Positions 1-64,000 of a DNA stretch of 64,000 bases are shown piece by piece. Under the pieces are notes generated by a model. That model did no database searches. It was not told where the DNA came from and was given only the letters and a program-made list of their open reading frames with translations. Position numbers and translations under genes: made by a program. How positions within the stretch are numbered: the first letter of the stretch is position 1; each line of letters starts with the position of its first letter. Source of the DNA: a virus; IMG/VR virus record IMGVR_UViG_3300045988_180454, positions 1,037 to 65,036 of that record. The stretch is one strand, 5' to 3'.

Positions 1-10
1 AACCGCGGGG

Positions 11-424
11 GGATCAGAGAAGTTTTTTTTGTTTGTATCAGCTGGTGAGGATTTTTTGTTTTCTCTCTTGCTGATGACTCCACTGTAGCGCGCGCTAGCG
101 GGGGAATGCAAGTTCAAATCTATGTGTTCTGTATCACACATCATTTCCCCTGGTCAGAGTAGGTTTTTGTTACTGCAAGTCCGCTACTAGGTTGCACGCA
201 ACCGCCGATTTTTGTGTCGTTTTTTGTGTTTTTGAGGTTTTTGTACATCTACAGTGACGAAAATCGACGCAAAACAGCAGGTCAAAGCACATTTTTGAAA
301 ACCCTTGACACACATACATAACACAAAAACTTGGCAAACATGCAGGTCAGAGTAGGTTTTTAAACGTTTTTATGTGTTTATGTGACGTAAATAGACATAA
401 AACACCAGGTCAGGGGCTATTTTT
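11..424 (+). repeat. six co-oriented copies of a ~19-nt motif (consensus GCAGGTCAGAGTAGGTTTTT: SWGGTSAG core, then a T5+ run at fixed distance)
   Basis: Copies read at 11-30, 42-57, 150-168, 278-296, 343-361 and 406-424. No ORF with a ribosome-binding site lies in this stretch. Confidence 0.8.
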
Positions 425-439
425 GTGTGTTTTTATCGC

Positions 440-640
440 TTTTTGGCCGGCTATAGCATCTAGATGCTGATCTAGCCGCTAGCGCATAGCGGCTAGCACC
501 CCCCCCGCTAGCCGGATTCTCTCTATATACAGCCCCTAGCAGCGCGCTAGGGGCGATTGAGCAGGCGTTTTAGGCTTATCCCTCCCTAGGGCGATTTTCT
601 ATGCCCTAGGCACCCGCTAGCCTAGGGGCGTTTCATCACA
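440..640. repeat. CTAG-saturated palindrome block
   Basis: About 11 CTAG tetramers in about 200 bp, in GCTAGC, CCTAGG and TCTAGA contexts. Perfect 14-bp palindrome AGCATCTAGATGCT at 455-468. GCCGCTA-N5-TAGCGGC at 475-493. Near-palindrome CCCCTAGCAGCGCGCTAGGGG at about 531-553. Confidence 0.8.
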
Positions 641-860
641 CTGACGATAAACAAAACGCCTTAGGGTAGCCTTGCCTTTGTTTTGGTCTGCTATTTACTA
701 GGTGCCAAGTTGTTAGTGGGCATAGAGATATTAGGTCATGGAAAAGATTAGGGGGCACAAAAGGTTTTGAAGTATGAAAAGTTTGGGGTATCTCATTTTT
801 TACCACTTGACAATTAGGTGGGTAAAATATCTTAGGCTGCATGTGTGAAGCCAAGGGGAA

Positions 861-938
861 CCTAACTAAGCCTTGCCTTAGTTAGGATAGCCTTAGTAAG
901 GGCAAGCTTACTTGAGGGTCAACCTCAACCTTCAACCT
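861..938. repeat. perfect 10-bp inverted repeat CCTAACTAAG-N6-CTTAGTTAGG (861-886), then a CAACCT(T) x3 micro-tandem (920-938)
   Basis: Read directly from the sequence. The region is non-coding: only RBS-less ORFs of implausible composition are present. Confidence 0.7.
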
Positions 939-1203
939 CACCCTTAATGTTTGGGGGCAAAACCTTAAAGTTCGGGTTGAAACTGCACATATGCTACATT
1001 CAACGTAACCTTGAAGGTTAGGGCTGCAAGTTTGCTACTGAGACCTGTTTTCATGTAGCAAGTGTGCAGCAGATAGCACCTTTGCAGCACATCGGTATCG
1101 CCATGAGGTGCAAAGGTGGTCCGCCTGGTCGTGGTCCGGGTCCGTCCGCTCACCCCAACCGCTCCGCCGGTGACGCACCTCACTCTCTCGCGGCTGGACG
1201 TAG

Positions 1204-1542
1204 GTGGGCGGGTCCGGTACCCTGGAGGGTATGCAGGAAGGACTAAAGTGCAAGCTTCCCTACTTCGATGCGGTAGGACAACAGATGCCACGCATCCCGA
1301 TAGGTGCAGGTGAGTTCGCAGAGATAGACGAGTACGTAAGTAGCATCAGAGAGCTGATCGCTTCAATGATTAACGAGGTGAACTTTGTCCTCGTATCCGA
1401 ACATCTCGACGGCTCACACTTCTTCGAGAAGGTGGCTATTGGCGATGAGTTCTTGACTAGGCACGGGATTTACTCAACCTGTTCTTTCTGGTACCGTGAG
1501 CGTCACTCCAATCAAGGTAAGCGAGAACTCTTGGAGTCTTAA
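1204..1542 (+). CDS. hypothetical protein; start uncertain (GTG 1204 or ATG 1231)
   Basis: First plausible ORF of the plus arm. GGAGGG lies just before ATG 1231. The 5' end sits in a GC-rich island. Confidence 0.4.
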   Translation: MGGSGTLEGMQEGLKCKLPYFDAVGQQMPRIPIGAGEFAEIDEYVSSIRELIASMINEVNFVLVSEHLDGSHFFEKVAIGDEFLTRHGIYSTCSFWYRERHSNQGKRELLES

Positions 1543-1744
1543 CTGGGAGTACAATAAAGACAACCGCGTACCGTACAACTTCTGTTACCACCTTGGTGTT
1601 ATCCATGACCTGAAGCGTGACAGCTTGGAAGAATGGAAAGAGCTTGGGGACTTCATCGAGGAGAACAACCTGTTTCCCCTGATGGTGAGCTGCACTTTTC
1701 ACAAGCGGTTGCCGCTCGACCAGGTGCGAAATGTCCGCCCATAA
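1496..1744 (+). CDS. hypothetical protein; overlaps the previous ORF by 47 nt, may be a shifted continuation of it
   Basis: The translation looks protein-like (EWKELGDFIEENNLF). No RBS precedes GTG 1496. Confidence 0.35.
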   Translation: MSVTPIKVSENSWSLNWEYNKDNRVPYNFCYHLGVIHDLKRDSLEEWKELGDFIEENNLFPLMVSCTFHKRLPLDQVRNVRP

Positions 1745-1790
1745 GTGCGCCCATCTGCATATATAAAGTGCGCCCATATGTCCGCCCATA
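1732..1790. promoter_or_regulatory. mirror-ordered direct repeats A-B-(CATATATA)-B-A; candidate operator
   Basis: A = TGTCCGCCCATA at 1732-1743 and 1779-1790. B = AGTGCGCCCAT at 1744-1754 and 1767-1777. The element lies just upstream of ATG 1808. Confidence 0.6.
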
Positions 1791-1807
1791 CGAATAGAAA
1801 GAACATT

Positions 1808-2467
1808 ATGCTTCCCCCAATCTTATACTGTGGTGCAACCGAAAACCTACAAGACGTTTTAGATGATGATTGGATCATAGGTATTTTAAGCCATGACTTC
1901 GCACTCATCCTAGTTGATGAGATAGAAGTCATTGAAGAAGAACTCAACACCGACACCAAGTATCGAGAAGAGTTCCTAAAGGCAAAGAACATGCAGCGCA
2001 TTCAATCTTTCGGTTCCATCTGTAACATTCCCGCTGGTAAGAATGAAACAATTGAAATCGGAGTGATCCGGTACGGCAAAGGTTCTTGGGGACTTCAAGC
2101 CTACTTTATTATCCCAGAAGAAGATATTGTAGATGAGAGCCTAGAGTTTAGTCCGACCGAAGAAGAATGGGAAGACTTGTTTAAAAGCTTTCCCATTGAT
2201 GCTAAGTATTCCAAGCCTAAGGTAAAAGAAAAAGTCTTTGAAGCAGTACAAGTCATCAATGCCGAAGATAAAAAGCGATTTGTTGAGCAATTCAATCGAA
2301 CACTTCCTCGCTACCTAGTAGATTGGGAGCACCCAAATGTTTTTCATGACGAAAATTACCTGATGAGAGTAGCATTCAGGAAGACCAATGATAACCGCTG
2401 GAGCATCAGCCCTCGTTTCATTATCGCTTTGGAGCGGGTATTACAAGACATAGAGGAAGAAAAATAA
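1808..2467 (+). CDS. hypothetical acidic protein
   Basis: Long ORF. The first ATG after the repeat element is in frame with track ORF 1745-2467. Confidence 0.6.
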   Translation: MLPPILYCGATENLQDVLDDDWIIGILSHDFALILVDEIEVIEEELNTDTKYREEFLKAKNMQRIQSFGSICNIPAGKNETIEIGVIRYGKGSWGLQAYFIIPEEDIVDESLEFSPTEEEWEDLFKSFPIDAKYSKPKVKEKVFEAVQVINAEDKKRFVEQFNRTLPRYLVDWEHPNVFHDENYLMRVAFRKTNDNRWSISPRFIIALERVLQDIEEEK

Positions 2468-2889
2468 TGAGTGATGAAGTAAATAAACACAACAATGAAT
2501 CATACCTGGAGCTAAAACAGAACTTGAAGGATCTGAAAAGCCTACTGAAAGATGCTTGGCGCCACATCAAGAAAGAAGATCTTTCCGAAGAGTATTCACA
2601 TCTTATCTTTGAGGTCACACCTGGGTATCTTGGGACCATAGCCAAGATGTTTAACGTTCCCGAGGAACATAAAGATAAGTTCGTTAATCTCTCCATTGTG
2701 GTGCCGAAGAGCCAAGAGATCACTTCTTTAGGATATATTACAGGTCGGTATAGCAAGGAAGAGTTAGACTTTACCCCGTCCGAATTACACACCGAGCTGC
2801 GGAATATCCATGAAGCGGGTGCCTTGAAGCTTATTCGACGGGTAGATTTAGGGACCAACTTTGACCCTAAGACAGGTGAGATGAAGTGA
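2467..2889 (+). CDS. hypothetical protein
   Basis: TAATG stop/start overlap with the upstream gene. Coding-like composition. Confidence 0.65.
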   Translation: MSDEVNKHNNESYLELKQNLKDLKSLLKDAWRHIKKEDLSEEYSHLIFEVTPGYLGTIAKMFNVPEEHKDKFVNLSIVVPKSQEITSLGYITGRYSKEELDFTPSELHTELRNIHEAGALKLIRRVDLGTNFDPKTGEMK

Positions 2890-3380
2890 GTCAGCTTAGC
2901 TTTAACTATGATGAACTCGTTTTCATGATTGAGAAAGGACACGTTTCTGACTCACAAATAGAAAAGATCAAGCGCACCATAGGTGAGAATGTTTTTTACA
3001 TTAAGAAAGTCAAAGACGAATTATCTTTGATAAACACTTGGTCATACGAAAAATTTGTACCTGAACACCAAGAGTTTGCTGAACTAAAACTCAGCAAACT
3101 AGGGCTTGGTCTAGGGGAATCAGCAGGGGCAATAGGGAGAGCATCAAAGTATATATATCCCATTCTTCATCTTACGTTACCCGAAAAAGACAGGTGGTGT
3201 TTCAGATTTATGATGCCAGATAGTTTAAGGAAGAAATATATTGAAAGGGGATACCAGTTCTCTGAATTTGTTTTAAATAGGGAAGCTCAAATAAAGTTCA
3301 ACTTCTGGAGTAATCCTTGGGGCGATGATCCTAGTGGATTGGAGGCATACTATGCATGGAAAAGGCATAACCACTTTTAA
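2886..3380 (+). CDS. hypothetical protein
   Basis: GTGA overlap with the upstream stop. ORF of 164 aa. Confidence 0.6.
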   Translation: MSQLSFNYDELVFMIEKGHVSDSQIEKIKRTIGENVFYIKKVKDELSLINTWSYEKFVPEHQEFAELKLSKLGLGLGESAGAIGRASKYIYPILHLTLPEKDRWCFRFMMPDSLRKKYIERGYQFSEFVLNREAQIKFNFWSNPWGDDPSGLEAYYAWKRHNHF

Positions 3381-3780
3381 GACTTCACCTAGGCAGTTCT
3401 GCAAGATCGAAAAGATCTTCGTATACGCCAACGCCTACCAGCTTCGCAACAAGGTGCTAGCTCAGATTGAGCAGGGGAGACCAGTCAAGCTAGGGAAAGG
3501 GTTTGATCCAGATCTTGATGGTCGCCTTAGCTGCTCGCTACAGGAAGTGCGTCGCTGGTACGTGCAGCACGGTGTGCCTGTGGTGTACTTTTTTGTGCAA
3601 AACCCCTTTGTGTTCAGGAGTGATTGGGATAATCCCCACAAGGAAATAAACTATTACCAAGAGATCTTCCCGTTCAACAGCACCCAAAGCGTGGTGATTG
3701 TATATAAAGGACAGTGGTTAGAGCGAGGATCCATCAACGTGATTCGGCTACACACGGAGGGTCCCTATGCCACAGATTGA
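3352..3780 (+). CDS. hypothetical protein
   Basis: GGAGG-N6-ATG at 3341-3354, in frame with track ORF 3325-3780. Confidence 0.6.
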   Translation: MHGKGITTFKTSPRQFCKIEKIFVYANAYQLRNKVLAQIEQGRPVKLGKGFDPDLDGRLSCSLQEVRRWYVQHGVPVVYFFVQNPFVFRSDWDNPHKEINYYQEIFPFNSTQSVVIVYKGQWLERGSINVIRLHTEGPYATD

Positions 3781-4261
3781 TTTTGAAAAGCTTACGGAAA
3801 AGATTGACAAGTTTACCCCTTTATGGTTCGACGAGTTTACCAAAGTGAGCAAGCTTGTTGATGAAGCGGAGCAAGAGGGGAAGCTGATTGACATCTATGC
3901 TAGTGCCAGCACCGTTGAGCTGTTGCAGTATGTCATTGCAGACGAGGAAGGCGAAATCAACGCGAGACAGGAGACAAACAAGCTGATCTATGCTCTACGC
4001 ACCTTAGAGCGCCAAGGTTACGTCCTGGACTACACCAGAAGCCGTTCAATTTGGCTTAAACCTCCAAGGCTTTACCGCAACGATCTTTACACTACTTTCC
4101 ATTGGAAAGACAGTGGTAACCCTTACTCTTTTGAAGCGTACTTTTCGGTTCCAACAGGGCTAGCTTTTCCCCTTATCTCTCTAGGGTACGGGTTATTGAA
4201 GCCTGGTCAACATAAGATCTTTGACAGTAAAGCTTCAATGCGTTCTGGTTATGAGGAGTAA
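3767..4261 (+). CDS. hypothetical protein
   Basis: GGAGGG-N5-ATG. ORF of 164 aa. Confidence 0.65.
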   Translation: MPQIDFEKLTEKIDKFTPLWFDEFTKVSKLVDEAEQEGKLIDIYASASTVELLQYVIADEEGEINARQETNKLIYALRTLERQGYVLDYTRSRSIWLKPPRLYRNDLYTTFHWKDSGNPYSFEAYFSVPTGLAFPLISLGYGLLKPGQHKIFDSKASMRSGYEE

Positions 4262-4264
4262 ACT

Positions 4265-4687
4265 ATGCGGTTCTTCTTGCCAAAGACTGACCCTGATGTT
4301 TGCAAATATCAACCTGATATCGTTAGGAATGAAGGCCCTGACTTTACGTTCCACAACTTTGACGCATTCACAAGTGCTGAGCCGGACCTAAACACCAAAG
4401 AGCGAGAAGGCAGGGAAATACATATCTACCCTGCCTCACATAACCTAGACCGAATACAAGATTTCTTTTATTGCGGAGTAGATATCGGTGGAAGCAGTCG
4501 TCTACAGTTTTTCTTTGACTACCTGAAGTTTTTAGATAGAGGGAATGCTTTTTATGTTGTTGTTCACGAAGAGTACCGGAAGCCTCCGTTTTTCTGGAGA
4601 CGTCCATGGGTAGAAATCAGCTCAGCAGATCATTTCTCTTGCAACTTTAATGCTAATTTTCGCTACCGTATTCCATCAAAGCTGTAA
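4265..4687 (+). CDS. hypothetical protein
   Basis: GAGGAG-N6-ATG. ORF of 140 aa. Confidence 0.65.
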   Translation: MRFFLPKTDPDVCKYQPDIVRNEGPDFTFHNFDAFTSAEPDLNTKEREGREIHIYPASHNLDRIQDFFYCGVDIGGSSRLQFFFDYLKFLDRGNAFYVVVHEEYRKPPFFWRRPWVEISSADHFSCNFNANFRYRIPSKL

Positions 4688-4792
4688 CTAAGCGTATAAT
4701 ATAAAGCAAGCTTCCCATATAGAAATACAGGAAGCCAGATACTGTTTCTCCACATGGAAGATCAGCTACCACAATTATAACAGAAAGGAAGC

Positions 4793-5682
4793 ATGATGTT
4801 AACCCCCGTGACGGGTATTCTTTTGCGGATTTCCAGTATGAAGGGGAAAAGCTTATTGACCAGCGCAAGCGTTTTCCCATCACATCTCGCAAACTCAACC
4901 GTAAAGAGACAGAGAGAATCTGCAATGATTTATTCTCTCGCTACCATAAGTACGGTGTCTCTAAAGAAGACATCTCGCAGGTGATTTACTATGCCGAACA
5001 CCCATGCGGAAACTTCTATCATGAAGGACGTATTACTTTTGGTACCGGAGTGAACATTCATGGAGGAGCGCTTTCTGGAGAAGGAATGCTCTCTAATGTT
5101 TCGATGCATCAGGCCACTATTAAGGAAAGACGAAGCTCCGAATCAAGCATCGTTTATTTCATCGCCAATTCAGATATCGGCTCTACGATGTTCTTTCTTG
5201 AACCAGGCTCAGTGATTATAGACTCTCATGTTGGCTGCTCAACTATTATAAATAGGAAAAATGCTATTCGCTTCGGCACATTAACCTTTGTAACATTAAA
5301 AGGTGATAATGAGATTAGCTCAAGCGATATTGAAAACTGTTTAATTGTAGACTCTGACATCCATGCGTCCCGGGTTAAAGGTTTTAGTGAATCACTTATC
5401 ATAGCGAATGCGGCTATTCGTTTTCAGAATGACGTTTTTGAAATCTGTCGATACCATTTAGAAACAAAAAGGAAAGAAGGGGGACTTTTGTATCGGACAA
5501 AAGGCAAGGGGGTTGCCTTTTTTACCCCGGATTATGGGGTGAAAATTCTTGCAAATAAACATCGTACTTCAAAGATTACTTACTATATTGAGAAGTTATA
5601 TGAAGGGAGCGCAAAAAAGCGAAATGAGTTAATTACTGGGGCACAAGACTTTATTGAAAAAGTGTTTGATGAGTCACAATGA
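4793..5682 (+). CDS. beta-helix-like repeat protein; needs a -1 shift at the C5 run 4803-4807 (or has a homopolymer error)
   Basis: The frame of ORF 4981-5682 is open and protein-like from 4723 but has no ATG/GTG/TTG before 4981. AAAGGAAG-ATGATG at 4785-4798 is in the +1 neighbouring frame. The C-terminal part has repetitive G/S/I/V-rich strands. Confidence 0.5.
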
Positions 5683-5734
5683 CTTGCGAGGGGACATACA
5701 CATACATATACTGGGGGATACAGAAAGGAAGTGA

Positions 5735-6076
5735 ATGATGACTGACTGGAAGTTCCCCCAGGCAGGCTATCATAGAGCACGTAAGCAATATGTTTGTTGT
5801 ATGTGTGACTGTAATATTGAGCCTGGGGAGAGGTATTGTCGCATTGTTGATATTGACCGCGGGAAATATGTTGTCGATAGGTATTGTGCCCCATGCAATC
5901 TCGCTCTTGAGAACTACATTACAGATCATGAAATTACCGAAGATGATTTTCTCCCTGACGCATCAGAGCTGCATAGTTACCTAAGTGAAAATCTTGCAGG
6001 CAAGGATAAAATTTATCAAGATCTTTTGTCTAAGTGTCTTAATCGGCTCAGCAAGAAGCTGGGATGGGATGAATAA
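5735..6076 (+). CDS. zinc-ribbon protein (CxxC ... CxxC)
   Basis: GAAAGGAAG-N4-ATGATG. Cys pairs CCMC and CAPC. Confidence 0.65.
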   Translation: MMTDWKFPQAGYHRARKQYVCCMCDCNIEPGERYCRIVDIDRGKYVVDRYCAPCNLALENYITDHEITEDDFLPDASELHSYLSENLAGKDKIYQDLLSKCLNRLSKKLGWDE

Positions 6077-6416
6077 TGGCTTTATTATCAGATAAAATTA
6101 TCCATAAATCCCGTAAAGAAGCGCTTTGCGGTGTCTGTGCCGTGGTAATGCCGAAAGGTACCCACAGCGGGTTACAAAATGGATTGACGAAGATGCTTGT
6201 TGCTACTGCGTGATGCGGATTTGCCTGTCTTGTGATGGACTGGATTATGTAGATCGAATCAATGATGCCTGGTCTTCAGAAGAAGGAGCCCCGCTTGATA
6301 GTGGAGGTTTCATTAAGTCTGCTGTTCGCTTTGATTCAGATGCTATGCAAAACTATCTCCTAGATACAGTTTCAGAAGAAACAGATGATCGTTACCAAGC
6401 CGGCCTACGAAGGTGA
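6076..6416 (+). CDS. paralogue of the preceding zinc-ribbon protein, split over two frames near 6150-6170
   Basis: ATG 6076 overlaps the upstream stop (TAATG) and encodes ...SRKEALCGVCAVVMPKGT. This matches ARKQYVCCMCDCNIEPGE of the neighbour. The rest of the homology (RVTKWIDEDACCYC...) is in the frame of track ORF 6126-6416. Confidence 0.4.
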
Positions 6417-6474
6417 CTTACACTCAACACTGGCAACAACTGGTTAGCCAGTTGGGACAAAAAGGAAGAAGAAA

Positions 6475-6810
6475 ATGAACCAGAAGACAATTGGCTACGC
6501 CTATTTTAGGGCTTTAAAAGCACGATTCCGCAACCGCTACAAGAAGTACAAAAAGCAGCTACAATACGGCAAATGCCACCGTCCAATTTCTCGATCGTAC
6601 ATTGAAGAACCGCTACTTACTTTGGAAGAGTATTTCCCCTTCTTCCCCCGGTTAGAAGGCGATACGAACCCTCCGCAGAAGGATTACGCGGGCTTTGCTG
6701 ACGGCATTGAGAAGATCGGTTTTCCACCCGGCTACAAAGAAGGCGAAGTGGTAGAGCGGATGCGGAAAGCAATGGACAGTTTACCTGCTTTTGAAAACAA
6801 ACCTGAGTAA
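6475..6810 (+). CDS. hypothetical basic protein
   Basis: AAAGGAAGAAG-N4-ATG. ORF of 111 aa. Confidence 0.65.
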   Translation: MNQKTIGYAYFRALKARFRNRYKKYKKQLQYGKCHRPISRSYIEEPLLTLEEYFPFFPRLEGDTNPPQKDYAGFADGIEKIGFPPGYKEGEVVERMRKAMDSLPAFENKPE

Positions 6811-6814
6811 TGCA

Positions 6815-7108
6815 ATGTCTCATTATAACAGCGGCTGGTGTTTACTAAGTACTCTAAAAGAAATTGAGATGATAGAAGATTATTTCGCTCAGTTAAGGGT
6901 TTGTAAGCACCAGAAGAAAGCGATAAAGCTAGCTAAAGATATCTCAAGAATGAATAGCTTTCTTGGACATTGTTATCATTCTCACAATGCCAAGCCTCGG
7001 ATTTGCGCTCACTGTGAGGAATTAGTTCGTAGCTATTCCCAAAACATTGAGTCAAGACTTGCCTGGTGGCATAAAGAACTGGAGTTGAAACCTTATGTCA
7101 GATTATGA
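6815..7108 (+). CDS. hypothetical Cys/His-rich protein
   Basis: First ATG after the upstream stop, in frame with track ORF 6791-7108. Confidence 0.55.
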   Translation: MSHYNSGWCLLSTLKEIEMIEDYFAQLRVCKHQKKAIKLAKDISRMNSFLGHCYHSHNAKPRICAHCEELVRSYSQNIESRLAWWHKELELKPYVRL

Positions 7109-7388
7109 TGAGTTTCTTGAAGAAGAGCTGGAGCGCCTTTTTAATCTTGCTATTTTACGGGCTGAAGATGCTTGTTATCAAGACGATCAAATTCTCTCCC
7201 CCTTATCCGTAGGGCTTTTAATGTTAAGCCTTCTAGTAGAGAGAAGGGACAACGCCGAAAAACACATGAAAAAGCCTTACCTTTCTGATAAGAAGCTTGT
7301 TCGTATGCTAGAAGAAGCACGACATTCAATTGACACTGCCCTGAGTACACATATCAAAAACCGAAAGGAAGCTGAAGGCAATGTGTAA
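7095..7388 (+). CDS. hypothetical protein (paralogue of 7907-8209)
   Basis: GGAG-N10-ATG. The C-terminal stretch LSDKKLVRMLEEARHSIDTAL resembles LSNSETVRLIEEVRFAFNLVI in 7907-8209. Confidence 0.6.
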   Translation: MSDYDEFLEEELERLFNLAILRAEDACYQDDQILSPLSVGLLMLSLLVERRDNAEKHMKKPYLSDKKLVRMLEEARHSIDTALSTHIKNRKEAEGNV

Positions 7389-7914
7389 CCATGGGTTCCT
7401 TGAAGAAGATAACGAACCCCAAGAACTGCTAACTATGCGTCGCATCAGGAAATTCATAAATAAGCAGTTTCGTGAGACCGAGCAAATGCTGCAAGATACT
7501 CAAAAAGAGTTTTTAAAAGAAAATCATATTGACTCCTATTCTGAGCTCCCTTTGGATTGGGCAGTAGATATCCTTGAGCGGATCGGCGATGAGTTTTCTT
7601 TGTCTATTAAAGATTTCATCCGTGATCTAGAACTAGAAGAAGAGGAGGCAATAATGAAAACGCCAACTGTTAGTCTTGAGTCGGTAAAGTCATTTTTTAG
7701 TACAACCCAATTTCAGGTAAATCACCAAGTTGGGAAATTGGGTTTGGATCTGGTGGAAGACGGTCGCTATCCCAATGGGGAAATCCCTGTGGATTGGTTT
7801 ACTAACTTCATGACACGAATCAAAGGAGATTTCAGCAAGGCCGTGGATGATTTTGTTGCTGATATGTGCGCTCAAGCCGAGAAGGAGAAAAAGAAGGGAT
7901 CAGAAAATGCCTAA
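7381..7914 (+). CDS. hypothetical acidic protein with an internal two-fold repeat
   Basis: LPLDWAVDILERIGDEFSLSIKDFIRDLE recurs as IPVDWFTNFMTRIKGDFSKAVDDFVADM. Confidence 0.6.
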   Translation: MCNHGFLEEDNEPQELLTMRRIRKFINKQFRETEQMLQDTQKEFLKENHIDSYSELPLDWAVDILERIGDEFSLSIKDFIRDLELEEEEAIMKTPTVSLESVKSFFSTTQFQVNHQVGKLGLDLVEDGRYPNGEIPVDWFTNFMTRIKGDFSKAVDDFVADMCAQAEKEKKKGSENA

Positions 7915-8209
7915 AACAATAATTGAACTCTGTACAGATACCATGAGAAGAAGTTTTGCTGCTGCCTTGGCTCAAACGAGATTAAATAATTCGCCAAAGT
8001 CTCAAATTTTTAGTCTGCTTGGTGGCGGAATCTCTTCTTTACAGCGATTGTTATATAACGATGAAGATAGCATCAAAGAAAACAGCAAGCCGTTATTGTC
8101 AAACAGTGAAACAGTTCGTCTGATTGAAGAGGTTCGTTTCGCCTTTAACCTGGTGATTGACGGACAGCTGGAATTACTCAGGGATGAGAGAGAAGGGGAG
8201 GAATTATGA
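7907..8209 (+). CDS. hypothetical protein (paralogue of 7095-7388)
   Basis: ATG 7907 overlaps the upstream stop (ATGCCTAA) and is in frame with track ORF 7847-8209. Confidence 0.55.
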   Translation: MPKTIIELCTDTMRRSFAAALAQTRLNNSPKSQIFSLLGGGISSLQRLLYNDEDSIKENSKPLLSNSETVRLIEEVRFAFNLVIDGQLELLRDEREGEEL

Positions 8210-8751
8210 GTGACCAAGAAGAATGGTTAGGTGAATCAGCTGAATACTGGAAGCAGCATGCTGACAGCGCTCGGCATATGATGAGTTTGGTTGCAAGTCT
8301 TGAAAATTTGTTCTCATGTCGCTTCTCGCTCACCAGTGGTGGTGACTACTCTGACTTGTCCTCAGCTTTAGAAAAAAGTGTTTTCAATGAACTGGGGGAC
8401 ATAAATATCCGAGGCATGCGAGAATATATTGATGCTATAAAGCCAAAGCTTCGTATGACAAGTAATTGCCATCATGACGAAAATAAAGAACCTGTGCCTC
8501 AAGCCTGCGTGTATCAGTGGCGACTGTCTGATTACATCGAGGTAACAGAGCATATGATTGCGGCTTCTCGTTTATTTTTGAAGCTAGAGGATCCTATGCT
8601 CTTTGGCCGCAAAGATATTATGGATAAGATCAATGAATACCTGGAAGTAATTGAGAAGTTCAATTGTCTTCCTGCTTTTGAATACACCGATAAGTTTGCT
8701 AGAAGAGCAAGGATCAAACTAAAGGACATGGGATATAAGGAGGTAAAATGA
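8206..8751 (+). CDS. hypothetical protein
   Basis: GGGGAGG-N5-ATGA overlap. ORF of 181 aa. Confidence 0.65.
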   Translation: MSDQEEWLGESAEYWKQHADSARHMMSLVASLENLFSCRFSLTSGGDYSDLSSALEKSVFNELGDINIRGMREYIDAIKPKLRMTSNCHHDENKEPVPQACVYQWRLSDYIEVTEHMIAASRLFLKLEDPMLFGRKDIMDKINEYLEVIEKFNCLPAFEYTDKFARRARIKLKDMGYKEVK

Positions 8752-9221
8752 TTCTCGACATGACCTGTGGTGGGAAAAGCACCTGGTTTAATAAGCACCC
8801 AGAAGATACGGTGTTCCTAGATAAAAGAGTGGAGAAGCTTACTCTTTGTGATAATCGAGAAATCGAAGTAAGGCCTGACGTTCAAGCGGATTTTTGTCAA
8901 CTTCCCTTCGCCGACAATAGTTTTCATCTCGTGCTATTTGATCCGCCTCATCTAGAACGCCTAGGCGACACAAGCTGGATGTATGCAAAGTATGGAGCGC
9001 TTCTTCCTGATTGGAGAGACGTGCTAACTCAGGGCTTCTCGGAAGCGTTTCGGGTGCTCAAACCAAGCTGCGCTTTGGTGTTTAAGTGGAATGAGATTCA
9101 GATTCCAGTAAAAGAAATCACGGCCTTATCACCTTATCCACCCATGTTTGGTCACAGAAGTGGTAAGGTAAGTAAAACGCATTGGCTGACTTTTGTAAAA
9201 CCGGGAACCCTAGATGAATAA
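8748..9221 (+). CDS. small SAM-dependent methyltransferase (motif I DMTCGG, motif IV DPPH)
   Basis: ILDMTCGGKS ... LVLFDPPHL matches the N6A/N4C-type DPPY/H catalytic motif. At 157 aa there is no room for a classical target-recognition domain. Confidence 0.6.
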   Translation: MILDMTCGGKSTWFNKHPEDTVFLDKRVEKLTLCDNREIEVRPDVQADFCQLPFADNSFHLVLFDPPHLERLGDTSWMYAKYGALLPDWRDVLTQGFSEAFRVLKPSCALVFKWNEIQIPVKEITALSPYPPMFGHRSGKVSKTHWLTFVKPGTLDE

Positions 9222-9834
9222 CGAACAATACGAAGAGTTTATGAAGCTAGCTCAAGAGCAGAAACAGATTGCAAAAGATCTAGCTCAAACAGCGGAGGAG
9301 CTGGATTCCTATATGTCGTATTACCGTGCCACCGGCGTAGGCAAAGGCTTTGCGGGAATGTTCTACTCTGACGCAGAAAAAAGCCGTCTCTCTACTCTAG
9401 GCAGTTATTTTTCTGAGGAGATTGATAAGCTTCATCAAGCGATCAAGGAAATGAACGATGCTTACTTGAAAATTCGCCTGGATATTCCCGAGCTGCACCA
9501 ATCAGAATTGAAATCTTTGAGGGCAAAGGCACTCACTCTTCAGAAAGAAATTGCGTCCCAAGAAGCCTTACTGAAATTGGATGCAAGAAAGCGAAATTCC
9601 CAGGTAACGTTTAGCGTAATGTTTTTTGTTTGGCTTGGCGTTATTGGTTGGTACTTGGGATCCGTGATTATGTGCTTGATTGTCGCTAGCCTATTTCTGT
9701 TATACGGGTCTTGGGTAGCGTCACTCATTTTCTCTCCTGCTTTACAACAACAGCACAAAGAGTTAGAGGCAAATAAGGCAGAATTACAAGACAATGCTGC
9801 ACGACAAGCAGAGCTGAGTTTGGAGATGTACTAA
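9214..9834 (+). CDS. coiled-coil / 2-TM hairpin / coiled-coil membrane protein (array member 1)
   Basis: Heptad-rich charged N- and C-terminal parts flank the hydrophobic stretch VTFSVMFFVWLGVIGWYLGSVIMCLIVASLFLLYGSWVASLIF. Confidence 0.6.
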   Translation: MNNEQYEEFMKLAQEQKQIAKDLAQTAEELDSYMSYYRATGVGKGFAGMFYSDAEKSRLSTLGSYFSEEIDKLHQAIKEMNDAYLKIRLDIPELHQSELKSLRAKALTLQKEIASQEALLKLDARKRNSQVTFSVMFFVWLGVIGWYLGSVIMCLIVASLFLLYGSWVASLIFSPALQQQHKELEANKAELQDNAARQAELSLEMY

Positions 9835-10175
9835 TGTTATCGCCTGAGCTCAACGCAATGTTAACTAAAAAGAGCGATATTGAAGAACGGATCATTGCCC
9901 TTAAAGCTGAGCGCAAAGCGATTATTGGTTACTATATTCTTTGGACAGGTTTATGTATTCCTGTATTGGGTGTCTCGTGGTTGTTTACTGTAGTCTTGGG
10001 ACATACCGGAATTATTCTCCTTGGAATAGTTTGCTGCACAGTTTGGATATTAATGGTTTATGTTGGATCTGACGAGGTTCATAGAGAACTTTTTGATAAC
10101 ATCGAGGCAATGAGCAAGAACAAGGGCTTACTCAAGAAAGTAGAGAATCAAATTGAGGATTGGGTGACGAGATAG
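9834..10175 (+). CDS. coiled-coil / 2-TM / coiled-coil membrane protein (array member 2)
   Basis: TAATG overlap. Hydrophobic core IIGYYILWTGLCIPVLGVSWLFTVVLGHTGIILLGIVCCTVWILMVYV. Confidence 0.6.
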   Translation: MLSPELNAMLTKKSDIEERIIALKAERKAIIGYYILWTGLCIPVLGVSWLFTVVLGHTGIILLGIVCCTVWILMVYVGSDEVHRELFDNIEAMSKNKGLLKKVENQIEDWVTR

Positions 10176-10176
10176 G

Positions 10177-10863
10177 ATGAGTGAAGAAGAAAAACAAGTC
10201 GAGGCCCAACTCTTAACTCAGCTTCGCATACTCACAAGCAATCTCGAAACTGTATCTGACAAAGCAGATTATCTTGCAGAAAATCAAATTTCTTATGCAG
10301 ATTTTGTTCATTCTGCTAGTTATTGGCCTATGGATTATCGTAGGTTAGCAAATCTAGAAGATTATCGTCGGGAAATTACATTAACTGGCAAGTCGGCGGA
10401 AGCCGCGTTAGATCGAATATCTTCTATTGTTTATCAGACCAGAGGCATCATGTCGAATTTAAAGGAAGTTGTCGATAAACTTCCTGGGGTACAAAAAAGA
10501 AAGGAAAACCTGGAACGTATGAAGGAGACGAAAGAGCTAGATGAACGAGAGTTAGAGCTGAAGAAAGCCATTGTCTCAAAGCAGTCCGAAATAGAGAGAA
10601 CACAGAAAGGGATGAAAAGGATCCTGGGTTTCTCTTTTGTTACAATCCCCGTTTTTACCGCTGTCGGAATCCTTTTTCCTGCGGTGTGGGTGTTGTGCGT
10701 CACAACTATTTTTGTGGGGATTATCACACTGTTTCTTGCCTTTGTTATGCTCTCGGGTCTCGCAAAAGACGGTATAATAGATACCGGAAAGCTAGAAAAA
10801 GATAAAGTAGAGCTAGATTGGGTGCAAACCAAAAAAGCTCAGTTGTTTTTGGAGTCAAACTAA
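10177..10863 (+). CDS. coiled-coil / multi-TM / coiled-coil membrane protein (array member 3)
   Basis: Long charged helical N-terminus, then ILGFSFVTIPVFTAVGILFPAVWVLCVTTIFVGIITLFLAFVMLSGL. Confidence 0.6.
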   Translation: MSEEEKQVEAQLLTQLRILTSNLETVSDKADYLAENQISYADFVHSASYWPMDYRRLANLEDYRREITLTGKSAEAALDRISSIVYQTRGIMSNLKEVVDKLPGVQKRKENLERMKETKELDERELELKKAIVSKQSEIERTQKGMKRILGFSFVTIPVFTAVGILFPAVWVLCVTTIFVGIITLFLAFVMLSGLAKDGIIDTGKLEKDKVELDWVQTKKAQLFLESN

Positions 10864-11210
10864 TGAAAAACACTGAACAAGAGCTCTTTCAGTTAGAGGA
10901 AGAAGCGATAAAGCTTCGGACGGCAATTGAAAACAAAAATCTTGAACTCAAAGACCTGAAAAAGAAAACTGTATATGCAGCAGTATTCTATGCAGTAATC
11001 ACCGCTGTTTGTTTTAATTCCGCTTGGCACCAGACCTCAGATCTCAAAGCAGCGGGGCTTATCGCTTGCGGGATGCTGTTTCTTGGTATGTTCGGCACAT
11101 GCCTTACCGACCGGAAAGACGAACTTAGCCTCAAGAAAGGAATCAATCACATTGAGGCAAAGCTAGAGCAAAACCAAAAGAAGCAAGCTGACTTGCTGTT
11201 GGGACTGTAA
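10863..11210 (+). CDS. coiled-coil / 2-TM / coiled-coil membrane protein (array member 4)
   Basis: ATG 10863 forms a TAATG overlap with the upstream stop. Hydrophobic segments VYAAVFYAVITAVCF and AAGLIACGMLFLGMFGTCL. Confidence 0.55.
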   Translation: MKNTEQELFQLEEEAIKLRTAIENKNLELKDLKKKTVYAAVFYAVITAVCFNSAWHQTSDLKAAGLIACGMLFLGMFGTCLTDRKDELSLKKGINHIEAKLEQNQKKQADLLLGL

Positions 11211-11212
11211 AA

Positions 11213-11365
11213 ATGATTTTAACCATTATCAACATTGCAATGTTATGTGTCGCCTGTACCTTGTCCTTCCTGTCGGCGAAGACCCTTCGGGAAACATCTT
11301 ATGTTAATAGACGAATAGCTGAGCTAGAAAGGCTCAAGAAAGCTTTGGAGGCGAAAGGTGAGTGA
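11213..11365 (+). CDS. 50-aa TM + coiled-coil peptide (array member 5; too short for the ORF track)
   Basis: Hand translation: MILTIINIAMLCVACTLSFLSAKTLRETSYVNRRIAELERLKKALEAKGE. Starts 3 nt after the upstream stop. Its end overlaps the next start (GTGAGTGA). Confidence 0.45.
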   Translation: MILTIINIAMLCVACTLSFLSAKTLRETSYVNRRIAELERLKKALEAKGE

Positions 11366-11549
11366 TACCTTATCCACTGTGATTTTCGCCTCCCTTGCAG
11401 GTCTATTTGTTGTCAATTACTACGTCGCTAAAAAGGATTATCAGAAAAGTGTTCAAAAAGATCAAGAAATGGTGCAAGAATTACTACGATGCATTCGTGA
11501 GTTTGATTCGTCACATCACCAAGCGGGAAACCCCGAAGCATCTTCCTGA
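11358..11549 (+). CDS. TM + helical tail small protein (array member 6)
   Basis: GTG start coupled to the previous ORF. Hydrophobic N-terminal segment VIFASLAGLFVVNYYV. Confidence 0.5.
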   Translation: MSDTLSTVIFASLAGLFVVNYYVAKKDYQKSVQKDQEMVQELLRCIREFDSSHHQAGNPEASS

Positions 11550-11594
11550 GTTCCCAGTAGAAAAGTGGCTTGCGTTACAATCCGCTCAAGTTGC

Positions 11595-11624
11595 TTGACA
11601 ACGATGATCTAGAAACCTTACAAT
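11595..11624 (+). promoter_or_regulatory. sigma-70-like promoter TTGACA-N18-TACAAT
   Basis: TTGACA at 11595-11600 and TACAAT at 11619-11624, in an intergenic region. Confidence 0.55.
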
Positions 11625-11630
11625 GAAATC

Positions 11631-11812
11631 ATCTTCTTAACGAAGAGCCCTGGTAGGTTTACACGCTACTATCTCCTTTTCACCTATTTTTGCGTTTGGA
11701 GTTCAATTCTCCAACAGGGCACGGGTTCAACTCCCCTCGCAGTACAAAATGGCGTTTCTGTGTATGTGAACTGAGGTTCAACAAACCCCCGGTAACCCCG
11801 GGGGTTTTGTGT
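11631..11812 (+). ncRNA. candidate ~180-nt small RNA with a tRNA-like domain, between a promoter and an intrinsic terminator
   Basis: No ORF. GCCCTG (11648-11653) pairs with CAGGGC (11715-11720), enclosing the hairpins GTAG-N9-CTAC and TGGAG-TTCAATT-CTCCA (T-arm-like). A second GGGTTCAACTCCC element follows. No convincing anticodon arm could be drawn. Confidence 0.35.
11783..11812 (+). terminator. rho-independent terminator
   Basis: 10-bp stem AAACCCCCGG/CCGGGGGTTT with loop TAACC, followed by a T-rich tail. Confidence 0.7.
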
Positions 11813-11825
11813 TACCATAATCACT

Positions 11826-12062
11826 ATGACTGAAACCAATCCAGAAATGGAAAAAGCACTAGCTGACGTGCTAAAATTTGTTGATGAGAACACCAAAACC
11901 AGTGAGAAGAAACCGTTCTGGCCTGGTGTTATTTTTGCCTTTGTGCTTGTTGCCGTAGGCTATTTGACGTTTGAATCGTGGTTTGCAATGGGACAATATG
12001 TCCTAGCGTCCATGGTTCTTTTGCTCTCTATGGCGCCACTTTTGGTCACAGAAAAGGAATAA
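11826..12062 (+). CDS. 2-TM small membrane protein (array member 7)
   Basis: Hydrophobic segments WPGVIFAFVLVAVGYL and YVLASMVLLLSMAPLLV. Ends 1 nt before nrdE. Confidence 0.55.
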   Translation: MTETNPEMEKALADVLKFVDENTKTSEKKPFWPGVIFAFVLVAVGYLTFESWFAMGQYVLASMVLLLSMAPLLVTEKE

Positions 12063-12063
12063 C

Positions 12064-14208
12064 ATGAAAGAGTATCTTCAACTCAATTCCCAGCTCAATT
12101 TGATTGGGTCAGATGGCAAACCGCAGTTCGAGAAAGACAAAAATGCGCTAGAAAACTATATTGAGACTGAAGTAAAGCCTCGGGACTACTTCTTGGCTCA
12201 CGGAATGAACTTGAAGGAGAAGTACGACTATCTCAATGAGAATATGTACATTGATAGCGGGGTGGTATGTAAGTACGGCTCTCAATTTTTCTTTAATTTA
12301 GTTACCGAGATTGAAGAAAAGATCGGTCAGTTCGGGTTCTTTGAAACATTCATGTCAGCCTATAAATTCTATCAGCAATACGCCTTGAAGAGCCGGGACG
12401 GCAAATGGTTCTTGGAAAACATTTGTGACCGGATTGTGCTCACCGCAGTGAGCTATTCCAGTAGTGAAGGTCATGCTAAAGATATGGCTCACTATATGGC
12501 TCAGAAGCGCTTTCAGCCTGCCACACCTACCTTCCTGAACGCTGGTCGTGTAGCAGGTGGAGAAGCGGTGTCGTGCTATCTTTTGCGAGTAGAAGACAAC
12601 ATGGAGTCAATCGGCGCCTCTATCACCAACTCCCTTCAGCTTTCAAAACGCGGAGGTGGGGTCGCCTTGTTGCTTACCAATCTTCGTGAGGCAGGAGCAC
12701 CTATCCAAGAGATCGAGAACCGGTCTTCCGGCGTCATTCCGGTCATGAAGCTACTAGAAGATGCTTTTTCCTACGCCAACCAGCTTGGCGCTCGCCAAGG
12801 CGCAGGCGCGGTATATCTCAACGCACACCACCCGGATATCCTAAAGTTCCTAGACACCAAGCGGGAAAACGCGGATGAGAAGATCCGAATCAAAACCTTG
12901 TCACTCGGCGTAGTGATTCCTGATATCACCTTTGAACTAGCCCAGCGGAACGAAGACATGTACCTGTTCAGTCCGTATGACATCTACAATGTTACGGGTC
13001 AGCCACTAAGTGATTTGTCAGTGACGGAACACTATTACGAGTGGGTAGAAAATTCCGACATCAAGAAGACGAAGATTAGTGCTCGGCGACTTTTCCAAAC
13101 CCTAGCAGAAATTCAGTTTGAGTCCGGCTATCCGTATATCCTGTTTGAAGACACTGCCAATAAGTACAATTGGTATCCAGAGCAGGGACGGATTAATATG
13201 TCGAACTTGTGCTCTGAAATTCTTCAGGTAAATTCGGCCTCCTCCTTTTTTGATAATGGCGACCCCAGCTATACAGGTATGGATATCGCTTGTAACCTTG
13301 GGTCATTCAACGTTGCAAAAATGATGGAATGCGAGAGTTTCAAGGACTTTCATCAGACAGTAATGGCTGCGGTCAAGTTCCTCACTAATGTTTCGGAATC
13401 TGTCTCCACTAATCATGATTTCCCGGTACGAAGCATTCGCAACGGTGCCGCTCTTACTTGCTCTATTGGCCTAGGTCAAATGAATCTCCATGGGTATCTT
13501 ATTACCCAGAATATCGAGTACGGTTCTCCAGAAGCAGTAGACTTTTTCCGCCGATACATGGCGCTTATTGCTTATTGTGCGGAATCTGCATCCATGGAGA
13601 CGGCTAAGCTGACAGGTAAAGTAGCTTCCCGAGCGGATCAGTGGCAATATATCGAAAAAATAAGGTTCTATAAGCGAGAAGCATCAAAGCTTCCTCAAGT
13701 GGGACAAGGCACGCCTGAGTGGTTTAAAGAAGATGTAGCTGGTCGATTTGAAGAGTTGTTCTATCAGGTTAAAGGCAGTCTGTCTGATAATCCGGTAACC
13801 AATATGTACCTGCAAGCGATCCCACCGACTGGTTCGATTTCCTATCTCACAAACGCCACCCCTGGTATCCAGCCAGCGACAGACGTCATCGAGACGCGCA
13901 AGGAAGGCAAGACAGGCCGCACCTACGTTCCAACATACGGGGTAAATAAAGACAACTACCAATCAATTACCACTGCCTACAACCTTGACCAACAGCGAGT
14001 AATCGACATGTATGCAGCAGCAACTCCTTGGGTTGACCAGGGGATTTCCGCTGTTCTGTTTTACCCCAACACAGCCACTACCCGTGACGTGGTGAAGAAC
14101 TATATTTATGCTCACAAGCAGGGACTAAAGACCTTATATTACATGCGAGTGCGCCAACAAGCGCTTCCCGGTACTGAGGTAGCGGAATGCGTAAGCTGTG
14201 TTTTATAA
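12064..14208 (+). CDS. nrdE: class Ib ribonucleotide reductase alpha subunit
   Basis: 714 aa. Active-site NLCSEI motif and C-terminal CVSC redox pair. Lies in a context with nrdF, nrdH and nrdI. Confidence 0.9.
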   Translation: MKEYLQLNSQLNLIGSDGKPQFEKDKNALENYIETEVKPRDYFLAHGMNLKEKYDYLNENMYIDSGVVCKYGSQFFFNLVTEIEEKIGQFGFFETFMSAYKFYQQYALKSRDGKWFLENICDRIVLTAVSYSSSEGHAKDMAHYMAQKRFQPATPTFLNAGRVAGGEAVSCYLLRVEDNMESIGASITNSLQLSKRGGGVALLLTNLREAGAPIQEIENRSSGVIPVMKLLEDAFSYANQLGARQGAGAVYLNAHHPDILKFLDTKRENADEKIRIKTLSLGVVIPDITFELAQRNEDMYLFSPYDIYNVTGQPLSDLSVTEHYYEWVENSDIKKTKISARRLFQTLAEIQFESGYPYILFEDTANKYNWYPEQGRINMSNLCSEILQVNSASSFFDNGDPSYTGMDIACNLGSFNVAKMMECESFKDFHQTVMAAVKFLTNVSESVSTNHDFPVRSIRNGAALTCSIGLGQMNLHGYLITQNIEYGSPEAVDFFRRYMALIAYCAESASMETAKLTGKVASRADQWQYIEKIRFYKREASKLPQVGQGTPEWFKEDVAGRFEELFYQVKGSLSDNPVTNMYLQAIPPTGSISYLTNATPGIQPATDVIETRKEGKTGRTYVPTYGVNKDNYQSITTAYNLDQQRVIDMYAAATPWVDQGISAVLFYPNTATTRDVVKNYIYAHKQGLKTLYYMRVRQQALPGTEVAECVSCVL

Positions 14209-14217
14209 CACAATAAG

Positions 14218-14245
14218 TTGTCTAGCCCCCTAGGGTTTGTATAAT
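14218..14245 (+). promoter_or_regulatory. promoter candidate TTGTCT-N16-TATAAT
   Basis: TTGTCT at 14218-14223 and TATAAT at 14240-14245, between nrdE and the next ORF. Confidence 0.45.
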
Positions 14246-14278
14246 GGGGGCATACATACACACAGAAAGGAAGAGGAG

Positions 14279-14860
14279 TTGTACCGTTCAAAACAACGGG
14301 TTCACTGCGAGTTTCGAGATGATTTCTTTGATAAACTCGATGAAATCCTTAATACATCAAATCAAAAACTAACAGTACCTCAAAAAGCAAAGCTCATCGC
14401 TGCACCTGGTTTTTCTGTTGCCACAGCTAAGGATCAGCTTTACTATCGGGGGAAGAAGAGTCCATCAACTCAAAGGGTAGTATCACTCATGAATGTCACC
14501 CAGATGGACTTTGAAGAGGTAGTTTCTTACGTTTATATGGGTAACCCTCGCGTTCAGGCAAATGAGTCAAATGAGCCTAAGTTAGTGCCTCCATATGCCC
14601 CCGGCGGAAAATACTGTGCTTTCCGTCCCTGGGTGTTCCCGTATCTCCGCCGAAACCTACACTATGCTAACTGGGAGGTTTTCACCAAGATTGTTGGTTT
14701 TGATTACAACACAGTAAACGTGCCCTCCCAGCGGGTGCCTATTCTTGAATCGGTGATTTACATTCTTGAGTTACTAAAGAAGATTGGAATGAAGAGCGTT
14801 AAGTTCCAAGACATCATCGTTATGGAACCAGATGTATTGCCTGAGGCAAAGGCAAGCTAG
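14279..14860 (+). CDS. hypothetical protein inserted between nrdE and nrdF
   Basis: TTG 14279 is preceded by AAAGGAAGAGGAG. The track's longer start at 14237 would overlap the TATAAT box. No homing-endonuclease motif was recognised. Confidence 0.5.
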   Translation: MYRSKQRVHCEFRDDFFDKLDEILNTSNQKLTVPQKAKLIAAPGFSVATAKDQLYYRGKKSPSTQRVVSLMNVTQMDFEEVVSYVYMGNPRVQANESNEPKLVPPYAPGGKYCAFRPWVFPYLRRNLHYANWEVFTKIVGFDYNTVNVPSQRVPILESVIYILELLKKIGMKSVKFQDIIVMEPDVLPEAKAS

Positions 14861-14873
14861 AAAGGAAGAAAAA

Positions 14874-15839
14874 ATGGCTTTTACAGCCGTTGATTGGAAT
14901 AATCTCAAAGATCCACTTGATCTTGACGTATGGAATCGGATGACTGGTAATTTCTGGTTGCCAGAGAAGATTCCGCTTAGCAATGACCTGCCTTCGTGGA
15001 GTACGGTTCCTCGGGAGGAACAGCTTGCGCTAGAGCGTGCTTTCGCGGGGCTCACGGTGCTAGATACGATCCAAAGCGAGGTCGGTGCTCACGCTGTCGG
15101 CACCTACGCACACAGCCACCATGAAGAAGCTTGTATGGCGTTTATTGGTGGTATGGAAGCTATTCACGCTCGGTCTTATAGCTCAATCTTTACGACGCTC
15201 AACAGCACTGAGCAGATCGAAGCGGCTTTTGATTTTGCGCACACTAACGCAAATCTTCAAGCGCAAGCCCGGCTTATCGTTGAGTATTACAAATCCCATG
15301 CGGGGGACCTGGAAAGTCGAGAATTTTTCTGCCGAACCGCAAGCGTATTCCTAGAAAGTTTCCTGTTCTACTCGGGTTTTTATCCAGCCTTGCGGCTTTG
15401 TGCAGAGGGGAAGTGTACAAATACCGCAGACATTATCCGGCTTATTATGCGTGACGAGGGCATTCACGGATACTACATTGGCCTGAAAGCGAAAGCCCTT
15501 TTTGACACCCTGCCTCAAGATCGAAAAGAACTTCTCGCAGGACGTGCGTTGTTGTTGGTTCGTAAACTCTATGAACTTCAAGTAGATTACGTACATGATT
15601 TGTATGCTGATACCACATGGGAAGAAGACGCTCTAAAGTATTCCGCGTACAATGCCAACAAAGCCTTAACCAATCTTGGTCTTCCTGTCGAGTTTAAGCC
15701 TGAAGAGGTAGATGTGTCGCCTGCTATCTTGGCGCAGATGACGCTGGAAACCAATGAAACTCATGACTTTTTCTCTGGGTCTGGGTCTTCGTATATCCTT
15801 GCAAAAACAGAAGAATTGAGTGATGATGACTGGAATTGA
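14874..15839 (+). CDS. nrdF: class Ib ribonucleotide reductase beta subunit
   Basis: AAAGGAAG-N6-ATG. NFWLPEKIPLSND near the N-terminus. Metal-ligand motifs EAIHARSY and RDEGIH. Confidence 0.9.
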   Translation: MAFTAVDWNNLKDPLDLDVWNRMTGNFWLPEKIPLSNDLPSWSTVPREEQLALERAFAGLTVLDTIQSEVGAHAVGTYAHSHHEEACMAFIGGMEAIHARSYSSIFTTLNSTEQIEAAFDFAHTNANLQAQARLIVEYYKSHAGDLESREFFCRTASVFLESFLFYSGFYPALRLCAEGKCTNTADIIRLIMRDEGIHGYYIGLKAKALFDTLPQDRKELLAGRALLLVRKLYELQVDYVHDLYADTTWEEDALKYSAYNANKALTNLGLPVEFKPEEVDVSPAILAQMTLETNETHDFFSGSGSSYILAKTEELSDDDWN

Positions 15840-16083
15840 TAACCCAAATGTGGTAAAAGGCAAGAGTCTAGAGATTATTCCTTGGGAGGGGCAGAAGGTT
15901 ATTCTGCATAACCTAGCGTCAACCAAGGCGGTGAAGGAAATGAAAGCCCGCGGGTTTCTTTGGCAAGATAAAAAACCTGACGGTACACCGTTTTACTATT
16001 TTGATTTTGCCTACGGCACCGAAGAGATTTTGGTGAGTGTACTACACGGCCTCGGCTTCCAGAAGTGGCGAAAGGATAAATAA
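15820..16083 (+). CDS. hypothetical protein
   Basis: 87-aa ORF overlapping the nrdF end. Start could be 15820, 15823 or 15826. Confidence 0.5.
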   Translation: MMMTGIDNPNVVKGKSLEIIPWEGQKVILHNLASTKAVKEMKARGFLWQDKKPDGTPFYYFDFAYGTEEILVSVLHGLGFQKWRKDK

Positions 16084-17630
16084 TGTTAGCCCCGTTTCAA
16101 AAGGACGGGGTGTCTTTTTTAACCAAAAGGCAAGGTGGCTTACTTGCTGACCAACCTGGGACAGGAAAGACACTCCAGATGATCGAGACAATAAAAAGCT
16201 TAGTTAACCAAGGAGATATTCTTGTCCTAGCGCCAAAGGTGGCAGCTGATGTTTCTTGGCCAGAAGAGCTAGCGAAGTGGTCGGACGATGAGGTTGTCGT
16301 TATTACAGGCGGGAAGGCTAAAAAGGAAAAGCTTCTTCAGCAAGTTGTTTCATCGAAGCCGCAGGGTCGTAGGTGGATTGTGGCCAATTTTGAGACAGCG
16401 AGAGTCCGGTATCTCCGTGGGAATCCGGTAATGAAAACCAAGCCTTACTACGAAGAGCACTTCAAGGATCTTTTCAAGATCTACCCAAGAGCACTTATCA
16501 TTGATGAGTCGCACCTCGTTCTTCCAACGAACAAAACCAAGCTTTATAAACAGACCTTGGTGCGTCGTGGGATTATGATGTTGGCTAAAAAGTCTCTATA
16601 TCGCTTTGCTGTCTCTGGTACCCCTGTTCGGGGGAGGCTAGAAAACCTCTGGGGCACCTTAGATTTTCTATCTAATTCAAAAATTGAGTCCTATTGGACG
16701 TGGGTAGACCGGTGGTTTATTACAAGACCAAAAGAGATCTATACGAAGTCTAAAGCGGTACAGACAACAGAAATCATTGGATTAAACCCCCTTCTTAAAG
16801 AAGACTTCGCTAAGCAACTAGACGGAGTGATGATTCGCCGTAAGAAGCTTGATGTGTTCCCAGAGCTTCCGCCAAAGCGTTATGCTGGTTCAACTCTGCA
16901 TGGTGTTGTTGGTCACTGGATTGATTTAACGCCAAGTCAGAAAAGGTTTTATAAGCAAATGAAGGGGTTGGCATTAACCCGGCTTACCTCTGGAACCCTT
17001 GTTGCTCAGGGGATTTTGGCTGAACTCACGAGGCTAAAGCAGTTCGCTAGCGTTTCGGGTGATGTCGCTTATTCTGTAGATGGTGCAACTATTTTTAATC
17101 CTGCTCTTCCTTCTAATAAGTTTGATTGGCTCATAGACTTTCTCACTGAGCGTGGCATTATTGACCAGCCAGAGGCGGAATCAAAAGAGGACGGCAAGGT
17201 AGTTATCGCTAGTCAGTTTAGTCAAGTGCTTGATCTTTTTGAGAAGGCCTTACTTGATAAATATGGTGTCAAATGTTGGAAGATCACGGGGGAAGTTTCA
17301 TCTAAGAAACGAAGCGAAGGGGTAGAAGATTTCCAGAAAGAGGATTCGGGGCTTCGAGTGATGTTACTCAACACCAAGTCCGGCGGTGTCGCGCTCACGC
17401 TTGACCGTGCCGATGAGCTGGTGATCTTGGATGAGACTTTTATTCCTGATGACCAAGAACAGGTAGAGGATCGGATTCACCGGGTGAGTCGGATTCACAA
17501 TGTGATTGTGCACTACGTACGGTCAAAGGGCACAATTGAGGAGACCATTGCGAAAAAGGTTCAAAAGCGGGAAGAGCTACAAAAACAAATCTTAGATGGG
17601 AGCTATGATGTCAAGCAGCTATTTACCTAA
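16083..17630 (+). CDS. SNF2/DEAD-like helicase
   Basis: Motif I LADQPGTGKT, motif II IIDESH, and C-terminal helicase-domain motifs (LLNTKSGGVALTL ... QEQVEDRIHR). Confidence 0.85.
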   Translation: MLAPFQKDGVSFLTKRQGGLLADQPGTGKTLQMIETIKSLVNQGDILVLAPKVAADVSWPEELAKWSDDEVVVITGGKAKKEKLLQQVVSSKPQGRRWIVANFETARVRYLRGNPVMKTKPYYEEHFKDLFKIYPRALIIDESHLVLPTNKTKLYKQTLVRRGIMMLAKKSLYRFAVSGTPVRGRLENLWGTLDFLSNSKIESYWTWVDRWFITRPKEIYTKSKAVQTTEIIGLNPLLKEDFAKQLDGVMIRRKKLDVFPELPPKRYAGSTLHGVVGHWIDLTPSQKRFYKQMKGLALTRLTSGTLVAQGILAELTRLKQFASVSGDVAYSVDGATIFNPALPSNKFDWLIDFLTERGIIDQPEAESKEDGKVVIASQFSQVLDLFEKALLDKYGVKCWKITGEVSSKKRSEGVEDFQKEDSGLRVMLLNTKSGGVALTLDRADELVILDETFIPDDQEQVEDRIHRVSRIHNVIVHYVRSKGTIEETIAKKVQKREELQKQILDGSYDVKQLFT

Positions 17631-18702
17631 AACGGTTTCCCACTCCTCAAAAAGGCGGTTTAAGGAGTGTCCTTGGTCTTATTTCCAGCGGTACGTGAAT
17701 GGTGTTGAGTCTGTTTACAAGAATCAGCTTCCGCTTTTCTTTGGATCTGGAATCCACGAGGCGCTGGAGAAGTGGTATATCCCGGGCTCAGATCGTGGTA
17801 TGCACCCTGTCGATGGCTGGGTAAGTTTTTTCACTTCTCAGACGGAAAATCCTGAGTATGCAGAGCTTTTCCGGGATCAGGATAGGATGAATCAGCAGCT
17901 TGATCTTGGCGTTAACATGCTTGAAGGTTATTTACACCACTGGGGTGAAGATAAGTATATCTATGTTATTGCCAATGAACAGCGATTTAAATGGAACATC
18001 CCTTACGTAGGGCCTAATAACCAACAACTTCAACGCGATCTTATCGGCGCTGTTGACCTGGTGTATCAAGATATGGATAACTATGGACGCTTCACAGTCA
18101 TGGAACACAAGACTGCTTCCAAACTAGGAAGCGAGAACACCCAGTATCTCCCTCTTGATGAGCAAGCAACACTTTATCTCGCGGTGGTAACTAAAATGTT
18201 CCGTGACCAAGGGATTTTGCGTCCTGATGAGTTTGTCCAGGTGATCGTCTATAATTATCTACGTAAAGAAGCTCAAGATTTAACAGACGTTGATGCTGAA
18301 GGCGTCGCGCACAAGAAGCCAGAAAGGAAGCATTATGAGCAAGAATTACTTGGCGTCCCCTGGTTAACAGAGGAAAAAATCAAAAGCTCTTCGCTTGCAG
18401 AGCTCAAAGGTTTAGCTGAGGAACATGAAGTAGTTGTTTTCGGTGACCCGAAGAAGGTGCAGCCGGCACCTCGCTTCGTGCGTAAGACGACATCAAGGAC
18501 GAAGCAGGAGATCAAAGACTTTATTTATCGACTACAAAGCGACCTGACGCTTATGCGCTATGTAGAAGAAGGCATTTTGGCTCCCACGAAGTCGCCAAGT
18601 AGTGCCTGTTGTCGATGTGAGCTTCGAGAGCTTTGTAAGCTAGATGAGCAAGGACGGCTGGATATGGAAAAGTTACCAAATCTTTATAAAAGGCGGTGGT
18701 GA
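17596..18702 (+). CDS. Cas4/RecB-like PD-(D/E)XK exonuclease with Cys cluster
   Basis: D...MEHK nuclease motif. N-terminal Cys (KECPW) plus C-terminal CCRCELRELC, as in 4Fe-4S Cas4-family nucleases. The start may be ATG 17605 or 17608. Confidence 0.7.
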   Translation: MGAMMSSSYLPKTVSHSSKRRFKECPWSYFQRYVNGVESVYKNQLPLFFGSGIHEALEKWYIPGSDRGMHPVDGWVSFFTSQTENPEYAELFRDQDRMNQQLDLGVNMLEGYLHHWGEDKYIYVIANEQRFKWNIPYVGPNNQQLQRDLIGAVDLVYQDMDNYGRFTVMEHKTASKLGSENTQYLPLDEQATLYLAVVTKMFRDQGILRPDEFVQVIVYNYLRKEAQDLTDVDAEGVAHKKPERKHYEQELLGVPWLTEEKIKSSSLAELKGLAEEHEVVVFGDPKKVQPAPRFVRKTTSRTKQEIKDFIYRLQSDLTLMRYVEEGILAPTKSPSSACCRCELRELCKLDEQGRLDMEKLPNLYKRRW

Positions 18703-19019
18703 TGGAACGCAGGTATATTTATATCGACTGGGATAATTTATCCCGAAGGTTTATTGAGGACACTTATTTTCCTTATTGTGTAGTACTTTTTTACGACTCT
18801 CCAAAGAATATCCTCGCAGAGGAGAATTTGTTTTGCTGGGTAGGCAAGGTTGGAGAAGACCAGTACTATATGAAATCCCAAGAAATGGTGGCTAAAGATA
18901 TCGTTGCTTGGCTTCACCAGCGGGGATATGGAGTAGATGTTCAAGGTCCCGAATCAGAAGAAGTAAGAACAGTCATGACACAATACGAGGTGGTAATTTA
19001 TGAGCGACCAGTTCCTTGA
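18702..19019 (+). CDS. hypothetical protein
   Basis: TGATG overlap with the upstream stop. Confidence 0.55.
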   Translation: MERRYIYIDWDNLSRRFIEDTYFPYCVVLFYDSPKNILAEENLFCWVGKVGEDQYYMKSQEMVAKDIVAWLHQRGYGVDVQGPESEEVRTVMTQYEVVIYERPVP

Positions 19020-19731
19020 TAGCTTAGAGACAGCAGAGTCTGTGAGCGAAAAGGTTAACATCTTGGTGTATGGTCCACCTGCTGTTGGTAAGACCTTTTT
19101 TGCGGGTAGCGGGGCTAATGATGGTAAGGGTGTTTTAATTTTATCTATTGAAAATGGACTGAACGCCATTAGCCGACCGGGCAATAAAACAAAAATCAAG
19201 CGGATAGAAACGTACCCTAAGCTTTTGGAAGCAGTGGAGTGGGTGCAGAAAAACCCTTACGTTTTCGATTGGGTTATTGTAGATTCGCTTTCTCGGGTGC
19301 AGTCAAAGCTTATTTGGCCGTGGATTGCCGAGAACCGCAAAGCGAATCGGGACAAACTTAATCGTGAGCTGCAAGAATACAATACTGCGTTTCTCCACAC
19401 CGAAAAACTCATTGATGACCTTTGCTATAGTAAAGCAAATGTTATTTTCTTGGCGACGGATACATCTTTAAAAGAAGACTCTCGCATCATTTGCCCTGAC
19501 ATTGATGGTCGCAAGGGAAAAATGCCGGATTACCTTATGGGTCGCATGGATCTTGCGTTCTATGTTTCTATCGCACAAAATAATCAAGGTGAAATCATAC
19601 GAAAGTTTGATAGTACACCCCATGAATTTATCCGCACCCAGGATAAGCTGGGGCTTTATCCTAAGCCTGTGGCAAATCTCACACTTGAACGACTCACAAA
19701 TGACATGCAAGCTAAATATGGGGTAGACTAG
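19000..19731 (+). CDS. RecA-fold AAA ATPase, Sak4-like (AAA_24-type)
   Basis: Walker A VYGPPAVGKTF, then VLILSIENG and a Walker B-like VIVDSLS. Sits between a nuclease and an SSB-like gene. Confidence 0.65.
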   Translation: MSDQFLDSLETAESVSEKVNILVYGPPAVGKTFFAGSGANDGKGVLILSIENGLNAISRPGNKTKIKRIETYPKLLEAVEWVQKNPYVFDWVIVDSLSRVQSKLIWPWIAENRKANRDKLNRELQEYNTAFLHTEKLIDDLCYSKANVIFLATDTSLKEDSRIICPDIDGRKGKMPDYLMGRMDLAFYVSIAQNNQGEIIRKFDSTPHEFIRTQDKLGLYPKPVANLTLERLTNDMQAKYGVD

Positions 19732-19735
19732 AACA

Positions 19736-20338
19736 ATGCTGAAATTCAACATTCCTAACAGCCGTCCTTCCTTGGAAGACCTCAAGAAGGCTCGGGAAAA
19801 TACCGGTGGTTACAGTGGTCCCACCCCGCAACCTGGCAAATATGACACTCGTCTTGTCCAGTTGAATCTTACTGAATCTCGCTCAGGCAATTTGATGTTC
19901 AAGGCTCGGCTCGCTATTGAGGATTATGAAGCCCAAGGCGCATATAAAGGTTTTGTCTTTACCCATTATGTGGTGATTCCTTATAACCCATCTGCAAACG
20001 GGTTCTCTCTTCAGCTCAATAACCTTGATGACTTCATGAAAGCGATCAGCTTTGGTAAAGACAAAGCTGATGAATGCTATATCGCTTTAGAAAAGAACGA
20101 TTATGTGGCCGGTGAAAACAGTGAAACCGATGGTCAGCTTTCCGAGTTTGCGGGAAATAAGATTGGCGATTTCATTAAAATTGTGGTTGTCTCTGGCCTT
20201 CAGGACGACACCCGAGACCCAGAAAAGCAATGGGCACGAGTGAAGTATATCGACGTGGCTGCAACCAAAGCGCTTCAAGACGGCAATCCGCCTGAAGAAG
20301 ACGGATTTGCAGAGCTTGGAGATATGGAGTTGATGTAA
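19736..20338 (+). CDS. putative ssDNA-binding protein with acidic C-terminal tail
   Basis: Called from its position in the recombination module and its acidic tail (PPEEDGFAELGDMELM). No diagnostic motif was seen. Confidence 0.35.
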   Translation: MLKFNIPNSRPSLEDLKKARENTGGYSGPTPQPGKYDTRLVQLNLTESRSGNLMFKARLAIEDYEAQGAYKGFVFTHYVVIPYNPSANGFSLQLNNLDDFMKAISFGKDKADECYIALEKNDYVAGENSETDGQLSEFAGNKIGDFIKIVVVSGLQDDTRDPEKQWARVKYIDVAATKALQDGNPPEEDGFAELGDMELM

Positions 20339-20339
20339 G

Positions 20340-20606
20340 TTGGTAGAAGTTGACATTTATTCTCTGCCTCGCTGCACTCAATGCGAGAAAGCAAAGCGAT
20401 TTATCAAGAATTATCAAGGGGAGCTGAAGGTTTCTGATCGAGGTTTTTTATCAAATCACCCAGATATCATTGCTTCAAAGCATATTCAGCAAGCCCCTTA
20501 TATCTTTATCCGCCACTTAGCTAGCGGGAACACCTATGATCTTACGGGATTTGACCAAGCCAAGCTTGAATATGCCTTGTCAGACGGCGATGACCAAGCC
20601 TGGTAG
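20340..20606 (+). CDS. nrdH: NrdH-like glutaredoxin
   Basis: Small thioredoxin-fold ORF with VDIYSLPRCTQCEKAK (CxxC near the N-terminus). Confidence 0.7.
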   Translation: MVEVDIYSLPRCTQCEKAKRFIKNYQGELKVSDRGFLSNHPDIIASKHIQQAPYIFIRHLASGNTYDLTGFDQAKLEYALSDGDDQAW

Positions 20607-20608
20607 TT

Positions 20609-20637
20609 TTGTAAGATAAACATAACAATGTTATAAT
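20609..20637 (+). promoter_or_regulatory. extended -10 promoter TTGTAA-N17-(TGT)TATAAT
   Basis: TTGTAA at 20609-20614 and TGTTATAAT at 20629-20637. It shares the ATGTTATAATAA core with the minus-strand promoter at 54465-54473. Confidence 0.6.
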
Positions 20638-20646
20638 AATGTTGTA

Positions 20647-20695
20647 CTCACTAGCTGATCTTTCTTCCTTTCTGTTTTAGCTAGTGAGTTTTTTT
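20647..20695 (+). terminator. hairpin + T7 terminator/attenuator directly downstream of the promoter and upstream of dnaE
   Basis: CTCACTAGCT (20647-20656) pairs with AGCTAGTGAG (20679-20688) around a 22-nt loop. A T-run follows at 20689-20695. Confidence 0.6.
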
Positions 20696-20708
20696 ATTGG
20701 AGTCAAAA

Positions 20709-23700
20709 ATGGATTTTGTTTCACTGCATGGACACACCTCCTTTAGTTTCGGCGACGGTCACGGCTCACCAGACCAGCACGTTAAGCGAGTAAAAGAGCT
20801 AGGAATGTCGGCATTAGCAGTTACAGAGCACGGCAACGTTTCCAGCCATGTTCAGCTAGAGAAAGCATGCAAGAAGCACGGAATCAAACCTATTTTTGGC
20901 GTAGAAGCTTATGTGGCCCCACCTAATGAAAAACATAAATTTCACCAAACAATCCTTGCCATGAATCAGCAAGGCTATCGACAACTCAATGAGCTGGTTA
21001 CTCGCTCTTATCATGAAGGCTTTTATTTCAAGCCAACGATGCATCCTGAGTGGCTGCTAGATGAAAAGCTTACCTCTGACCTTATTGTCCTTTCTGGTTG
21101 CGCTGACTCGTGGCTTTCATGCACTCTGACAGGCGGGAAGAGTATTACAGATGTTCCCCGCTTGGACAATTTAACTAATCCCTCAGAAGCGGATAAGCAG
21201 CTGTATCTCAGCCGCTATCCTCTTGGTGTTGAGCTAGCTAAGCGGTTTCAGGAGTGTTACGGCGACCGATATTATATTGAGCTTCAGCCCTTCTCTTTTT
21301 ATATGCGCACACGGGTTTTAAACTCTATGAATGTTCGGATAGGAAAACAGCTAGATATCCCTCTGGTGGCCACAGCTGATGTTCACTATCCTTTTCCTGA
21401 AGATTGGGAGACTCAGGTTTACCTGAACGCTATCGCGTGGAATCAGACCCCTAGCAGTCTCACAGAGCGCCGAAATTACCAGCGGGATCCTCAAGCCTAC
21501 CCGCGGTCTGAAAAAGAGCTATACGGTCGCTTAGTAGCTGCGGCTGTGCCAAGTGATGTAGCACGTGAAGCGATTACAATTACCCCGCAGATCACTGAGC
21601 GCTGCGACGTCACCTTGCCGAAGAATGACCCTATCCGGTTCCAAACAGGTTGGACGGTAGAACAAGCAGAAACCCGGCTCATCAAAGAGCTACAAGACGG
21701 CTTGCTTCGGCGAGTAAAACAATCAGATACTTTTACTACTCACTATAAAGAAAACAGGCAAGCCTATATTGACCGCATCAAAAAAGAGTTTGCAGTTATT
21801 AAAGCAAAAGGTTTCTGTGATTACTTCCTTATCAATCAAGATGTGATTGGTTGGGCTAAGAAGGAAGGGATTGTAGTTGGTCCAGCCCGCGGCTCAGCTG
21901 CTGGTTCATTGGTTTGTTATCTGCTTGGCATTACAGAAATTAATCCAATGGTATTTCCACAAATGCTGTTTGAACGCTTCCTTGACCCTGGACGCGAAGA
22001 TGCGCCTGACATTGATACGGATTACGAAGACGCAAAACGAGACCAAGTTTTTGATTATGCGAGGTCTCGTTACGGGCAGGAAAACGTCGGCAATATCGGA
22101 AATTTCTCTCGCTATCGAGGGAAAATGGCTATTAAAGATGTGGCAAGAGTCACAGGTGTTCGCATTGATGTAGCAGATAAATATAATAGCTATATTGAGC
22201 AGCTGCCGTTTGGTGACCCTCGTGAATTTGAAACAGCGAAAATCGCTTCAGAGAATTTTGAAGAAGCTAAGGCAATCATTGATAGCCACCCAGGCTTAGA
22301 GAAGGCATTTGAGATTGAAGGCGATATGAAGACGCTCTCTATCCATGCCGCAGGGATGGTTTTAAGCAACAAACCAATTAAAGAGACATGTGCTTTATAT
22401 CACTCAACCAAGTCTAGTGGGGTAGACACGGAGGTTATTGCTTTTGATAAACGTGACGCAGCTTACCTCAACCTTCTCAAACTTGACTGCCTAGGGCTTT
22501 CCACGCTCACACTTATCTCAAAAGCAATTGAGGGAGCCCCCGATTTCACCATCAATGACCTATACAGTCTTCCCCTTGATAACGTCACAGTGCTGAAATC
22601 CTTTGCCAATGATGACCTCAATGGAATCTTTCAGTTTGAAGGTCGGTCTACCCGCGCTATTGTAAATCAGCTATTCTGGGATCGTCCAGACGCTTATCCA
22701 GATATTAACCAATTAGCAGACATTAATGCTCTAAGCCGGCCTGGGGCATTATCTTCAGGTATGACAGCGGAATATATTCGCGTAGCGCGCGGTGCCGAGC
22801 CACGTAGCTACCACCCGGTTGTTGATAAAATCCTTGGCTCTACCAATGGGTGCTTGGTGTACCAAGAACAAGTGATGCAGATCGGTAAAGAATTTGGCGG
22901 GCTATCCGATCACGAGATTGGACGATTACGTAAGATCATTGGCTCTAAGCAGTCAGGCGGAGCTTTTGATGAGTTTAAGGCCAAGTTTTTATCTGGTGCA
23001 AAAGAGAATTGGGGAGCAGACGAAGCCCTCGCTTTAGAGATTTGGGACTACATGGCCGCGTCAGCGGGTTATCTTTTTAACGTGGCACATGCAGTAAGCT
23101 ATGCGGTTATTGCTTACTGGTCAATGTATTTGAAGCGAAATTACCCAGCGAGTTTTTACGCTGGTGCGCTTATTATTGCCAGTCAAAAAGGCAAGGTAAA
23201 AGGGAAAGTCAATCCTGTCCGTCCTATCTTGCTTGACGCTAAGGCACACAACATTGATATCCTCCCACCTCATCCTGCTTATAGTGGCTACACTTGGACT
23301 GCCTCAGAGCGATCAGTGAGAGCCGGGTTCCTGCAACTTCCAAAGGTGGGTCCCAAGATTGCTAGCGCAATGCGGGATGCGCTAAATTCTAGTCCTGATG
23401 TTGCTTCTTGGGAGCGCTATATGTACGAAGTGAAAGGCTTTGGAAAGAAGACTGTAGAGGCTATTCATGCTTGGCTAGATGATAACGATGATCCTTTCGG
23501 CGTCGAGTTTGACGAAAATCTTTATCAAATTGTTACAGAAAAGATCAATAATTGGGAACTAGACCTACCAGCGCTCACACTTGATTCTAAAAACTTAAAT
23601 GCTCAGCTCGGGAATCAGCTGGTCACAACAATTTTACGAGTCGAAGGCCTGAAACGAATCTTTGTGGATACAGATGGAATGGATTCACCCCATCTCAACC

Positions 23701-23903
23701 TCAAGGCGAAACTAACCTGTATTACTAGCAAAGGCAAGGAGGTTGCGGTAAACGTTTCTCGCTATCAGTATCGCTCTTTAGCAAGAGAGCTGAAACACTA
23801 TAATGATGATAAAGAGTTTCTTGTCTGTGTGACAGGAACAACCAGTTTTGAATACGGATTAGCCATTCAAGGAAAGGATTTAACCTTTGTCCAACTCAAT
23901 TAG
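20709..23903 (+). CDS. dnaE: DNA polymerase III alpha subunit (PHP + polymerase core)
   Basis: TGGAG-N6-ATG. N-terminal PHP motif FVSLHGHTSFSFGDG. About 1060 aa. Confidence 0.9.
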   Translation: MDFVSLHGHTSFSFGDGHGSPDQHVKRVKELGMSALAVTEHGNVSSHVQLEKACKKHGIKPIFGVEAYVAPPNEKHKFHQTILAMNQQGYRQLNELVTRSYHEGFYFKPTMHPEWLLDEKLTSDLIVLSGCADSWLSCTLTGGKSITDVPRLDNLTNPSEADKQLYLSRYPLGVELAKRFQECYGDRYYIELQPFSFYMRTRVLNSMNVRIGKQLDIPLVATADVHYPFPEDWETQVYLNAIAWNQTPSSLTERRNYQRDPQAYPRSEKELYGRLVAAAVPSDVAREAITITPQITERCDVTLPKNDPIRFQTGWTVEQAETRLIKELQDGLLRRVKQSDTFTTHYKENRQAYIDRIKKEFAVIKAKGFCDYFLINQDVIGWAKKEGIVVGPARGSAAGSLVCYLLGITEINPMVFPQMLFERFLDPGREDAPDIDTDYEDAKRDQVFDYARSRYGQENVGNIGNFSRYRGKMAIKDVARVTGVRIDVADKYNSYIEQLPFGDPREFETAKIASENFEEAKAIIDSHPGLEKAFEIEGDMKTLSIHAAGMVLSNKPIKETCALYHSTKSSGVDTEVIAFDKRDAAYLNLLKLDCLGLSTLTLISKAIEGAPDFTINDLYSLPLDNVTVLKSFANDDLNGIFQFEGRSTRAIVNQLFWDRPDAYPDINQLADINALSRPGALSSGMTAEYIRVARGAEPRSYHPVVDKILGSTNGCLVYQEQVMQIGKEFGGLSDHEIGRLRKIIGSKQSGGAFDEFKAKFLSGAKENWGADEALALEIWDYMAASAGYLFNVAHAVSYAVIAYWSMYLKRNYPASFYAGALIIASQKGKVKGKVNPVRPILLDAKAHNIDILPPHPAYSGYTWTASERSVRAGFLQLPKVGPKIASAMRDALNSSPDVASWERYMYEVKGFGKKTVEAIHAWLDDNDDPFGVEFDENLYQIVTEKINNWELDLPALTLDSKNLNAQLGNQLVTTILRVEGLKRIFVDTDGMDSPHLNLKAKLTCITSKGKEVAVNVSRYQYRSLARELKHYNDDKEFLVCVTGTTSFEYGLAIQGKDLTFVQLN

Positions 23904-24498
23904 GCATATTGAATTTGATTTCTCCAAAGAAGATCTTTGGGAGCTAATAAGGGACAATAAGTTGCGATTTAAGCCCCAAGAAGATGATTTTATTGCAGCA
24001 GTTGATCCGGGTGGAGTAACTGGAATCGCTGTTGCGTGTCTGAAAGACGAGCCGAAAGACTTTTCTGATATTTATTGGCTAGCGACATCGCAATATGATT
24101 TCCGAGAGTTTCAGACTACAGAAGATCTATTCACCGCAGAAGATGAATTTGTGCACCGATTTTTTGACTTCCTTGAAACCTGGCCTATTGCTGATGATTT
24201 TGATTACGGGTTTGTGCACATCATCGTTGAGGATTTTATTCTTCGCCAAGGCGGAATGGGGAGAGAGCTGCTTTCTCCGGTCAGAATTGCATCGAAGATT
24301 CAATATGCAGAAAAATTTCATGACCACGAGTATTACCCATGGACAGATCTTATGTATCAGTCTCCCAGCTCTATTAAAACTACCTGCACACCAGAAAGGA
24401 TGAAAGCGTGGGGATTCCCAGAACTCAATCATTCACAGCGACACAGTTTCGATGCTTTGCGCCATATCGCCTTTCAGGTCCGCTCATTGATGGTGTAG
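23887..24498 (+). CDS. RuvC-like Holliday junction resolvase
   Basis: AAVDPGGVTGIAV (first catalytic Asp), IIVEDF, and a C-terminal SFDALRH motif. Confidence 0.7.
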   Translation: MSNSIRHIEFDFSKEDLWELIRDNKLRFKPQEDDFIAAVDPGGVTGIAVACLKDEPKDFSDIYWLATSQYDFREFQTTEDLFTAEDEFVHRFFDFLETWPIADDFDYGFVHIIVEDFILRQGGMGRELLSPVRIASKIQYAEKFHDHEYYPWTDLMYQSPSSIKTTCTPERMKAWGFPELNHSQRHSFDALRHIAFQVRSLMV

Positions 24499-25064
24499 AA
24501 AAACCAGGGGAAAAATTCTATCTTTGCAAGAAAGATATCTTTCAACTCTTAGGTGTTCCTCTTACCCCGCAGGATCAAAACAATCTCGTCCAGAGAGCAC
24601 GAAGAAGAAAACCTCCCATACCCACCCATTATTGGTATTCCTCCCATCACCGAATGAGCTTGGAAGAATCCCTCGCTTTTCTTGAGAGAATCAAGGGATA
24701 TCCTAAATTTCAAAACCTAGACTTTGGTTGGCAAAAAGAGCTGATAATCAACGCCTGTTGTGATTTAAAAGACACCTATCCGCTCAACGCTTTGTTGATT
24801 TATCTTGGTTTGTCTAGCTCATCAGGGATTCCTGGAAGCAAAAGGGATTTTTCTTCCCAGTATGCTAAAATGCCTTGTATACCTAAAAGCCTGACCCAGC
24901 GAATTTACCCCTGGATCAGAAGTACATATCTCGTAGATAAGGCTGTAGCAGATGAGATCAGCCTCCGGAAAGACAAAGGTGAAGAGCTTCACATGATAAT
25001 TGCTAGTCTTGAGACTCCGCTTATGCTAAACTTGAGCTCAAGAAAAGGAGATATCAATGCTTAA
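24408..25064 (+). CDS. hypothetical protein (possible HTH); start unresolved
   Basis: The only canonical in-frame starts are GTG 24408 (91-nt overlap with the resolvase) and ATG 24654. The coding-like sequence begins before 24654. Confidence 0.45.
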   Translation: MGIPRTQSFTATQFRCFAPYRLSGPLIDGVEKPGEKFYLCKKDIFQLLGVPLTPQDQNNLVQRARRRKPPIPTHYWYSSHHRMSLEESLAFLERIKGYPKFQNLDFGWQKELIINACCDLKDTYPLNALLIYLGLSSSSGIPGSKRDFSSQYAKMPCIPKSLTQRIYPWIRSTYLVDKAVADEISLRKDKGEELHMIIASLETPLMLNLSSRKGDINA

Positions 25065-27654
25065 CACATTTGAGGTTCGTGACCAATACTTTACCGCTGG
25101 GTGGCCAGTAGTATTCCCAATTCCTGTGGGTAAAAAGTTTCCGCCACCAGGGGGCGTGACAGGAAAAGGTAATCAGCCAACCCATCAGGATGTCGAAAAA
25201 GTCTGGCAAAACAAACCTGCTAACTCCAATTTAGCGCTCCGTATGCGAAGCAACCACCCAGACTTTGACGTTATCGCCATTGATATTGACAACTACGGCG
25301 ATAAAGTCGGCTTACAAACCATAAAAAAATTAGAACAAGAGCTTGGTGAAGAGTTCCCTTGGTACGCTCCGTTTAGTACTCGTCGTGACCCACAAATTGG
25401 TACTGGTCAATACTTCTTTAAGGTACCGAAAGGCTTAGAGTTCCACGGGCAATTAGGCCCAGATATTGATATTATTCAAGATAATCACCGCTATTCTATG
25501 GTGTACCCGTCCGTAGTAGATGGTGACCAATATCAGTGGTATTACATGGGTAACCCCGCTCCTATTCCTCGCTTAGAGAGCCTGCCTTGGCTCCCTGAAC
25601 CTTGGCGAAACGTTGCCCTTAAAGGTGCCGCTCAGCCTGCAATTAGCACGGCAAAGGCTGTTACCAAAGGGGCACCTCGTGGGACAGAATACCGCGTAGC
25701 AATTAACTGGCTGCGCAACAACACATTCGGTTTTGGGGGTGACCAAAAATCCAGCCCTGAAATGCTAGCTCTTACCGGGCCTGATTTTGAAGAAGCCCTC
25801 ACCGGTGGTGCACATGACGCCATGCTCAAAGCGGTGTACAAAGCGCTTCATCTAGCTATGGATGGTAAGGCAGGACTCAAGCTTGCCCTTATGGAAATCC
25901 GTGACGCTTTTATTGAAGAGGTTTGTTTTAATCGCTCAGAAGGCCGGCGAGATCGGGAAACGGCCGAAGAAGAGTTCAAGCGCGCCGTTGTGAACGAGGT
26001 TGACAAACTCTCATCCCAAAAAGCAGAAGGCGAAAAGTTCCTGGTAGATACGGTAAAGGAAAACCCCTATCGCCTTGGCGCAACCAGCGAAGCAATCCTT
26101 GAAGGCCGAGACATCATCCTGGAGAAAGGTATTGACGCTCGGAACTTCCAGAACACAGATCGTTTCGTTGCTGAAACATTCATTAACTTCTGGCAAGGGG
26201 ATGTGTTGGCCACCCGGGATAAGGGAGGCCAAGAGTTCGTTGTTTGGAACCCTAAAACTCGTCGCTGTGAATGGAAAGCTCTAGAAGAGATGTACTTCTA
26301 CCTCTACGTGGCCACTTCTGAGCGGCTACGGTACGAGGGGCATAAATTACTTCAAGAATCTATCTACAAACAGGAACACGAACCGAACACCAAGAAGAAG
26401 CGGGGGGAAGTCCGAGAATCAGAAGAGCTGCAAAAGCAGGCTCAAGTCATCTTTAAGATCGCTGATTCAATCGAATCAACCACCAGAGCAAGCCGAATCC
26501 TGAAACAAGTTCACGCTATTTCTAAAGCTCAAACAAAGATTCAAGAGTTTAATGCTAAATGGAACCTGTTGGGTTTGCCGGGGGGTAAGGTTCTTGATTT
26601 TGACAAGCTTCGGGATAACCCAGAAGAGGCTATCCGCTTAGCAACAATGCAGGACAAGCTTACGCTTACTACCGCGGTAGAGTACAAGCCTCAAGCTCAA
26701 TCTGACGTGGTTGATAGCTGGATTACCCGGGTTGTTCCAGATATGAAGACTCGAAAGCTGCTGCAAAAGATCCTCGGCTACCAGCTGCTTGGTGGTAACC
26801 CAGAAAAGCTTTTTGTGGTGCTTGCTGGTCCCACCAACACCGGTAAAACAACGCTGGTTGAGGCTTGTGCAGCCGCTCTTGGTGAGTACGCAGGTATGTC
26901 TAATGCGCAGAAGATCCTTGGCTCAGATCGTGGCGGACCTTCACCTGAGCACATTACTGCTCTCAACTTCCGTATGCTTGGCTTCTCAGAGCTAGGCGAG
27001 GAGAACAATATTTCCTCCTCCGCTCTTAAGAGGCTCACCGGTAACGATACTCAACGGCACCGGAACCTGCACTCTAACGAGATGATCGAGGCACGTCCGG
27101 CCTATACCCCTATTGCTTCGCTCAACACTATTCCTACAATCCGGGGTGCTGACGACGCCTTAGCCAAGCGCATTATCGCTATCCCATTTGAGCAACAACT
27201 TCCATCCCGACAGGTTCCTTTTGAGGAAGATATTATCAAGAACCCTATCCATCAGGAAGCCTTGTTGGCTTGGATGGTTGAGGGCTTAAAGATGTATCTC
27301 ACAGAGGGTCTTGACCGGGAAGATATGCCTGAAGAGATCAAGGCAACCACGAAAGAGTTTAACGCCGGCGTTGATTTGCTCAATGAATTTAAGGACGAAG
27401 AACTCGTCCAAGAGGAAGGTTTGGAAGTAGAAGAATCCGCTCTTTGGGATCACTACGAAAAGTGGTGTAAGAAGTACAATGTCGACGCTAAAGATTATGG
27501 CAATCTTCGTAATTTCCGAAAGCGGTTCCGTGCTTTAGGCTTTAAAATCTTGCGGACAAAGCGTGCTGGAATCAACCGGTATTTCTATCGAGGATTAGGA
27601 ATCCAAGGACAGGATATTTCTGGTCCGGTGGTGCCGACAATAATGTCACGGTGA
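25057..27654 (+). CDS. bifunctional primase-polymerase / SF3-type helicase
   Basis: N-terminal AEP-like region with the metal-binding VIAIDIDNYGD motif. C-terminal Walker A VLAGPTNTGKTT. 865 aa. Confidence 0.8.
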   Translation: MLNTFEVRDQYFTAGWPVVFPIPVGKKFPPPGGVTGKGNQPTHQDVEKVWQNKPANSNLALRMRSNHPDFDVIAIDIDNYGDKVGLQTIKKLEQELGEEFPWYAPFSTRRDPQIGTGQYFFKVPKGLEFHGQLGPDIDIIQDNHRYSMVYPSVVDGDQYQWYYMGNPAPIPRLESLPWLPEPWRNVALKGAAQPAISTAKAVTKGAPRGTEYRVAINWLRNNTFGFGGDQKSSPEMLALTGPDFEEALTGGAHDAMLKAVYKALHLAMDGKAGLKLALMEIRDAFIEEVCFNRSEGRRDRETAEEEFKRAVVNEVDKLSSQKAEGEKFLVDTVKENPYRLGATSEAILEGRDIILEKGIDARNFQNTDRFVAETFINFWQGDVLATRDKGGQEFVVWNPKTRRCEWKALEEMYFYLYVATSERLRYEGHKLLQESIYKQEHEPNTKKKRGEVRESEELQKQAQVIFKIADSIESTTRASRILKQVHAISKAQTKIQEFNAKWNLLGLPGGKVLDFDKLRDNPEEAIRLATMQDKLTLTTAVEYKPQAQSDVVDSWITRVVPDMKTRKLLQKILGYQLLGGNPEKLFVVLAGPTNTGKTTLVEACAAALGEYAGMSNAQKILGSDRGGPSPEHITALNFRMLGFSELGEENNISSSALKRLTGNDTQRHRNLHSNEMIEARPAYTPIASLNTIPTIRGADDALAKRIIAIPFEQQLPSRQVPFEEDIIKNPIHQEALLAWMVEGLKMYLTEGLDREDMPEEIKATTKEFNAGVDLLNEFKDEELVQEEGLEVEESALWDHYEKWCKKYNVDAKDYGNLRNFRKRFRALGFKILRTKRAGINRYFYRGLGIQGQDISGPVVPTIMSR

Positions 27655-27682
27655 TGAAATTCAGTGATGTAAAGACATAGGA

Positions 27683-27706
27683 AAACCCCGGAGAAATCCG
27701 GGGTTC
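27683..27706. terminator. bidirectional hairpin terminator at the convergence of the two arms
   Basis: AACCCCGGA-GAAA-TCCGGGGTT. The T-run is on the minus-strand side (TTTTCC); the plus-strand side has a weaker tail. Confidence 0.7.
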
Positions 27707-27718
27707 AAGGGAGATTTT

Positions 27719-28180
27719 TTAGTCCTCCTTCTTCGCCTTGTTCTTCTTGATCGTCTCTCGTAGTGCTTCGACGGTTACCTTAGCGTCAGCTTTGGCGTCG
27801 ACATCGGGATGCGAAGCCGGACTAGGCGCCTGAGGCTTCGGCGGTTCCGAGGTTACGACAGCTTCCTTCACCACGTCTGCAACCGGAGGCGTGAGGGTGT
27901 GGGTAATTTCGTTTGCAGTTGCCTGGGAGAGACCGTTCTTGGTGAGCCGTGCAGCAATGGAAGCACCGATAGCCGCAACAGCGGTGGTGATAAGCGCACG
28001 GAAGTCAAACGTGTCACTAGCCGGTACAGTGGCTGCCAAGGCAACCAGACCAGAGATAACACCGCCTGCTAGGGAGTTAATGGTGTTGGCATAGCGCCGA
28101 TAGAACGGTTGGTTTTCGACGAACTCACCAATTGCATCACCGATGGTATTGTAAACCTCAGCATTATAATTCTTAGACAA
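27719..28180 (-). CDS. holin-like membrane protein
   Basis: Two hydrophobic helices (LAGGVISGLVALAATV and ALITTAVAAIGASIAA) and a charged tail. Immediately downstream of and overlapping the endolysin gene. Confidence 0.55.
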   Translation of the reverse strand: MSKNYNAEVYNTIGDAIGEFVENQPFYRRYANTINSLAGGVISGLVALAATVPASDTFDFRALITTAVAAIGASIAARLTKNGLSQATANEITHTLTPPVADVVKEAVVTSEPPKPQAPSPASHPDVDAKADAKVTVEALRETIKKNKAKKED

Positions 28181-29570
28181 GAGGGATTCCTAACTCTATC
28201 TTACGTTGACGAATAACCTTATCTGGGTCTTCGTCGAGGATCTTTAGTAGCTGACGAAGCATAGCCTCAATATGGAAGCTGCGCTCATCATTGAAAAGCA
28301 TATAGCTACTTGCAGGGAAACTCACATTTGGATTTACCCTGGAGGTGTAACTTTCGCTCAAAGCAATATCTCCTAAAATATCGTCACTGGATGAAACTTT
28401 GTTGGCGGAATACGCATAACCTTTTGGCGGAATGAGGGTTGCTAACTGCTCATGACTGATCCAATACTCGTATGGCCAAAAACCAGAATCTGCAATCGCG
28501 TAGTGCTTCACGCCGTTGTCAATGGCATAACCCACCACAGCAATATAGTGGTAAATTTCACCACCACCATAGCTAGGGGTGGTGCTGCCACGAGTACCAA
28601 TAGGATAGTTACTCGGTGGAGCAACGATATTGGCTATCGCTGCGTAGCCTGCGTCAATGGATCCGGTAATGTCTTCCCAAAGCTTCTGCTTCTGATTCCA
28701 TGTGGGCGGATCATTTGGCATATCGCTAAAGGTATAGTTGCCACCCTGAATCAGGCTATTGAGTACCGGGATAAACTGACCGATGTAATCGGTCCCGTTA
28801 AACGTGGTGTTTAACCACGTTGCTAGCTCGCTCTCGGCGTAAAGGATCTTCGTTGCCGTCCAAACAACAGTTTGTGTCGAGGCCGGACCACAATAATAAC
28901 CTGTGTCTTGAGGCAAATAGCCATGGTTATAGTCAAGAACTTTTTCTACATTTTTGGGCAAATATTCCTCCTCTGGCAACAAAGCGTCGCCGAAAATTAA
29001 AGCGTTATCGAACCGCATTTGGCGATCAGTAATCCCGTTGGTGCCACCATTTATCGCTTTTGTTGCAGCAATAAAGTTGTCGTAACGGTCAACGCCATTA
29101 AGGTTAGGATCGGCCGCACCATCTGCGTACTGGTTAAGCTTTGGCCTGGCCACCGTCCAGTACCAGACTGCACCTAAAAATCCGTATTCTTCACCCGAAA
29201 GCAGAGTGGGATTATCGACAAAGTAGGTGCTGGAAGGCACGTAGCCTTGGGCAAATGCCCATTGACTTAGGTTCTTGTAGTTTGCACGTCCAGTAATTTG
29301 GATTGGTCCACGTCCTTTGTAGCGAACCCCATCTCCTGGATACACATTGCCGAGGTCACCTCGCCACTCGTACTCTTCTCCTGAAGCGTATTCTTCCATC
29401 GCAGATAGTCCGACGGATTCGTGACCTAACTGAGCGCAAAACATTGCGGCTCTTGGTATCGTTGTGCAGCCGGCCTGAGCGAGAGCCTTGTTAAAAGCAG
29501 GCGTCAGCTTGCGGTATTCATCAACCGACATGGCCCAATTCATCACTCGGGCTAAAACTTCAGGCTGCAA
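28173..29570 (-). CDS. endolysin: GH19 glycosidase domain + Cys-peptidase-like domain
   Basis: GH19 signature-like GHESVG ... YKGRGPIQITGRANY. Central YYCGPAST candidate nucleophile Cys. Confidence 0.8.
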   Translation of the reverse strand: MQPEVLARVMNWAMSVDEYRKLTPAFNKALAQAGCTTIPRAAMFCAQLGHESVGLSAMEEYASGEEYEWRGDLGNVYPGDGVRYKGRGPIQITGRANYKNLSQWAFAQGYVPSSTYFVDNPTLLSGEEYGFLGAVWYWTVARPKLNQYADGAADPNLNGVDRYDNFIAATKAINGGTNGITDRQMRFDNALIFGDALLPEEEYLPKNVEKVLDYNHGYLPQDTGYYCGPASTQTVVWTATKILYAESELATWLNTTFNGTDYIGQFIPVLNSLIQGGNYTFSDMPNDPPTWNQKQKLWEDITGSIDAGYAAIANIVAPPSNYPIGTRGSTTPSYGGGEIYHYIAVVGYAIDNGVKHYAIADSGFWPYEYWISHEQLATLIPPKGYAYSANKVSSSDDILGDIALSESYTSRVNPNVSFPASSYMLFNDERSFHIEAMLRQLLKILDEDPDKVIRQRKIELGIPLV

Positions 29571-29572
29571 TT

Positions 29573-30607
29573 TTAAGGACGCCTCCTTAGACGTTTCTCA
29601 TAATCTGAATTATCTTTCATAATTTTATCATTTTCATCACGAGTTGTCGAATTGTTTTGAGCAGCTACTTTTGGAGTAAGAAGTACAGCAGTAAGCGCAT
29701 TGAGGTTGAGCCCCCCAAGCCAACTTCGATATTCATTTGATCGAACCCAAAGACGAACCGAATAACCAGGCTCAGGGATAACTATCGCCTCTACCAACTG
29801 CAAGGTAGCTGATACAGGTGCATGCATATGACAATCACGATGCTCTCGTTTTTCATCGCTCTTGTTATACACGGAGAGTTCAGCCCAGGTCATACGGTTA
29901 TTGTTTGGAACACCAAAACCTGTTGATGGGGTGTCTGTAGTGGCCCTGGCCGAGACCAACCAAGTCCCCGCTTCCTCAAAAACCACTCTGCGATTTGTTG
30001 CGTCCAACCTTGCACCTTTTGAGGGACCGAACTGCTGATTAAAAGGAATAAGCCGCTCAAGCTGTTGTGAGATAGGAATTCCTGTTCCGAAAAAGTCTTG
30101 AACTAAACCAAGAAACCCGCTGTTTGCAAAAATATTTGTATCACTAAAAACAGAAATATAACCGTCAGGAAGTAAGTCAAACCGGTTCCGAATATCAGCA
30201 TCAAGCGAGGATAATTGATTATTAAACCGCTCATTATTCGTCCGCATTTGCGCTTCAATATTTGGAATCGTTTCTGTCTCAACCTTGTGGATTTTTTGCC
30301 GATTCGCTGTAACATCTGCCCTGGTTGCATCAACTACTTTCGTTGTTTTATCAATATTATCATTTGCCTTAGTGACATTTGTCACAATCCCGCCGATAAG
30401 AGTATTAGAATCAGGCACTGCCTTTACAGTAAACGCGCCTGATTCAGCCTGCTTTTCAGCATCGGTGCGGGTATCCGGGGCAATGCCTCCTGGAGTGGTG
30501 ATAATGAGATCATCAGTATTGAGCTGAGTAGGGGACTGTTGTGCATGCTCGGCTGGAGAATCCCAGGTATCATTATTCCAGTGTGGATGGTTTATAATCT
30601 TCGCCAT
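29573..30607 (-). CDS. tail fibre / receptor-binding protein candidate
   Basis: Last structural-size ORF before the lysis genes. Coiled-coil middle and a beta-rich C-terminal domain. Confidence 0.45.
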   Translation of the reverse strand: MAKIINHPHWNNDTWDSPAEHAQQSPTQLNTDDLIITTPGGIAPDTRTDAEKQAESGAFTVKAVPDSNTLIGGIVTNVTKANDNIDKTTKVVDATRADVTANRQKIHKVETETIPNIEAQMRTNNERFNNQLSSLDADIRNRFDLLPDGYISVFSDTNIFANSGFLGLVQDFFGTGIPISQQLERLIPFNQQFGPSKGARLDATNRRVVFEEAGTWLVSARATTDTPSTGFGVPNNNRMTWAELSVYNKSDEKREHRDCHMHAPVSATLQLVEAIVIPEPGYSVRLWVRSNEYRSWLGGLNLNALTAVLLTPKVAAQNNSTTRDENDKIMKDNSDYEKRLRRRP

Positions 30608-30971
30608 CGTCTAATATCCCTTTCGTAATTTCTTCATCTAGATCATCTAGCATCTGCACCAATCTTTGCACCCGCGGATTCTCCTCAATCGCCGAAGCAG
30701 CAAGAGAGTTCCGCAGGACTCGAATGAGTTCAGAAGCAACCCGCTGCCAACGAACAAAATAGCGATTCGTTTCTTCCAGTTCTTCGCTTGCTTGTTTGAG
30801 CTGAACCAGCTCTTTTTCTAACGATTTATACGACTTGAAACCGGGCTTATTCACCTGAAATTTAATCCTCTGTCGGAGTACAGAAAGCAAAACTGTCAAA
30901 GCCAGTACTATACTGACTATCTGACCTGCTGTTGTTGAAGTATCTAGATGCCCGAAGTCAACCGGTATCAC
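30573..30971 (-). CDS. TM + coiled-coil protein
   Basis: GTG 30971 forms a GTGA overlap with the upstream stop. Hydrophobic segment IVSIVLALTVLLSVL, then a helical charged region. Confidence 0.5.
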   Translation of the reverse strand: MIPVDFGHLDTSTTAGQIVSIVLALTVLLSVLRQRIKFQVNKPGFKSYKSLEKELVQLKQASEELEETNRYFVRWQRVASELIRVLRNSLAASAIEENPRVQRLVQMLDDLDEEITKGILDDGEDYKPSTLE

Positions 30972-31393
30972 TGCACCCCCTCGAAAAACCACACTTGGGA
31001 AATTGTTACATGTAAAGCAGCGATGAACATTGCCAACAACCCAACTCCAAAAAAGAAGTTATAGGAAAGAAACATTCCGCCAACACACCATAGTAACCCA
31101 AAGACACCCCAAACACCAGCGCTAACTATGTGAGCTAGATTGACTTTCTGAAGAATCTTAGCCCGCCATGTGAGATAAGCAGCACAGACTGGGAAAATAA
31201 TATCCCAAATATCAATGCCAAAGAAGGAAGGCATGATGACAGGTATCGGACGAGGGATCGAAGTAAGCCCAATATGTGGATGAGCAGTCAAAAACATCAA
31301 TCCGAAGCCCAACATCATAAACGCCAAGATGTAAGAACAGCGTTGAAGCGCAGCAATAGTTGATTCTCCATGAAGGCCTTTTTGATTATCCAA
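30968..31393 (-). CDS. 4-TM integral membrane protein
   Basis: Four long hydrophobic segments in 141 aa. Confidence 0.55.
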   Translation of the reverse strand: MDNQKGLHGESTIAALQRCSYILAFMMLGFGLMFLTAHPHIGLTSIPRPIPVIMPSFFGIDIWDIIFPVCAAYLTWRAKILQKVNLAHIVSAGVWGVFGLLWCVGGMFLSYNFFFGVGLLAMFIAALHVTISQVWFFEGVQ

Positions 31394-31901
31394 GGACTAC
31401 TACAGCTCCGTTCGATTTCCGAATCTTTAACTTATTATCATGAAAATACATCACGCAACCGTTCGCTGGGGGTTGCGGTTCAGCTACGGATTCAAAATAA
31501 ACCGGAAGAGTAAACTTACCAGGCACCACTTCGGAACCCCCACCAAACAAGCTTTCGATGGTAACCCACCCACCACGGGTATAAAAGAAACCGGTTTTGG
31601 TTGGTTTATTAATTGCAAAGTAGCCATTGACTTCTTGATTTAGCGCCTTAAGCTGACGCGCCTGGGCTCGCAACTTCTCCATCGCTTGGAGGTCGGTAGG
31701 CTCATCAATAACGATGTCGGGACGAAGCGGCTTACCAGCCGGACCAGGGGGTCCCTGGTCACCCTTGGGACCAGTAGGAAGCGGAATATTAAGCTGATTA
31801 TCTTCCATCAAAAGCGCCATGCGGCCTGTCTTCAAGAAGTCTAAAGCATCGGCCTCGGTGGTAAACTCTAGCCGCGCCACTAAATCACGAACAGTTGCCA
31901 A
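31386..31901 (-). CDS. minor tail protein with a collagen-like G-X-Y stretch
   Basis: GPKGDQGPPGPAGKP triplet repeat. Lies in the tail module. Confidence 0.6.
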   Translation of the reverse strand: MATVRDLVARLEFTTEADALDFLKTGRMALLMEDNQLNIPLPTGPKGDQGPPGPAGKPLRPDIVIDEPTDLQAMEKLRAQARQLKALNQEVNGYFAINKPTKTGFFYTRGGWVTIESLFGGGSEVVPGKFTLPVYFESVAEPQPPANGCVMYFHDNKLKIRKSNGAVVVLG

Positions 31902-31912
31902 AATAATTCTCC

Positions 31913-33688
31913 TTAATCTGAGTTGAAAGCGGACTCGATTGCTCGGGTGAAGCGGGCATTAGCACGAGACTGAATGGCCCAGGGTTCTTCAGGACGATCT
32001 GTTTCACCCAATTTAATTTCAAAGCGAACCCCATTTGAACGATTAGAACTTAAGGTGATCTGTTTTACTCGCTCTGGAAATATCTTTCCGTCCGGGGACT
32101 CCCAAGCAACGGGATCAAGTACATCAAAGTCTTCAAAAATACGGAAAGGTAAAAAGCTAGCAGAATCCCCGGTAAAGTTCGCTGTCTTGTAACCCATTGC
32201 TGAATAGCGCTGCATACGCAGTGCTTGGGCTGCATTTGCACTATATGCGGTTGAGCCCTTTCCGCCGTAGTCCTCAAAGAGTGCGAAGTCGCCAAGGAAC
32301 TTCCGGTGCTCTTTGTCCTCTGCGCGCTGGTAAGCAAAAAAAATATCGTCCAACTTCCCGGTCAACCAGCTTAGAAATAAATCAAATGCCACACCGATAA
32401 GCTTTAACGCCTGTTGAATTAAGGTACGAACAATGAGCTTGATTCCCTGGTTTAAGAACTCGTTTGACTTACCACCCGTGATAGAGCTAGTGCTTGTTGG
32501 TGCATAAGCACTGATTTCAAATTGAGACCAATGCTGCTCACTATTGCGGAAAATTGGCCAAGTAACGTTGTACCGCCTACCATCTGTGCCAAAAAAGGAT
32601 TTAAGGAAATCCGTGTTTTCTGTCGCGTCAAGGCTAGGTGGCATGTCGTACCGTCCAAACAGCCCGCGCAAATAAACTCTCGCTGTTTCGGTGAGGTTAG
32701 ACCAAAAGTCACGATAGGTTGGATCCGTTCGAGACCGGTCTTTATCAATGAAATCAATGACCACGCAAGGGCGACTCAAAAACAATCCGGGCGGGGAAAT
32801 ATCTCGTCCAGGAACGAAAAAGTAAACATTGGGGAGGATATTATAATCTTTACAACATTCAGCACTAAGCTCTGCTAATGTATCCATTTGCGCCACAAGG
32901 GTAGTAAGTGGCGCAGTATCCGCTGTCTTTTTTGTTGGCACTACAACAACTGGATGCATAAAATCTTGAAGATTACGCCAATTGGCTTCATTTTCTTGAT
33001 ACTCATGAGCAGCAATTGCCTGGTCAAGATCAAAAATTAATCGCTTAGAGGGGACCTGCAAACGGAAAGCAGCCTTAATACAGTATTGTTTTATTAGCCA
33101 AATAGCCGGGCCTGAAGCCATATCTCGCTTAGGCACTTGAGATTTTAAAGCCATAAAAGGACTTGGCCACGCAAGCATGTATTTAAGCCAGATTTTGTCG
33201 TGGTCGCACTCTACTTTGAGTTCTGATTGCGGGCCAGAGCCTGACCAACCTACGCGAGAAACCCGACCTGTCCATGTCTTAATAATATAGCCGGCTCGGG
33301 AAACAATAAAGTGCACCAAGCAAACCTGAATATTGGTGCGAAGAAAGTGTTTAGCCCAAGAACTTGTACCCGCCAAAGTAAAGCTGCTTGCGTCGGTTGC
33401 GTCAACCTCTGAGGTCCAAGTCACATCCGCTTCTACATAATCTTCGACGTTACCAAGCCACCGTCCTTGTCCGTCCCGAATTTCAATCGTAAGCTTGTAT
33501 TCGTCTTCTCGCTCTTTGGCTGGGCGGTAAAATTCAGGAAGTTCCTCGAACCGTTCAGTTTCTCGCCAAGGCTCAGAGCCATAGTTAATAGGCAGTCCAC
33601 CACGGGCTTGCCCTGGCTGAAGATTTAAATAGCGATTATAATCTATGTCCACGAAATATACTCCGGTGTAAAGCTGAGGTAGGGCCAC
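31913..33688 (-). CDS. minor tail / baseplate (Tal-like) protein
   Basis: 591 aa. Second ORF downstream of the tape measure. Confidence 0.55.
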   Translation of the reverse strand: MALPQLYTGVYFVDIDYNRYLNLQPGQARGGLPINYGSEPWRETERFEELPEFYRPAKEREDEYKLTIEIRDGQGRWLGNVEDYVEADVTWTSEVDATDASSFTLAGTSSWAKHFLRTNIQVCLVHFIVSRAGYIIKTWTGRVSRVGWSGSGPQSELKVECDHDKIWLKYMLAWPSPFMALKSQVPKRDMASGPAIWLIKQYCIKAAFRLQVPSKRLIFDLDQAIAAHEYQENEANWRNLQDFMHPVVVVPTKKTADTAPLTTLVAQMDTLAELSAECCKDYNILPNVYFFVPGRDISPPGLFLSRPCVVIDFIDKDRSRTDPTYRDFWSNLTETARVYLRGLFGRYDMPPSLDATENTDFLKSFFGTDGRRYNVTWPIFRNSEQHWSQFEISAYAPTSTSSITGGKSNEFLNQGIKLIVRTLIQQALKLIGVAFDLFLSWLTGKLDDIFFAYQRAEDKEHRKFLGDFALFEDYGGKGSTAYSANAAQALRMQRYSAMGYKTANFTGDSASFLPFRIFEDFDVLDPVAWESPDGKIFPERVKQITLSSNRSNGVRFEIKLGETDRPEEPWAIQSRANARFTRAIESAFNSD

Positions 33689-34551
33689 TTACTCTTCGGC
33701 CGGTCATTGCCAACCTCATTAAGGTTACGAATTGTCACTTTGTTAATGGTTTGCGGCTCAAGACAGTATAAAGGACGATTGCCAACCATAGACGGCCAGA
33801 GATTTTCAATCCGTCCGTTTTTTCGCTTGCAGGTAAAAGATAACGCTTTCTGGTCATAGTCAAGTTTTGCCACGTCTCCATCCGCTAGATTTGGAGTTCG
33901 GAAGGTTGGTTGTTCATAACCTAAGGACAGTTCCCATTGTCCAAAACCAGGGAGGAATATTTCTGGGAAAACCTGGGGTGCTGTCGAAGGGTTGTAAAAG
34001 TGAGCCTTGTATACCCCACCCCCTTTTGGTTTCAAAACCTTCTTCTCTCGGAAACCATAGAAGTAAGGACTGTCCGAAGTCCACCCCCATTCTAGGGTAG
34101 TGACCCCTCGAAGTCCTGGGTCTTTGTCATAAGTTGCCGAACCTGCGTTTTCCGCTGCATAAGCGGAAAGATAACGATGCTCACCGGTGTTGGTAAAAAA
34201 CCACAGCCGACCAGGCGCACCTTCAGGATGGTTCAAGAACCAGCGATCCTTCGCTCGGCGCATCTCTTCTACGGAGTCGCCAAAAATATTGACGCTGCAC
34301 TTTAGGCTGCGACGAGTGGCCACCGAAGAAACAAAGCGAGAGCCTGGGGTGTTGGCGTCAGTATCATAACGAAACTCCCTTGTGGGAAATTCTAATCCAT
34401 CAATGCCATTTGCCAGTTCAACCCCTAGATTACGATGGTTGAATTTATCCCCAGAGATAAAGAACTTATCTCCGTTTATCCACTCTGTACCATCCCACCT
34501 CGGCGGACCCTGGTACACAATGATTACCGGAAGAAGATTCCTATGTGTCAA
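33643..34551 (-). CDS. distal tail (Dit-like) protein
   Basis: 302 aa. Directly downstream of the tape measure. Confidence 0.5.
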   Translation of the reverse strand: MTHRNLLPVIIVYQGPPRWDGTEWINGDKFFISGDKFNHRNLGVELANGIDGLEFPTREFRYDTDANTPGSRFVSSVATRRSLKCSVNIFGDSVEEMRRAKDRWFLNHPEGAPGRLWFFTNTGEHRYLSAYAAENAGSATYDKDPGLRGVTTLEWGWTSDSPYFYGFREKKVLKPKGGGVYKAHFYNPSTAPQVFPEIFLPGFGQWELSLGYEQPTFRTPNLADGDVAKLDYDQKALSFTCKRKNGRIENLWPSMVGNRPLYCLEPQTINKVTIRNLNEVGNDRPKSKWPYLSFTPEYISWT

Positions 34552-34559
34552 CCTTTATC

Positions 34560-37500
34560 CTATCGAACTCGTACTACAGAACGGCGCTGCTTAGAGTGAA
34601 GATAGTCCAGCTCTTGGCGAAGTTCTGCCTTGCTAATACCCGTATTAATAGTGCCAACCAGCGGAGCTTCCCGACCGGCCTTCCAGCTACCAGAAAGCGC
34701 AACCTCTAGGCTGGAAGCTATCGCACCAGGAATAAAGCTCTCTAAATCAGATTCGAGCTGCTTATTATTCTTCTCTGCAATCACAGCTGAATTGTGAGCT
34801 AGACCACTTGGGTCACCTGCTGCGGCTGCCTGCCATGCCGGGATTGCCGCCTGTACATCATTGTTAGTATCTACAACAATATTATACATCTCAACAAGCG
34901 CATTAGCTAAACCACCAAGTCCGACTGATTCACCAACCTTTTGAACAGTGGCTTTCCCAATTTTTTCCTCACGGGTTTCCTCATGAGCATAGGGATTGTT
35001 GCCGTCAGCTGATAAGACCTTGTAGCCGTAGTAATATTCGCCGGTCTCTTTTAGCTTGTTGATCCGTTCGTCTTCTTCTTTTTCTTCCTTCTCTCGCTTC
35101 TTATCCTCAGCTTCTTCCTGCTTCTTGATCTGCTCATCTTCGGCCTTCCACTTGGCCTTGAGAGCATCGTTCTCAGCCTTGTGCTCAGCAGAAATCGCCT
35201 CGTTTTCAGCCTTGTGCTGTGCCGAAATAGCGTCGTTCTCGGCTTCGCGCTGCTCGCGGAGTGCGTCGTTTTCGGCGTCAGTCTTTTCCTCTAACGCCTT
35301 CTTCTCATCATCAGTGAGCTTCTTCCGGTCACCCTGAAGCTGTTTGCGTTCCTCACGCCGCTGGTTACGTCGCTCTTTAGACTCTTGACGACGTTCAGCC
35401 GCGCGTTCTTTACGCTCTTCTTTACGCTGCTCAGAACGGGCTTCGCGTTCTTTCTTACGCTGCTCTTGAATCCCTTCCCGAATCTTCTTACGCTCTTCAG
35501 CCCGTGCCTCGCGCTCTTTCTTCCGCTGTTCTTTACGGGCCTCCCGCTCTTTTTGCTTCTTCTCGTCCTGCTCTTTATCAAGCTTCTTCTTAGCTTCTTC
35601 TTCCGCCTTGAGATAAGCCTGAGGATCATAGTTGGCGATGCGGACAGCCTCGTCAGCCTTCTTCCAATGCCGTTCAGCCTTTTCTACTTCCTTCTTATCC
35701 TGCTTCTTGAGCTTTTCAAGATCGACAGGATCAAGCTTGACTTTCTTTTCAGCATGGTTCCGGTAGTCAACGAGGATCTTGTCAGATTGCGCATCAATCC
35801 ACTTATCACGATCTCGGTCAAGGTCGCTACGTAGGCCTTTAAGCTCTTTAACCAGAAGCTTGAAATTGCTGTCAAAATCAAACGGCTTCTTCTTAGCTTC
35901 ATCAATATATGAAGGAAGCATACGATAGACAAGAATATCAAAAGCCCGAGTTTGAGCAGGCGATAGAACCCGCTCAGGTTCAAGCGTGTACTTCGGCATG
36001 TAGCCAACACCGACAGCATGCCCGCCTTTATCGTAGCCGCCTTTGCCCCGCCCCCAACGAGTGGTGAGGTCATCCCCGTAACGGGCCTTATAGTATCGCA
36101 GAGCTGCAACCATGTTGGCCATTGGATCTCGGCGATCGTTAGGAAGCGACGGATCTCGATAGGCTTCAAAAGTAGAGGGGATAATTTGCAAAAGACCAAC
36201 ACCAGCTGCATCACCTGTTCCGTTCACATCCACGATGCGCTGGGCAGTCCCAGCGTCACCACTTGATTCATCCATGATCTGTTCAAGCATCGCTTGTACC
36301 TGTCGCGGGTCATCTGCATTAAATCCGACGCGACGCATTGCTGCCTTAGCCATCTCACGCCAAGACTCAGCATTCCCCGCGACACCAGCGGAGCCACCAA
36401 AAGCTTTCGCTTTATCTAAAGCAAAATCTTTTACCCCGGATAGCATCTTCATGGCGAGGCCGGCTTGCAAGTCCTTCCAGCCGTTACCACCAAGTTTTTC
36501 CTTGATAAGATTCTCTAGCGGATCAAGAATAGCGGTAATTGCATGCATCACCTGCTGAAGTACAAGGTTGACGAACCCACCACCTCCCCGGCCACCGGAG
36601 ACAAACTCACCCAAGAACTCTTTGAGTGTATAAGTGTGGTTGAACATTCCGTTGTCGGAACCGATAGCTAGTCCACCAATTTGCACGCCGTTGCTGCCGC
36701 CGGATTCAATGTTTACGCCATCAATGGTGCCTGCCATGTGTCCATTTGTGCCGCCGCCTTGGCCAGAAAGTACACCAATGGTGACGCGACCACTGAGACC
36801 TGGCACATAACCAAAGCTTTCAAAGTTAGATTCGGTATTGAAAATCCGTCCGCCGCGGAGGTCTCCGCCATTGAGGAACTGGGTGATACCAGACCAAATG
36901 CCGGAACAGTCCCAGCTAGGATTGCCGGTACCACCGTACTGGTACGGCTTGCCATGCTCAGGCTTGAGCTCACGGAACAGCTCAGCAATTCGCTTATCAA
37001 GGTCAATGGTGCCACCCTTCTTGTAGGCTGCACCTTGCCCCAGCATCCGCCGGACAGCACCAACCCCGCCTTCTCGTGCGGTCTTATTCATCGCCTCGAC
37101 AGCAGCGGGTCCGCCGACAGCTTGTGTCCATTCCGGGCGCATAATGGCCTCGCCACCAGAGAGATACAACCAGCCAAGATACGGATTATAATATTTGTGA
37201 ACATCTGTGCCAGGTGTATAACCAGGAAGCACGCCGCCTGAGGCATACTTAGAAGCATAGCTGAACTTCTCAAGCTTTTTATCGTCCATGCCAAGGAATC
37301 CAGCGACTTTATTCCAAAGCGCGACAATCCCGTCGTTATAAACGGTATTGACTAAGAACTCCACAGGATCCGAGAAAATCTTCTTTAAGCCGTTCCAAAT
37401 GCCCTTAATCATGTCAACCGCTTTACGGAAAACATTCTCAAGACCTTCTACAGGCTTGGTGATAAGGTTGTCGATCACCCATGAAATAAATTCACCAACG

Positions 37501-40500
37501 CCCTTCATTACGGCTTTCCAAATGTCAACCATAGGGATAATGACGTTGTTGACAAGCCATCCAAAGATCCCGCCAAGAACTTTGCAGGCACCAGCGATAA
37601 GTTCAAGAGCTGGGGCAATAATGGTTTTCACCGCAAACTCAATCACTGAGCTAATCACTGGCCAAACTGCCTGAATAAATCCCACAAAGGCTTTGATGAC
37701 CGGGGTTACAAAGTCAACAATTGCTTTAGCAATTGCCACAATGGTATCAATAAGTGGTGGGATAAGTGGCTTCAACCAGTTAATAGCATCAACCAGCATC
37801 CGTCCAAGAAGATCAATTACTTCCTTGATTGGATCAACAAGTGGGATACAAGCAGCGAGTAACCGTCCGAACCCATCCGAAATCATCGGGATTACAGGGG
37901 CTAAAGCATCTAGTACCTTGAGAATTGCATCGCCTAATACCTGGGCTAATGGCTCAAGAGATTGTACTAGTTGAGCAATGACACTATCATGCCCGGTAAA
38001 TAGTGGTGCGATAACCTCAAGAGCTTTCGCTGCAATCTGCCCTAATAGATCCATTACTGTTTGAACCACAGGCATAAGCTGCGAAATTAGGTTAATAGAG
38101 GAAGTGATAATTGGCTCAAGGGCAATAAAGATTGCTGATAAGCCTTGCCCCACAGATTCAAGAACTGGCTTGAGAGCTTCCATGGCAGGTCCCAGCGCGT
38201 TCATGATTGGAGTCAGCGCCTGACCTAAACCTTGGACAGCGATAGAAAGACCTGAAACAATTCCTTCAATAAGCGGAGCAAGTGCTGCACCAAGCCCTTG
38301 TAGTGCAGGGCCTAAAGCTGCAAATGCATCGCCAAGCATTTGTCCAATGCGTGGAGCAATATCCATGAGTGGCTGTAGGCCAGAAGCTAGAGCATCTAAC
38401 GCAACCTTGATCCCAGGGATAGCTGCTGCTGCTACCTGTGCTAAAGCAGAGCCAATAGAGGTTGCAATAGTCAGGATCGGCTCAATGAGAGTAGCAAGTT
38501 CACGCGCTGCATTGCTTGCTTGTTGGAAGAATCCAACAAGCGCTTGGAAACCAGGGGTACCCTCCGCCGTCAAGTCTTTGAGCTTCTGCGCTCCTTCAGC
38601 TAGGCCAGCAAGCATACCTCCGCCACCTTCGCTGGAGGCTTTAAGAATATTACCAATAACCCCGAATATCCCACCGAAAATATCTTTCAGCAGGGAAGCA
38701 TTCTTCTGTGCGCTCTGGATGATAGAGTCAAACTTTGACATCCCTGTTGAAGGGTCAATTTGCTTCAGTCCTTCAGCCCAGTCACGGAACCGCTGGGAAA
38801 GATCGGCAAAGTAAGTACCGATACCGCCAAGATACTTCGCGGATTGTTCACCAAGAGACCCAAGAGCTGCAATAACGTTAGCCAACACTGGCTGCATATT
38901 ATTCGCCATCTCGGTAGCGCCTTGCATGATCGTCTGCAATCCGGTTCGCGCTTGATCGGTTTGCAGTTCAGCAAAAGCCCCCTTGAATGCACCATTCCAA
39001 GCTGTTGCAATACCCTTAAGACCCTCACCAAACGTCGGCAAAAGATTCTGTAAGGTCTTCCCCATCTCGGGGCCTAGATCCTGCAAGAGGTTTTCTTGCG
39101 TAGCCTTCTTGATATCGTCCCACATCGGCTTGAACTCACGAAGGGAGCGAGCAACACCTTGGACGGAAGGAGAAAGCTTCTCAATAGCCTTCTCAAACTC
39201 TTCAGGGCTTTCAGCCGAGAAGGCCGCCTTCACGCCTTCTTTCACGCCATCTAAACCAATCTTGAGCGCAGCAAAGCTAATGCCAGCGGCCATAAGTAAC
39301 CCTGGGGCAATGAGGGCCGCGCCACCAGCAACAGAAATCAGGGCGTTTGCTAGGGACATCACCATACCAATTGCAGCTTGCCCTGCCATAGCGCCTAGTC
39401 CAGCGCCTACCGCCATAAGAGCAGGCATAATGGCTTGGAACAAAATACCGCCAATCTTAGCGAACATCCCCACAGCCATTCGTGCAAAACCTGCAACATA
39501 CTGCCCTAACCGAGCAAAGCCCCGCTTTAAAATACCAAACACGGCTTTTGATTTGGCGGCCCAGCGTCCAAAAGCTCCAATCAGTGGTGCCGTAAAACGC
39601 TTAGCCGTAGCAATTAGAGAACTGAACAGCCCTCGGATTTTTCCGAAAACAGCTCGGAAAGGACGGAGGATAAAACTGCCTATCCGTCCAAAGAACGCAA
39701 AGAAGCGGGCTAGTTTAGCCCGAGCAGACCGCACAAACGTCGTTACGTGCTGTCCGAGGGCGGTAAACATGCGACCTAGCGCCGGAAGGTGCCTGAATGC
39801 TTCTAAGGACAGGAGAGCAAAAACTCCTGCAATTTTCGATGCCATCGGAGCAAGGGCACGAGGTAGACCTTGAATAAGGGGATTGGCAACCAATGAAGCA
39901 AACCAGTTGGAAAGACGACTTAACCCCTTGTATGCATCAAAAAATGCAGCTTCTAAAACTTGCCCAAGCAACGGGCCTATATTTGAGAGACCACTTTTTA
40001 CAAAACCTAAAACAGTTTTCCCTACTCCAGATAGCTTATTGAGTGCAACACGGGCTTTAAAGACCGCTGTGTGAAAGCTGGTGACTATTGCATTGCCAAG
40101 GCTTACAAAAGCATCCAGCATAAATTTCGCTTCACGCTTAGAGACGTGAACCAGATTTGCCCCAAACTGCTTCGTCGCAAGGCTGAGTTTATTAAATGCG
40201 TGGTAAATTGTATTAAGTTGAGGGAAAGTGGTTCGCCGAAGTGTGTGGAAAGCCGCTTTTGCAGCACCGGAAAACTTCTGGAATTTCGCTTTGAGCTTGT
40301 CTAGATCTTTCCCAGCCGATGCAGCCCCTCGTTTAAGGCCTTGCCAAAATTCCTCTAGGGTCTCAGTCTTCTCTATAAACTTGCCGAATTTCTCAAACGG
40401 CTCTTTCATCTTCCGACCGACCTTGACAATCATATTGACGTAAGGGTCATAGATCTGTCGGATACCCGCCTCCCATTGGGAGGACATCACGCTCAGGAGT

Positions 40501-41138
40501 TTTGGAACAAAGTTCAGAGAGTTCCATTCTGTCTCAAACTTTTTAATATCTGGAACAGGAAGCGGGACGTCTGGGGCCTGAATAATAGGCTGCTTCGGAA
40601 TAACAACTGGCCTCTGAACCTCTCGCTGTGGCATAACCTCTTCAGGACGGGGAATGTGGTCAACATCTGTCTTCACTGTCCATTTGAGATCGACATTATC
40701 GTACTCTTGTTTGAGTTGCCGAAGTTCTAACTCGGCTTGCTTTTTGTGGACAAACACATCAAAATCAAGCCGATCATTTTCTTCTTTAAGATTTTCCAGC
40801 TGTTCATTGACATGCTCTAGAGCAGATTTTTCCAGCTCTACCTTGATCTCAATAGATTCATCAGATAATTCTTCGCGGAAGCGCTGGAGGTCTCGTTTAA
40901 ACTCTTGTTGACCCATAAGCAGCAGGTCAACCTCGATAATTTCCCCATCAAGATCAGCTATTTCTTGTTTAATGAGGTCAAGGTCAACGGTGAAGTCATT
41001 TTCCTCAAGCTTTAATGGGACGGCAATCTCGCTAACATCCTTACGAGCTTTAGCAAGAATTGCACGAAGCTTAGTGTGAAATTCGTCTGCGTTCGGGAAG
41101 ATCCGAATCGCGCCTTCACCAATTGGGATTGCTGCCAT
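34560..41138 (-). CDS. tape measure protein with embedded NlpC/P60-like and lytic transglycosylase-like motifs
   Basis: 2192 aa. Central Ala/Gly/Leu-rich repeats and hydrophobic segments. YQYGGTGNPSWDCSG (NlpC/P60) and GLLQIIPSTFEAY (SLT). Long K/E/R repeat region near the C-terminus. Confidence 0.9.
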   Translation of the reverse strand: MAAIPIGEGAIRIFPNADEFHTKLRAILAKARKDVSEIAVPLKLEENDFTVDLDLIKQEIADLDGEIIEVDLLLMGQQEFKRDLQRFREELSDESIEIKVELEKSALEHVNEQLENLKEENDRLDFDVFVHKKQAELELRQLKQEYDNVDLKWTVKTDVDHIPRPEEVMPQREVQRPVVIPKQPIIQAPDVPLPVPDIKKFETEWNSLNFVPKLLSVMSSQWEAGIRQIYDPYVNMIVKVGRKMKEPFEKFGKFIEKTETLEEFWQGLKRGAASAGKDLDKLKAKFQKFSGAAKAAFHTLRRTTFPQLNTIYHAFNKLSLATKQFGANLVHVSKREAKFMLDAFVSLGNAIVTSFHTAVFKARVALNKLSGVGKTVLGFVKSGLSNIGPLLGQVLEAAFFDAYKGLSRLSNWFASLVANPLIQGLPRALAPMASKIAGVFALLSLEAFRHLPALGRMFTALGQHVTTFVRSARAKLARFFAFFGRIGSFILRPFRAVFGKIRGLFSSLIATAKRFTAPLIGAFGRWAAKSKAVFGILKRGFARLGQYVAGFARMAVGMFAKIGGILFQAIMPALMAVGAGLGAMAGQAAIGMVMSLANALISVAGGAALIAPGLLMAAGISFAALKIGLDGVKEGVKAAFSAESPEEFEKAIEKLSPSVQGVARSLREFKPMWDDIKKATQENLLQDLGPEMGKTLQNLLPTFGEGLKGIATAWNGAFKGAFAELQTDQARTGLQTIMQGATEMANNMQPVLANVIAALGSLGEQSAKYLGGIGTYFADLSQRFRDWAEGLKQIDPSTGMSKFDSIIQSAQKNASLLKDIFGGIFGVIGNILKASSEGGGGMLAGLAEGAQKLKDLTAEGTPGFQALVGFFQQASNAARELATLIEPILTIATSIGSALAQVAAAAIPGIKVALDALASGLQPLMDIAPRIGQMLGDAFAALGPALQGLGAALAPLIEGIVSGLSIAVQGLGQALTPIMNALGPAMEALKPVLESVGQGLSAIFIALEPIITSSINLISQLMPVVQTVMDLLGQIAAKALEVIAPLFTGHDSVIAQLVQSLEPLAQVLGDAILKVLDALAPVIPMISDGFGRLLAACIPLVDPIKEVIDLLGRMLVDAINWLKPLIPPLIDTIVAIAKAIVDFVTPVIKAFVGFIQAVWPVISSVIEFAVKTIIAPALELIAGACKVLGGIFGWLVNNVIIPMVDIWKAVMKGVGEFISWVIDNLITKPVEGLENVFRKAVDMIKGIWNGLKKIFSDPVEFLVNTVYNDGIVALWNKVAGFLGMDDKKLEKFSYASKYASGGVLPGYTPGTDVHKYYNPYLGWLYLSGGEAIMRPEWTQAVGGPAAVEAMNKTAREGGVGAVRRMLGQGAAYKKGGTIDLDKRIAELFRELKPEHGKPYQYGGTGNPSWDCSGIWSGITQFLNGGDLRGGRIFNTESNFESFGYVPGLSGRVTIGVLSGQGGGTNGHMAGTIDGVNIESGGSNGVQIGGLAIGSDNGMFNHTYTLKEFLGEFVSGGRGGGGFVNLVLQQVMHAITAILDPLENLIKEKLGGNGWKDLQAGLAMKMLSGVKDFALDKAKAFGGSAGVAGNAESWREMAKAAMRRVGFNADDPRQVQAMLEQIMDESSGDAGTAQRIVDVNGTGDAAGVGLLQIIPSTFEAYRDPSLPNDRRDPMANMVAALRYYKARYGDDLTTRWGRGKGGYDKGGHAVGVGYMPKYTLEPERVLSPAQTRAFDILVYRMLPSYIDEAKKKPFDFDSNFKLLVKELKGLRSDLDRDRDKWIDAQSDKILVDYRNHAEKKVKLDPVDLEKLKKQDKKEVEKAERHWKKADEAVRIANYDPQAYLKAEEEAKKKLDKEQDEKKQKEREARKEQRKKEREARAEERKKIREGIQEQRKKEREARSEQRKEERKERAAERRQESKERRNQRREERKQLQGDRKKLTDDEKKALEEKTDAENDALREQREAENDAISAQHKAENEAISAEHKAENDALKAKWKAEDEQIKKQEEAEDKKREKEEKEEDERINKLKETGEYYYGYKVLSADGNNPYAHEETREEKIGKATVQKVGESVGLGGLANALVEMYNIVVDTNNDVQAAIPAWQAAAAGDPSGLAHNSAVIAEKNNKQLESDLESFIPGAIASSLEVALSGSWKAGREAPLVGTINTGISKAELRQELDYLHSKQRRSVVRVR
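35164..35295. repeat. four tandem 33-bp units inside the tape measure gene
   Basis: They encode the 11-aa repeats ...AENDALREQRE / AENDAISAQHK / AENEAISAEHK / AENDALKAKWK. Confidence 0.75.
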
Positions 41139-41188
41139 GAGTCAAATAGAAAACTTTCTTAGGTTAGATTAATAATAGTTATATTCTA

Positions 41189-42054
41189 TCAGAAACCTAA
41201 CTCTCGCTCAATAGAGCGCTTTTCTTCTTCCTCGAATTGTTCTAGCCGCTTATCCAGCAGCTTTTCAAACATTGGCTTCGGTCTTGGGGTCGGCTTGAAA
41301 TCCATAGAAGCCTTAGAATCAACCAACCCGATTAAAGTTTTCCTTAAAAGGGTTAAATTATCATTGACCTGAGCTAACAGCTCCGAGTCGAGGGAAAATC
41401 CCTCCGCCGAAATATTCTGAGACTCTTCTATATCAGTAGAGATATTTGTAACAGAGGGCTTTCTGGACTCGTATATTTGCCGAAGCTCAATTTCGCTTAA
41501 CGCTTCTAGGCGCTCTAAGGCAAGATCTTTGTCGTTTGCGATTGCCGCTTTCGTTTTTGAGTGCGGCGGTAGGCTTGCCATATAAGACAAAAAGAATTTA
41601 TAAGACAACCCAGGACGCAGACTATCACACAGGTCCATGTGATAAATGGTACGGAAATCATAAAGTAATTCATCTCCGTAACGATCAACCAGAGTTTTTA
41701 CTGTTCGGTATCTTTTGGGTCTTCGACGGAAAGGCCCCAGCCTTGATAGATCTTCTCAAGAACCTTACTGATAGTCTCAACGCCTTGTCCATGAAGACCC
41801 CGCTTAAACTTTCGAGCCAGAACCGGATCCTCACTGCAAATCACATCAATGATTTGATCGAAGCTGGAACGTTCGGCTAACTCAAAGATTCGGGTAAGGC
41901 CAATGCCGTCAGGGCAAGGAACCTTAAGAGTTGTTGTACCTACCTGCTGACCTGCTGCATTGATGACCGGCCAGTTATTGATTACTGCTGTCTTGCGTTC
42001 AATCTCTAGAGGCTTTGTTTCTTTGACGATATCGTCGAAATTAATCCCTGACAT
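41189..42054 (-). CDS. tail assembly chaperone -1 frameshift product (G-T-like)
   Basis: After CCCAAAA the -1 frame reads PKRYRTVKTLVDRYGDELLYDFRTIYHMDLCDSL... This runs without a stop into track ORF 41189-41638. Confidence 0.7.
41698..42054 (-). CDS. tail assembly chaperone (G-like)
   Basis: 118 aa, between the tail tube region and the tape measure. Contains the slippery site near its 3' end. Confidence 0.75.
   Translation of the reverse strand: MSGINFDDIVKETKPLEIERKTAVINNWPVINAAGQQVGTTTLKVPCPDGIGLTRIFELAERSSFDQIIDVICSEDPVLARKFKRGLHGQGVETISKVLEKIYQGWGLSVEDPKDTEQ
41713..41719 (-). other. -1 programmed frameshift slippery heptamer C_CCA_AAA
   Basis: Minus-strand CCCAAAA (plus-strand TTTTGGG at 41713-41719), in the zero-frame phasing GAC CCA AAA. 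It lies 15 nt before the G stop. Confidence 0.7.
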
Positions 42055-43329
42055 TTAAGTAACATCCTTTCCTACGTAAGTCCCACTAAAGAACCATTGA
42101 TTACCTTTTGATGTGGCATTATTAAATTTGTATAAAACAACTTTGCCGTCCTGCTGTATGCGGACCGAAATTCCGAAGGTCTGTATTCCTTTCCCTGGTT
42201 CATCATAGAGTGCTACAGGAATGAAGGGGGCACCAAAGCGGGGGAGAGCCCAATCTGGCAAAGTCTTTTTAGCAAGCTCTTGTTCTATGTTGTTAAAATT
42301 GTTTGATGCACAGTCAACAGCAACAATTTGCCCGATCCGGTTAAATTGAATCTCTCCGATCCAAAAAGTATCTGTATAATGCTGATTAATCAACCTTTTT
42401 ACTGACCGAACAGAGGTTACCGCATTAGGTACTTCAAGACTGAGATTCTGAGGGACCTCTATTTGCCCCCCTGTGACCCGTTGCACTAGGTTCCCCTCAT
42501 TCATACTCACGAAATACCCAACGGGACCTGTCAACTTATGGGTTATCCGAGCATCAATATGAGGGGTGATGTCCGTTTTATTAAAATAGTTTTGCTTTAG
42601 ATAACCAAGATTTACAACGTCATTATCTACCGCCGGAGGAATAAGTACTTTAAACCCACCGCCGGTTGAGCGTCGAGGAATCCAAGCTCCACCACGAGGC
42701 TGATTGCCGTTAGGCTCAATAACGTCAGCTATTGCTTTTAACTTTTCGCCTGTTTGGGGAAGTGTTTTATATCCCTCTGGTCCCTGCTGTAAGTTTCGCT
42801 CGGCGAGAGCATTAATTTCGCCGAGAGCAGAAGTTTTAGTAGTTGTAATTTCGCCTTGAGCAGCATTTTTCTGAGTTCCAATTTCGGTTTTTGCTTGAGC
42901 AAGAAGATCTCTCGCTGTTTGAATATCTGTATTCTTGGCGGAAACAGTATTCAAAAACGCCTTGACCTGTCGGTCATATTCAGCCAGTTGAGTATTCAGC
43001 TTGTCAAACTCTGGCTTATACTGACTTGCCTGAACCAAGATTGGGCGATTCTGATTCCAAAACTCAATGGTTTCAGCAAAAGTTCGTGCATATTGATCTA
43101 GCTTCACAATTGCCTCAGAAAGCTTATCGCTCTCTGAACTCTGCGACGCTTTGATTGCTGCAAGCTCATCTCGAAGAGCGGAAATGCCCTGATAAGTCTG
43201 CAGAATACTTAAAAGGTCCCGCTTGTCTGAAATAACTTCGGACACATCGGCGCGGAAATCCGATAGTGACCAACCGTCTTGAGGCTTTTGTTTAGCCTCA
43301 AGTGCGGCTAAGCGTTTTTCTATAGACAA
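42055..43329 (-). CDS. coiled-coil protein with a beta-rich C-terminal domain; unexpected between the major tail and chaperone genes
   Basis: AGAAAGG-N6-TTG start. About 190 aa of heptad-like helix followed by a globular domain. Confidence 0.6.
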   Translation of the reverse strand: MSIEKRLAALEAKQKPQDGWSLSDFRADVSEVISDKRDLLSILQTYQGISALRDELAAIKASQSSESDKLSEAIVKLDQYARTFAETIEFWNQNRPILVQASQYKPEFDKLNTQLAEYDRQVKAFLNTVSAKNTDIQTARDLLAQAKTEIGTQKNAAQGEITTTKTSALGEINALAERNLQQGPEGYKTLPQTGEKLKAIADVIEPNGNQPRGGAWIPRRSTGGGFKVLIPPAVDNDVVNLGYLKQNYFNKTDITPHIDARITHKLTGPVGYFVSMNEGNLVQRVTGGQIEVPQNLSLEVPNAVTSVRSVKRLINQHYTDTFWIGEIQFNRIGQIVAVDCASNNFNNIEQELAKKTLPDWALPRFGAPFIPVALYDEPGKGIQTFGISVRIQQDGKVVLYKFNNATSKGNQWFFSGTYVGKDVT

Positions 43330-43359
43330 GCGAAACCTTTCTGTTTTAGAAACCTAATA

Positions 43360-44307
43360 TTAGGATTCTACTTCAAAACCCATAAGCGGCGCAAGTTCCT
43401 TCCAGCCAAGACCACCATAAACGAAGCGGAGGGAATAATCCAGCTCGTCATCACGGCTAGCCTCAAGAGTGACACCGTACTTCACTTCCTTCTCAGCAGA
43501 GAAGGCGAGTTCGTCAGGGTCGGACACCTTGGTCTTCGGAGCATCAAAGATCATAAAAATGGGCTTTGCCTCGGTGCCATCACGGAAAATAAACAGCGCA
43601 CGACGATAAACCGTCTCAGGAAGATTCGGCTTGATAATCTGAGTCTGCGTATTCTTCTTGACCTTGACATCAGTAAGGTCAATTCCGTAGTACATGGCAA
43701 GAGTAATCTTCTTGGTCTCCTGCATCTCGAACTTCGCAGACATCGTATCCTTGGTGATGTCAGAACGAGTGGGTTCAGCTGCGCCGTAGCTTTCTACCTC
43801 GCTCTTGTCGGTAGAGCGGGTAAAGGACACACCGGCGTCCTTAGAAGTCCAGCCAACAGATTCATAGCCTAGCTTAGCTAGGTTAATAATCTTACCCTCG
43901 TCGGTGAAGATGGTCTCCGGGACCTGCACGGTCATCGGGGCCACCAGGACAATACAGGTAAGACCCTTGCGGATCAGATTACCCTTGGCGTTCTGGAGAT
44001 CGCTAAAGGTTTCAATAGCTTCTAGGACAGCGGAAGCATTGACCACCGTGAAGTTCTGACCCGAGTCCTTACCGGTCGTAGCTGTATCATCCACCGTAAG
44101 GGTCGTAGCCGTAACCTCAATAGTGAACGGACCACCAGAAGCCCCGGTCACCTTAGCCGAAGACTCACCAGAGAGCTTACGCACCTCAGCCTGGATCTTC
44201 GCAGCGGTAAGCGGGTGAGCGATTTCACCAGTGGTGGTGCCGCCAACCACCAGCTTAATAGAGCCGGCGAGGGTGCCGGTCGGAAGAGTTAACGTAAACT
44301 TAGTCAA
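43360..44307 (-). CDS. major tail protein
   Basis: 315 aa, upstream of the chaperone/tape measure genes and downstream of the connector genes. Confidence 0.7.
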   Translation of the reverse strand: MTKFTLTLPTGTLAGSIKLVVGGTTTGEIAHPLTAAKIQAEVRKLSGESSAKVTGASGGPFTIEVTATTLTVDDTATTGKDSGQNFTVVNASAVLEAIETFSDLQNAKGNLIRKGLTCIVLVAPMTVQVPETIFTDEGKIINLAKLGYESVGWTSKDAGVSFTRSTDKSEVESYGAAEPTRSDITKDTMSAKFEMQETKKITLAMYYGIDLTDVKVKKNTQTQIIKPNLPETVYRRALFIFRDGTEAKPIFMIFDAPKTKVSDPDELAFSAEKEVKYGVTLEASRDDELDYSLRFVYGGLGWKELAPLMGFEVES

Positions 44308-44320
44308 CTACTTTCTCCTA

Positions 44321-44758
44321 TCATATCCATTTCACGCGAGCGTGAATCTCAAAACTTTTATCTAATTCGATTTCATCATCTAGCAGGGGATCTTCTCGGT
44401 CGGGGCCGGTAAGCACCACTGCAAAATCCACCAAAAAACCCGCTAACTCGGTGCCTGGTGAGGCAAGAATCCGCTTCGTTGCTTCATCACACAAAGCTTG
44501 TGCGCGCTTGAAATCCTTGGCGAAAAATTTAATTTGTAGCCCCATGATGTCGGTGTACGAATCCGAGAGATAACCAAGCCGACGGCGGATTAAGATGTAA
44601 TCAAAATCTTTCATCCGATAGGTTTTGCCACTTCCTGTCATCTCTTCGTACCGATCTAGCACGTGAGCACGCGATCCACCGATCTGTCCTTCACCGACAA
44701 GATCGTGCAGTAGCTCATACATCATGGCTTCAAGGTCTGGCAATATATAGTTATCCAC
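44321..44758 (-). CDS. tail terminator / head-tail joining protein
   Basis: Called from size and position directly upstream of the major tail gene. Confidence 0.5.
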   Translation of the reverse strand: MDNYILPDLEAMMYELLHDLVGEGQIGGSRAHVLDRYEEMTGSGKTYRMKDFDYILIRRRLGYLSDSYTDIMGLQIKFFAKDFKRAQALCDEATKRILASPGTELAGFLVDFAVVLTGPDREDPLLDDEIELDKSFEIHARVKWI

Positions 44759-45191
44759 GAGTACCTGCCGACTGAATCGCTTTTGTGATTGCTAGGCGTC
44801 GCTTTTCCAGCTGGGTGACAGCCGGGATAAACCGCTCTGGCACGGTTGAGTAAATCTCGTAAGTCTGACGATCGTGCTTCGCGCCGCTTGGCACACGACG
44901 GCGAACTCGAATCGTATCCTTGAGGTGATACCGTCCAGGATGGTCATCACTGGTACCGATGTTGTACTTCAGTGCCTGGGAAACCATCTCTGCTTTAGCA
45001 CGAAGAACGCGATTGAGAGGTTTGCTTCGCAAAAGCACTTTTCGCATCCCCCAATAATCAGAGAAGTATAAAATGCCTTTCCGCTGACCAGACGCTTGTT
45101 TACGAAGACGATTTTGATTAAACACATTCGCCTTCTTAGTCTTGTCGAAAGCAGGTATCCTAGCCAACGGTTCGATCCACCCGCTTCCCAT
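44751..45191 (-). CDS. head-tail connector protein (HK97 gp10-like position)
   Basis: Called from size and position in the connector block. Confidence 0.45.
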   Translation of the reverse strand: MGSGWIEPLARIPAFDKTKKANVFNQNRLRKQASGQRKGILYFSDYWGMRKVLLRSKPLNRVLRAKAEMVSQALKYNIGTSDDHPGRYHLKDTIRVRRRVPSGAKHDRQTYEIYSTVPERFIPAVTQLEKRRLAITKAIQSAGTRG

Positions 45192-45606
45192 TCATCCGAG
45201 CAATCATGACTTCTTTCCCTGCGGTCATACCAGACCACGGGGAAACCCAATCCATGTCACCTTGGCCTTCAACAATGTAGACTTGTTTTTTCCCAGAATT
45301 ATCCGTGAAAACCACATAGTCGTCGGTGACGACATCCTCTTCAATACCGCAGTAAAGAGACTTGCCTGTATAAGTTGTTTTGTTATAAAAAGGACTTGCG
45401 TCTTTGACCTGGGTAAGACGAGGACAAACTATTGCTTGATGAATTACATGGCTCTTGACCAATCCTACTAATGCAGCAGGCATGGACTCCTCAAGATCGT
45501 CCTTCGGAGGGGTGTTTACAGAAAACTGATTCTTACGCTTACGCCAGATTTCTACATCACCTGTATAATCCGCCGTGCGGGTCAGTGCATCTAAAATCCG
45601 TACCAC
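45160..45606 (-). CDS. head closure / head-tail adaptor protein
   Basis: Called from size and position in the connector block. Confidence 0.45.
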   Translation of the reverse strand: MVRILDALTRTADYTGDVEIWRKRKNQFSVNTPPKDDLEESMPAALVGLVKSHVIHQAIVCPRLTQVKDASPFYNKTTYTGKSLYCGIEEDVVTDDYVVFTDNSGKKQVYIVEGQGDMDWVSPWSGMTAGKEVMIARMNGKRVDRTVG

Positions 45607-46052
45607 CGCCTCGGCTGAGCCTTAGGCCACTTATCCATCAAATTGGTTGTAAACATCAGACCTGAGGTATCAGTCTTCACCGACCGAACAGTATTGGTAT
45701 CAGGTGCAAGAATTGCCTCAAGGGCCGTGAGATCCCTTGCTAGAAACAAGTTCTTGAAAGAATCTTCCGAATCAAACTTGCTATAAGCAAAGGGGCCGAT
45801 AGTTTCAGCTGAGAAACCATCTGGATTATTCACCCGCTTTCGTACTGCCTCGGCGACCATGGCGGTTACGAAAACCCGCAACGGGGAGTTCTCGCCATCT
45901 GTATCCCAACGGCCCTTGAGCGTGGGATACCAACCACACAGCCGGGCCGAAATGTTCTCGGCATAGGCTGTGACGAGTTTGGTCCGCTGCTCAGACGAAG
46001 GGCCCTTCAAGAAAGGCTCTACGTCATTAGCAGTTACGAAGCTGAAACCCAA
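45591..46052 (-). CDS. head-tail connector (gp6-like position)
   Basis: Called from size and position in the connector block. Confidence 0.45.
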   Translation of the reverse strand: MGFSFVTANDVEPFLKGPSSEQRTKLVTAYAENISARLCGWYPTLKGRWDTDGENSPLRVFVTAMVAEAVRKRVNNPDGFSAETIGPFAYSKFDSEDSFKNLFLARDLTALEAILAPDTNTVRSVKTDTSGLMFTTNLMDKWPKAQPRRWYGF

Positions 46053-47102
46053 TTACTCACTTTCCTTAAATAGCTCTGGACGAACAGACTTGATGTACTC
46101 GACAATTTCGTCACGAGACAAAGACTTATCTACTTCCACACCGATCTTCTCAGCAAACTTCCGCCATGTGGCTAAGGCTGCTTTAGGGCGAGGAGGGGTA
46201 GGCAAATCTTCTTCGGAAGTTTCCTCTTCAGAATCTTGGTCCGGTTCGGATTCGGAAACGGTCTCGGAAGGTGCTTCCTCGCTCTCTGGAGTTGAAGGTT
46301 GCGGATCTTCAGCATGAGCTTCAGGCTCTACCTGCGACTCTTCCTCCTTAGGTGTTGAAGACTCTTCAGGAGAAGATTCTGGCTGAACCTCTTCAGAATG
46401 AGAATCAAGTTCCTTAGGAGTCTCCTGCGGATTCTCTACCTCAGATTTTGGCTCAGACGAAGGCTCTCCTTGAGGATTATCTTTATGTTCCTCAGCTTCC
46501 TTAGCCTTCATTTCTGCCTCCAGTTCATCATTGCTTGGAATGTGAACAGGGGGCTGCTCAGGAGCAGGCTCTGAATCCTCAGGGGGGATTTCACCAGGCT
46601 TTGGTTGATGACTCAGATCAGGCTCCGCCACCTGCGGAATATCACTTAGACGCGGTGGAACGTACCATAAATCCTTCTGATACTGCTCCATGATCTCATC
46701 CTCGGTCTTCTTATACCGATCAGGAACATCATTTCGCTTATTCAGCTCAAGCTGCCATTCACGCCGTGCTTGAGCCAGGGCATGCCGGTCACCTAAAACA
46801 CCAACATACATAATTGCCGACCAGGCTTGAGCCACAGTTTCCGGGGACACCTTATCAGGGACCCCTGGTTCTGAAATCGGGAAGATAGGAACATCATCGG
46901 CAAACGCATAGTAAATATGCTGACCGATTTTGTCCTCGGCCCACTCAGGGACTAATTCCCAAACATCAAAGAATCGGAGGCCTTGGTTGACCTCATCCCG
47001 AACAAGAGTTGGTAGCACAAACCGGAAACTCGGCATAGGGATGTTCTTATTTAGCTTGTGCAGCTTCCCATCCGAGACTGGCACTTGATCCTGGTCAGTC
47101 AA
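46053..47102 (-). CDS. acidic P/E/S-rich protein with a C-terminal HeH/Rho_N-like helix-extension-helix
   Basis: About 120 aa of low-complexity SEPxPE-type sequence. C-terminus reads ATWRKFAEKIGVEVDKSLSRDEIVEYIK. Confidence 0.55.
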   Translation of the reverse strand: MTDQDQVPVSDGKLHKLNKNIPMPSFRFVLPTLVRDEVNQGLRFFDVWELVPEWAEDKIGQHIYYAFADDVPIFPISEPGVPDKVSPETVAQAWSAIMYVGVLGDRHALAQARREWQLELNKRNDVPDRYKKTEDEIMEQYQKDLWYVPPRLSDIPQVAEPDLSHQPKPGEIPPEDSEPAPEQPPVHIPSNDELEAEMKAKEAEEHKDNPQGEPSSEPKSEVENPQETPKELDSHSEEVQPESSPEESSTPKEEESQVEPEAHAEDPQPSTPESEEAPSETVSESEPDQDSEEETSEEDLPTPPRPKAALATWRKFAEKIGVEVDKSLSRDEIVEYIKSVRPELFKESE

Positions 47103-48218
47103 TTAAATCACCTTCGCGGTAAAGATGTAGTTCGGCTTGAAGCAAACCGGAAGCATGATAGCATCAGCCATCACTTCCAGCCCGACCGGGAAGGTGTTAT
47201 TGTTAATAACACCAGCCACAAGACCGGGGGCACCGATGCCACCGCTGCTACCAACACCCAAAGCCTCAGAGCTCAGAGTCTCACCCCAATAGGTGCGACC
47301 CAAAGTGGAAGATTCAGGTTTAGCCGGATCTGCGCTCTTTGTGGTTAGCAAAATGGTGTCCTGCGGACAGAGCTGCTTAGTCTCCACCTGACCAGTGTGC
47401 AGATTATCAATCTTGAACCGAGAGGTGGTCGCCGTCTGGACACCGGGAATCTCAAAGATTTCCGACATCAACCGCTCAAGGCGGGTACGGTTCGTCCGAG
47501 CATAAGCCGGATCATTGGTACCAATATAAATGCCTTGTGCAAGCAAGTTCGCCTGCTTGGCCACCGTGGGATGGTTAGCAATAGCGCGCATAACCTTCTC
47601 AGGGGCATGCATCACCTCGGGATAGAACCCGTTTTCCTCGCGGTAAAGCTCTTTCCAGTCATAAATCTGATCCAGCGGGTTAGCAGTAGGATCAGTAAAG
47701 AGCTTCGGAGCGGTAATCTTAAACTCCGGCTTCCGACCGAAGTTAATAACCTGGGTCGGTGCGTTCGGCATTTGCAACTCGACTTTATCGTTATACAAAA
47801 TGTTTGCACGCTGCACAGCCGCAGTCATTGCAATAGCCTTAGCAGCACGCTTCACATAAGATTCGATAGCTGGAGAAGCAATATCCTTCTTGCTGTTGCG
47901 AATCTCGTACAGGGTCTTTTCATCAAAGACATAGTTACGAGAAATCAAAGCAAGCTGGAAGTATCCCTTTTGCGTCTCACCGAACCGCTCAGAGGTTGCG
48001 GTACCGGAGAACGTACGGAAGTTAGCGACAACAATGTCGTCGATTTCCGGGCCATACTCGACAGCAGCCCGAATATCAGAAACTTCTTCGCTGGGGAAGA
48101 GCTCTGCGAAAGAATCCGGGTTTTGAAGATCAAAAAGTGCCTGCTCACGGCGGGCAATAGTGGTAAGAACTTCCGGGTCCCAATAATCCCGGTTAACTAC
48201 ACCGTCTAGTACTGGCAT
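47103..48218 (-). CDS. major capsid protein
   Basis: 371 aa, downstream of the scaffold and a small accessory gene. This order resembles lambda D-E. Confidence 0.75.
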   Translation of the reverse strand: MPVLDGVVNRDYWDPEVLTTIARREQALFDLQNPDSFAELFPSEEVSDIRAAVEYGPEIDDIVVANFRTFSGTATSERFGETQKGYFQLALISRNYVFDEKTLYEIRNSKKDIASPAIESYVKRAAKAIAMTAAVQRANILYNDKVELQMPNAPTQVINFGRKPEFKITAPKLFTDPTANPLDQIYDWKELYREENGFYPEVMHAPEKVMRAIANHPTVAKQANLLAQGIYIGTNDPAYARTNRTRLERLMSEIFEIPGVQTATTSRFKIDNLHTGQVETKQLCPQDTILLTTKSADPAKPESSTLGRTYWGETLSSEALGVGSSGGIGAPGLVAGVINNNTFPVGLEVMADAIMLPVCFKPNYIFTAKVI

Positions 48219-48221
48219 TTA

Positions 48222-48683
48222 TTACACTCCGTTCGGTTCGATGTAGACGATCCGGGAAGGCACGTCGTCCTTTTCCGGTTTGTAAGCCGGAAGCCAAACG
48301 CTATAAATCGTGCCGCGTACAGCAATGCCGGTCTGAATATTTTCGTAAAAATTAAACTGACGATCCTGAATCTCGTGGACGCCGAGGGTAAAGCCATCTA
48401 CCTTCTTACCGGCTGCCTTCGCAGCTGCGTCAAACATTTTGTAGACGTCGCCGTCTTTGTACACCGGAATGCCAGATTTAAGATAGCGAGATACGCGGTG
48501 GGCACCTTCCGCTTTCACTTCAGCGGTGATTTCGAGGATGCCATTGACACCCTTATTCAGCTCCCACGGGTCCGCCATCCAGCGGCGATCGTCAATGTCT
48601 TGAATGACCTTACCTTTGACGATCCCAAGATTGCTATTAACGGTTGCCAATAGCTTTCTCTCCTTACTGTATGTATTTGCCAA
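48222..48683 (-). CDS. head decoration / capsid accessory protein candidate
   Basis: 153 aa, between the scaffold and the capsid gene. Confidence 0.4.
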   Translation of the reverse strand: MANTYSKERKLLATVNSNLGIVKGKVIQDIDDRRWMADPWELNKGVNGILEITAEVKAEGAHRVSRYLKSGIPVYKDGDVYKMFDAAAKAAGKKVDGFTLGVHEIQDRQFNFYENIQTGIAVRGTIYSVWLPAYKPEKDDVPSRIVYIEPNGV

Positions 48684-49158
48684 GCCCGTTATCGGAGCCT
48701 AGCTGTTGTTTGTTGTTGCTCTTGGGTGGTTGCGAAGTTGCAATACCCTTAAGCTGTGAAACCAGTTTATTAATTTGTTCCTTGTCAGGTTCACCTTTAT
48801 CATTGATAAGTTTATCATAACTAATAAAGTTATGTAAAGTTTCAACAGTGGAATTGTCCAGGCCATTTGCAGAAGCAGCATTAACAAACTGTGCCTTGAC
48901 CAACAAAGTCTGAGCTTCACTCATAAGCTTAGCTGCGGAATCATCTACGTTACCTTCAGCTTTTTTTTGGCTATTCTCAGCCTTTTGCTCTTCTTGAGCG
49001 GGTTCCTGAGAAGCAGCTTCCTTCTCCTCAGCCTTCACTTCAGGCTGCTCTTCCTGTTTTTGTTCCTCGACTTCTTCCTGCTTGGTGCCGTTCATTGCGC
49101 CAAGCATTTCAGTCATGAGACCCAAGAACTTCTCGGCCTGATCCTGTGATAGTGCCAT
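48664..49158 (-). CDS. scaffolding protein
   Basis: 164 aa, highly acidic and helical (EEVEEQKQEEQPEVKAEEKE), directly upstream of the capsid genes. Confidence 0.65.
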   Translation of the reverse strand: MALSQDQAEKFLGLMTEMLGAMNGTKQEEVEEQKQEEQPEVKAEEKEAASQEPAQEEQKAENSQKKAEGNVDDSAAKLMSEAQTLLVKAQFVNAASANGLDNSTVETLHNFISYDKLINDKGEPDKEQINKLVSQLKGIATSQPPKSNNKQQLGSDNGLGKYIQ

Positions 49159-49163
49159 CTTAT

Positions 49164-50540
49164 TTATCCTTTCGCGCCAATGTATTCTACGTATTCTTCC
49201 TCGCCTGGTTTCGCATTGGCACTAACCAGGGTTGGTCCGTATTCTGGGTGGTCAACAACCTTAAATCGTCCACGCTTCAGCAACTTCCCGCTTGTTGAAC
49301 CCCCAACCTCGTTATAAAAAACCTCCAGATCCTCATCATTAATTGCCTGACCAGGGTCAATAATCTTCCCGTCCACTTCGACAATCTCTGCCACCTCGCA
49401 GTGACAATTGGCATGGATCGGCAATAAATCTTCCCTCGTGTACATCATCGTCGAGGCAACCACGCAAAGACCACAAGATTCACCGCTTTTAGAAAGCTCA
49501 GGATGAATCACTCGCCGGTAGCCTTTCACCTTGTTCTTTGGCATACGTTTCATTGCTTCATGGTGCGTATTTCGGCTGGCAGCTTGAACGTCTTGGCTTA
49601 CCATACGTTCTACTCGCTCTTCAGCTTTTTGTTCAGCCCATGTACGAATGATTTGCTGTTCGTCTCGGGGACTGAGGAAGGGGACAGTTTCGGAAGACGA
49701 ATCTTCAGGTTTACGCTGGGTAATTTGATCTGCGGAGGGTTTGGAAACATCTTTTGATCCAAGCTTGGAAGCTTGATCCTGACGCTTCGATAAGTCGGGC
49801 GAGCCTGATTGCTTTGCTGCCTTCTCAACTCCCTGATCCTGGTTGCTGCGCGTTGGTTGTGCGTAGTCTCCGCCTTGAGTTTTGCCTTCTTGGCCGGTGG
49901 TTTTAAGCCTTTTTTCTGCCTGCTCAATTAACTCTTCCCAATTTTCCTTTCTGACTTCTCCCTTTGGCTGTTTCGCATCAGGGGTAATGTAGTGTAGCGG
50001 TTTGGTCGGCAAGACGTCTGCCTTCTCATACGACACCAAAAGCCGTTTAATCACAGGATCGTCTTTCTTCCTGCGAACATTTTTCCAATATTCATCGGCA
50101 ATGCGTGCGTAAGCCGTTTCCAAATCGGTATTCCGAGACTTCGGAATCACCTCAAGGCTAGGGAGAGCCGCGGAAAAGGTTAAACCCATTGCCCTGGTGC
50201 GGGCAGTGGTTGCCGACCAGGTGACCATCTGAGATTGCCGAATGGCGGAGGTCACAATGGCTGCGGCTGACTTTGCAAAAGTTTGAATCCCCGTCCTCGT
50301 AGCTAGGTTAGCCGTCCGCAAAATAGCCACAATCTGATTCGTGGCTGCGTCAATAATCCGCTGCTTGGCTGCTGCTACCGCCGTTGTAATAGCCGCTACC
50401 TGAGCGATAGAGAGCTCTTCTTGTTGCTCTGGGGTTAACTGTTCCCCCGGGGCCACTAACGGCATGTCTGCAATGCTCGGTTGCGGAGGTAGGTAGTGCG
50501 GATTATAGAAACTATCAATTGGCGCTGTCATCAGCTTCAC
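49164..50540 (-). CDS. MuF-like minor capsid / head morphogenesis protein
   Basis: Follows the portal gene. C-terminal CGLCVV ... HANCHCEV motif. ATG 50531 (GAGGTG-N6) is an alternative start. Confidence 0.65.
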   Translation of the reverse strand: MKLMTAPIDSFYNPHYLPPQPSIADMPLVAPGEQLTPEQQEELSIAQVAAITTAVAAAKQRIIDAATNQIVAILRTANLATRTGIQTFAKSAAAIVTSAIRQSQMVTWSATTARTRAMGLTFSAALPSLEVIPKSRNTDLETAYARIADEYWKNVRRKKDDPVIKRLLVSYEKADVLPTKPLHYITPDAKQPKGEVRKENWEELIEQAEKRLKTTGQEGKTQGGDYAQPTRSNQDQGVEKAAKQSGSPDLSKRQDQASKLGSKDVSKPSADQITQRKPEDSSSETVPFLSPRDEQQIIRTWAEQKAEERVERMVSQDVQAASRNTHHEAMKRMPKNKVKGYRRVIHPELSKSGESCGLCVVASTMMYTREDLLPIHANCHCEVAEIVEVDGKIIDPGQAINDEDLEVFYNEVGGSTSGKLLKRGRFKVVDHPEYGPTLVSANAKPGEEEYVEYIGAKG

Positions 50541-52137
50541 CTCGCTTCTGAGCTATCACATCAGCTGATTGATTCTGCTGCTTAAGCGCATTATCGTCCT
50601 GCTGAGTCATTGAGTTAGCTTGCTTAGCGCGGGTAAGGGGTGTACCTTGATTCGACTGACCAATAACCTGATTCCAAAGCGCCTCGTCGCGGATCTCCAC
50701 TTGCGCACGAGTAATTTGTTCTGGTGTGAAATGTAACCCTTCTCGAAGCGCCGTGGAAATAGCAACTCCATTCGCCACCAAAGTAGCAAAAGCTGCTGTC
50801 TTCTCTGTGAGAGTATAGGTTTGCAGCGGACCCCAGATAGGCTCAAGCTTATTGATATCGGCGCGCTCTTTCTCGCCGTTGAGTTCTAGCAGTAGTGAGA
50901 CGTGCCGTTTCCAGGCTGGGGCAAATCGCTTTCGGCGGTCTTCCACCTTGGCGGTGGAGTTTTCCCGCGCTGCGTCAGCACCCGCTGAAGACTGATTCAG
51001 ACTGTCTGAGAAGTAGGACATTGGGGTGTACGTCAACGACGCTAGGTCTTGAACGTCCTGCTTGGCGGCTTGCAAGAACTCTTGGAAGCTTGTTTGTGCT
51101 GATTCCTGGAAATTGCTTTCCTTCGGAAGCATCCAATTAATGCCAATTCCGTTTTTGAAAACGTTATCGTAGTCAATCGGGCGGCCTTCTCGGTCAAATT
51201 CCTTGAAGTTGCCGATAAACACTCGTTGGCGGAACGCCTGCATAGTAGCAATTAGTAATCGGTGTGCCACCATGTGGTTGATACGGTCAATGAGGGAGGT
51301 GTGTTCCTCAAACTCAGCTCTCGCGTCTTTGTTTTTCAGCACTGTCACCGGGATTCGGGAAACCTCTACTGGATCGTATTCTTTCCACCATGTCCAGCCC
51401 TGAGAAGCAAAACGATTATACGGCACTTCTGTGTCGTACGCAGTTATCCGACCACGATCTTTCTTTGCTGACCGTGCCCTGGCTTCTTCAATGGTAAGAG
51501 ACGGAGTAACCGTGTTGAACTCCTTAACCGCCACCGCCATGTAAACGCCCCCGCCGGCCTCACCTGTGGCTGGGTCAATTTCACCACGGAGAAAGAGATT
51601 GAGAACATCTCGCTGGAGAGCTCGATCACGATACATCACTACCGCTGCAATAGGCTCCCCGTAAGGGTCTCGCATTACCGCCGCGTTTGTTGGCGGGAAT
51701 ACTTTTTGCCGTTTAGTTCGTGGGTCAATATACAGGTAGCTTTGCCGATAGCCGCAAGCAAGTGCCATTGCTTCCTGAGCTTGGATCCCCATTTCATCAC
51801 GGTCAAACAGTTGTGCGATCACTTCATCGCCGTTTTCATCAGACGCTGCTGCGGAGCGGAAACCCAGGATACCTAAACGGTCAGTGGTGGCCGAGACAAT
51901 AAGTTTGGCCCAGTTGGTCTGAGCCATGGACTTCAAAATCGGCAAGCCTTCTACTTGGTTTGTTTCCGGGGTGGAAAAATGATCGAGAAGGTTAGCCCCT
52001 GTGAGATAGTCTTGGTTTCGCTCAATATAAGTAGTTCGCTCGGCAATTTCAGCTAATAGTGAGCTAGCAAAAAAATCCGGGGAGTTACGGTCATCTGTTT
52101 TCTGAATCGCTTCGCCGTGTTTAATTCGATACTTCAC
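50515..52137 (-). CDS. portal protein
   Basis: 540 aa, immediately downstream of the large terminase. Confidence 0.75.
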   Translation of the reverse strand: MKYRIKHGEAIQKTDDRNSPDFFASSLLAEIAERTTYIERNQDYLTGANLLDHFSTPETNQVEGLPILKSMAQTNWAKLIVSATTDRLGILGFRSAAASDENGDEVIAQLFDRDEMGIQAQEAMALACGYRQSYLYIDPRTKRQKVFPPTNAAVMRDPYGEPIAAVVMYRDRALQRDVLNLFLRGEIDPATGEAGGGVYMAVAVKEFNTVTPSLTIEEARARSAKKDRGRITAYDTEVPYNRFASQGWTWWKEYDPVEVSRIPVTVLKNKDARAEFEEHTSLIDRINHMVAHRLLIATMQAFRQRVFIGNFKEFDREGRPIDYDNVFKNGIGINWMLPKESNFQESAQTSFQEFLQAAKQDVQDLASLTYTPMSYFSDSLNQSSAGADAARENSTAKVEDRRKRFAPAWKRHVSLLLELNGEKERADINKLEPIWGPLQTYTLTEKTAAFATLVANGVAISTALREGLHFTPEQITRAQVEIRDEALWNQVIGQSNQGTPLTRAKQANSMTQQDDNALKQQNQSADVIAQKRGEADDSAN

Positions 52138-52141
52138 TTCA

Positions 52142-53830
52142 TTAACCGCCTAACCGAATCGGCACCTGCAAAAAGTCCGTCTCAATTTCCGCTGCACCTT
52201 TCGCCAAAGCTTGCAGGCGGGCCTCCCAGGACAGCACAGCCGCCATTGCTGCGTCATATTTGAGCTCTCGCTTAATTTTGGTTAACCGCCACTTCTGGTT
52301 GTTTTCGTCATCGTACTGATTTAAAAGGTTTTTCCCTGCATTACCGATATGCCGTTCAAGATCAGGATTGCCAGTATGAGCTAGGTCACCGGAATCTATA
52401 GCTTCTTTATATGAACGCAGTGCATAATACATAGGGTTTGTTTTATTAGTATACCAAAAGATAACTTTCTTTTCCCAACGTCCAGCCCAGGCGGACAATT
52501 GCTCTTGCCAATAAGGGGGATCGGCAAACATCCAGTAAACCTCGAAGTCTTCAAAAAGCGCCTCAACGGTCGCTTCAACCTCAGACACCGGAACTTCCCA
52601 GTTCCGTGAAGCTGGATCGTCCTTTGGTGGACGCTCCCAGAGACCCACAAGCTGCTGAACACCAGTATTAATATCGGTAATCACAATCGCTGTTGAGTCC
52701 TGAGTCTTAGCGCCGTCGAAGCCAATTGTTATCAGTGCCCCGTGCGGGATGCGAAGCTCTGGATCTCCTAGGTCAGCAAATTTCTTTCGATCAAAGGCGT
52801 ACATAGAGCTTGCAACCCAGCGGTTGCACCAAACCCGCTCAAGGCGGGAACGGTCCGCTCCTTCCTCGTCCCAAAGCTTCGCGGTAGCCAACAGATCACG
52901 CCACGTCGCCGGTCCCGCGGCTTCACGCAACGCCTTCAAGCGCTGAGCAATGGTGTCAAACTTCGCTAGCTCATCTGAGGTTTGACGATGATAAAAGAAC
53001 GTGGTGCAGTCATCAATCTTCAAGTGTTTCTTGTTCGCGTTCTTGACGCCTTCTTCAAATTCGCTCTTTGCAATTGAGTCCTCAGAAGGATGTCCAGCGG
53101 TAGTAATTGACAGCTTCCAGGTGCCGAACATACCGAGCTTCGGTAGGCCGTGCACCACCGTAGAATAAGCCTTCCGGTTCTGGTCGGAGGTAAACATATG
53201 GGTTTCGTCAAACACCACAAAGGTTGGTTTCAAACCTTCGGCGCTTCTTGAAGTAGCAGCTAGAGGAAGCGCTTTCGAGTTCACTTCACCCTGCACCATA
53301 ATCCGCTCTTGGGTCACGTCAAACCAATCAGCATCTGGTATTTCCTTCGCAATCTCCATGGCCACGCCATAACCAAGGTCAAACAGCAACTCTTTGGTTG
53401 GCGCGAAGAAGGGAATATAGGGAGATTGAACAGGAATACCGGGGGCTAACCCGCCGGGCATAGAGGGATCATACCCATTAAAACGAACCGGTGCCTCGGG
53501 ATGCAGTTCACAAAGCGCAACAATCGCGCCTAACTCAGTTTTGGCGCAACCTTTAGGGACCGCAACATTGACCGAATAGAAGTGCCTGCGACCGGACATG
53601 TCGATATATTCATCTTCGTACCTGGATTTATGCCCCTCAGGGAAATACTCGTAAGCACGCATGAGGATATATCGAAAATCTTCACGGACCTTATAGGGCT
53701 GTCCTTGCAACGGGCCTGGCCCGAACACAAAATGACTTTCAATAAAGTCAATGACTTGAGGCCCTAGGGTTGGCCAAATATCCAGCGTCCCATCTGGCTT
53801 TCTCGCTGGTTTAGGGGAAATAATTTCCAA
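52142..53830 (-). CDS. terminase large subunit
   Basis: Walker A-like PKGCAKTE, Walker B FVVFDETH, and nuclease-domain Asp in ITIGFDGAKTQD. Confidence 0.85.
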   Translation of the reverse strand: MEIISPKPARKPDGTLDIWPTLGPQVIDFIESHFVFGPGPLQGQPYKVREDFRYILMRAYEYFPEGHKSRYEDEYIDMSGRRHFYSVNVAVPKGCAKTELGAIVALCELHPEAPVRFNGYDPSMPGGLAPGIPVQSPYIPFFAPTKELLFDLGYGVAMEIAKEIPDADWFDVTQERIMVQGEVNSKALPLAATSRSAEGLKPTFVVFDETHMFTSDQNRKAYSTVVHGLPKLGMFGTWKLSITTAGHPSEDSIAKSEFEEGVKNANKKHLKIDDCTTFFYHRQTSDELAKFDTIAQRLKALREAAGPATWRDLLATAKLWDEEGADRSRLERVWCNRWVASSMYAFDRKKFADLGDPELRIPHGALITIGFDGAKTQDSTAIVITDINTGVQQLVGLWERPPKDDPASRNWEVPVSEVEATVEALFEDFEVYWMFADPPYWQEQLSAWAGRWEKKVIFWYTNKTNPMYYALRSYKEAIDSGDLAHTGNPDLERHIGNAGKNLLNQYDDENNQKWRLTKIKRELKYDAAMAAVLSWEARLQALAKGAAEIETDFLQVPIRLGG

Positions 53831-53832
53831 GG

Positions 53833-54246
53833 CTAAACCTCAAATCCCTGATTCCGCATGCGTCGACGTTTACGTGCCCGCGCTGACACGGTTGTGTCAT
53901 TCGGGTCAATAGGTGCAAACCGCTGGTTAAACGCCGTGGTTTTTTGAACGTGGTGCTCATAGCAAAGCAGCTGTAGATTGTCTAACCGGTTTGCTAAATG
54001 CTTTTCGTGAGGTTGGAACTCACTGATTTCTATGATGTGGTCTACTTCTGTTCCTGGTCCGCCACAAATAGCACAGCGTCCGTTATAGAGCTCTCGAACC
54101 CGCTTACGCAAAGAATCGGTGGTGTGAGATTCTTTTTTCGGCAATGGGTGCTCAGCACATCTGGTTGTGCCAGGAAGAGCAAGGTTGTGGCAAGAATGAT
54201 ACACTGGGGTCTCTGATTCCCAGGAACAAAAAGTGACTTTCGGCAA
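53833..54246 (-). CDS. HNH endonuclease
   Basis: CAICGG ... VDHIIEISE ... NLQLLCYEHHVQKT. Confidence 0.85.
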   Translation of the reverse strand: MPKVTFCSWESETPVYHSCHNLALPGTTRCAEHPLPKKESHTTDSLRKRVRELYNGRCAICGGPGTEVDHIIEISEFQPHEKHLANRLDNLQLLCYEHHVQKTTAFNQRFAPIDPNDTTVSARARKRRRMRNQGFEV

Positions 54247-54248
54247 AA

Positions 54249-54431
54249 TTAAGACATCCGTCCCGTGGTCTTACGACGGCTCGGCGCCTTCTTTGAACGG
54301 TAGGTCTTATTCTTGAGCTGTCGCGCTACAGCGTTTTTAGGGGTGAAATCATGCCCCCACTTGGAACCGGCCTTACCCTTGCCTTTTTTGTTTTTGTTGA
54401 GAGGCTTATTGCCCCGCCCTGATTTTGCCAC
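54249..54431 (-). CDS. very basic 60-aa protein
   Basis: AAAGGA-N8-GTG. About one third of residues are Lys/Arg. First gene after the late promoter. Confidence 0.5.
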   Translation of the reverse strand: MAKSGRGNKPLNKNKKGKGKAGSKWGHDFTPKNAVARQLKNKTYRSKKAPSRRKTTGRMS

Positions 54432-54464
54432 AAATAATTCCTTTGCTTTCGATTAATTAAACTT

Positions 54465-54473
54465 ATTATAACA
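54465..54473 (-). promoter_or_regulatory. extended -10 promoter (TGTTATAAT) for the late/packaging operon
   Basis: Minus strand reads ATATGTTATAATAAG. It sits between the thyX terminator and the basic-protein gene. Confidence 0.5.
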
Positions 54474-54506
54474 TATGTAGTTTAACCAACCTTAGTTTAT
54501 TGTGGC

Positions 54507-54535
54507 AAGAAAAATAGGCCCCAGCTTTGGGGCCT
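54507..54535 (-). terminator. rho-independent terminator after the thyX-fusion gene
   Basis: 8-bp stem AGGCCCCA/TGGGGCCT with a 4-nt loop, followed on the minus strand by ATTTTTCTT. Confidence 0.7.
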
Positions 54536-54546
54536 ACAACAACTAT

Positions 54547-55839
54547 TTATTCAGCTAAGCGTTCAACGGATTCAACCCATTGATTTACCAGGTCTTTGAA
54601 ATCGGGTGGGACAAAGCCCTCGCCTTTTACAAACTTCCCTGTTTCTGGGTCGGTTTTCCCACCTTTGAACTTGGTGCGGTTTGATTCGCAAACCCGTTCG
54701 AGTGCTGCTGAAAGATCGTAACCGGTATGGGTTTTCACCGCCAAGCCTAAAAGAGTGAAAAGAACGTCGCCGAAGGCGTCGTAAAGATCGGTGAGCACTT
54801 TTTCTCGGTATTCTTGATCCAACGCAAACTTGGGCTTCGCCATGAGGTTTACCGCTGATTTGAGTTCGTCTACTTCTTCGAGGAAGAAGTTCAGTGCTGG
54901 ACGAAGCAGTGCTTCCCGGTCGCCTTCTGCATTCAACAGGATTTTCATATGGTCTGAAATGCTTGGCGGGATTTGTCCAACCTGCATGTTCCAGTTGCTT
55001 ACTTCGTTGACGAAACCATCAAAAGCCCAGTTTTGTGATTCCTTATAAGTAGTTGGCGCTTTGGGGTCTGTGCTTAAGCCTGCGTCTTCAAGAACCTTAC
55101 CAAAAACCGCACGGTCAAGATTGTAAAGTTCTTCGGCAATAAGTGCGATTACTGACCGGAACTCCGCATCTACACCTGCATCAGAACGCTTCTGAATAAT
55201 TTCTGACCAGGTTCGGAAGTTACCTGTAACCACAATTGATGTCGCGGTAGCATTTGGCAATACACAGCGAGCTGCTTCCGCTGCTTGTTTTTTAGAAGCC
55301 TCCGGGTGATAGCGCATTACCATGTCGAAAAGCTTATTGTACAGGTCTACGCTTTCGTTGGCGAAGCACTCTAGCTTTGCTTCCATTGATGCTTTAGGTG
55401 AAAGCGGAGGATAACTACCGCTATGAGTGAGGGGGAGGTCTTGTAAAGCCGGGGGAAGCACCATCTCTAACCCCTTATCTGGGGAAACAAAACGCTGAGA
55501 CAGTACGCTAAACGACAAGTGGCGGTGGCGCGTAAGCTCTGCCAAGAATGACCGGCTTACACTTTCAAGAAGGAATGTTGCCGAAGCGTGTTCCATGATG
55601 GAGTAGTGGTGTTTTTCATGGATCGTCTTCTCTACGTACTTAGTCGGCGTGTTGGTTTCCTCATTTGGACGATCCCAAGACTGGTAGCAGTTCCGTCCCG
55701 CAAACTCAATAAGACGGGTTGAATCTGGATCACCTGGTTCATGAGGAAGCACGTGTCCAAAATCGTAGTTGAACTCTGGATTTAGCCGGGTGAAGGCAAG
55801 TAATGTTACTTGCGGAGTCTGAGAGATTCGCACATTCAT
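54547..55839 (-). CDS. thyX: flavin-dependent thymidylate synthase fused to a MazG/all-alpha NTP-pyrophosphohydrolase-like domain
   Basis: ThyX signature RHRHLSFSVLSQR in the N-terminal ~270 aa. The C-terminal ~150 aa carry LEEVDELKSAV ... DAFGDVLFTLLGLA ... VCESNRTKF. Confidence 0.75.
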   Translation of the reverse strand: MNVRISQTPQVTLLAFTRLNPEFNYDFGHVLPHEPGDPDSTRLIEFAGRNCYQSWDRPNEETNTPTKYVEKTIHEKHHYSIMEHASATFLLESVSRSFLAELTRHRHLSFSVLSQRFVSPDKGLEMVLPPALQDLPLTHSGSYPPLSPKASMEAKLECFANESVDLYNKLFDMVMRYHPEASKKQAAEAARCVLPNATATSIVVTGNFRTWSEIIQKRSDAGVDAEFRSVIALIAEELYNLDRAVFGKVLEDAGLSTDPKAPTTYKESQNWAFDGFVNEVSNWNMQVGQIPPSISDHMKILLNAEGDREALLRPALNFFLEEVDELKSAVNLMAKPKFALDQEYREKVLTDLYDAFGDVLFTLLGLAVKTHTGYDLSAALERVCESNRTKFKGGKTDPETGKFVKGEGFVPPDFKDLVNQWVESVERLAE

Positions 55840-55840
55840 T

Positions 55841-56179
55841 CTACAGCACCTTGTCCGCTGCGTAGTCGTAGGAGAAACTGCCTTGGTTGTTCCGTGCTAG
55901 CTCACGCCGGCGCTGCTCAACATAAATGTCATTCTTATTCCAGAACGCTTCCATGAACATTGCGCGCAAAATAGACAGTTGCTGTCGCTTGTCTTCTTCC
56001 ACTGAAGACGGATCTACCAGGAAGTACTTCGGTAGACCCGGGGAGTACTGAATTTCTTCCTTTGGTTTGCCTTGAATGAAAGAGGCGATTTCAAGGTCTC
56101 GCTGGTCTACGAGTTCGTCGTACTGGTCACGAAGAGCTTGTAGTTCTTCGTCGGTGTATTCTTTGAGCTTTTTAGCCAC
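55841..56179 (-). CDS. hypothetical protein
   Basis: 112-aa ORF, tightly packed. Confidence 0.55.
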   Translation of the reverse strand: MAKKLKEYTDEELQALRDQYDELVDQRDLEIASFIQGKPKEEIQYSPGLPKYFLVDPSSVEEDKRQQLSILRAMFMEAFWNKNDIYVEQRRRELARNNQGSFSYDYAADKVL

Positions 56180-56191
56180 AATTCTTCCTTT

Positions 56192-56983
56192 CTAAAATAG
56201 TCGGTCTGCCATAGATTCTACCGGATGACCGCTTTGTAAACCTAATGTTTTGCGGATAAAGTTAATGCCTTCTGTCTTTACAAAGGTGGTACGGATAGCA
56301 ATTTTCCTTGCTGTGCGGGGATCAATTCGGTAGCCTTGCTTGACCTCAAAGTATTTCATGTACCGCTGATATGGCGTGTTGTAGTCATCTCCTCGGGAAA
56401 TGAAAATGCCGCTATACCGAAGTTGGGCAAACAAGCTGTTTCGTCCAATCCCTAGGACTTTTGCCGCCTCAGCCATGGTGTAGAGACCTTCGGAGTCACA
56501 GAGTGCGTCGAAGGCTTCCGCTTTTGGTTGAAGTACCTTGTTTTCTGCCTCTAGGGCTAGTCGCTCTTTTTCTGTTGCGAGGGCAAGCTCTAGGATTTCT
56601 AGCCGGGACATATCACTTTGGGGGTTAGTCTGGTTCTGCTCTGCCCTGAGTTTGCGTTGCAATTGCTTCTCAGCTTCGATGAAGTATCGGCGTGCTTGCT
56701 TCCCTAGTTCTGAGCGTTGAATCATAGCAATTTCCTTTGCCATATCCAGACTCACAATGTGGTTGAGTCGGGGACGAGAAGGCATTCCCGCAGGTGGCGT
56801 CGAACGCTCATTTTTGAGACAGTAGTCAGTGCCTTCCTCGAAACCGTAAGCAGCCATCCGAGGGAACCAATCTTTATAATGAGCTCCTATTTGTAGGAAC
56901 TTATGGAGGTCCCGTCCCATCACGGCTTGCACAGAATCTTCCATCTGCACAATGGGAAGCAGGTACTTGATGAGATCAGACAT
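56192..56983 (-). CDS. antirepressor (AntA-like N-terminus + KilAC-like C-terminus)
   Basis: N-terminal VMGRDLHKFLQIGAHYKDWFPRMAAYGFEEGTDY. C-terminal YTMAEAAKVLGIGRNSLFAQLR. Confidence 0.65.
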   Translation of the reverse strand: MSDLIKYLLPIVQMEDSVQAVMGRDLHKFLQIGAHYKDWFPRMAAYGFEEGTDYCLKNERSTPPAGMPSRPRLNHIVSLDMAKEIAMIQRSELGKQARRYFIEAEKQLQRKLRAEQNQTNPQSDMSRLEILELALATEKERLALEAENKVLQPKAEAFDALCDSEGLYTMAEAAKVLGIGRNSLFAQLRYSGIFISRGDDYNTPYQRYMKYFEVKQGYRIDPRTARKIAIRTTFVKTEGINFIRKTLGLQSGHPVESMADRLF

Positions 56984-57034
56984 TTTTTGACTCCTTTGTG
57001 TTGTCTGATTGGGTGGACAATGTGTCTGGTTATC

Positions 57035-57074
57035 ATTATAGCAAAAACACCTAGACCATAAAGATCTAGGTGTT
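57035..57074 (-). terminator. terminator hairpin with T-run, immediately followed by a TATAAT box for the antirepressor gene
   Basis: ACACCTAGA (57047-57055) pairs with TCTAGGTGT (57065-57073). Minus-strand TTTTTGC is followed by TATAAT (plus-strand 57035-57040). Confidence 0.55.
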
Positions 57075-57248
57075 CCTACCTGTCAAATAATGTACCGACC
57101 AATTCTATGGGAGAGAACCAAGAGTCACCGGAAGTCCAGAAAAAGCCAGAGGCCGGGACTCTTGATCGGTTAACTAATATGATAGCAGAAAATCCTTTGA
57201 AGAGCAAAACCCCTGGTTATTCCCAATACTCAAAAATGAGTACACGTA

Positions 57249-57285
57249 GAAAATCCCCCGGGGGAGTCAAAAACCCCAGGGGATC
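57249..57285 (-). terminator. two short GC palindromes, each followed by a T-run on the minus strand (weak terminator candidates)
   Basis: TCCCCCGGGGGA (57254-57265) and CCCCAGGGG (57274-57282). Both have very short loops. Confidence 0.3.
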
Positions 57286-57352
57286 ACCCAATCAATCACT
57301 CAATCCCTATAAAAAGAGACCCTGCGTTATCGTAAACGCAAAACCCATTATA

Positions 57353-57631
57353 TCACGATCCTTCTTGCAGCACAAGAATGGTTCGCTGAAGTAGGGCAAT
57401 CATAGATTGATTATCTACGACATTGCAGCCTTCAATGGCAAGATCAAAACGATCTTTATACACGTCACCGTCCGCTTTTGCTTCTTTGTCTCGTAAAACA
57501 ATAAGCACTCCGCCGACTAGTTCTTGAGACGGGTCTGCATCTGGCCATTGTTCTTCCTGCACTCTCCGTACTGCCTCTGCACAGGCGGAGTCATCAGTGA
57601 CGTAGGTTTCATCAGAGATATGTTTTGTCAC
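57353..57631 (-). CDS. hypothetical protein
   Basis: 92-aa ORF with ATGA-type coupling to the upstream gene. Confidence 0.55.
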   Translation of the reverse strand: MTKHISDETYVTDDSACAEAVRRVQEEQWPDADPSQELVGGVLIVLRDKEAKADGDVYKDRFDLAIEGCNVVDNQSMIALLQRTILVLQEGS

Positions 57632-58146
57632 GGCAATTCACCTTCTACCTTTCGCATTTCCAGTTCAATAAGTCCATCGCGGAGGTCTTCGTATTTGTAA
57701 TACCTATCCTCAAGTTCTTGCAATAATTCCTCAAGATCGTCTTTAGAAACAATGCTGTCAACGAAAGAGTAGATCCAATCAAAAGGATATTCCACCAAGT
57801 ACTGGATGACTTCTTCAATGAGGATGCTTGAAGTAACATTTTCCAGATCGGGGAGCACAGGGAGCACTCTTTCCATATAGAAGTTCCGCAGGCCTGCTTT
57901 CTTTTGTTCAAACTGCTCCCAGAGTTGAAAAATATCCTCATCACTTAGGGGAGGTTCTTCTTCCTCGTGGGATTCAATAATGCTCTTGGGAAGCTTTTTG
58001 ATTTCTTCATCAATCGCTTCTTGAAGAGAGTCTTTGACTGCAAAAAGCCGGTTGATCCGCTTGGTTTCTTCGGACTCCTCTTCTAGGGAGAGATATAGGC
58101 GTAGCAGCTCTTCATCACTTGGTTGGTTGTACATGTTTAGTCGCAT
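57628..58146 (-). CDS. hypothetical acidic protein
   Basis: 172-aa ORF. Confidence 0.55.
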   Translation of the reverse strand: MRLNMYNQPSDEELLRLYLSLEEESEETKRINRLFAVKDSLQEAIDEEIKKLPKSIIESHEEEEPPLSDEDIFQLWEQFEQKKAGLRNFYMERVLPVLPDLENVTSSILIEEVIQYLVEYPFDWIYSFVDSIVSKDDLEELLQELEDRYYKYEDLRDGLIELEMRKVEGELP

Positions 58147-58259
58147 TCTCCCTTGTTATCGCTTTCTTCAAAGGCGTCCTCGAAAAATCTTCCCAGTAAT
58201 CATCACTGCAAGGATGATTGGACATGAAAGAAGACTTTCTCCGGCTTTTTGAAGAGTTA

Positions 58260-58463
58260 TTAAATTGTGTCCTTGTCCTGCGTCGATTGCGCATTGTTGT
58301 AGCCTTCCTTTCCTAAAATAGCCTGTTTAAAGGACTCCATTTGGGTTTCAAAGTCCTTTTGTCGGCGTTCTTCTGCTTCAGCATGAACTTTAAGAAATTC
58401 AGCAAAAGAACCAGGCTTGACATGAGTAAATTTTCTCGCTGGTTTATGGCTCATCTTGTTCAA
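58260..58463 (-). CDS. hypothetical small protein
   Basis: 67-aa ORF overlapping the upstream gene end. Confidence 0.45.
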   Translation of the reverse strand: MNKMSHKPARKFTHVKPGSFAEFLKVHAEAEERRQKDFETQMESFKQAILGKEGYNNAQSTQDKDTI

Positions 58464-58845
58464 GTCCTTCTAGGTAGTCAGACATTGATACCACTTTTTT
58501 GTTGACAGCCTCAATGTTTTCTTTCTGACAATCGTGCGCTAGGCAAAGGTAAGAGGCCGCGTCTAGGCTGTCATCAATGAGTGATTCTGGGTATTCCTCG
58601 TAGACACTGCCTAGAAAATCAGGGTCTTGGTCAACGCATTGACTAAAGTCCGTGTTGGCGGTTACTCGGGCAATTTTGAAAAGTGCCATCATCCGCGCTA
58701 CGTCTTCTGGAAGCAGGGTGATATCCGCGTCTTCCCGGGTTGAAAGATACGCCGACCATTGCTTGGCAATGGCGAGAAAAGTTTTATCGCCGTAGCTTTC
58801 GCCTCGGGTTTCTAGAATGCGTTGAATTTCTTTTGCCGTGTCCAC
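58444..58845 (-). CDS. DUF6378-like phage protein
   Basis: The pattern RGESYGD ... WSAYL ... LPEDVARMMALFKIARV is typical of that phage family, as I recall it. Confidence 0.45.
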   Translation of the reverse strand: MDTAKEIQRILETRGESYGDKTFLAIAKQWSAYLSTREDADITLLPEDVARMMALFKIARVTANTDFSQCVDQDPDFLGSVYEEYPESLIDDSLDAASYLCLAHDCQKENIEAVNKKVVSMSDYLEGLEQDEP

Positions 58846-58858
58846 GAGTTTTTCCTTT

Positions 58859-59497
58859 CTATGCAGACTGCTTTGATTCTAGCATAGTGAGGAATTTTTC
58901 GGTGCGGTCACTGATGGTTGTTGCCATGTCCTCAACTTCGGCTTCTGAAGCACAAATGTCCACGTTGGCTACGTGAGTAATATCTGTGTAGCCTTGTGCC
59001 TCCAAAATCTTTTGAGTGTCTTTCACGGCTGCGCAAAAATCCCGACCAAACGTAAGGTTCCCGACACCAATAATGAATTGGGGGGTGTCCCGCAAAATAA
59101 GTTTTTCTGCTTGCAAAAATTCTTTGAGTGGTTGGGGGATCATGTCGTCTTTCACCCGCCTTCCGATCGCTGGGTCGTCAACGAACCGTCCGTAGCTGGG
59201 AACCAACCACACCACAGAGGAATACATACGCTTTCCGCGGAACTGAGCTGCATCCATGTCGAGGGATGCGTATTGCTGTACAATTTCAAGCTTGATTCGA
59301 TCCACCGCCTTGAGGTGTCCCCTTACGCCTTCTTTAAGGGCATTCGTGAGACAAATTCCTTCAAACTTAGGAGCAGCCTTAGGGTTCCTTAGCCATAAAG
59401 TTTCCTTTAGCTTATCAAAGACTTTTTGAGTGTTACCGGAAAGACTGTAGGCAACAAGAAGATGGTTCATCCAAGGTTCAGGTTGGTTATTCGGCAT
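58859..59497 (-). CDS. nrdI: NrdI-like flavodoxin (longer than usual, 212 aa)
   Basis: LVAYSLSGNTQKVFDKL near the N-terminus and IIGVGNLTFGRDFCAA resemble the NrdI motifs (SxSGNT, GxGNxNFG). Confidence 0.5.
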   Translation of the reverse strand: MPNNQPEPWMNHLLVAYSLSGNTQKVFDKLKETLWLRNPKAAPKFEGICLTNALKEGVRGHLKAVDRIKLEIVQQYASLDMDAAQFRGKRMYSSVVWLVPSYGRFVDDPAIGRRVKDDMIPQPLKEFLQAEKLILRDTPQFIIGVGNLTFGRDFCAAVKDTQKILEAQGYTDITHVANVDICASEAEVEDMATTISDRTEKFLTMLESKQSA

Positions 59498-59957
59498 CGA
59501 GGTTTTCCTTTTCAGTTACTAGTCCTAGTTTGAGTTTTTGAATCATTTCTTTTGCCAACTCCTGGTCTTCTTCGGATAGGGTGGTGATTCGCTCTTCCAG
59601 GTCCCGTACCGCGCGGAGGGAGTCGACGGTGATTCGGCTACAGGCAAAGGGGAAATGGTTGGTCTTAAACAACTCAATTAAAGCGTTTCCCGCTTCTAGG
59701 AATTGCCTTTTGTCTTCCGGGGTGAAAAGCAGCTCTGGTCCGTAGAGGGCCGGGACTAGAGCCTCACGGAGTTCTTCTGCATCAAAGACTTTTTCTAGAG
59801 GCAGAATGATTTGGATTTTGCCTGACTCAAGAAGTTTCTCCGCTAGTTCTTTTTTGACTCGTTTTACGGACTCTGGATTGGGGAACTCAAAAGTTTCTTG
59901 CCTGATTGCGGCGAGTAGCGCTAGGGAGTCTTCGTCTAGTTGGATTTCTAGCTTCAC
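59487..59957 (-). CDS. hypothetical protein, first gene of this minus-strand block
   Basis: AGAAAGGAAAA-N4-GTG. ORF of 156 aa. Confidence 0.55.
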   Translation of the reverse strand: MKLEIQLDEDSLALLAAIRQETFEFPNPESVKRVKKELAEKLLESGKIQIILPLEKVFDAEELREALVPALYGPELLFTPEDKRQFLEAGNALIELFKTNHFPFACSRITVDSLRAVRDLEERITTLSEEDQELAKEMIQKLKLGLVTEKENLDAE

Positions 59958-59984
59958 GTATTTTCCTTTCTGTGTCGTGACTCA

Positions 59985-60011
59985 ATTATATATGACAGGG
60001 GAGGGGTTCAA
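59985..60011 (-). promoter_or_regulatory. promoter candidate TTGAAC-N15-TATAAT
   Basis: Minus-strand TATAAT is plus-strand 59985-59990 and TTGAAC is 60006-60011. The spacer is short. Confidence 0.3.
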
Positions 60012-60039
60012 GGTTTTGAGTCAAGATATCTTTGTCACA

Positions 60040-61020
60040 CGTTAAAGCAAAACAAAAACAAAAAAAATTATGCAGAAAAACTTGAGTTAAGTGAGTTTTT
60101 GAGTTAACGGTGTTCAAAACATATCTTGACCTGCATAAATACCTAACTCAAATTCAAATCAAAAGTTGAGTTAGGGTTTTGAGTCAGAAAAAGTTGAGTT
60201 GGAGACGTTTAAACACAAAGAAACTCAAAAATTTACCCAAAAAAGTTGAGTTGAGTTGAGTTTTTGAGTTAAGTCAATGAAACCCACTCTGACCTGCACA
60301 AACCCGTAACTCAACTTTAACTCAAAAACTGAGTTGAGTTGAGTTAGGCGAAAAACTGAGTTGAAATTTAAAGCAAAATAAATCGAAAAATTTGTACAAA
60401 AAAGTTGAGTTACTTGAGTTAATTTGAGTTTACCCTATTTGACCTGCGGAAATGCTGACTCAAATTCCAACTCAAGTTTTGAGTTGAGTTTTGAGTTGAG
60501 GATTGTCCGGGTTTCAGACTTCGGTTGAGCCGCCGGTGAGGCAAGGAAGAGACCGCAACCCACCGATTATGGCGCTGAAACAGGGTCTCAACTCAAATTC
60601 TGACTCAGTTTTCGCAAAAACAGCAAGACTCTGACCTGCATAAATACGTAACTCAAATTCTAACTCAAAAAGTTGAGTTGGCCTTTTCGCTGGTCAGGAT
60701 AGGTTTTTAGGGGCTAACTCAAAAACTCAACTTTTTTGTCGATATTTTATAACTAATAACGCTTTAACGCTTATTAGTTGTGCACAGCTGTATTTTCTCT
60801 ATACGCATTATTTTACAATTTAAATTGAGTTATTGAGTTAGAGTAGTGAAAAGGGTATCTGACCTGGTAAAACAGTAACTCAATTTCAACTCAACTTTTT
60901 ATTTTCCCAGGTCAGAATTTGAGTTGAAACTGAGTTAGCAGTTCAGAGGGTATTTTTGAAACACGAAAAACCGGGATTTCGGGTTTCCAACTCAAAAAGT
61001 TGAGTTAGGCAGAAAAAGAC
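60040..61020. repeat. heptamer field: about 40 copies of TTGAGTT/AACTCAA in five ~50-bp composite units
   Basis: Composite unit: TGACCTG-N8/9-TAACTCAA-N4/5-AACTCAA-N4-TTGAGTT. TGACCTG cores lie at 60127, 60289, 60439, 60631 and 60859. Runs such as GTTGAGTTGAGTTGAGTTTTTGAGTT occur at 60245-60270. Confidence 0.9.
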
Positions 61021-61083
61021 GCCTTGACTAAAAAACCGAAAGCGGCTGGTTCAAGGCGTGTGCTCAAATTTGAGCGGCTGATT

Positions 61084-61608
61084 TTAAGAATATTGGTTGT
61101 ACAGATTCTGCTGTTGCTTCTCCCACTCCTGAGCGAAAGTGCGGTCATTCGTAGCCGCGGCTCGGAGTTGTTCGCTGCGCTGCACCGCGGTGTTCCCTTG
61201 AGCGATAGTCCAGCGGAGCTTGACACGCGCCTCAGGCGTGAGTCCGAATTGTTTAATGCCGTCCATCCAAAGCTTTTGGAATCGTGCTCGGTCGGCGGCC
61301 TTGTACATTGGGTTCAAGGATTCCTGGAGGTCTCCAGCGAGAATCACGAGGGTGTGATAGTCTGCGGCTGTCCATTCGCTCACCATCGGCGAGGTCCAGA
61401 TCTCTTCCCACCAGCGGAGGACTACCGGGGACCATTTCGTCTCCTCGGCACCGATAAGATCGGCGGGAAAACCCACGACTTCGCTAGCAGGCGGAAGCTC
61501 TGGTAAGCTAGCTAGCAGCTCTTCTCGCGGCCTTTGTGCTAGCATGGTGGTAGCGGCCTTGGCACCCTTTTTTGACGGGCCTCCGGGCTTCCTGGGGGGT
61601 CCTGGCAT
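61084..61608 (-). CDS. terminase small subunit-like protein (P27-like)
   Basis: The pattern W..VVLRWWEEIWTSP ... DYHTLVILAGDL ... KQFGLTPEARVKL is typical of actinophage small terminases. The N-terminus is basic. Confidence 0.55.
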   Translation of the reverse strand: MPGPPRKPGGPSKKGAKAATTMLAQRPREELLASLPELPPASEVVGFPADLIGAEETKWSPVVLRWWEEIWTSPMVSEWTAADYHTLVILAGDLQESLNPMYKAADRARFQKLWMDGIKQFGLTPEARVKLRWTIAQGNTAVQRSEQLRAAATNDRTFAQEWEKQQQNLYNQYS

Positions 61609-61770
61609 AGCGATATGGTCCTTTCCTTAGCTGAGCAGGGTCATCAAGGACATTTTACCCCAATCCCTCGCAGAGCGAAATGTGCAGCACGCGCCCGGCT
61701 CGGCCCCAGATAGGGGGAGGGGGTACCCCTGGGTGAGGTAGAACGGGGGTAATTTGTGGGGGTAGTCGCT

Positions 61771-61898
61771 TTGTTTCCCCTGGTGAGTCGCAATATATAT
61801 ACCGCAAATTGGGCATGGGTGGGGGTATATAAGTGGGTTTCTCTGGTTGCATGGGGTTGTCTGACCACCTGTTTTTACCGGAAAAACCCGGTTTTTTG
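61771..61898 (+). ncRNA. candidate small transcription unit (TTGTTT-N17-TATATA promoter to ACCGG-loop-CCGGT-T6 terminator)
   Basis: Promoter-like boxes at 61771-61799. Hairpin plus T6 at 61877-61898. No ORF lies between them. Confidence 0.3.
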
Positions 61899-62039
61899 CT
61901 TGTTTTATCAGTTTCTCTTAAGTCTTGCATGGATTTTGCATGCTATAGGTCAATCTTTTTACGGTCTATAGCATCAACTAAAAGTTTGATTGTAGCAATA
62001 GGTGTGGGTGGTTTTCCCTATCAAGGCCATTTCTTAGGG

Positions 62040-62682
62040 TAGGCTATGCTCACGTACGGGTGCACGCAATCGGTATGGCAATTGAACTATAGGATTGTCC
62101 ATAGGTGCCGATAGGCATACCGCATCAAAGGGATTGCCTATGTGTGCCTATCCACCATATAGGCAAGTGTATATAAAGCCGAATATAATAATTCGCAATC
62201 GTTTATATAGGCCATGCCTCAATATACCCGGCTAGGGGCTATCCGGGTGGTGCCTACCCCCTAGGCATGCCATGCAGCATGCCTAGCAGCCATGTGCTAG
62301 CGCTATGCCATGGCCTGCTGATCTAGGCCACTCAAAAGCGTATGGCCTAGCAGCCTCATAGACGCACGAACTCAAAGCCATATAGCCGATCATACCAGCG
62401 AGATATAAAGCCGCTGTATCGAGCTGCTAGGCTATCTATATCACATATCCCCTGGTGAGTAGATAGTGATATGTGGTGTGGTGCCAGTGGATACCCCTAT
62501 GATAGCAATGGTACTAATAGGCTATATGTGTGGTGTACTATCAGTATGCCATATGGCATATCCCTAGGCATGCCAAAACCCTACCTATAGTAGGTACCTA
62601 TATAGATACCCCTATAGATAGGGTTGGTATATGGATACCCCCTATAGCAGGGGGCATAGAGTATGCCTATACGATAGATAGG
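62040..62682. repeat. non-coding field of CTAG-, ATAGG- and GGCATGCC-type short palindromes and repeats
   Basis: CCCTAGGCATGCC occurs at about 62258 and 62563. GCCTAGCAGCC occurs at about 62281 and 62346. GATACCCC(C)TAT(A/G) occurs at about 62490, 62606 and 62634. ATAGGC/GCCTAT appears many times between 62090 and 62170. Confidence 0.8.
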
Positions 62683-63390
62683 TCAGTGGTAGTCAAACAT
62701 GTGTTCGATACGGTCGATAAGCAGGGGGCTACCGGAATCGGTCAACCAAAAGTTTTTGGCACGGAAATATTGGTAAAAATCTACCCAGTTTTCCCACCAA
62801 AATAATTCGTCTAAAGGCACCCGGTGGGCGTCGTGGTGGATATCAAAGCCGGTTTTGGGGCGATAGCCAAATACGTGTTTTTGTGCCATACCACCGGCTA
62901 AAAAGCGATTTTGATTGTGGTTATGGCTGACCCACCAAGTGACGCGACCAAAATCCGGGTGGATAAATTGGCCCTCAAAACCATTCTCAAAACTGCCTTG
63001 TTTTTGGGCGAAAAACGAAGCGTTTTCCACGCTCACCAGGGCGTCGATAATGTACGCCGAATGAATGCATGACTCGAAATTTTGTTCGAGTTCGTTTTGA
63101 TTTTCCGGCTCATCAGCTAGATGCTGCTGTAAAATCGGTGCCATATGCTGGTCCCATAGGCGTCGCCAATCACGAACGGTTCGGTAAGAAGAATCGTTAA
63201 TAAATGTTTGAAGCAGCGAATAATAGGCTACGCGAATATCTAAAACCGCGTCATGGGGCGTCATGTTGATGCTGAAAAATTCGGGTAAGACCTGGTAGGC
63301 GTAGGTTTCGAGCTGGTTTTTGAGTGAATGGGGCGTTTTGGCAATCCAAAAATCAGCAGAAAAAATGTCAGGGTTTCGATAGGTTCCCAT
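62683..63390 (-). CDS. hypothetical protein (His/Trp-rich)
   Basis: 235-aa ORF with a GGAT-containing leader. No motif recognised. Confidence 0.55.
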   Translation of the reverse strand: MGTYRNPDIFSADFWIAKTPHSLKNQLETYAYQVLPEFFSINMTPHDAVLDIRVAYYSLLQTFINDSSYRTVRDWRRLWDQHMAPILQQHLADEPENQNELEQNFESCIHSAYIIDALVSVENASFFAQKQGSFENGFEGQFIHPDFGRVTWWVSHNHNQNRFLAGGMAQKHVFGYRPKTGFDIHHDAHRVPLDELFWWENWVDFYQYFRAKNFWLTDSGSPLLIDRIEHMFDYH

Positions 63391-63501
63391 AGGGATATCC
63401 TTTCAAATCGAGTGAGTGATAGAGAGTAAGGACCTATAAGTGTGCGTAAGTCTTATAAGCCCCTCCCCCTACCATCACAAGCAGTGATGATAGGTTTTAC
63501 C

Positions 63502-63867
63502 TTAGAAGTCACCAAGCTTTTGAGGCAAATTTGTACACGTACGCAAGTCGTGTTTTACCTGCTTAAGGCAGATTTTTTCAAAGCGGGGCATGGTTTCTTT
63601 GTTGGTGTATAGGAAGCGTGGTCCCCCACGATTGATAAGCCGGACCCACGTAAACCGGACGCCACGCGAAGTGTAATGCAAATCGACTTGCAAAATCTTA
63701 GCCATGCTTAAGGGAAGTTCAGCTAGCAGTCTTGCTTTTTTGCCGTTATCGACTGAAAAAGGGTGCCTGACCAGCTGAAATGTGAAGTGGGCTTCTGGGT
63801 CAAGCTTACGCAATTCGTTGCGTAAATGTTTGCATGCGTCGTCGATAGGCTGTTGTGTGATAGGCAT
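63502..63867 (-). CDS. hypothetical protein
   Basis: AAAGGAAAAA-N2-ATG. A CTGGTCAG motif copy (plus-strand 63881-63888) lies 13 nt upstream of the start. Confidence 0.55.
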   Translation of the reverse strand: MPITQQPIDDACKHLRNELRKLDPEAHFTFQLVRHPFSVDNGKKARLLAELPLSMAKILQVDLHYTSRGVRFTWVRLINRGGPRFLYTNKETMPRFEKICLKQVKHDLRTCTNLPQKLGDF

Positions 63868-64000
63868 GATTTTTCCTTTCTGACCAGGTGTTATAGCTGT
63901 TGCCTTACAGATATTCTGCTACTTTTTCGAGGTCCTTATGCCAATTTTCGCCAGACAATTCTTGCATTTTATAAGAATCTCCTTAGAGAAGTAGTGAGTG

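Follow-up and report, generated by a model that had tools for sequence, protein, structure and literature searches.

The recurrent motif in the non-coding fields of this phage appears to be its own version of an element of about 20 bp that is common to phages and chromosomes of Actinomycetota. As a tentative prediction, it may well be bound by a conserved factor of the host, one that binds DNA or is associated with transcription, which phages would bring in where their transcription arms begin and next to cos. The window analyzed here, a stretch of 64,000 nt, is from a Zierdtviridae-like Corynebacterium-type siphophage. In the original prediction the motif was regarded as the recognition site of a phage-specific regulator, comparable to stoperators. 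Judged from the sequence, a role in protein recognition is indeed the most plausible one, and the binder would most likely be a conserved host factor, because the motif is common to unrelated actinophages and to actinobacterial chromosomes. We infer protein binding, a host-encoded binder and a transcriptional output. The binder would be an architectural or regulatory DNA-binding factor of the host, or an accessory of its transcription machinery. Its site, alone or repeated in an array and facing either way, would be set by phages into the AT-rich non-coding DNA where arms start and beside cos. In the proposed arrangement, six window copies occupy the divergent region that precedes the plus arm (replication), and eight are found past the small-terminase terminator, at 135-960 bp upstream of the canonical promoter-like TATATAAT with which the long minus arm begins. 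A bound factor would shape or switch early transcription and possibly the DNA architecture at cos or at an origin, while the word repeats that surround the cores (AACTCAA, ACACAAAAA) would add phage-specific control.

The left non-coding field (11-424) harbors six copies, all on the plus strand. Copy 1 (GGATCAGAGA followed by a T8 run; 11-30, core 11-20) is degenerate and preceded by a G6 run; its variant CAGATCAGAG is seen in the unrelated phage contig L003 and also in the relatives L370 and L364. Copy 2 (CTGGTGAGGA with a T6 run, 42-57) includes the 8-mer CTGGTGAG at 42-49. Copy 3 (CTGGTCAGAG-TAGG-TTTTT) was located at 150-168 (core 150-159) and copy 4 (GCAGGTCAAAG-CACA-TTTTT) at 277-296 (core 277-287), the latter having a tail similar to Cluster F's second copy (GCAGGTCAGGGCACATTTTG). 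Copy 5 (GCAGGTCAGAGTAGGTTTTT, 342-361) is the consensus copy with the core GCAGGTCAGAG at 342-352; its 20-mer is found without mismatch in L003 and is kept in the relative L098. Copy 6 (CAGGTCAGGG-GCTA-TTTTT) lies at 406-424 (core 406-415). The coordinates proposed for these copies were thus correct, and part of their description needed amendment: a T-run 6-8 nt past the core had been claimed for all six, whereas the run starts at 6 nt in four of them and at 2 nt in the first two, and GGATCAGAGA of copy 1 falls outside SWGGTSAG.

In the right field, five unit copies on the minus strand were found at 60110-60136 (GCAGGTCAAGATATGTTTTG, core 60127), 60275-60298 (GCAGGTCAGAGTGGGTTTC, core 60289), 60430-60448 (GCAGGTCAAATAGGG, core 60439; GCAGGTCAGAGGGGG in relatives), 60612-60640 (GCAGGTCAGAGTCTTGCTGTTTTTG, core 60631, invariant among relatives) and 60845-60868 (CCAGGTCAGATACCCTTTTC, core 60859). 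Two forward copies stand back-to-back with members of this series, namely GCTGGTCAGGATAGGTTTTT at 60689-60708 with the 60631 copy and CCAGGTCAGAA at 60907-60917 with the 60859 copy. A third plus-strand copy at 60938-60957 (GCAGTTCAGAGGGTATTTTT, core GCAGTTCAGAGG at 60938-60949, with its own T-run) is degenerate in the window and reads GCAGGTCAGAGGCTATTTTT in relatives. It had been overlooked in the original list, every other entry of which was confirmed. The CCCCTGGTGAGT variant is present on the plus strand at both positions claimed: at 61777-61788 (gtttccCCTGGTGAGTcg), beside G5 runs and 170 nt upstream of the small-terminase start, and at 62449-62460, within the word-rich field 61610-62680, where it is kept in L370. 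Two further core matches on the minus strand, one at 63767 inside an ORF and one at 63880 overlapping a ribosome-binding site, may be due to chance. The phage-specific word repeats (AACTCAA, ACACAAAAA) surround each core, and the AT-richest 80 nt of the whole window (60351-60430; 23% GC, lowest 0.03% of windows) are situated inside the right field. A terminator-like hairpin with a T-run (61034-61047, minus strand) follows the small-terminase gene and divides it from the motif array. The canonical -10-like sequence TATATAAT (59985-59992, minus strand), 25 nt upstream of the first minus-arm gene's ribosome-binding site, is conserved in all relatives and is likely a sigma-A promoter, with the motif array upstream of it.

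The motif is enriched far beyond chance. CWGGTCAGR occurs 14 times in the window compared to 1.86±1.25 in shuffled sequence, and none of 100 shuffles reached 14. The core followed by a T-run was counted 13 times in the whole window (shuffled 1.6±1.3) and nine times in the non-coding fields alone (0.10±0.33, maximum 2 in 500 shuffles). With odds ratios of 6.7-25 for non-coding over coding DNA (p 5e-6 to 9e-8), both the shuffled controls and the comparison with coding regions confirmed that the motif is non-random and concentrated in non-coding DNA. Folding of 13 copies revealed no stable hairpin ending at the T-run (z -1.6 to +0.9, except for a palindrome at 60873-60930), in line with the original statement that the motif is not a classical terminator; a terminator scan picked up palindromes of the words and not the motif. 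No structured small RNA was detected in the GC-rich island 60500-60590 (z = -1.26, covariation absent), and a tRNA scan of the window and its fields yielded nothing.

To describe the element, 512 non-redundant instances were combined in a logo. Information is confined to positions -9 to +16 and flat outside, giving a conserved length of at least 17 nt, and the same extended flanks recur throughout. The element consists of an A/T-rich patch at -7 to -4, (C/G)CG-CAGGTCAGAG, a spacer of 3-6 nt and a T-rich patch, and is asymmetric over ~20 bp. Complementarity of the flanks, which was analyzed in 401 instances owing to an inversion seen in Cluster L, did not exceed the control, so that no inverted-repeat symmetry surrounds the core. 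Instances are strongly intergenic (68% compared to roughly 22% non-coding DNA), and nowhere in their genomes is the DNA richer in AT than in the fields that carry them. A Chi-like recombination hotspot (5-8 nt, oriented to the nuclease-entry end) was considered and rejected on account of the length, the varying orientation and the inward direction of most end-proximal copies.

Among relatives all copies are retained at 80-87% identity, and the adjacent pair at 60908 and 60938 displays reciprocal decay and repair: the 60908 copy has decayed to CACGTCAGA in L370 and L364, and the 60938 copy is the degenerate one in the window. Extra purifying selection on the cores was not seen between these close relatives (83.8% invariant columns in cores vs 83.4% in the rest of the field), and a nucleotide search of the motif fields against GenBank phages gave no match. 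The element with the same core and flanks was present in AT-rich non-coding regions of the relatives P1201, C3PO and GTE8. P1201 has seven copies in its first 6.1 kb and one in the other 50 kb, and C3PO has four in the gp06/gp07 gap. In the window, C3PO and P1201, copies that have a downstream gene aim at it from 60-210 nt before its start codon, with the exception of the three plus-strand copies of the window's right field.

This arrangement would suit equally well a self-contained, non-canonical early promoter, whose core and flanks are read directly by a host RNA polymerase holoenzyme with an alternative sigma factor, or with sigma-A and an adaptor, the arrays then being tandem early promoters in the manner of T7 A1-A3. 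Six window copies face the plus arm and five the minus arm, the back-to-back arrays of C3PO and P1201 face divergent genes, and copy 98 of P1201 as well as copies 64249 and 66510 of C3PO precede co-oriented genes. Several AT-rich copies also have a TAnnnT-like hexamer after the core (TAGGTT, TATGTT, TACGTT), and promoters of mycobacteriophages are described as poorly defined (PMC11373665). However, no second conserved element accompanies the core, as TA...T or TTG did not exceed 8% at any fixed offset in 843 instances. A -35-like hexamer at a spacing of 16-17 nt was found for only two window copies, 343 (TTGGCA 16 nt before TAGGTT, the only case among the left-field copies) and 60690 (TTGGCC 17 nt upstream of TAGGTT). 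A sigma-A promoter in fixed register, including the idea of a -35 just downstream, was rejected since the positional profiles were flat. Moreover, the canonical TATATAAT is closer to the first minus-arm gene than the motif, and the plus-strand copies at 60690, 60908 and 60938 face nothing but the 3' end of the terminase gene. That copies point along with their flanking genes, as originally noted for most of the left field, holds for most copies in the window's own family and fails outside it: copies in Cluster F, L003 and GTE8 are convergent or antisense to genes, and in Cluster L both orientations occur at the same position. Over the IMG/VR loci, 100 co-oriented and 134 convergent instances were counted, revealing no bias. 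A promoter of this kind is the main rival explanation, if a rather unlikely one.

Back-to-back arrays with outward-facing halves ([<- <- <-][-> -> ->]) were observed in P1201, C3PO, GTE8 and the right field of the window, regardless of whether a divergent gene is present. In addition, the arrays enclose or adjoin an extreme AT island (GC over 80 nt: P1201 9%, C3PO 24%, window 23%), two inverted DnaA-box-like sequences sit between two motif copies in L035, and a large DNA primase is encoded in all four Zierdtviridae-type genomes (PrimPol-D5 by Pfam in the window). These features could belong to a replication origin, in which inverted core arrays flank an AT-rich unwinding element, with loading of either the host factor or the PrimPol-D5 helicase of the phage. 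The resemblance to iterons with a DNA unwinding element extends to direct or inverted arrays and to phage-specific words beside a common core; unlike iterons, the core is not lineage-specific, there are several fields per genome (at least two separate ones in the window), and Cluster F phages possess only two direct copies, both at cos. The window shows no enrichment of DnaA boxes (64 vs 61.8 expected), its GC skew merely tracks gene orientation, and the motif is also found in phages with other replication modules and at chromosomal intergenic sites. An origin component thus seems improbable.

Beyond the family, the motif is spread over unrelated phages. L003, an 81-kb IMG/VR phage with a different primase and helicase, contains the 20-mer of copy 5 and has nine copies in a 2.4-kb gap. 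The Gordonia phage Daredevil has 13 copies upstream of early genes, about half in each orientation. Leftward early genes, an ArdA-like one among them, have copies upstream in Snenia and Daredevil, which would also agree with the promoter reading. Hundreds of other viral contigs in IMG/VR carry the core and flanks. Since the same core and flanks recur in relatives, in Cluster F and L phages, in Daredevil, L003 and viral contigs and in chromosomes, the attribute phage-specific is not supported. In phiC31 the motif is absent, and its early promoters were hence ruled out as a known equivalent.

Some copies keep a near-constant distance from the right genome end in unrelated clusters. In Cluster F mycobacteriophages (25 genomes, 210 records) two invariant direct copies lie 57 and 92 nt from that end; across phages the distance is 57-59 nt in Cluster F, 57 nt in L012, 61 nt in Cluster L and 27-41 nt in L188/L110. 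The Cluster L copies, at 61 and 148 nt, face inward in L138, whereas those of L141 and L174 face outward. End-proximal copies adjoin an HNH gene and G/C runs. In P1201, a copy upstream of the small terminase is 98 nt away from the left end, and the 61777 variant of the window, 170 nt from the terminase start, shares the flank GGGGG…GTTTCC before its core with the cos-proximal copies of Cluster F, which suggests that it marks the cos neighborhood. An accessory site for packaging or cos, where the small terminase, HNH protein or a host bending protein binds the core and positions cos cleavage or ends packaging, would account for these positions. In the window, P1201, C3PO and GTE8, however, most copies stand 1-6 kb away from every end, such a site would explain neither arrays of 6-13 copies nor the chromosomal pairs, and the cos position of the window is itself inferred. 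As an explanation for the motif as a whole we regard such a site as quite improbable.

An operator for a regulator encoded by the window phage, like the stoperators of Cluster A, is hardly credible, and the distribution of the motif largely refutes it. Both are short asymmetric repeats in non-coding DNA of actinophages (13-14 bp in the case of stoperators), and the phage-specific words beside the cores (AACTCAA and others) could be operators of phage proteins. Stoperators, however, are dispersed, have one orientation relative to transcription and are tied to one subcluster with its own repressor, while the motif copies are clustered in two to three fields and do not co-vary in sequence with lineage. 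Phages with no regulators in common have one and the same core, which is also found in bacterial chromosomes. No DNA-binding or HTH domain was detected in the 20 early-arm and 10 field-flanking ORFs scanned, nor was a repressor or integrase among the proteins scanned.

With regard to the preferred host-factor reading, the nearest functional parallel is provided by the IHF sites of coliphages (lambda cos I1, attP H sites and pL; Mu) together with chromosomal RIP/BIME elements. These likewise combine an asymmetric core with a flanking A/T tract, occur in unrelated phages of one host group at cos, in promoter regions and near origins, are found in palindromic intergenic elements of the host, and work in either orientation. 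The likeness is functional only: A/T patches are present, and by inspection the core GGTCAGAG with its T-run 3-6 nt later does not fit WATCAANNNNTTR. Actinobacteria are not known to have IHF homologues. The obvious architectural candidates, mIHF and sIHF, are described as sequence-independent, and no actinobacterial regulator motif is known to fit the element. Helical phasing was not detected among arrayed copies, so that a wrapped nucleoprotein complex is not indicated. The PafBC '-26 element' of RecA-NDp promoters, with the consensus TGTCGGTG-N8-TAnnnT, is similar in being a GC-rich asymmetric sequence of 8-10 bp in Actinobacteria, and GGTCAGAG matches TGTCRGTG by eye at 6/9 positions. It differs in that TAnnnT is not enriched at +16 to +20 from the core start and a -10 at the fixed 8-nt spacing is lacking, and in that the motif forms arrays and takes both orientations. 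The tandem early promoters of T7 (A1-A3) and T5 are comparable as several co-oriented units at the head of an early region near a genome end; theirs are canonical sigma-70 promoters, whereas the motif has no conserved -35/-10 and is inconsistently oriented across phages. Repeated intergenic motifs with promoter-like or unassigned roles are also known from actinophages, namely SAS/ESAS of Cluster K and an 18-bp motif of Microbacterium Cluster EC; each belongs to one cluster and is fixed 14-30 bp from start codons (PMC11373665, PMC7302621). The motif, in contrast, is found in many clusters and host genera, and its distances vary. A literature search for the sequence and for conserved actinophage motifs returned no published description, only primers (among them a phiJoe primer with CGTTCCCGCAGGTCAGAGC) and unrelated cluster-specific motifs.

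Promoters and early control signals of actinophages are acknowledged to be poorly defined (PMC11373665). Here, a single element of 17-20 bp is common to Cluster F and L mycobacteriophages, corynephages, Gordonia phages and actinobacterial chromosomes, and one oligonucleotide (element forms GTTTCCGCAGGTCAGAGGC, GTTTCCGCAGGTCAGAGGCTT) could serve as a cheap handle to fish out the factor, with M. smegmatis, C. glutamicum or Streptomyces as model hosts. Should the host encode the binder, it would become understandable how phages that differ widely make use of one host machinery, and genetics in mycobacteria and corynebacteria as well as the engineering of therapeutic phages would gain a control part that can be transferred. 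Should the element be an accessory of cos, it would be relevant to packaging in the large HNH-terminase cos phage group.

In chromosomes, the element was found in Streptomyces, Arthrobacter, Nocardioides, Actinomyces and Rhodococcus. More than 120 matches to back-to-back pairs were obtained where about 15 were expected, and 73/80 of the pair records listed belong to Actinomycetota. These pairs form perfect stems of 10-13 bp after genes (galE-like to zitB, kamE to lnt), and as hairpin-forming sequences at terminator-like positions they may not report the same function as the single phage copies. Together with the T-run behind the core, such stems could point to an element acting in RNA, the transcribed core being a signal for processing, termination (as an unusual terminator) or antitermination. 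Single phage copies, though, have no partner arm and fold no better than shuffles. Rfam returned no window match at the gathering threshold, with only chance-level matches in the fields and at host loci, and divergent regions have no upstream transcript to act on. An RNA-level role is accordingly very improbable. Returning to a host factor, it is possible, as a more speculative extension, that CGCAGGTCAGAG with its A/T flanks is the site of an undescribed phylum-wide factor of Actinomycetota (IHF-like or a sigma adaptor), which phages of Mycobacterium, Corynebacterium, Gordonia, Streptomyces and other hosts have independently co-opted for early transcription and the organization of cos or origin, and which the hosts use for example in the upstream activating region of zitB. 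At an orthologous Streptomyces locus a back-to-back pair is located upstream of the zitB Zur box, and a host-encoded binder may thereby account for the uncharacterized upstream element of the Streptomyces zitB promoter. A site in the kamE-lnt intergenic region is common to Nocardioides and a Mycobacteriales MAG.

Protein-family and tblastn searches assigned the window to a siphophage of Actinobacteria related to the Corynebacterium phages C3PO, Zion and Darwin (Zierdtviridae, Ceetrepovirus) and also to P1201. Identity is 52% for the DnaE-type polymerase and 40% for the capsid protein, and no GenBank phage matched the window at the nucleotide level. Replication genes (RNR, SNF2 helicase, DnaE, PrimPol-D5) occupy a plus-strand arm (1204-27654), while lysis, tail, head, terminase, ThyX-MazG and flavodoxin genes form a minus-strand arm (27719-59957). 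A single 430-aa ORF (54547-55839) encodes ThyX joined to the MazG-like pyrophosphohydrolase; in C3PO the two are separate genes. Close relatives in IMG/VR (small terminase 97% identical, nucleotide identity 80-87%) indicate that the window represents, in circularly permuted form, a genome of ~65.7 kb. Absent between the window's end and its start are ~1.7 kb, which in the relative L370 (1-1700) carry three extra small minus-strand genes, each followed by an ACCCCC-N3-4-GGGGGT hairpin. Because of this permutation and the missing genes, the left non-coding field (1-1203) separates the plus arm from the first minus-strand gene, the two being divergently oriented. Between 59958 and 61083, the right field extends from the terminator 3' of the small terminase ORF (61084-61608, minus strand) to the gene that opens the long minus arm.

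All copies of the SWGGTSAG motif listed in the original prediction were found at their positions, although an eighth right-field copy (GCAGTTCAGAGG, 60938-60949, plus strand) had been overlooked. The T-run, placed there 6-8 nt after the core, begins 6 nt after the 8-mer in four left-field copies but only 2 nt after it in the first two, and copy 1 (11-20, GGATCAGAGA) is degenerate. Chance may account for two matches, one inside an ORF (63767) and one across an RBS (63880). Over the whole window there are 14 instances of CWGGTCAGR (1.86±1.25 in shuffled sequence) and 13 of the core plus T-run (1.6±1.3); when the fields themselves were shuffled, nine instances compared with 0.10 expected. Odds ratios for non-coding versus coding DNA in the window were 6.7-25. 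The T-runs are, as had been stated, not classical terminators, since folding finds no hairpin 5' of them. Close relatives keep every copy, with one adjacent pair decaying reciprocally; among them, conservation of the cores does not exceed that of the surrounding field. No helical phasing of the copies was detected, and symmetry of the flanks is generally absent. Downstream of the 60631 copy, a GC-rich island of roughly 90 nt (60500-60590) lies inside the AT-rich right field; a small RNA at this position was unsupported by folding (z = -1.26) and by three-sequence covariation.

The motif had been read as the site of a phage-specific regulator, but it is not confined to this phage. In C3PO, two minus-strand copies lie upstream of gp06, two plus-strand copies upstream of gp07, and GCAGGTCAGAAC is found in a duplicated segment close to the right end. 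The alignment of gp06 (2235-3710 of C3PO segment L001) to P1201 gp12 starts at residue 52, and at ~3543 there is an ATG preceded by a good RBS; the annotated start appears to be ~170 nt too far upstream, with the true start at about 3543. As the start is re-placed, both copies fall upstream of gp06 and not within it. The gp12-gp13 gap of P1201 holds three minus- and three plus-strand copies back-to-back, one further copy precedes the small terminase at 98 nt from the left end, and the other 50 kb contain a single match. The exact 20-mer GCAGGTCAGAGTAGGTTTTT is present in L003, an unrelated 81-kb IMG/VR phage with nine co-oriented copies within one 2.4-kb non-coding gap. Cluster F mycobacteriophages (Kersh, Pacc40, Fruitloop, Tweety; 210 GenBank records) also carry the motif, as do, among the matches listed, the Cluster L phages Snenia and Lumos, the Gordonia phages GTE8 and Daredevil, and many metagenomic contigs with 5-13 copies, the IMG/VR matches coming from two-copy pattern scans that include chance ones. 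It is absent from phiC31. We found no paper that describes the motif; in the literature the string occurs only in primers, including a phiJoe primer. A logo of 512 non-redundant instances gave the extended core G-y-A-W-W-n-s-C-G-CAGGTCAGAG and a weak T-rich patch at +12 to +16, with zero information elsewhere. This distribution essentially excludes the stoperator-like operator of a single phage that had been proposed, which we regard as highly improbable.

In the window, copies stand at the start of each arm, directed into it, and in C3PO and P1201 back-to-back arrays are aimed at divergent genes 60-210 nt away. Within the window's own family the arrangement looks promoter-like. Mycobacteriophage promoters were recently called poorly defined (PMC11373665). 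Given these gene-directed copies and the early-gene context of the copies in Snenia and Daredevil, a non-canonical early promoter recognised via the core alone stays the main rival explanation, albeit an unlikely one. A self-contained promoter is opposed by the lack of a second conserved element, as TA...T or TTG reaches at most 8% of 843 instances at any offset from the core. The same [<- <-][->] architecture lies between two co-directional genes in GTE8. In Cluster F the two copies, the only full ones in the genome, converge with the last gene, HNH, and 9/9 copies in L003 oppose the flanking genes. Both Cluster L subgroups carry the motif at 61 and 148 nt from the right end, one of them in inverted orientation. 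The last 160 nt of L138 share the terminal sequence ggctgatcgaggagggg… with L141 and L174, with opposite motif orientation, and comparison of these sequences suggests inversion or replacement of a cassette of roughly 25 bp. Across IMG/VR loci with crude gene calls, 68% of instances were intergenic against roughly 22% non-coding DNA, and orientation to the next gene was unbiased (100 co-oriented, 134 convergent), although seeding of the IMG/VR and genome scans with two-copy patterns biases spacing and orientation statistics among the matches listed. Moreover, a canonical TATATAAT, kept in all relatives, already sits nearer the first minus-arm gene, 25 nt upstream of its RBS and 135-960 bp downstream of the right-field array.

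When a single genome of each bacterial species was scanned, CTCTGACCTG-N10-40-CAGGTCAGAG turned up at no fewer than 120 loci (about 15 expected), and Actinomycetota made up 73/80 records among the matches listed. About 60 or more are one orthologous Streptomyces locus (e.g. L239 1863-1895), where the perfect palindrome CTCTGACCTGCGGAAAcGnTCCGCAGGTCAGAG is followed after 3-4 nt by TGACAACGGTGTTCA and then by a gene for a His-rich CDF transporter. TGACAACGGTGTTCA agrees with the Zur box published for zitB, which puts the palindrome within the -138 to -78 region of that gene. This region is protected by oligomeric Zur at high zinc, its sequence feature being uncharacterised (PMC5472717). The palindrome may be the uncharacterised upstream element of zitB activation. 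In Nocardioides (L281, L293, L354) it has the Zur-box-like GTAACAACGGTCAGTAAC on either side. Independently, motif pairs further occur in the kamE-lnt intergenic site common to Nocardioides and a Mycobacteriales MAG, and near a type I R-M gene in Arthrobacter; no Rfam family covers the chromosomal sites.

The element is thus common to unrelated phages of one host phylum and to host chromosomes, is used in either orientation, singly near cos or as arrays in AT-rich control regions, and has neither terminator nor fixed promoter features. The best explanation of this combination, which we put forward tentatively, would be that phages recruit a conserved host factor that binds the element. Functionally the element resembles the IHF sites of coliphages, but its sequence differs from the IHF consensus, and Actinobacteria are not known to have an IHF homologue. 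The consensus sequences of PafBC, MtrA, PhoP and DasR were likewise used for comparison.

Nowhere in their genomes is the DNA richer in AT than in the fields, GC falling to 9% over 80 nt in P1201. In the four genomes that have a gene for a large DNA primase (in the window, PrimPol-D5), inverted arrays surround AT islands, consistent with a component of an origin, a reading that we consider improbable. Less probable again is an accessory site for cos or packaging. Pointing to it are copies that, in three clusters, keep a constant 57-61 nt from the right end, and the window's variant copy at 61777, which lies next to the terminase gene and has the GGGGG…GTTTCC flank of the cos-proximal Cluster F copies, the cos of the window being placed by analogy. 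The stretch from the small-terminase start (61608) to the variant copies at 61777 (plus) and 61861 (minus) contains five G5 runs and gggtgggggtatataa (61690-61830); by the same analogy this is probably the cos neighbourhood. C/G runs also accompany motif copies in Cluster F, Cluster L, C3PO and L044.

Around the shared core each phage has its own word families: AACTCAA and ACACAAAAA in the window, ACTACA in C3PO, GTATTAA in L003, CATCGTCG in Daredevil and the phage L110, TGATTCA in the phage L173 and GTGGAACC in the phage L039. Dozens of AACTCAA/TTGAGTT words surround every copy at 59960-61060, many forming AACTCAA-N3-5-TTGAGTT palindromes; the half-sites of the HspR HAIR box resemble their TTGAGT/ACTCAA. 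CTAG-rich palindromic words (GCTAGC, CCTAGG) occur in the left field at 440-640 and 840-1000, together with CCTTAGTTAGG-type words that form long arrays at the C3PO right end (segment L002, 33700-34030 and 36690-37280). Halves of the DtxR/IdeR box resemble the TTAGG/CCTAA words, with ~15/19 positions matching TTAGGTTAGCCTAACCTAA. In P1201 (L004), a (CAAGACAG)n array is found at 1440-1550, and the stretch from the motif array to gp17 includes seven tandem 109-bp units (6310-7090); these carry the annotation of three 4.8-kDa ORFs (gp14-16) but are probably non-coding repeats and not genes.

Follow-up and report, generated by a model that had tools for sequence, protein, structure and literature searches.

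Genes and boundaries of the locus

The window analysed here, 64,000 nt of the IMG/VR virus record IMGVR_UViG_3300045988_180454 (positions 1,037 to 65,036), belongs to an uncultured phage that is a distant relative of Corynebacterium phages. Its plus strand carries seven consecutive ORFs: g1 (9214-9834, 206 aa), g2 (9834-10175, 113 aa), g3 (10177-10863, 228 aa), g4 (10863-11210, 115 aa counted from the ATG at 10863), g5 (11213-11365, 50 aa), g6 (11358-11549, 63 aa, GTG start), and g7 (11826-12062, 78 aa). All were found at the coordinates and lengths given in the initial annotation, between the neighbors named there: a DNA methyltransferase (PHROG 954, E = 6e-66) on one side and the RNR gene nrdE on the other. 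g1-g6, a translationally coupled segment, close a long early stretch of mosaic orphan genes without PHROG functions.

The gene boundaries also read as first described. The methyltransferase stop and the g1 start overlap by 8 nt (ATGAATAA), as do g5 and g6 (GTGAGTGA); the g1/g2 and g3/g4 junctions are both TAATG; and spacers of 1, 2, and 1 nt separate g2 from g3, g4 from g5, and g7 from nrdE. Such start/stop coupling is common across the plus-strand arm of the genome and is therefore not peculiar to the array.

Synteny was examined in 15 related contigs, in which gene order was identical and lengths were near-identical. Orthologue comparison of the ORFs gave dN/dS values of 0.05-0.22 at a dS of about 1. 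On the basis of this conservation and these ratios we regard the seven ORFs as real genes, and the comparison indicates that g1-g6 are protein-coding and under purifying selection. Chance open frames, for which the shortness of g5-g7 is the sole point, have virtually no probability and were rejected: the low dN/dS holds at dS values of about 0.3-1.3, and starts, lengths, and synteny are kept in 15 loci from independent samples.

A promoter, a tRNA-like RNA and a terminator separate g7 from g1-g6

A promoter-sRNA-terminator unit had been proposed at 11595-11812. Its promoter and terminator are present and conserved, and the RNA region between them is conserved as well. The sigma-70-like promoter (11595-11624, plus strand; TTGACA-18-TACAAT, 11/12 match) divides g1-g6 from the genes after it; both hexamers are conserved in nine loci, and no other plus-strand site of equal quality occurs in the 64 kb. 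The RNA (11647-11721, plus strand; 71-81 nt) is tRNA-like and restricted to the clade. Its acceptor-like stem measures 6 bp, its T-arm-like hairpin is canonical with a UUCRAUU loop, and the variable stem, which is short, surrounds a C/U-rich loop carrying the invariant UACUAUCUCC. Compensatory changes were observed in the T-stem (UGGAG/CUCCA, UGAAG/CUUCA, UAGAG/CUCUA), and neither ARAGORN at default settings nor Rfam gave a match. The intrinsic terminator (11783-11813, plus strand), AAACCCCCGG-TAACC-CCGGGGGTTT followed by TGTGTT, has a stem that is invariant in nine loci and ends 13 nt upstream of the g7 ATG.

g7 encodes an N-terminal charged segment and a 2-TM hairpin, lacks a Shine-Dalgarno sequence, and is restricted to the clade. 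Its identity is 92-99%, and its dS is 0.31 versus about 1.0-1.3 in its neighbors. Because g7 is located downstream of the promoter and terminator, adjoins nrdE, and shows much stronger conservation, we assigned it to the nrdE/RNR unit and infer that it is a separate small membrane protein of that unit. Given its own promoter and terminator, its coupling to nrdE, and its different evolution, the proposed array of seven is better described as six plus one. Corynebacterium phage Kimchi1738 carries a 77-aa 2-TM gene at the position of g7, without sequence similarity to it.

Predicted topology of the encoded proteins

All seven ORFs reach a Kyte-Doolittle value of at least 1.6 in a 19-residue window, and g1-g3 contain uncharged hydrophobic blocks of 40-54 residues. 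These hydrophobic/TM features are retained in orthologues, and charged, predicted-helical segments border the TM segments in every protein. g1-g6 are predicted to be small inner-membrane proteins, each crossing the membrane by a single TM helix or a 2-TM hairpin. Their charged helices are assigned to the cytoplasmic side because the flanks are rich in K/R and no signal peptide precedes the large N-terminal domains; under the positive-inside rule, every soluble part of the seven proteins is predicted to face the cytoplasm. The external loops span only about 1-8 residues (judged by eye), and almost nothing of the g1-g6 proteins is predicted to be exposed outside the membrane. Given these tiny loops and the predicted cytoplasmic location of the charged helices, we do not favor a channel or an exclusion mechanism that faces outward.

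The array had been described as sharing one coiled-coil/transmembrane architecture. TM segments were present in seven of seven proteins; coiled-coil character is plausible, but a crude heptad test did no better than composition-preserving shuffles (p = 0.03-0.35). A helix/2-TM hairpin/helix layout holds for g1-g4, but g5 and g6 have an N-terminal TM segment followed by a helix, and g7 is without a C-terminal helix.

g1 has three parts: a conserved, helical cytoplasmic domain at the N-terminus (about residues 1-125), the 2-TM hairpin (about 131-173), and a charged helix at the C-terminus. Its orthologues are 69-90% identical (dN/dS 0.11), and the TM/C-terminal part comes as two allelic types. 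An A-tract +1 frameshift deletes the g1 anchor in one lineage (12 contigs), so either the phage can do without an anchored g1 or these genomes are defective. In g2, a conserved N-terminal and a conserved C-terminal helix (70-86% identity among relatives, dN/dS 0.06-0.14) enclose a hypervariable 2-TM hairpin (aa 29-80; 23-42%, dN/dS 0.36). g3 begins with a hypervariable helical domain (aa 1-100); the remainder, which starts at about aa 101 and comprises a helix, a 48-residue uncharged TM hairpin, and a C-terminal helix, is much better conserved, with 70-90% identity to the window sequence (alignment A1), and the last ~30 residues are almost invariant. AF2 monomer models of g1 and g3 are all-helical, with long helices, at low confidence (pLDDT 64 and 65, respectively).

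g4, with two TM helices joined by a 7-residue loop between flanking helices, appears from its 84-95% identity and dN/dS of 0.047 to be the most constrained member of the cassette. It shows weak collinear similarity to g3 and g1 in their C-terminal modules, beating segment-wise shuffles (z = 3.4 and 2.9), with an hhalign probability of only 3.5%. g5 (74-94% identity, dN/dS 0.09) has an N-terminal TM segment (1-22) with no charge before it and then a K/R-rich cytoplasmic helix. g6 (dN/dS 0.22), which starts with GTG in the window and ATG in relatives, has an N-terminal TM segment (about 4-24), then KK, and then a charged helix.

In size and N-in/C-in 2-TM topology, g2, g4, and g7 are similar to class II holins and to the 88-aa 2-TMD holin-like protein LysF1a of F1 mycobacteriophages (PMC13056207). 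This likeness, and weak matches to 2TM/SLATT effectors and alpha-pore-forming toxins, would suit a role in lysis timing (as holin, antiholin, or pinholin-like proteins) or in membrane depolarization (as viroporins), with genes remote from the endolysin. We consider this very unlikely. The matches, including those of g6 to SLATT/2TM, are far under their thresholds (16 bits vs a cut-off of 100; 14 bits vs 125; Foldseek E above 1), no holin family matched the cassette, and the cassette sits in an early orphan operon. Moreover, as the initial annotation had implied, the lysis genes are elsewhere: a PHROG holin (27719-28180) adjoins the endolysin (28173-29570) on the minus strand, with two further TM genes close by.

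Distribution of the cassette

The earlier view that no family can be assigned held across Pfam, PHROGs, NCBIfam, PADLOC, PDB, 50,697 phage genomes, and 1.84 billion protein representatives. Searches of protein sets of 5.8e9 and 1.84e9 sequences returned in-clade hits only, and tblastn against the 50,697 phage genomes returned none. Among the individual genes, g1 matched only within its own clade in protein and phage-genome searches, g2 had no match in the phage collection, and a g3 profile gave four hits among the 1.84e9 representatives, every one in-clade. The cassette was not found in the closest cultured relatives, the Zierdtviridae. Kimchi1738 shares the RNR-helicase-exonuclease order yet lacks the cassette upstream of nrdE, and 52 other viral contigs with homologous methyltransferases have no comparable TM array downstream. 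The g1-g6 cassette is, on these searches, accessory and clade-specific.

This distribution bears on whether the cassette anchors or organizes DNA replication at the membrane in the manner of phi29 p1 and p16.7, its helical domains tethering replication proteins or DNA. The cassette lies in the plus-strand arm directly upstream of genes for RNR, an SNF2 helicase, a PD-(D/E)XK exonuclease, a DnaE-like polymerase, and a primase-helicase; every helix is predicted to be cytoplasmic; and the two phi29 proteins, early membrane proteins, have been proposed to anchor replication (PMC4974454). However, the Zierdtviridae relatives have the same replication module without the cassette, and no DNA-binding or other domain was detected in the cassette proteins. 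The cassette is also mosaic, its dN is 3-6 times that of the flanking methyltransferase and nrdE, and the promoter and terminator stand between it and the nucleotide/replication genes. We regard such a function as unlikely.

A hypervariable island within g2 and g3

A new finding of this analysis is a hypervariable, recombination-bounded island with sharp limits (9870-10550, plus strand), which takes in the N-terminal domain of g3 and the greater part of g2, chiefly the TM hairpin. Amino-acid identity between genomes is 19-42% in the island and 85-100% in the flanks of the same genomes. Between loci L015 and L001, DNA identity is 37-68% inside the island, compared with 79-99% in the 1.3 kb or so before it and 87-100% in the roughly 1.2 kb that follow; at the protein level, the same pair shows 19-23% identity in the g3 N-terminus and 99-100% in g4 and g5. 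Among 26 clusters, nine types of the g3 N-terminus are distinguished at 80% identity, whereas the C-terminal 125 aa form one type at 60%. The g3 C-terminal module, g4, g5, and g6 are inherited as a single conserved block.

Deep divergence beside near-identical flanks requires allele exchange from a maintained pool. This pattern is typical of specificity determinants under conflict, and the swapping of two stretches between otherwise near-identical genomes would fit a phage-phage or phage-host conflict role. Because substitutions are tolerated in helical and TM segments, relaxed constraint may account for some of the fast evolution; dN/dS of the variable parts is about 0.35, below 1, with dS saturated. 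At least two more mosaic islands occur in the early arm, so allele swapping is not unique to the cassette.

The same data speak to the notion that the seven small membrane proteins work independently, at unrelated tasks, and were brought together by local duplication and operon packing without forming a complex. Paralogy signals are weak and confined to g1, g3, and g4; g2, g5, and g6 have just the general architecture in common; translational coupling is genome-wide; and natural truncation of g1 is tolerated. Nevertheless, no member was gained or lost among the 15 loci although parts drop to 19% identity, the conserved block is co-inherited, and the clustering of TM genes is highly non-random (seven consecutive TM-bearing genes among about 80; union-bound probability at most 5e-5). 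Independent functions are accordingly not a probable explanation.

Host takeover, directed at membrane-associated machinery such as divisome, elongasome, or polar-growth scaffolds, has models in the small membrane protein gp56 of SPO1 and in many cytotoxic small TM proteins of mycobacteriophages. The cassette, which closes an orphan early operon, is predicted to encode membrane anchors bearing cytoplasm-facing charged helices, and small TM proteins of actinobacteriophages other than the holin are often highly toxic when overexpressed (PMC11797047). Host division and growth proteins are conserved, however, and would not obviously drive alleles of 19-23% identity between near-identical phages unless the hosts differ; PHROGs and phage-genome searches revealed no similarity to any such inhibitor. 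We assign this reading a low probability.

A putative membrane assembly for conflict

We tentatively propose, as the best explanation, that g1-g6 encode an early, accessory, cytoplasm-facing membrane assembly for conflict, in exclusion or counter-defense. The six proteins would be made jointly, early in infection, and would build a membrane-anchored platform in which TM hairpins and cytoplasmic helices provide the lateral contacts. Its scaffold would be the conserved part (the g3 C-terminal module, g4, g5, and g6), and the exchangeable g2-TM and g3-N modules may act as specificity determinants touching a variable partner. The likeliest job would be superinfection exclusion at the inner face, which would keep the genomes of competing phages from entering or becoming established; alternatively, a membrane-associated host defense may be neutralized. 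Core replication and lysis, we infer, are not its role.

Of the functions first suggested, exclusion and counter-defense agree with the accessory cassette and hypervariable island; a channel, like any outward-facing mechanism, is disfavored by the short loops. Absence of the cassette from the Zierdtviridae relatives and its recombination-bounded island lend the conflict role indirect support. Known exclusion proteins are usually single genes, many acting at the outer face, which counts against this role, as do the low-confidence, monomeric state of the AF2 models, the loss of the g1 anchor in 12 contigs, and the other mosaic islands.

Comparison with known systems

p16.7 and p1 of the Bacillus phage phi29 are small early proteins with a membrane anchor and a cytoplasmic helical/coiled-coil region; their genes accompany replication genes, and a role in anchoring replication to the membrane has been proposed for them (PMC4974454). 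The predicted cassette proteins share the anchor and the cytoplasmic helical region. However, tblastn of the phage collection found no sequence similarity, the cassette has six proteins instead of two and no DNA-binding domain, and a promoter and terminator lie between it and the replication genes. Its hypervariable modules are not a known feature of the phi29 pair.

The bipartite and tripartite alpha-pore-forming toxins XaxA/YaxA, AhlB, and SmhB combine long helical stalks with a hydrophobic helical hairpin and are encoded by adjacent, co-assembling genes. Their likeness to the cassette is sub-threshold only (NCBIfam 14.1 bits vs a cut-off of 125; Foldseek E 2.6-9.7 and TM 0.2-0.4). These toxins are soluble, 300-400 aa long, and insert from outside, whereas the cassette proteins are 50-228 aa long and predicted to insert from inside. 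Small size and N-in/C-in two-TM topology are shared with holin-like 2-TMD proteins of actinobacteriophages, such as LysF1a of F1 mycobacteriophages (PMC13056207) and Ms6 gp4/gp5 (PMC11797047), and both groups would belong to phages of actinobacterial hosts. Their genes lie beside lysins in the lysis cassette, but the holin and endolysin of the window, at 27.7-29.6 kb, are apart from g1-g6, and no family match links the two groups.

Superinfection-exclusion membrane proteins are accessory, fast evolving, and variable among related phages. Examples are T4 Imm and Sp, made early in infection, and lactococcal Sie2009; each is small, carries one or two TM helices, and prevents the entry of competing phage genomes. 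They are single-gene functions, whereas the cassette has six fixed members without sequence relationship to them and is predicted to expose almost nothing outside and to have large cytoplasmic helical domains. Chlamydial Inc proteins have an uncharged, 'bilobed' hydrophobic hairpin of 40-60 residues, cytosolic termini, and frequent coiled-coil regions; their genes form fast-evolving tandem arrays with a common architecture but not a common sequence, and the proteins scaffold one membrane face. They come from unrelated organisms, are not homologous to the cassette proteins, and are delivered by a different route, type III secretion. The comparison is an architectural analogy that only illustrates a way in which proteins of this kind can function.

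Genomic context of the block

The window is nearly the entire genome of an uncultured tailed phage of ~65 kb, and the proteins of two of the genes studied here (g3 and g1) are identical to 'MAG TPA ... Caudoviricetes sp.' records located on 65.1-kb contigs. The + strand arm (about 1.7–27.7 kb) opens with a long run of orphan genes without PHROG function, followed by a DNA methyltransferase (PHROG 954, E 6e-66), the seven ORFs g1–g7, nrdE, nrdF, an SNF2 helicase, a PD-(D/E)XK exonuclease and, further along, a DnaE-like polymerase and a primase-polymerase/D5-type helicase. Holin and endolysin are encoded on the minus strand, as are the tail, head and packaging genes. Among cultured phages, the nearest are Corynebacterium phages in the family Zierdtviridae (Kimchi1738, C3PO, Zion and P1201), with identities of about 50% aa for NrdE and DnaE and 42% for the portal; megablast of the region against 50,697 phage records returned no nucleotide-level match. 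Related contigs were drawn from IMG/VR, ENA and Logan metagenome assemblies. One of them, a 3.9-kb contig (L018), sits in an 'uncultured Streptococcus' MAG. This was rejected as evidence of the host, as NrdE, DnaE and the portal are nearest to those of Corynebacterium phages, and given these actinophage affinities the binning of this short contig is probably an error. The nr name of the g1 protein (P0030), 'coat polyprotein', is backed by nothing found here, and both public labels appear mistaken. Literature searches did not find the cassette or the phage group described.

Two further genes of nucleotide metabolism were noticed on the minus strand. The N-terminal half of a 430-aa ORF (54547–55839) matches a thymidylate synthase PHROG (E 5e-52) and the C-terminal half a MazG-like nucleotide pyrophosphohydrolase (E 8e-20); the ORF looks like a gene fusion. 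An NrdI-like flavodoxin (58859–59497; Pfam E 1.5e-5, just under the cut-off, with a PHROG flavodoxin match) is encoded on the strand opposite nrdE/nrdF, at a distance of about 45 kb from them.

All seven ORFs are genes

The seven consecutive ORFs that the initial annotation had placed at 9214–12062 were all present with the coordinates, lengths and junctions it reported: g1 at 9214–9834 (206 aa), g2 at 9834–10175 (113 aa), g3 at 10177–10863 (228 aa), g4 at 10863–11210 (115 aa), g5 at 11213–11365 (50 aa), g6 at 11358–11549 (63 aa) and g7 at 11826–12062 (78 aa). The start/stop coupling it emphasized does exist at the junctions, but it is not peculiar to the block because it is widespread along the whole + strand arm. 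Tight packing continues upstream, with an 8-nt overlap of the methyltransferase stop and g1 start, and downstream, with 1 nt from the g7 stop to nrdE. The synteny comparison that had been suggested showed that, in 15 loci sampled independently, the order of g1–g7 is fixed and the lengths match exactly or nearly so. Orthologues back the start codons: g6 begins with GTG here and with ATG in other genomes, and in L020, a related locus, the ATG of g4 (10863) is the first start codon. Pairwise Nei–Gojobori analysis gave dN/dS values of 0.05–0.22, with dS near saturation (about 1.0–1.3) for g1–g5; the flanking methyltransferase and nrdE gave comparable values of 0.03 and 0.04. All seven ORFs are genes, and the opposite reading, that they are not, is refuted, with next to no probability left to it.

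g7 is better assigned to the nrdE unit

The 'array of seven' is better described as six genes that close the early orphan operon (g1–g6) and g7 in the nrdE unit, because g7 lies behind a promoter and a terminator, adjoins nrdE, is differently conserved and has a counterpart in Kimchi1738. The interval from g6 to g7 contains the window's best sigma-70-like + strand promoter (11/12). On its 3' side follow a structured, conserved RNA and an intrinsic terminator finishing 13 nt before the g7 ATG; the whole + strand unit (11595–11813, RNA core 11647–11721) is conserved in relatives. g7 is 92–99% identical among relatives whose g1–g3 are 48–90% identical, its dS is 0.31 versus about 1 for its neighbours (Nei–Gojobori), and the gene with its preceding 30 nt (11813–12062) is almost invariant at the nucleotide level. 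The low dS points to either an additional, putative nucleotide-level constraint or a recent sweep. No Shine–Dalgarno sequence precedes g7, and a CATAAT box stands 4 nt ahead of its ATG. Leaderless mRNAs are common in Actinobacteria, and that of g7 might be leaderless as well. At the g7 position, Kimchi1738 has a 77-residue two-TM gene that overlaps nrdE and is without sequence similarity to g7; nothing like g1–g6 was found in that region of Kimchi1738. g7 is thus best read as a small membrane protein of the nrdE unit, to be handled with the RNR genes and apart from g1–g6.

The intergenic RNA is conserved, tRNA-like and 71–81 nt long, and is placed behind the strong conserved promoter. Its elements are an acceptor-like stem of 6 bp, a canonical T-arm that shows compensatory changes when relatives are compared, and a short covarying stem around a C/U-rich loop with an invariant UACUAUCUCC that looks like an anti-Shine–Dalgarno sequence. 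A second T-loop-like motif, GGGUUCAACUCCC, precedes the terminator. The RNA is restricted to the clade, and part of it is duplicated in some relatives. ARAGORN at default settings called no tRNA at 11647–11721, and no Rfam family matched. A tRNA identity was rejected: the acceptor-like stem and T-arm are the only tRNA parts, the D-arm and anticodon arm being missing. It may act as a leader/attenuator of g7–nrdE or exist as a free small RNA. That a conserved tRNA-like RNA stands between g1–g6 and g7 is one of three outcomes that are independent of what the cassette does.

The cassette encodes small membrane proteins

All seven proteins contain TM-grade segments (Kyte–Doolittle). The single architecture initially ascribed to them holds for g1–g4, which are organized as helix, TM hairpin and helix, but not for g5 and g6 (TM and helix) or g7 (helix and hairpin); g1 and g3 carry an additional helical domain of 100–125 residues in front. 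The uncharged hydrophobic blocks of g1, g2 and g3 (40–54 residues) leave room for two helices and a very short turn, g4 and g7 have two helices with loops of 7 and 8 residues, respectively, and g5 and g6 have a single N-terminal TM helix apiece. The hydrophobic segments and their K/R-rich flanks are retained in orthologues. In g1–g4 and g7, 4–5 K/R residues lie on the N-flank of the hairpin and 0–1 in the loop; g5 and g6 lack positive charges ahead of the TM segment and have 3–4 K/R residues behind it. Because of the established positive-inside rule, and because no signal peptide stands ahead of the 125–150-residue N-terminal domains of g1 and g3, every charged helix is predicted, by these simple rules and no dedicated predictor, to be cytoplasmic, with about 1–8 residues outside.

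In a greedy ORF survey of the window, other TM-bearing genes were few: the holin, two genes near it and a tape-measure-sized ORF. The union-bound probability of seven TM genes in a row is at most 5e-5, and the run is real and non-random. Coiled coils, also claimed at first, are plausible rather than demonstrated: AF2 models of g3 and g1 are all-helical with long helices at low confidence (pLDDT 65 and 64), and the best sub-threshold matches of the g3 profile to PDB sequences are GCN4/tropomyosin-type coiled coils, but a crude heptad test scored no higher than composition-preserving shuffles.

Similarity among the members was weak in hhalign (g1–g3, E 1.4e-3, probability 17%; g3–g4, E 0.012, 3.5%; none for g2), with probabilities of 0.4–17% across the tested pairs. 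A segment-wise shuffle test, in which residues were permuted inside each segment so that architecture and composition were kept, gave p 0.009 for the C-terminal module of g3 (g3C) against g4, 0.014 for that of g1 (g1C) against g4 and 0.06 for g1C against g3C; g2 was not significant. An old duplication among g1, g3 and g4 is possible, though unproven.

A lineage represented by 12 contigs from several samples has A7 in place of an A6 tract in g1. In the related locus L087, this +1 A frameshift at about 5370 (window about 9583) falls just ahead of the TM hairpin and leaves a 201-aa product without an anchor. Since the insertion cuts g1 before the hairpin and the remaining genes are intact, membrane anchoring of g1 would be dispensable or variable, or else these genomes would be defective. 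The change may be a genuine truncation or slippage-prone phase variation.

The block was said to lie outside the lysis cassette, and it does: the holin (27719–28180; PHROG 3428, E 5e-14) and endolysin (28173–29570; PHROG 1519, E 6e-140) are on the minus strand, 16 kb off. The cassette shares the holin trait of small size, 1–3 TM helices and a charged C-terminus, which is generic and not discriminating, and none of g1–g7 matched a holin family in Pfam, PHROG or NCBIfam. As the window has its own holin–endolysin cassette elsewhere, a function of g1–g6 in lysis timing or as a viroporin is highly improbable. Between the lysis and tail genes, two minus-strand ORFs with TM-grade segments (30573–30992 and 30968–31393) may be extra lysis-associated membrane proteins.

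A hypervariable island with exchangeable alleles

The pattern of variation is the new and most informative result. Compared with the window, relatives are 83–99% identical at the amino acid level in the methyltransferase, g4, g7 and nrdE, 23–42% in the g2 TM hairpin (g2-TM, aa 29–80) and 19–70% in the N-terminal 100 residues of g3 (g3-N). The cytoplasmic helices of g2 are 70–86% identical and the C-terminal half of g3 70–90%, its final ~30 residues being nearly invariant (dN/dS 0.025). At the DNA level the island has abrupt edges: between two related loci, L015 and L001, identity is 37–68% across about 9870–10550 (window coordinates), versus 79–99% over about 1.3 kb upstream and 87–100% over about 1.2 kb downstream; their g4 and g5 proteins are 99–100% identical and their g3 N-termini 21%. 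By their first 100 residues, 26 g3 clusters fall into nine types at 80% identity and six at 60%; by their C-terminal 125 residues they make up one type at 60%.

Alleles this deep inside near-identical genomes cannot come from local drift; exchange from a maintained pool of divergent alleles is required. As a caution, in the variable parts dN/dS is 0.35, not above 1, with dS saturated there. The allele types at g1-TM/C, g2-TM and g3-N are combined independently of one another, and g3C-g4-g5-g6 are inherited jointly. That the genes are unrelated neighbours without a joint function is unlikely in our judgement.

A second caution is that the early arm contains at least two other mosaic islands in the comparison of L015 with L001. 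They lie at locus positions 750–1200 and 2250–3480 (roughly window 2900–3400 and 4400–5700) and show 55–70% DNA identity with sharp edges in genomes that are otherwise 85–99% identical. The gene at window 8206–8751 is likewise replaced between the window and the related locus L019 (42–54% identity).

The cassette is a clade-restricted orphan

The caution that no family could be assigned proved correct, as Pfam, PHROGs, NCBIfam and PADLOC gave no significant match, g5 and g6 being likewise without one in PHROG or Pfam. The tblastn searches of g1–g4 against 50,697 phage genomes gave no match even at E 0.1 (g3: E 0.01). With g3, g1 and g7 as queries, word-indexed searches of 5.8e9 proteins reached the same clade only, and a g3-family profile run with full HMMER against 1.84 billion representatives retrieved four proteins, all in-clade. 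PDB sequence profiles of g1–g4 gave nothing besides generic coiled coils below threshold, and Foldseek of the AF2 models of g3 and g1 against PDB and BFVD gave no match at E below 1; BAR, Vipp1 and alpha-pore-forming-toxin entries were rejected as generic long-helix matches.

The least weak family matches were g6 to SLATT/2TM effectors, g4 to XaxA-type toxins and g3 to an uncharacterized PHROG (E 8e-5). A SLATT/2TM abortive-infection effector was rejected, with g6 at 16.1 bits versus a cut-off of 100; the PADLOC '2TM effector' match (E 0.0021, 15.6 bits) spans only the TM segment and adjacent helix. An alpha-pore-forming toxin of the XaxA/YaxA/AhlB family was also rejected, with g4 at 14.1 bits versus a cut-off of 125, and Foldseek against such toxins gave E of at least 2.6 and TM of 0.13–0.40 with a low-confidence query model. 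Homologues of the methyltransferase are found in many unrelated viral contigs, but none of 52 other viral contigs examined had a TM array like g1–g7 after such a gene. The cassette is a clade-restricted orphan, and the block is real and constrained.

A rival explanation is that the proteins anchor replication at the membrane in the manner of phi29 p1/p16.7. The gene neighbourhood suits it, and the cassette shares strand and arm with the replication genes. However, the cassette lies upstream of the conserved promoter and terminator that separate it from those genes, is absent from relatives with the same replication genes, evolves in a fast and mosaic way, and has no detected DNA-binding domain in any member. 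We give this explanation a low probability.

A proposed role in conflict between phages or with the host

g1–g6 are six co-oriented, tightly packed genes for small membrane proteins with a predicted cytoplasmic orientation of their soluble parts. Fixed in composition yet accessory at the family level, the set comprises a conserved part and two exchangeable modules. We tentatively propose, at somewhat under even confidence, that it forms an early membrane assembly at the inner face, with scaffold and specificity modules, that acts in conflict. The proteins would be produced together early in infection and would assemble through TM–TM and helix–helix contacts into a platform on the inner side of the membrane, in which the conserved part would serve as the scaffold and the variable modules would fix specificity for a variable partner. 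Such an assembly might shut competing phages out as their genome enters or shortly afterwards, or counter a membrane-associated host defence. As an alternative, takeover of the host envelope or division machinery is doubtful in our view.

A more specific version of the conflict role is a long shot: an undescribed machine, a six-subunit platform on the cytoplasmic face, by which phages that co-circulate in the human-associated microbiome would exclude one another, or be immune, in an allele-specific way. Its scaffold would consist of the g3 C-terminal module, g4, g5, g6 and g1, and its exchangeable parts would be the g2 TM hairpin and the g3 N-terminal domain, whose variable partners might be a membrane-bound defence of the host, or ejection or channel proteins of rival phages. 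Should the cassette be a conflict module, it would represent multi-subunit phage exclusion or counter-defence on the cytoplasmic face with a built-in pair of swappable specificity modules, and would offer a tractable system for how co-circulating phages of human-associated bacteria discriminate phages or hosts. For an orphan cassette whose phage is uncultured and has no cultured host, the near-term impact is modest.

Comparison with known systems

Exclusion proteins such as T4 Imm/Sp are among the functionally nearest known things. Like Imm, Sp and Sie proteins, the members of the cassette are small accessory membrane proteins that vary among close relatives; homology to described Sie families was not detected with PHROG, Pfam, PADLOC or phage tblastn of g1–g4. 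In architecture, and by analogy only, the cassette also recalls the chlamydial Inc proteins: there too, rapidly evolving genes in tandem encode helical regions and a long uncharged 'bilobed' hairpin whose two ends lie on the same side. Functionally, p1 and p16.7, early membrane proteins of phi29, are equally among the nearest described (PMC4974454), as are small toxic or holin-like TM proteins of actinobacteriophages (PMC11797047; PMC13056207). The p16.7 type combines an N-terminal TM segment, a coiled coil and a C-terminal DNA-binding domain, whereas g5 and g6 consist of a TM segment and a helix ending after 28–40 residues, and tblastn of g1–g4 against 50,697 phage records found no p16.7-type similarity. 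In each case, the sequence and one or more defining features speak against membership in the phi29, exclusion, holin-like or Inc families; in kind, the cassette belongs with the early membrane-protein modules of phages.

What the first reader, a model, noticed from the sequence alone, without database searches (positions are those of the whole stretch)
60040..61020. 1-kb non-coding field saturated with TTGAGTT/AACTCAA heptamers in five composite units
By hand count there are roughly 26 TGAGTT and 14 AACTCA heptamers within about 980 bp that contain no credible ORF. They form five units of the type TGACCTG-N8/9-TAACTCAA-N4/5-AACTCAA-N4-TTGAGTT. The TGACCTG cores are at 60127, 60289, 60439, 60631 and 60859. 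The field also holds heptamer runs, a GC-rich island (60500-60590) and an AT-rich 9-bp inverted repeat: AACTAATAA at 60751-60759 pairs with TTATTAGTT at 60771-60779. This density suggests a protein-binding array. It could be an iteron-type replication origin, or a TerS recognition (pac/cos-proximal) array, since the TerS-like gene is adjacent. It could also be a partition or regulator landing pad. None of these can be assigned from sequence alone.
Basis: partly seen in the sequence, partly recalled or inferred. Interest (0 to 1): 0.85.

Follow-up and report, generated by a model that had tools for sequence, protein, structure and literature searches.

The report
Phage control region packed with heptamers
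A 1-kb gene-free stretch just inside one end of an actinobacterial phage genome carries about 40 copies of a 7-base motif around seven copies of a family-wide direction-specific signal; it is most likely the control region of the phage's virion-gene operon, possibly also a replication start, and not a packaging site.

Summary
34 of the window's 57 TTGAGTT/AACTCAA heptamers lie in 60082-61006, there is no ORF over 43 aa, and the five TGACCTG units exist with small coordinate corrections.

The window is a cos phage of the Zierdtviridae type (TerL 58% identical to Corynebacterium phage Darwin). Homology to Darwin's ends, plus a contig that starts exactly there, place the physical genome end at about 61686. 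That is 78 bp upstream of terS, so the field lies 670-1650 bp inside the left end, behind terS and its terminator.

TGACCTG is the reverse complement of a 17-nt box (aWWWyCsCWGGTCAGAG). The box recurs in noncoding DNA across the family (Darwin, P1201, Gordonia phage NosilaM, metagenomic relatives) and points at the downstream gene in 36 of 41 cases.

Each lineage surrounds its left-arm boxes with its own short repeat: TTGAGTT here, GTAGTA, TGAGCAA, GTTGTAT or TGACAG elsewhere. In close relatives the heptamer positions are 2-3 times better conserved than the spacers.

Best reading: tandem promoter-like boxes with operator heptamers for an unidentified phage regulator, controlling the 32-kb left-arm operon (confidence 0.45). 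A transcription-linked replication origin is a serious rival (0.28). A TerS recognition array is not supported. No function was tested.

The parts
60040..61020 (.). The whole heptamer field: a noncoding gap between terS and the next gene. It is a degenerate tandem array of about 5 units.
   Evidence: It is 91.5% identical in relatives whose flanks are 83-87% identical.
60124..60133 (-). Box 1 (CAGGTCAAGA), pointing at the gene that starts at 59957.
60287..60296 (-). Box 2 (CAGGTCAGAG), canonical.
60437..60446 (-). Box 3 (CAGGTCAAAT).
60629..60638 (-). Box 4 (CAGGTCAGAG). It forms a back-to-back pair with the + strand box at 60690.
60857..60866 (-). Box 5 (CAGGTCAGAT). It forms a back-to-back pair with the + strand box at 60908 and points into the AT-rich core.
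60690..60699 (+). Opposite-strand box (CTGGTCAGGA, followed by TAGGTTTTT). It points into the AT-rich core.
   Evidence: Inverted repeat I1.
60908..60917 (+). Opposite-strand box (CAGGTCAGAA). It points toward the 3' end of terS.
60082..61006 (.). 42 TGAGT(T/C) / (A/G)ACTCA sites: 27 forward and 15 reverse. They include (TGAGT)3 runs at 60246-60262, 60329-60345 and 60479-60497, and AACTCAA-N3-5-TTGAGTT palindromes at 60319-60336, 60469-60485, 60662-60679 and 60989-61006. Three sites phased 11-12 bp apart lie next to each - strand box.
60709..60845 (.). AT-rich core. It holds the most AT-rich 100 bp of the window (60727-60826, 26% GC). It is almost invariant in relatives. It is a ~130-bp imperfect palindrome with heptamer-pair arms at 60714-60733 and 60822-60841 and a nested 9-bp inverted repeat at 60751-60779.
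   Evidence: (I15).
60500..60590 (.). GC-rich island (58% GC) between units 3 and 4. It is the least conserved part of the field in L003 and shows no significant RNA fold.
61034..61047 (-). Terminator-like hairpin plus T-run just after the terS stop codon.
61061..61076 (+). Terminator-like hairpin plus T-run on the + strand. It would stop transcription from the 60908 box at the terS stop codon.
61084..61608 (-). terS (Pfam Terminase_7).
61675..61700 (-). cos junction. On the - strand the sequence reads ...GGGCGCGTGC | TGCACATTTCGCTCTGCG..., so the left genome end is at about 61686.
59487..59957 (-). First gene downstream of the field (156 aa, no family). It heads the - strand operon that runs to 27719 and includes NrdI-like, ThyX-MazG, TerL, virion and lysis genes.
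150..415 (+). Second cluster of four boxes (150, 278, 343, 406), pointing at the + strand early/replication operon. It has no TTGAGTT; its flanking repeats are TTTTTGTGT / ACACAAAAA.

Best explanation
The field is the control region of the phage's left-arm operon.

Boxes. Each of the five ~160-bp units carries, on the - strand, one copy of a family-wide 17-nt directional box (aWWWyCsCWGGTCAGAG, often followed by GGTTTTT). I infer that the box is a phage-class promoter or promoter-proximal element. The box does not look like a sigma-A -35/-10 promoter, so either a modified host RNA polymerase or a phage factor must read it.

Heptamers. The TTGAGTT/AACTCAA heptamers flank every box. Two or three sit upstream at 11-12-bp (one helical turn) intervals, and inverted copies sit downstream. 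I infer that they are operator sites for an unidentified sequence-specific phage protein. That protein would coat the region cooperatively and time transcription, by repression or activation, into the 32-kb operon that starts at 59957. That operon runs through the nucleotide-metabolism genes and TerL to the virion and lysis genes.

Opposite-strand boxes. The two + strand boxes (60690, 60908) form back-to-back pairs with boxes 4 and 5. One points into the AT-rich core. The other points at a + strand terminator next to terS.

Shown here: the motifs, their clustering, their conservation, the family-wide distribution and orientation of the box, the lineage-specific short repeats, and the position of cos. 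Inferred only: promoter activity, protein binding and the identity of the binder.
For: 1. The box is family-wide and noncoding. It occurs in Darwin, P1201, NosilaM and the metagenomic lineages L091, L094/L097 and L106, whose TerS is 29-47% identical to the window's. In Darwin, 6 of 7 C[AT]GGTCAGA matches are noncoding. Of those six, 65666 lies inside a 126-bp annotated hypothetical ORF (gp52), which I treat as unlikely to be coding.

2. Orientation. By my tally over, 36 of 41 boxes point at the gene downstream. In gaps flanked by same-strand genes the split is 18 versus 4. Divergent gaps in Darwin (3609-, 3684- | 3842+, 3929+), P1201 (three - | three +) and L091 show boxes facing the two diverging genes.

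3. Promoter-like positions. Single boxes sit 60-210 nt upstream of start codons, between cos and terS in P1201 and the Gordonia phages, and upstream of int in the unrelated Streptomyces phage Joe.

4. No alternative promoter. The forward boxes are the only candidate promoters found ahead of the structural operon here (one search finds no sigma-70-type promoter in the field). NosilaM has the same layout, with a 747-bp gap after terS.

5. Lineage-specific repeats around the boxes. TTGAGTT here; TGAGCAA x11 in L091; GTAGTA/ACTACA in Darwin and NosilaM; (AAAA)GTTGTAT in L106; TGACAG x16 in P1201.

6. Selection on the heptamers. They show 3.2-5.1% mismatches, against 9.4-14.7% elsewhere in the field. 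They are also conserved between the paralogous units, while the spacers between them differ.

7. The early-operon box cluster (150-415) lacks TTGAGTT, so the heptamers distinguish the two box clusters.
Against: No transcription data exist for any member of the family, and I found no paper that describes the box.

The box has no conserved -35 partner. Only 22% of copies are followed by an actinobacterial TAnnnT hexamer; this is enriched about 2.5-fold but is not general.

Five boxes point the 'wrong' way. Four of them point back at terS (two here, two in NosilaM). The pair 60690+/60866- would give convergent transcription across the AT-rich core, which is odd for plain promoters.

The fixed spacing between heptamer and box could partly reflect the common descent of the five units.

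No DNA-binding domain was found in 30 early ORFs by Pfam, and PHROGs gave no regulator annotation for the 30 largest + strand ORFs, 20 of which are the same ORFs. No binder can therefore be named.
Confidence: 0.45

Rival explanations
1. Replication origin. In this reading the heptamers are iterons for a phage initiator, for example the 865-aa primase-helicase, as phage P4 alpha protein binds 8-bp iterons at ori and crr. The AT-rich palindromic core 60709-60845 would be the unwinding element. The boxes would fire transcription into it, as in the promoter-plus-DUE origins of T4 and T7. This reading can coexist with the promoter reading.
For: The core holds the most AT-rich 100 bp of the 64-kb window (26% GC). 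It is nearly invariant in relatives whose flanks differ by 9-17%. It is a significant palindrome (z -3.4). Inverted heptamer pairs and two convergent boxes flank it.

The short repeats occur in both orientations and as 5-bp-period runs.

Unit copy number varies between strains with identical TerS. P1201 carries 8 perfect 109-bp repeats at the same place.

In P1201 and L106 a forward box also fires into a 150-250-bp AT-rich stretch that is followed by further boxes.

The P4, T4 and T7 analogies rest on my own knowledge.
Against: The field is 33 kb from the replication genes.

The C-terminus of the primase-helicase does not co-vary with the repeat type.

Darwin has a more classical origin-like region elsewhere, with 11 bp x 10 repeats plus a long AT-rich array beside the early genes.

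In Darwin and L091 the AT-rich stretch lies between diverging boxes, and NosilaM's 190 bp between its diverging boxes is not AT-rich. The geometry is therefore not conserved.

Boxes also occur singly at promoter-like positions.
Confidence: 0.28
2. TerS recognition array, cosB- or pac-like. TerS would bind the heptamers to position terminase for cleavage at cos.
For: The field is next to terS and within 1.7 kb of the genome end. Known TerS sites are short repeated boxes, such as the lambda cosB R sites and SPP1 pacL/pacR (own knowledge).
Against: cos lies on the other side of terS, 78 bp upstream of its ATG. The terS ORF and a terminator separate it from the field.

Darwin has 26 bp between terS and the next gene. 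The arrays of Darwin, P1201 and L091 lie 3.5-6 kb from the end.

Darwin and NosilaM share the GTAGTA repeat at 48% TerS identity. Darwin-L091 (59%) and Darwin-L106 (55%) have different repeats.

Darwin has its own repeat array (CTTAGTTAGG, about seven copies) 100-200 bp from its right end, which is a better cosB-like candidate.
Confidence: 0.05
3. Decoy or sponge for a host regulator. TTGAGT/ACTCAA is the half-site of the HspR operator HAIR (CTTGAGT-N7-ACTCAAG). Dozens of half-sites on a replicating genome could titrate HspR and switch on host chaperones.
For: The half-site is identical to the HAIR arms; the consensus is cited in PMC6102357. HspR is described there as binding cooperatively beyond the core site.
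Against: No HAIR-type dyad occurs in the field, even with 3 mismatches allowed. The field's palindromes have the opposite arrangement, AACTCAA-N3-5-TTGAGTT. Sister lineages use unrelated repeats at the same place. The host is unknown.
Confidence: 0.04
4. Partition centromere (parS-, parC- or sopC-like), or a selectively neutral satellite.
For: It is a tandem, copy-number-variable array of short repeats.
Against: No ParA/ParB/ParM/ParR-like or integrase genes were found among the ORFs scanned, and the gene content looks lytic. The selective conservation of motif positions argues against neutrality.
Confidence: 0.04

Closest known systems
Promoter-operator arrays of temperate phages: the asymmetric 13-bp stoperators of mycobacteriophage L5 / Cluster A, and the P2 Cox and 186 Apl arrays of direct repeats phased about 10.5 bp apart (own knowledge; Cluster A immunity paper PMC6550527 seen but not read)
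   Same: Many short sites for one small phage protein. The sites are tied to the direction of transcription, are helically phased, overlap or flank promoters, and have lineage-specific sequences.
   Different: Here about 42 sites are packed into 1 kb in both orientations. They are combined with a separate conserved box. The phage looks lytic, and no repressor-like gene is recognisable.
Omega (RHH) heptad arrays of plasmid pSM19035 (own knowledge)
   Same: A 7-bp unit, in direct and inverted orientations, with many copies upstream of promoters. The same array serves both regulation and a second DNA transaction.
   Different: Omega heptads are contiguous. Here the spacings are 5, 8 and 11-12 bp. 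The sequence is different, and no RHH gene was found.
Phage P4 ori/crr iterons bound by the alpha primase-helicase; promoter-plus-DUE origins of T4 (oriF/oriG) and T7 (own knowledge)
   Same: Short repeats in both orientations. An AT-rich unwinding candidate. Promoter-like elements aimed at it. The phage encodes a large primase-helicase.
   Different: No binding or replication data exist. The primase C-terminus does not co-vary with the repeat type. The geometry is not conserved across the family.
Lambda cosB R sites and SPP1 pacL/pacR boxes, which are TerS sites (own knowledge)
   Same: Repeated short boxes near terS and near a genome end.
   Different: The field is on the wrong side of terS, 0.7-1.7 kb from cos, and its position is not conserved in relatives with homologous TerS.
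Left-arm noncoding regions of other Zierdtviridae: the NosilaM 716-1461 gap, the Darwin 3547-4141 gap and the P1201 5555-7186 region
   Same: The same CWGGTCAGAG boxes, flanking short repeats, AT-rich stretches and, in P1201, tandem units. All lie in the first 1-7 kb of the left arm.
   Different: They use other short repeats, have fewer copies, and mostly have diverging rather than tandem boxes. I found no paper on these regions in the searches I ran; two of the three are unannotated, and the P1201 record calls its tandem repeats as tiny ORFs.

Membership tests
Iteron-type replication origin | A cluster of repeated initiator-binding sites. | tested here: inconclusive
   There are 42 heptamer sites, but they are 7 bp long, in mixed orientation and irregularly spaced at 5/8/11-12 bp, unlike 17-22-bp direct iterons.
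Iteron-type replication origin | An adjacent AT-rich unwinding element. | tested here: met
   60727-60826 is the most AT-rich 100 bp of the window (26% GC). It is palindromic and nearly invariant in relatives.
Iteron-type replication origin | A cognate initiator gene that is adjacent or co-varies with the repeats. | tested here: not met
   No initiator gene lies next to the field. The primase-helicase is 33 kb away and its C-terminus does not track the repeat type.
Iteron-type replication origin | Supports replication initiation. | not testable with these tools
   This needs marker-frequency or plasmid-replication assays.
TerS recognition array (cosB/pac) | Lies beside the terminase cleavage site. 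| tested here: not met
   cos is at about 61686, upstream of terS. The field is 670-1650 bp away, beyond terS and a terminator.
TerS recognition array (cosB/pac) | Position and sequence co-vary with TerS among relatives. | tested here: not met
   The field is absent next to terS in Darwin and L091. The repeat type does not follow TerS identity.
TerS recognition array (cosB/pac) | Bound by TerS. | not testable with these tools
   This needs EMSA or footprinting.
Phage promoter with operator repeats | A conserved element in noncoding DNA, oriented toward downstream genes. | tested here: met
   36 of 41 boxes are co-oriented with the downstream gene; the split is 18 versus 4 in same-strand gaps. 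This is my tally over.
Phage promoter with operator repeats | Recognisable -35/-10 or another known polymerase recognition pattern. | tested here: not met
   No conserved -35 is present, and TAnnnT follows only 22% of boxes. No phage RNA polymerase or sigma factor was found among the ORFs scanned or in the Darwin annotation. Most of the window's - strand virion ORFs, including the 2192-aa one, were not scanned.
Phage promoter with operator repeats | Transcription starts at the element, and a regulator binds the repeats. | not testable with these tools
   No transcriptome of any family member was found.
HspR operator (HAIR) | Inverted repeat CTTGAGT-N7-ACTCAAG. | tested here: not met
   There is no match within 3 mismatches in the field. 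The field's dyads are AACTCAA-N3-5-TTGAGTT.
Partition centromere | Partner partition genes (ParA/ParB or ParM/ParR) in the genome. | tested here: not met
   None appear among the ORFs scanned with Pfam or PHROGs. Not every small ORF was scanned.
Structured RNA gene | An Rfam match or a significant conserved fold. | tested here: not met
   No Rfam family matches. The GC island folds no better than shuffles.

The most novel reading that the evidence does not exclude
Zierdtviridae-type actinophages share an undescribed control module with two parts. One is a conserved 17-nt directional box that is not a sigma-A promoter; it also occurs in Streptomyces phage Joe, so a conserved host or phage factor may read it. 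The other is a fast-evolving, lineage-specific short repeat, amplified here to about 42 copies. The amplified array would be a high-capacity landing pad that both times the virion operon and fires transcription into an AT-rich core to start replication. This would be a combined late-promoter and origin switch whose reader proteins are all unknown.
Probability: 0.2. Interest if true: 0.7.

Novelty: new variant of a known kind. Interest (0 to 1): 0.55.

Why it matters
Gene regulation and replication initiation are essentially uncharted for this large group of lytic phages of Corynebacterium, Gordonia and Rhodococcus. Relatives of the window's phage also turn up in human-associated metagenomes.

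A conserved directional box plus a lineage-specific repeat gives concrete, testable cis-elements. They can be used to map promoters, fish out the unknown regulator, and build expression or replication tools for actinobacteria.

The analysis also fixes the genome end and removes a tempting but wrong assignment of the field as the packaging site.

Tried and rejected
- Near-identity searches of 58000-63500 against the phage and plasmid collections found nothing.
- The composite pattern TGACCTG-N8/9-TAACTCAA in IMG/VR returned 81 stretches. Apart from stretches of contigs already fetched as close relatives, and one further stretch (L090), none had heptamer enrichment.
- Rfam, at both gathering and E-value thresholds, and tRNA scans were negative. 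The GC island has no significant fold.
- The sigma-70 promoter scan of the field was negative. A TAnnnT hexamer after the box is enriched but present in only 22% of copies.
- I tested primase-helicase and TerS as the repeat reader by co-variation. Neither gave support.
- The 156-aa gene downstream of the field was tested as a conserved partner. It has no homologue in the other lineages.
- Pfam on 30 early ORFs and PHROGs on the 30 largest + strand ORFs named no DNA-binding protein.
- The HspR/HAIR lead was rejected on dyad geometry.
- Host identification through the endolysin returned only a phage contig binned into a 'Streptococcus' MAG, which is uninformative.
- Literature searches found no description of the box or of these arrays.
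- GC skew follows gene orientation and composition and gives no origin signal.
Full report

Yes. TTGAGTT occurs 57 times on both strands of the window, against 12.3 +/- 3.3 in dinucleotide-preserving shuffles, and 34 of these lie in 60082-61006. The binomial P for that clustering is about 1e-46.

Counted as hexamers, 60000-61030 holds 25 TGAGTT, 13 AACTCA, 2 TGAGTC and 2 GACTCA.

Two inverted copies, at 60690 and 60908, were missed.

The unit syntax is broadly right, with three corrections:
- The spacer to T(A/G)ACTCAA is 9-10 nt, not 8-9.
- Unit 1 has a degenerate second heptamer.
- Unit 5 carries the inverted box where the others carry the closing TTGAGTT.

The units belong to a degenerate tandem array with a period of about 150-230 bp. 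The longest ORF inside the field is 43 aa. There is no tRNA and no Rfam family. The GC island (58% GC) and the 9-bp inverted repeat are as described.

**2. What genome is this, and where are its ends?**

The TerL gene (52142-53830, - strand) is 58% identical to the TerL of Corynebacterium phages Darwin, Zion and C3PO, and 53% identical to that of P1201. It is 45-46% identical to TerL of Gordonia and Rhodococcus phages. All of these are Zierdtviridae.

Gene order matches the left end of Darwin in reverse orientation: terS, a hypothetical gene, an NrdI-like flavodoxin, ThyX/MazG, then TerL.

The Darwin record ends with ...CTACGGTGC and begins with TGTACATTATTTCGCGCGACAGTTGGGG. The window's - strand reads ...GGGCGCGTGC|TGCACATTTCGCTCTGCGAGGGATTGGGG. 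Three further lines of evidence agree with a physical end there:
- A relative's contig (L092) begins with an Illumina adapter tail followed by TGCACAATATC.
- A contig with an identical TerS (L187) begins exactly with TGCACATTTCGC.
- Across the family, terS repeatedly sits 80-600 bp from contig ends.

The left physical end is therefore at about window 61686, 78 bp upstream of the terS ATG. The field lies 670-1650 bp inside the end. The terS ORF and a terminator-like hairpin (61047-61034, - strand) separate the field from cos.

**3. Conservation of the field.**

IMG/VR and ENA/Logan relatives are 82-88% identical to the window in flanking DNA. All carry the field, at 88-92% identity.

Within the field, heptamer positions show 3.2-5.1% mismatches, against 9.4-14.7% for the remaining positions (Fisher P 7e-4 and 2.5e-5). 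These relatives are not independent of one another.

The best-conserved segment is the AT-rich core, 60709-60845. The GC island is the least conserved segment in L003.

Unit number varies. L002 and L185 each lack one unit of about 165 bp, although L185 encodes an identical TerS.

**4. The TGACCTG core is a family-wide directional box.**

Read on the - strand, the core is CAGGTCA(G/A)(A/G). The same box, usually cgCAGGTCAGAG, recurs in the noncoding DNA of distant relatives whose TerS is 29-47% identical and whose GC content ranges from 46% to 65%. These are L091, L094/L097, L106, Darwin, P1201 and Gordonia phage NosilaM with its cluster.

A frequency table from 59 non-redundant copies gives aWWWyCsCWGGTCAGAG, followed weakly by GGTnTTT. 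There is no conserved -35-like partner.

In Darwin, six of seven strong matches are noncoding, counting 65666, which lies inside a 126-bp annotated hypothetical ORF that I treat as unlikely to be coding. All six point at the gene downstream:
- 3609- and 3684- point toward gp06.
- 3842+ and 3929+ point toward gp07.
- 65666+ and 66940+ lie near the right end. 65666+ points at gp51; 66940+ points across cos at terS.

P1201 has one box before terS, three facing gp12 and three facing the rightward genes. L097 has four in tandem between terS and the next gene. L106 has three before a gene, the last of them 78 nt upstream of its ATG.

My tally over these calls is 36 of 41 boxes co-oriented with the downstream gene, and 18 versus 4 in gaps flanked by same-strand genes. 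Four of the five exceptions are boxes that point back at terS, two here and two in NosilaM. That may itself be a conserved feature.

Two canonical boxes also occur in the unrelated Streptomyces phage Joe. One is upstream of attP/int and the other is near the right end.

In the window, a second cluster of four boxes (150-415, + strand) precedes the early/replication operon. The five - strand boxes of the field precede the 32-kb - strand operon, which runs through TerL to the virion and lysis genes.

**5. The heptamer is the lineage-specific part.**

Each lineage surrounds its left-arm boxes with its own short repeat:
- TTGAGTT here, often extended to AAAAGTTGAGTT.
- AAAAGTTGTAT in L106.
- TGAGCAA, 11 copies, in L091.
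- GTAGTA/ACTACA in Darwin and NosilaM.
- TGACAG, 16 copies, in P1201, inside eight perfect 109-bp tandem repeats.

In the window, two or three heptamers sit immediately upstream of each - strand box at 11-12-bp intervals, and inverted copies follow downstream. L091 shows the same 'repeats - box - inverted repeats' layout.

The heptamer palindrome AACTCAA-N4-TTGAGTT occurs nowhere else in the window. The early box cluster has no TTGAGTT at all.

**6. Most likely mechanism.**

I read the box as a phage-class promoter or promoter-proximal element. I read the heptamers as operators for an unidentified phage DNA-binding protein that coats the region and times transcription of the left-arm operon. 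The features that fit this reading are orientation, position upstream of gene blocks, distances of 60-210 nt to start codons, and the absence of any other promoter candidate.

Several things do not fit well:
- There is no -35/-10 pattern.
- TAnnnT follows only 22% of boxes, about 2.5-fold above background.
- Boxes 60690+ and 60866- converge on the AT-rich core.
- No regulator gene could be named.

No transcriptome or description of these elements was found in the literature. Confidence is 0.45.

**7. Rival readings.**

*Origin of replication (0.28).* The case for it:
- The core holds the most AT-rich 100 bp of the window.
- The core is nearly invariant.
- The core is palindromic and is flanked by inverted heptamer pairs and convergent boxes.
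- Unit number is variable.
- P1201 and L106 also have a box firing into an AT-rich stretch.

This resembles the promoter-plus-DUE origins of T4 and T7 and the ori/crr iterons of P4 (own knowledge). The case against it:
- The primase-helicase C-terminus does not co-vary with repeat type.
- Darwin has a more classical origin-like array elsewhere.
- The geometry differs between lineages.

The origin and promoter readings are not exclusive.

*TerS array (0.05).* It is rejected on position, on its absence next to terS in Darwin and L091, and on lack of co-variation with TerS.

*HspR decoy (0.04).* The half-site matches, but the dyad does not.

*Centromere or neutral satellite (0.04).* No partition genes were found, and the motif positions are under selection.

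**8. Comparison with known systems, and novelty.**

The field works most like phage promoter-operator arrays (L5 stoperators, P2 Cox and 186 Apl repeats, omega heptads) or like short-iteron origins (P4). It is not a demonstrable member of any of them. The defining tests are binding, transcription start and replication start, and these tools cannot perform them. The sequence-level features that could be tested were only partly met.

To my knowledge and in the literature searched, two things have not been described. One is the combination of a conserved directional box with rapidly changing short repeats across a phage family. The other is the amplification to about 42 copies in five to seven units seen here.

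I rate it a new variant of a known kind, with interest 0.55. It is a real, selected and unusually dense element with a clear experimental path. Its general category, a phage regulatory or origin region, is familiar.

Noticed in passing
window 61675-61700: The cos junction can be placed by homology. On the - strand the window reads ...GGGCGCGTGC|TGCACATTTCGCTCTGCGAGGGATTGGGG, matching Darwin's right and left termini. Contig L187 starts exactly at TGCACATTTCGC, and contig L092 starts with adapter sequence followed by the homologous end.
   Followed up: yes
window 150-440: A second cluster of four CWGGTCA boxes faces the early + strand operon. They are flanked by a different short repeat (TTTTTGTGT / ACACAAAAA / GTTTTTATGTGT). 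TTGAGTT is absent.
   Followed up: partly
window 440-900: A GC-rich stretch full of GCTAGC/CCTAGG-type palindromes (440-640) is followed by CCTTAG/CTAAG(G) repeats, for example CCTAACTAAGCCTTGCCTTAGTTAGG at about 860-885. The same CTTAGTTAGG word is repeated about seven times 100-200 bp from Darwin's right end.
   Followed up: no
window 61687-62683: About 1 kb of noncoding DNA on the right-end side of cos carries its own repeat families (TATAGG/CCTATA, CCCTAGGCATGCCA x2, TCCCCTGGTGAGT x2) and several palindromes. It is a better place than the heptamer field to look for terminase recognition sites.
   Followed up: partly
window 60922-61090 (+): The + strand box at 60908 is followed about 150 nt later by a + strand terminator-like hairpin (61061-61076) that ends at the terS stop codon. 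The 169-nt interval folds better than all 200 shuffles (z -3.5). It may be a small antisense or noncoding RNA.
   Followed up: partly
L002, and L185 versus L184/L186/L187: Copy number of the ~165-bp unit varies between strains. The gap from terS to the next gene is 959 bp in L185, against 1123-1126 bp in the others, although L185 has an identical TerS protein.
   Followed up: partly
L181 (P1201) 6310-7090: Eight perfect 109-bp tandem repeats follow the P1201 box cluster. The GenBank record annotates parts of them as three identical 4.8-kDa ORFs (gp14-16), which are probably not genes.
   Followed up: no
Darwin 61337-62330 (L009 1338-2331): The divergent early region of Darwin holds ATGGGCGCACT x10 (an 11-bp tandem repeat) and a long TTTAATTAT-type AT-rich array. 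It also holds a canonical TTGACA-N18-TACTGT promoter facing the early operon. The region looks like a replication origin.
   Followed up: no
L179 (Streptomyces phage Joe) 36501 and 48720: Two canonical cgCAGGTCAgagcc boxes occur in an unrelated Streptomyces phage, one upstream of attP/int and one near the right end. This hints that a factor conserved across Actinobacteria reads the box.
   Followed up: partly
window 54547-55839 (-): ThyX and a MazG-like pyrophosphohydrolase are fused in one 430-aa ORF here. In Darwin they are separate genes (gp09, gp10).
   Followed up: no
L185 1-25; L188: Contig L185 is chimeric with a human Alu sequence at the phage end. A 96%-identical phage contig is binned into an 'uncultured Streptococcus' MAG. 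The phage is common in human-associated samples (14 contigs carry the identical TerS), but its host remains unidentified.
   Followed up: no
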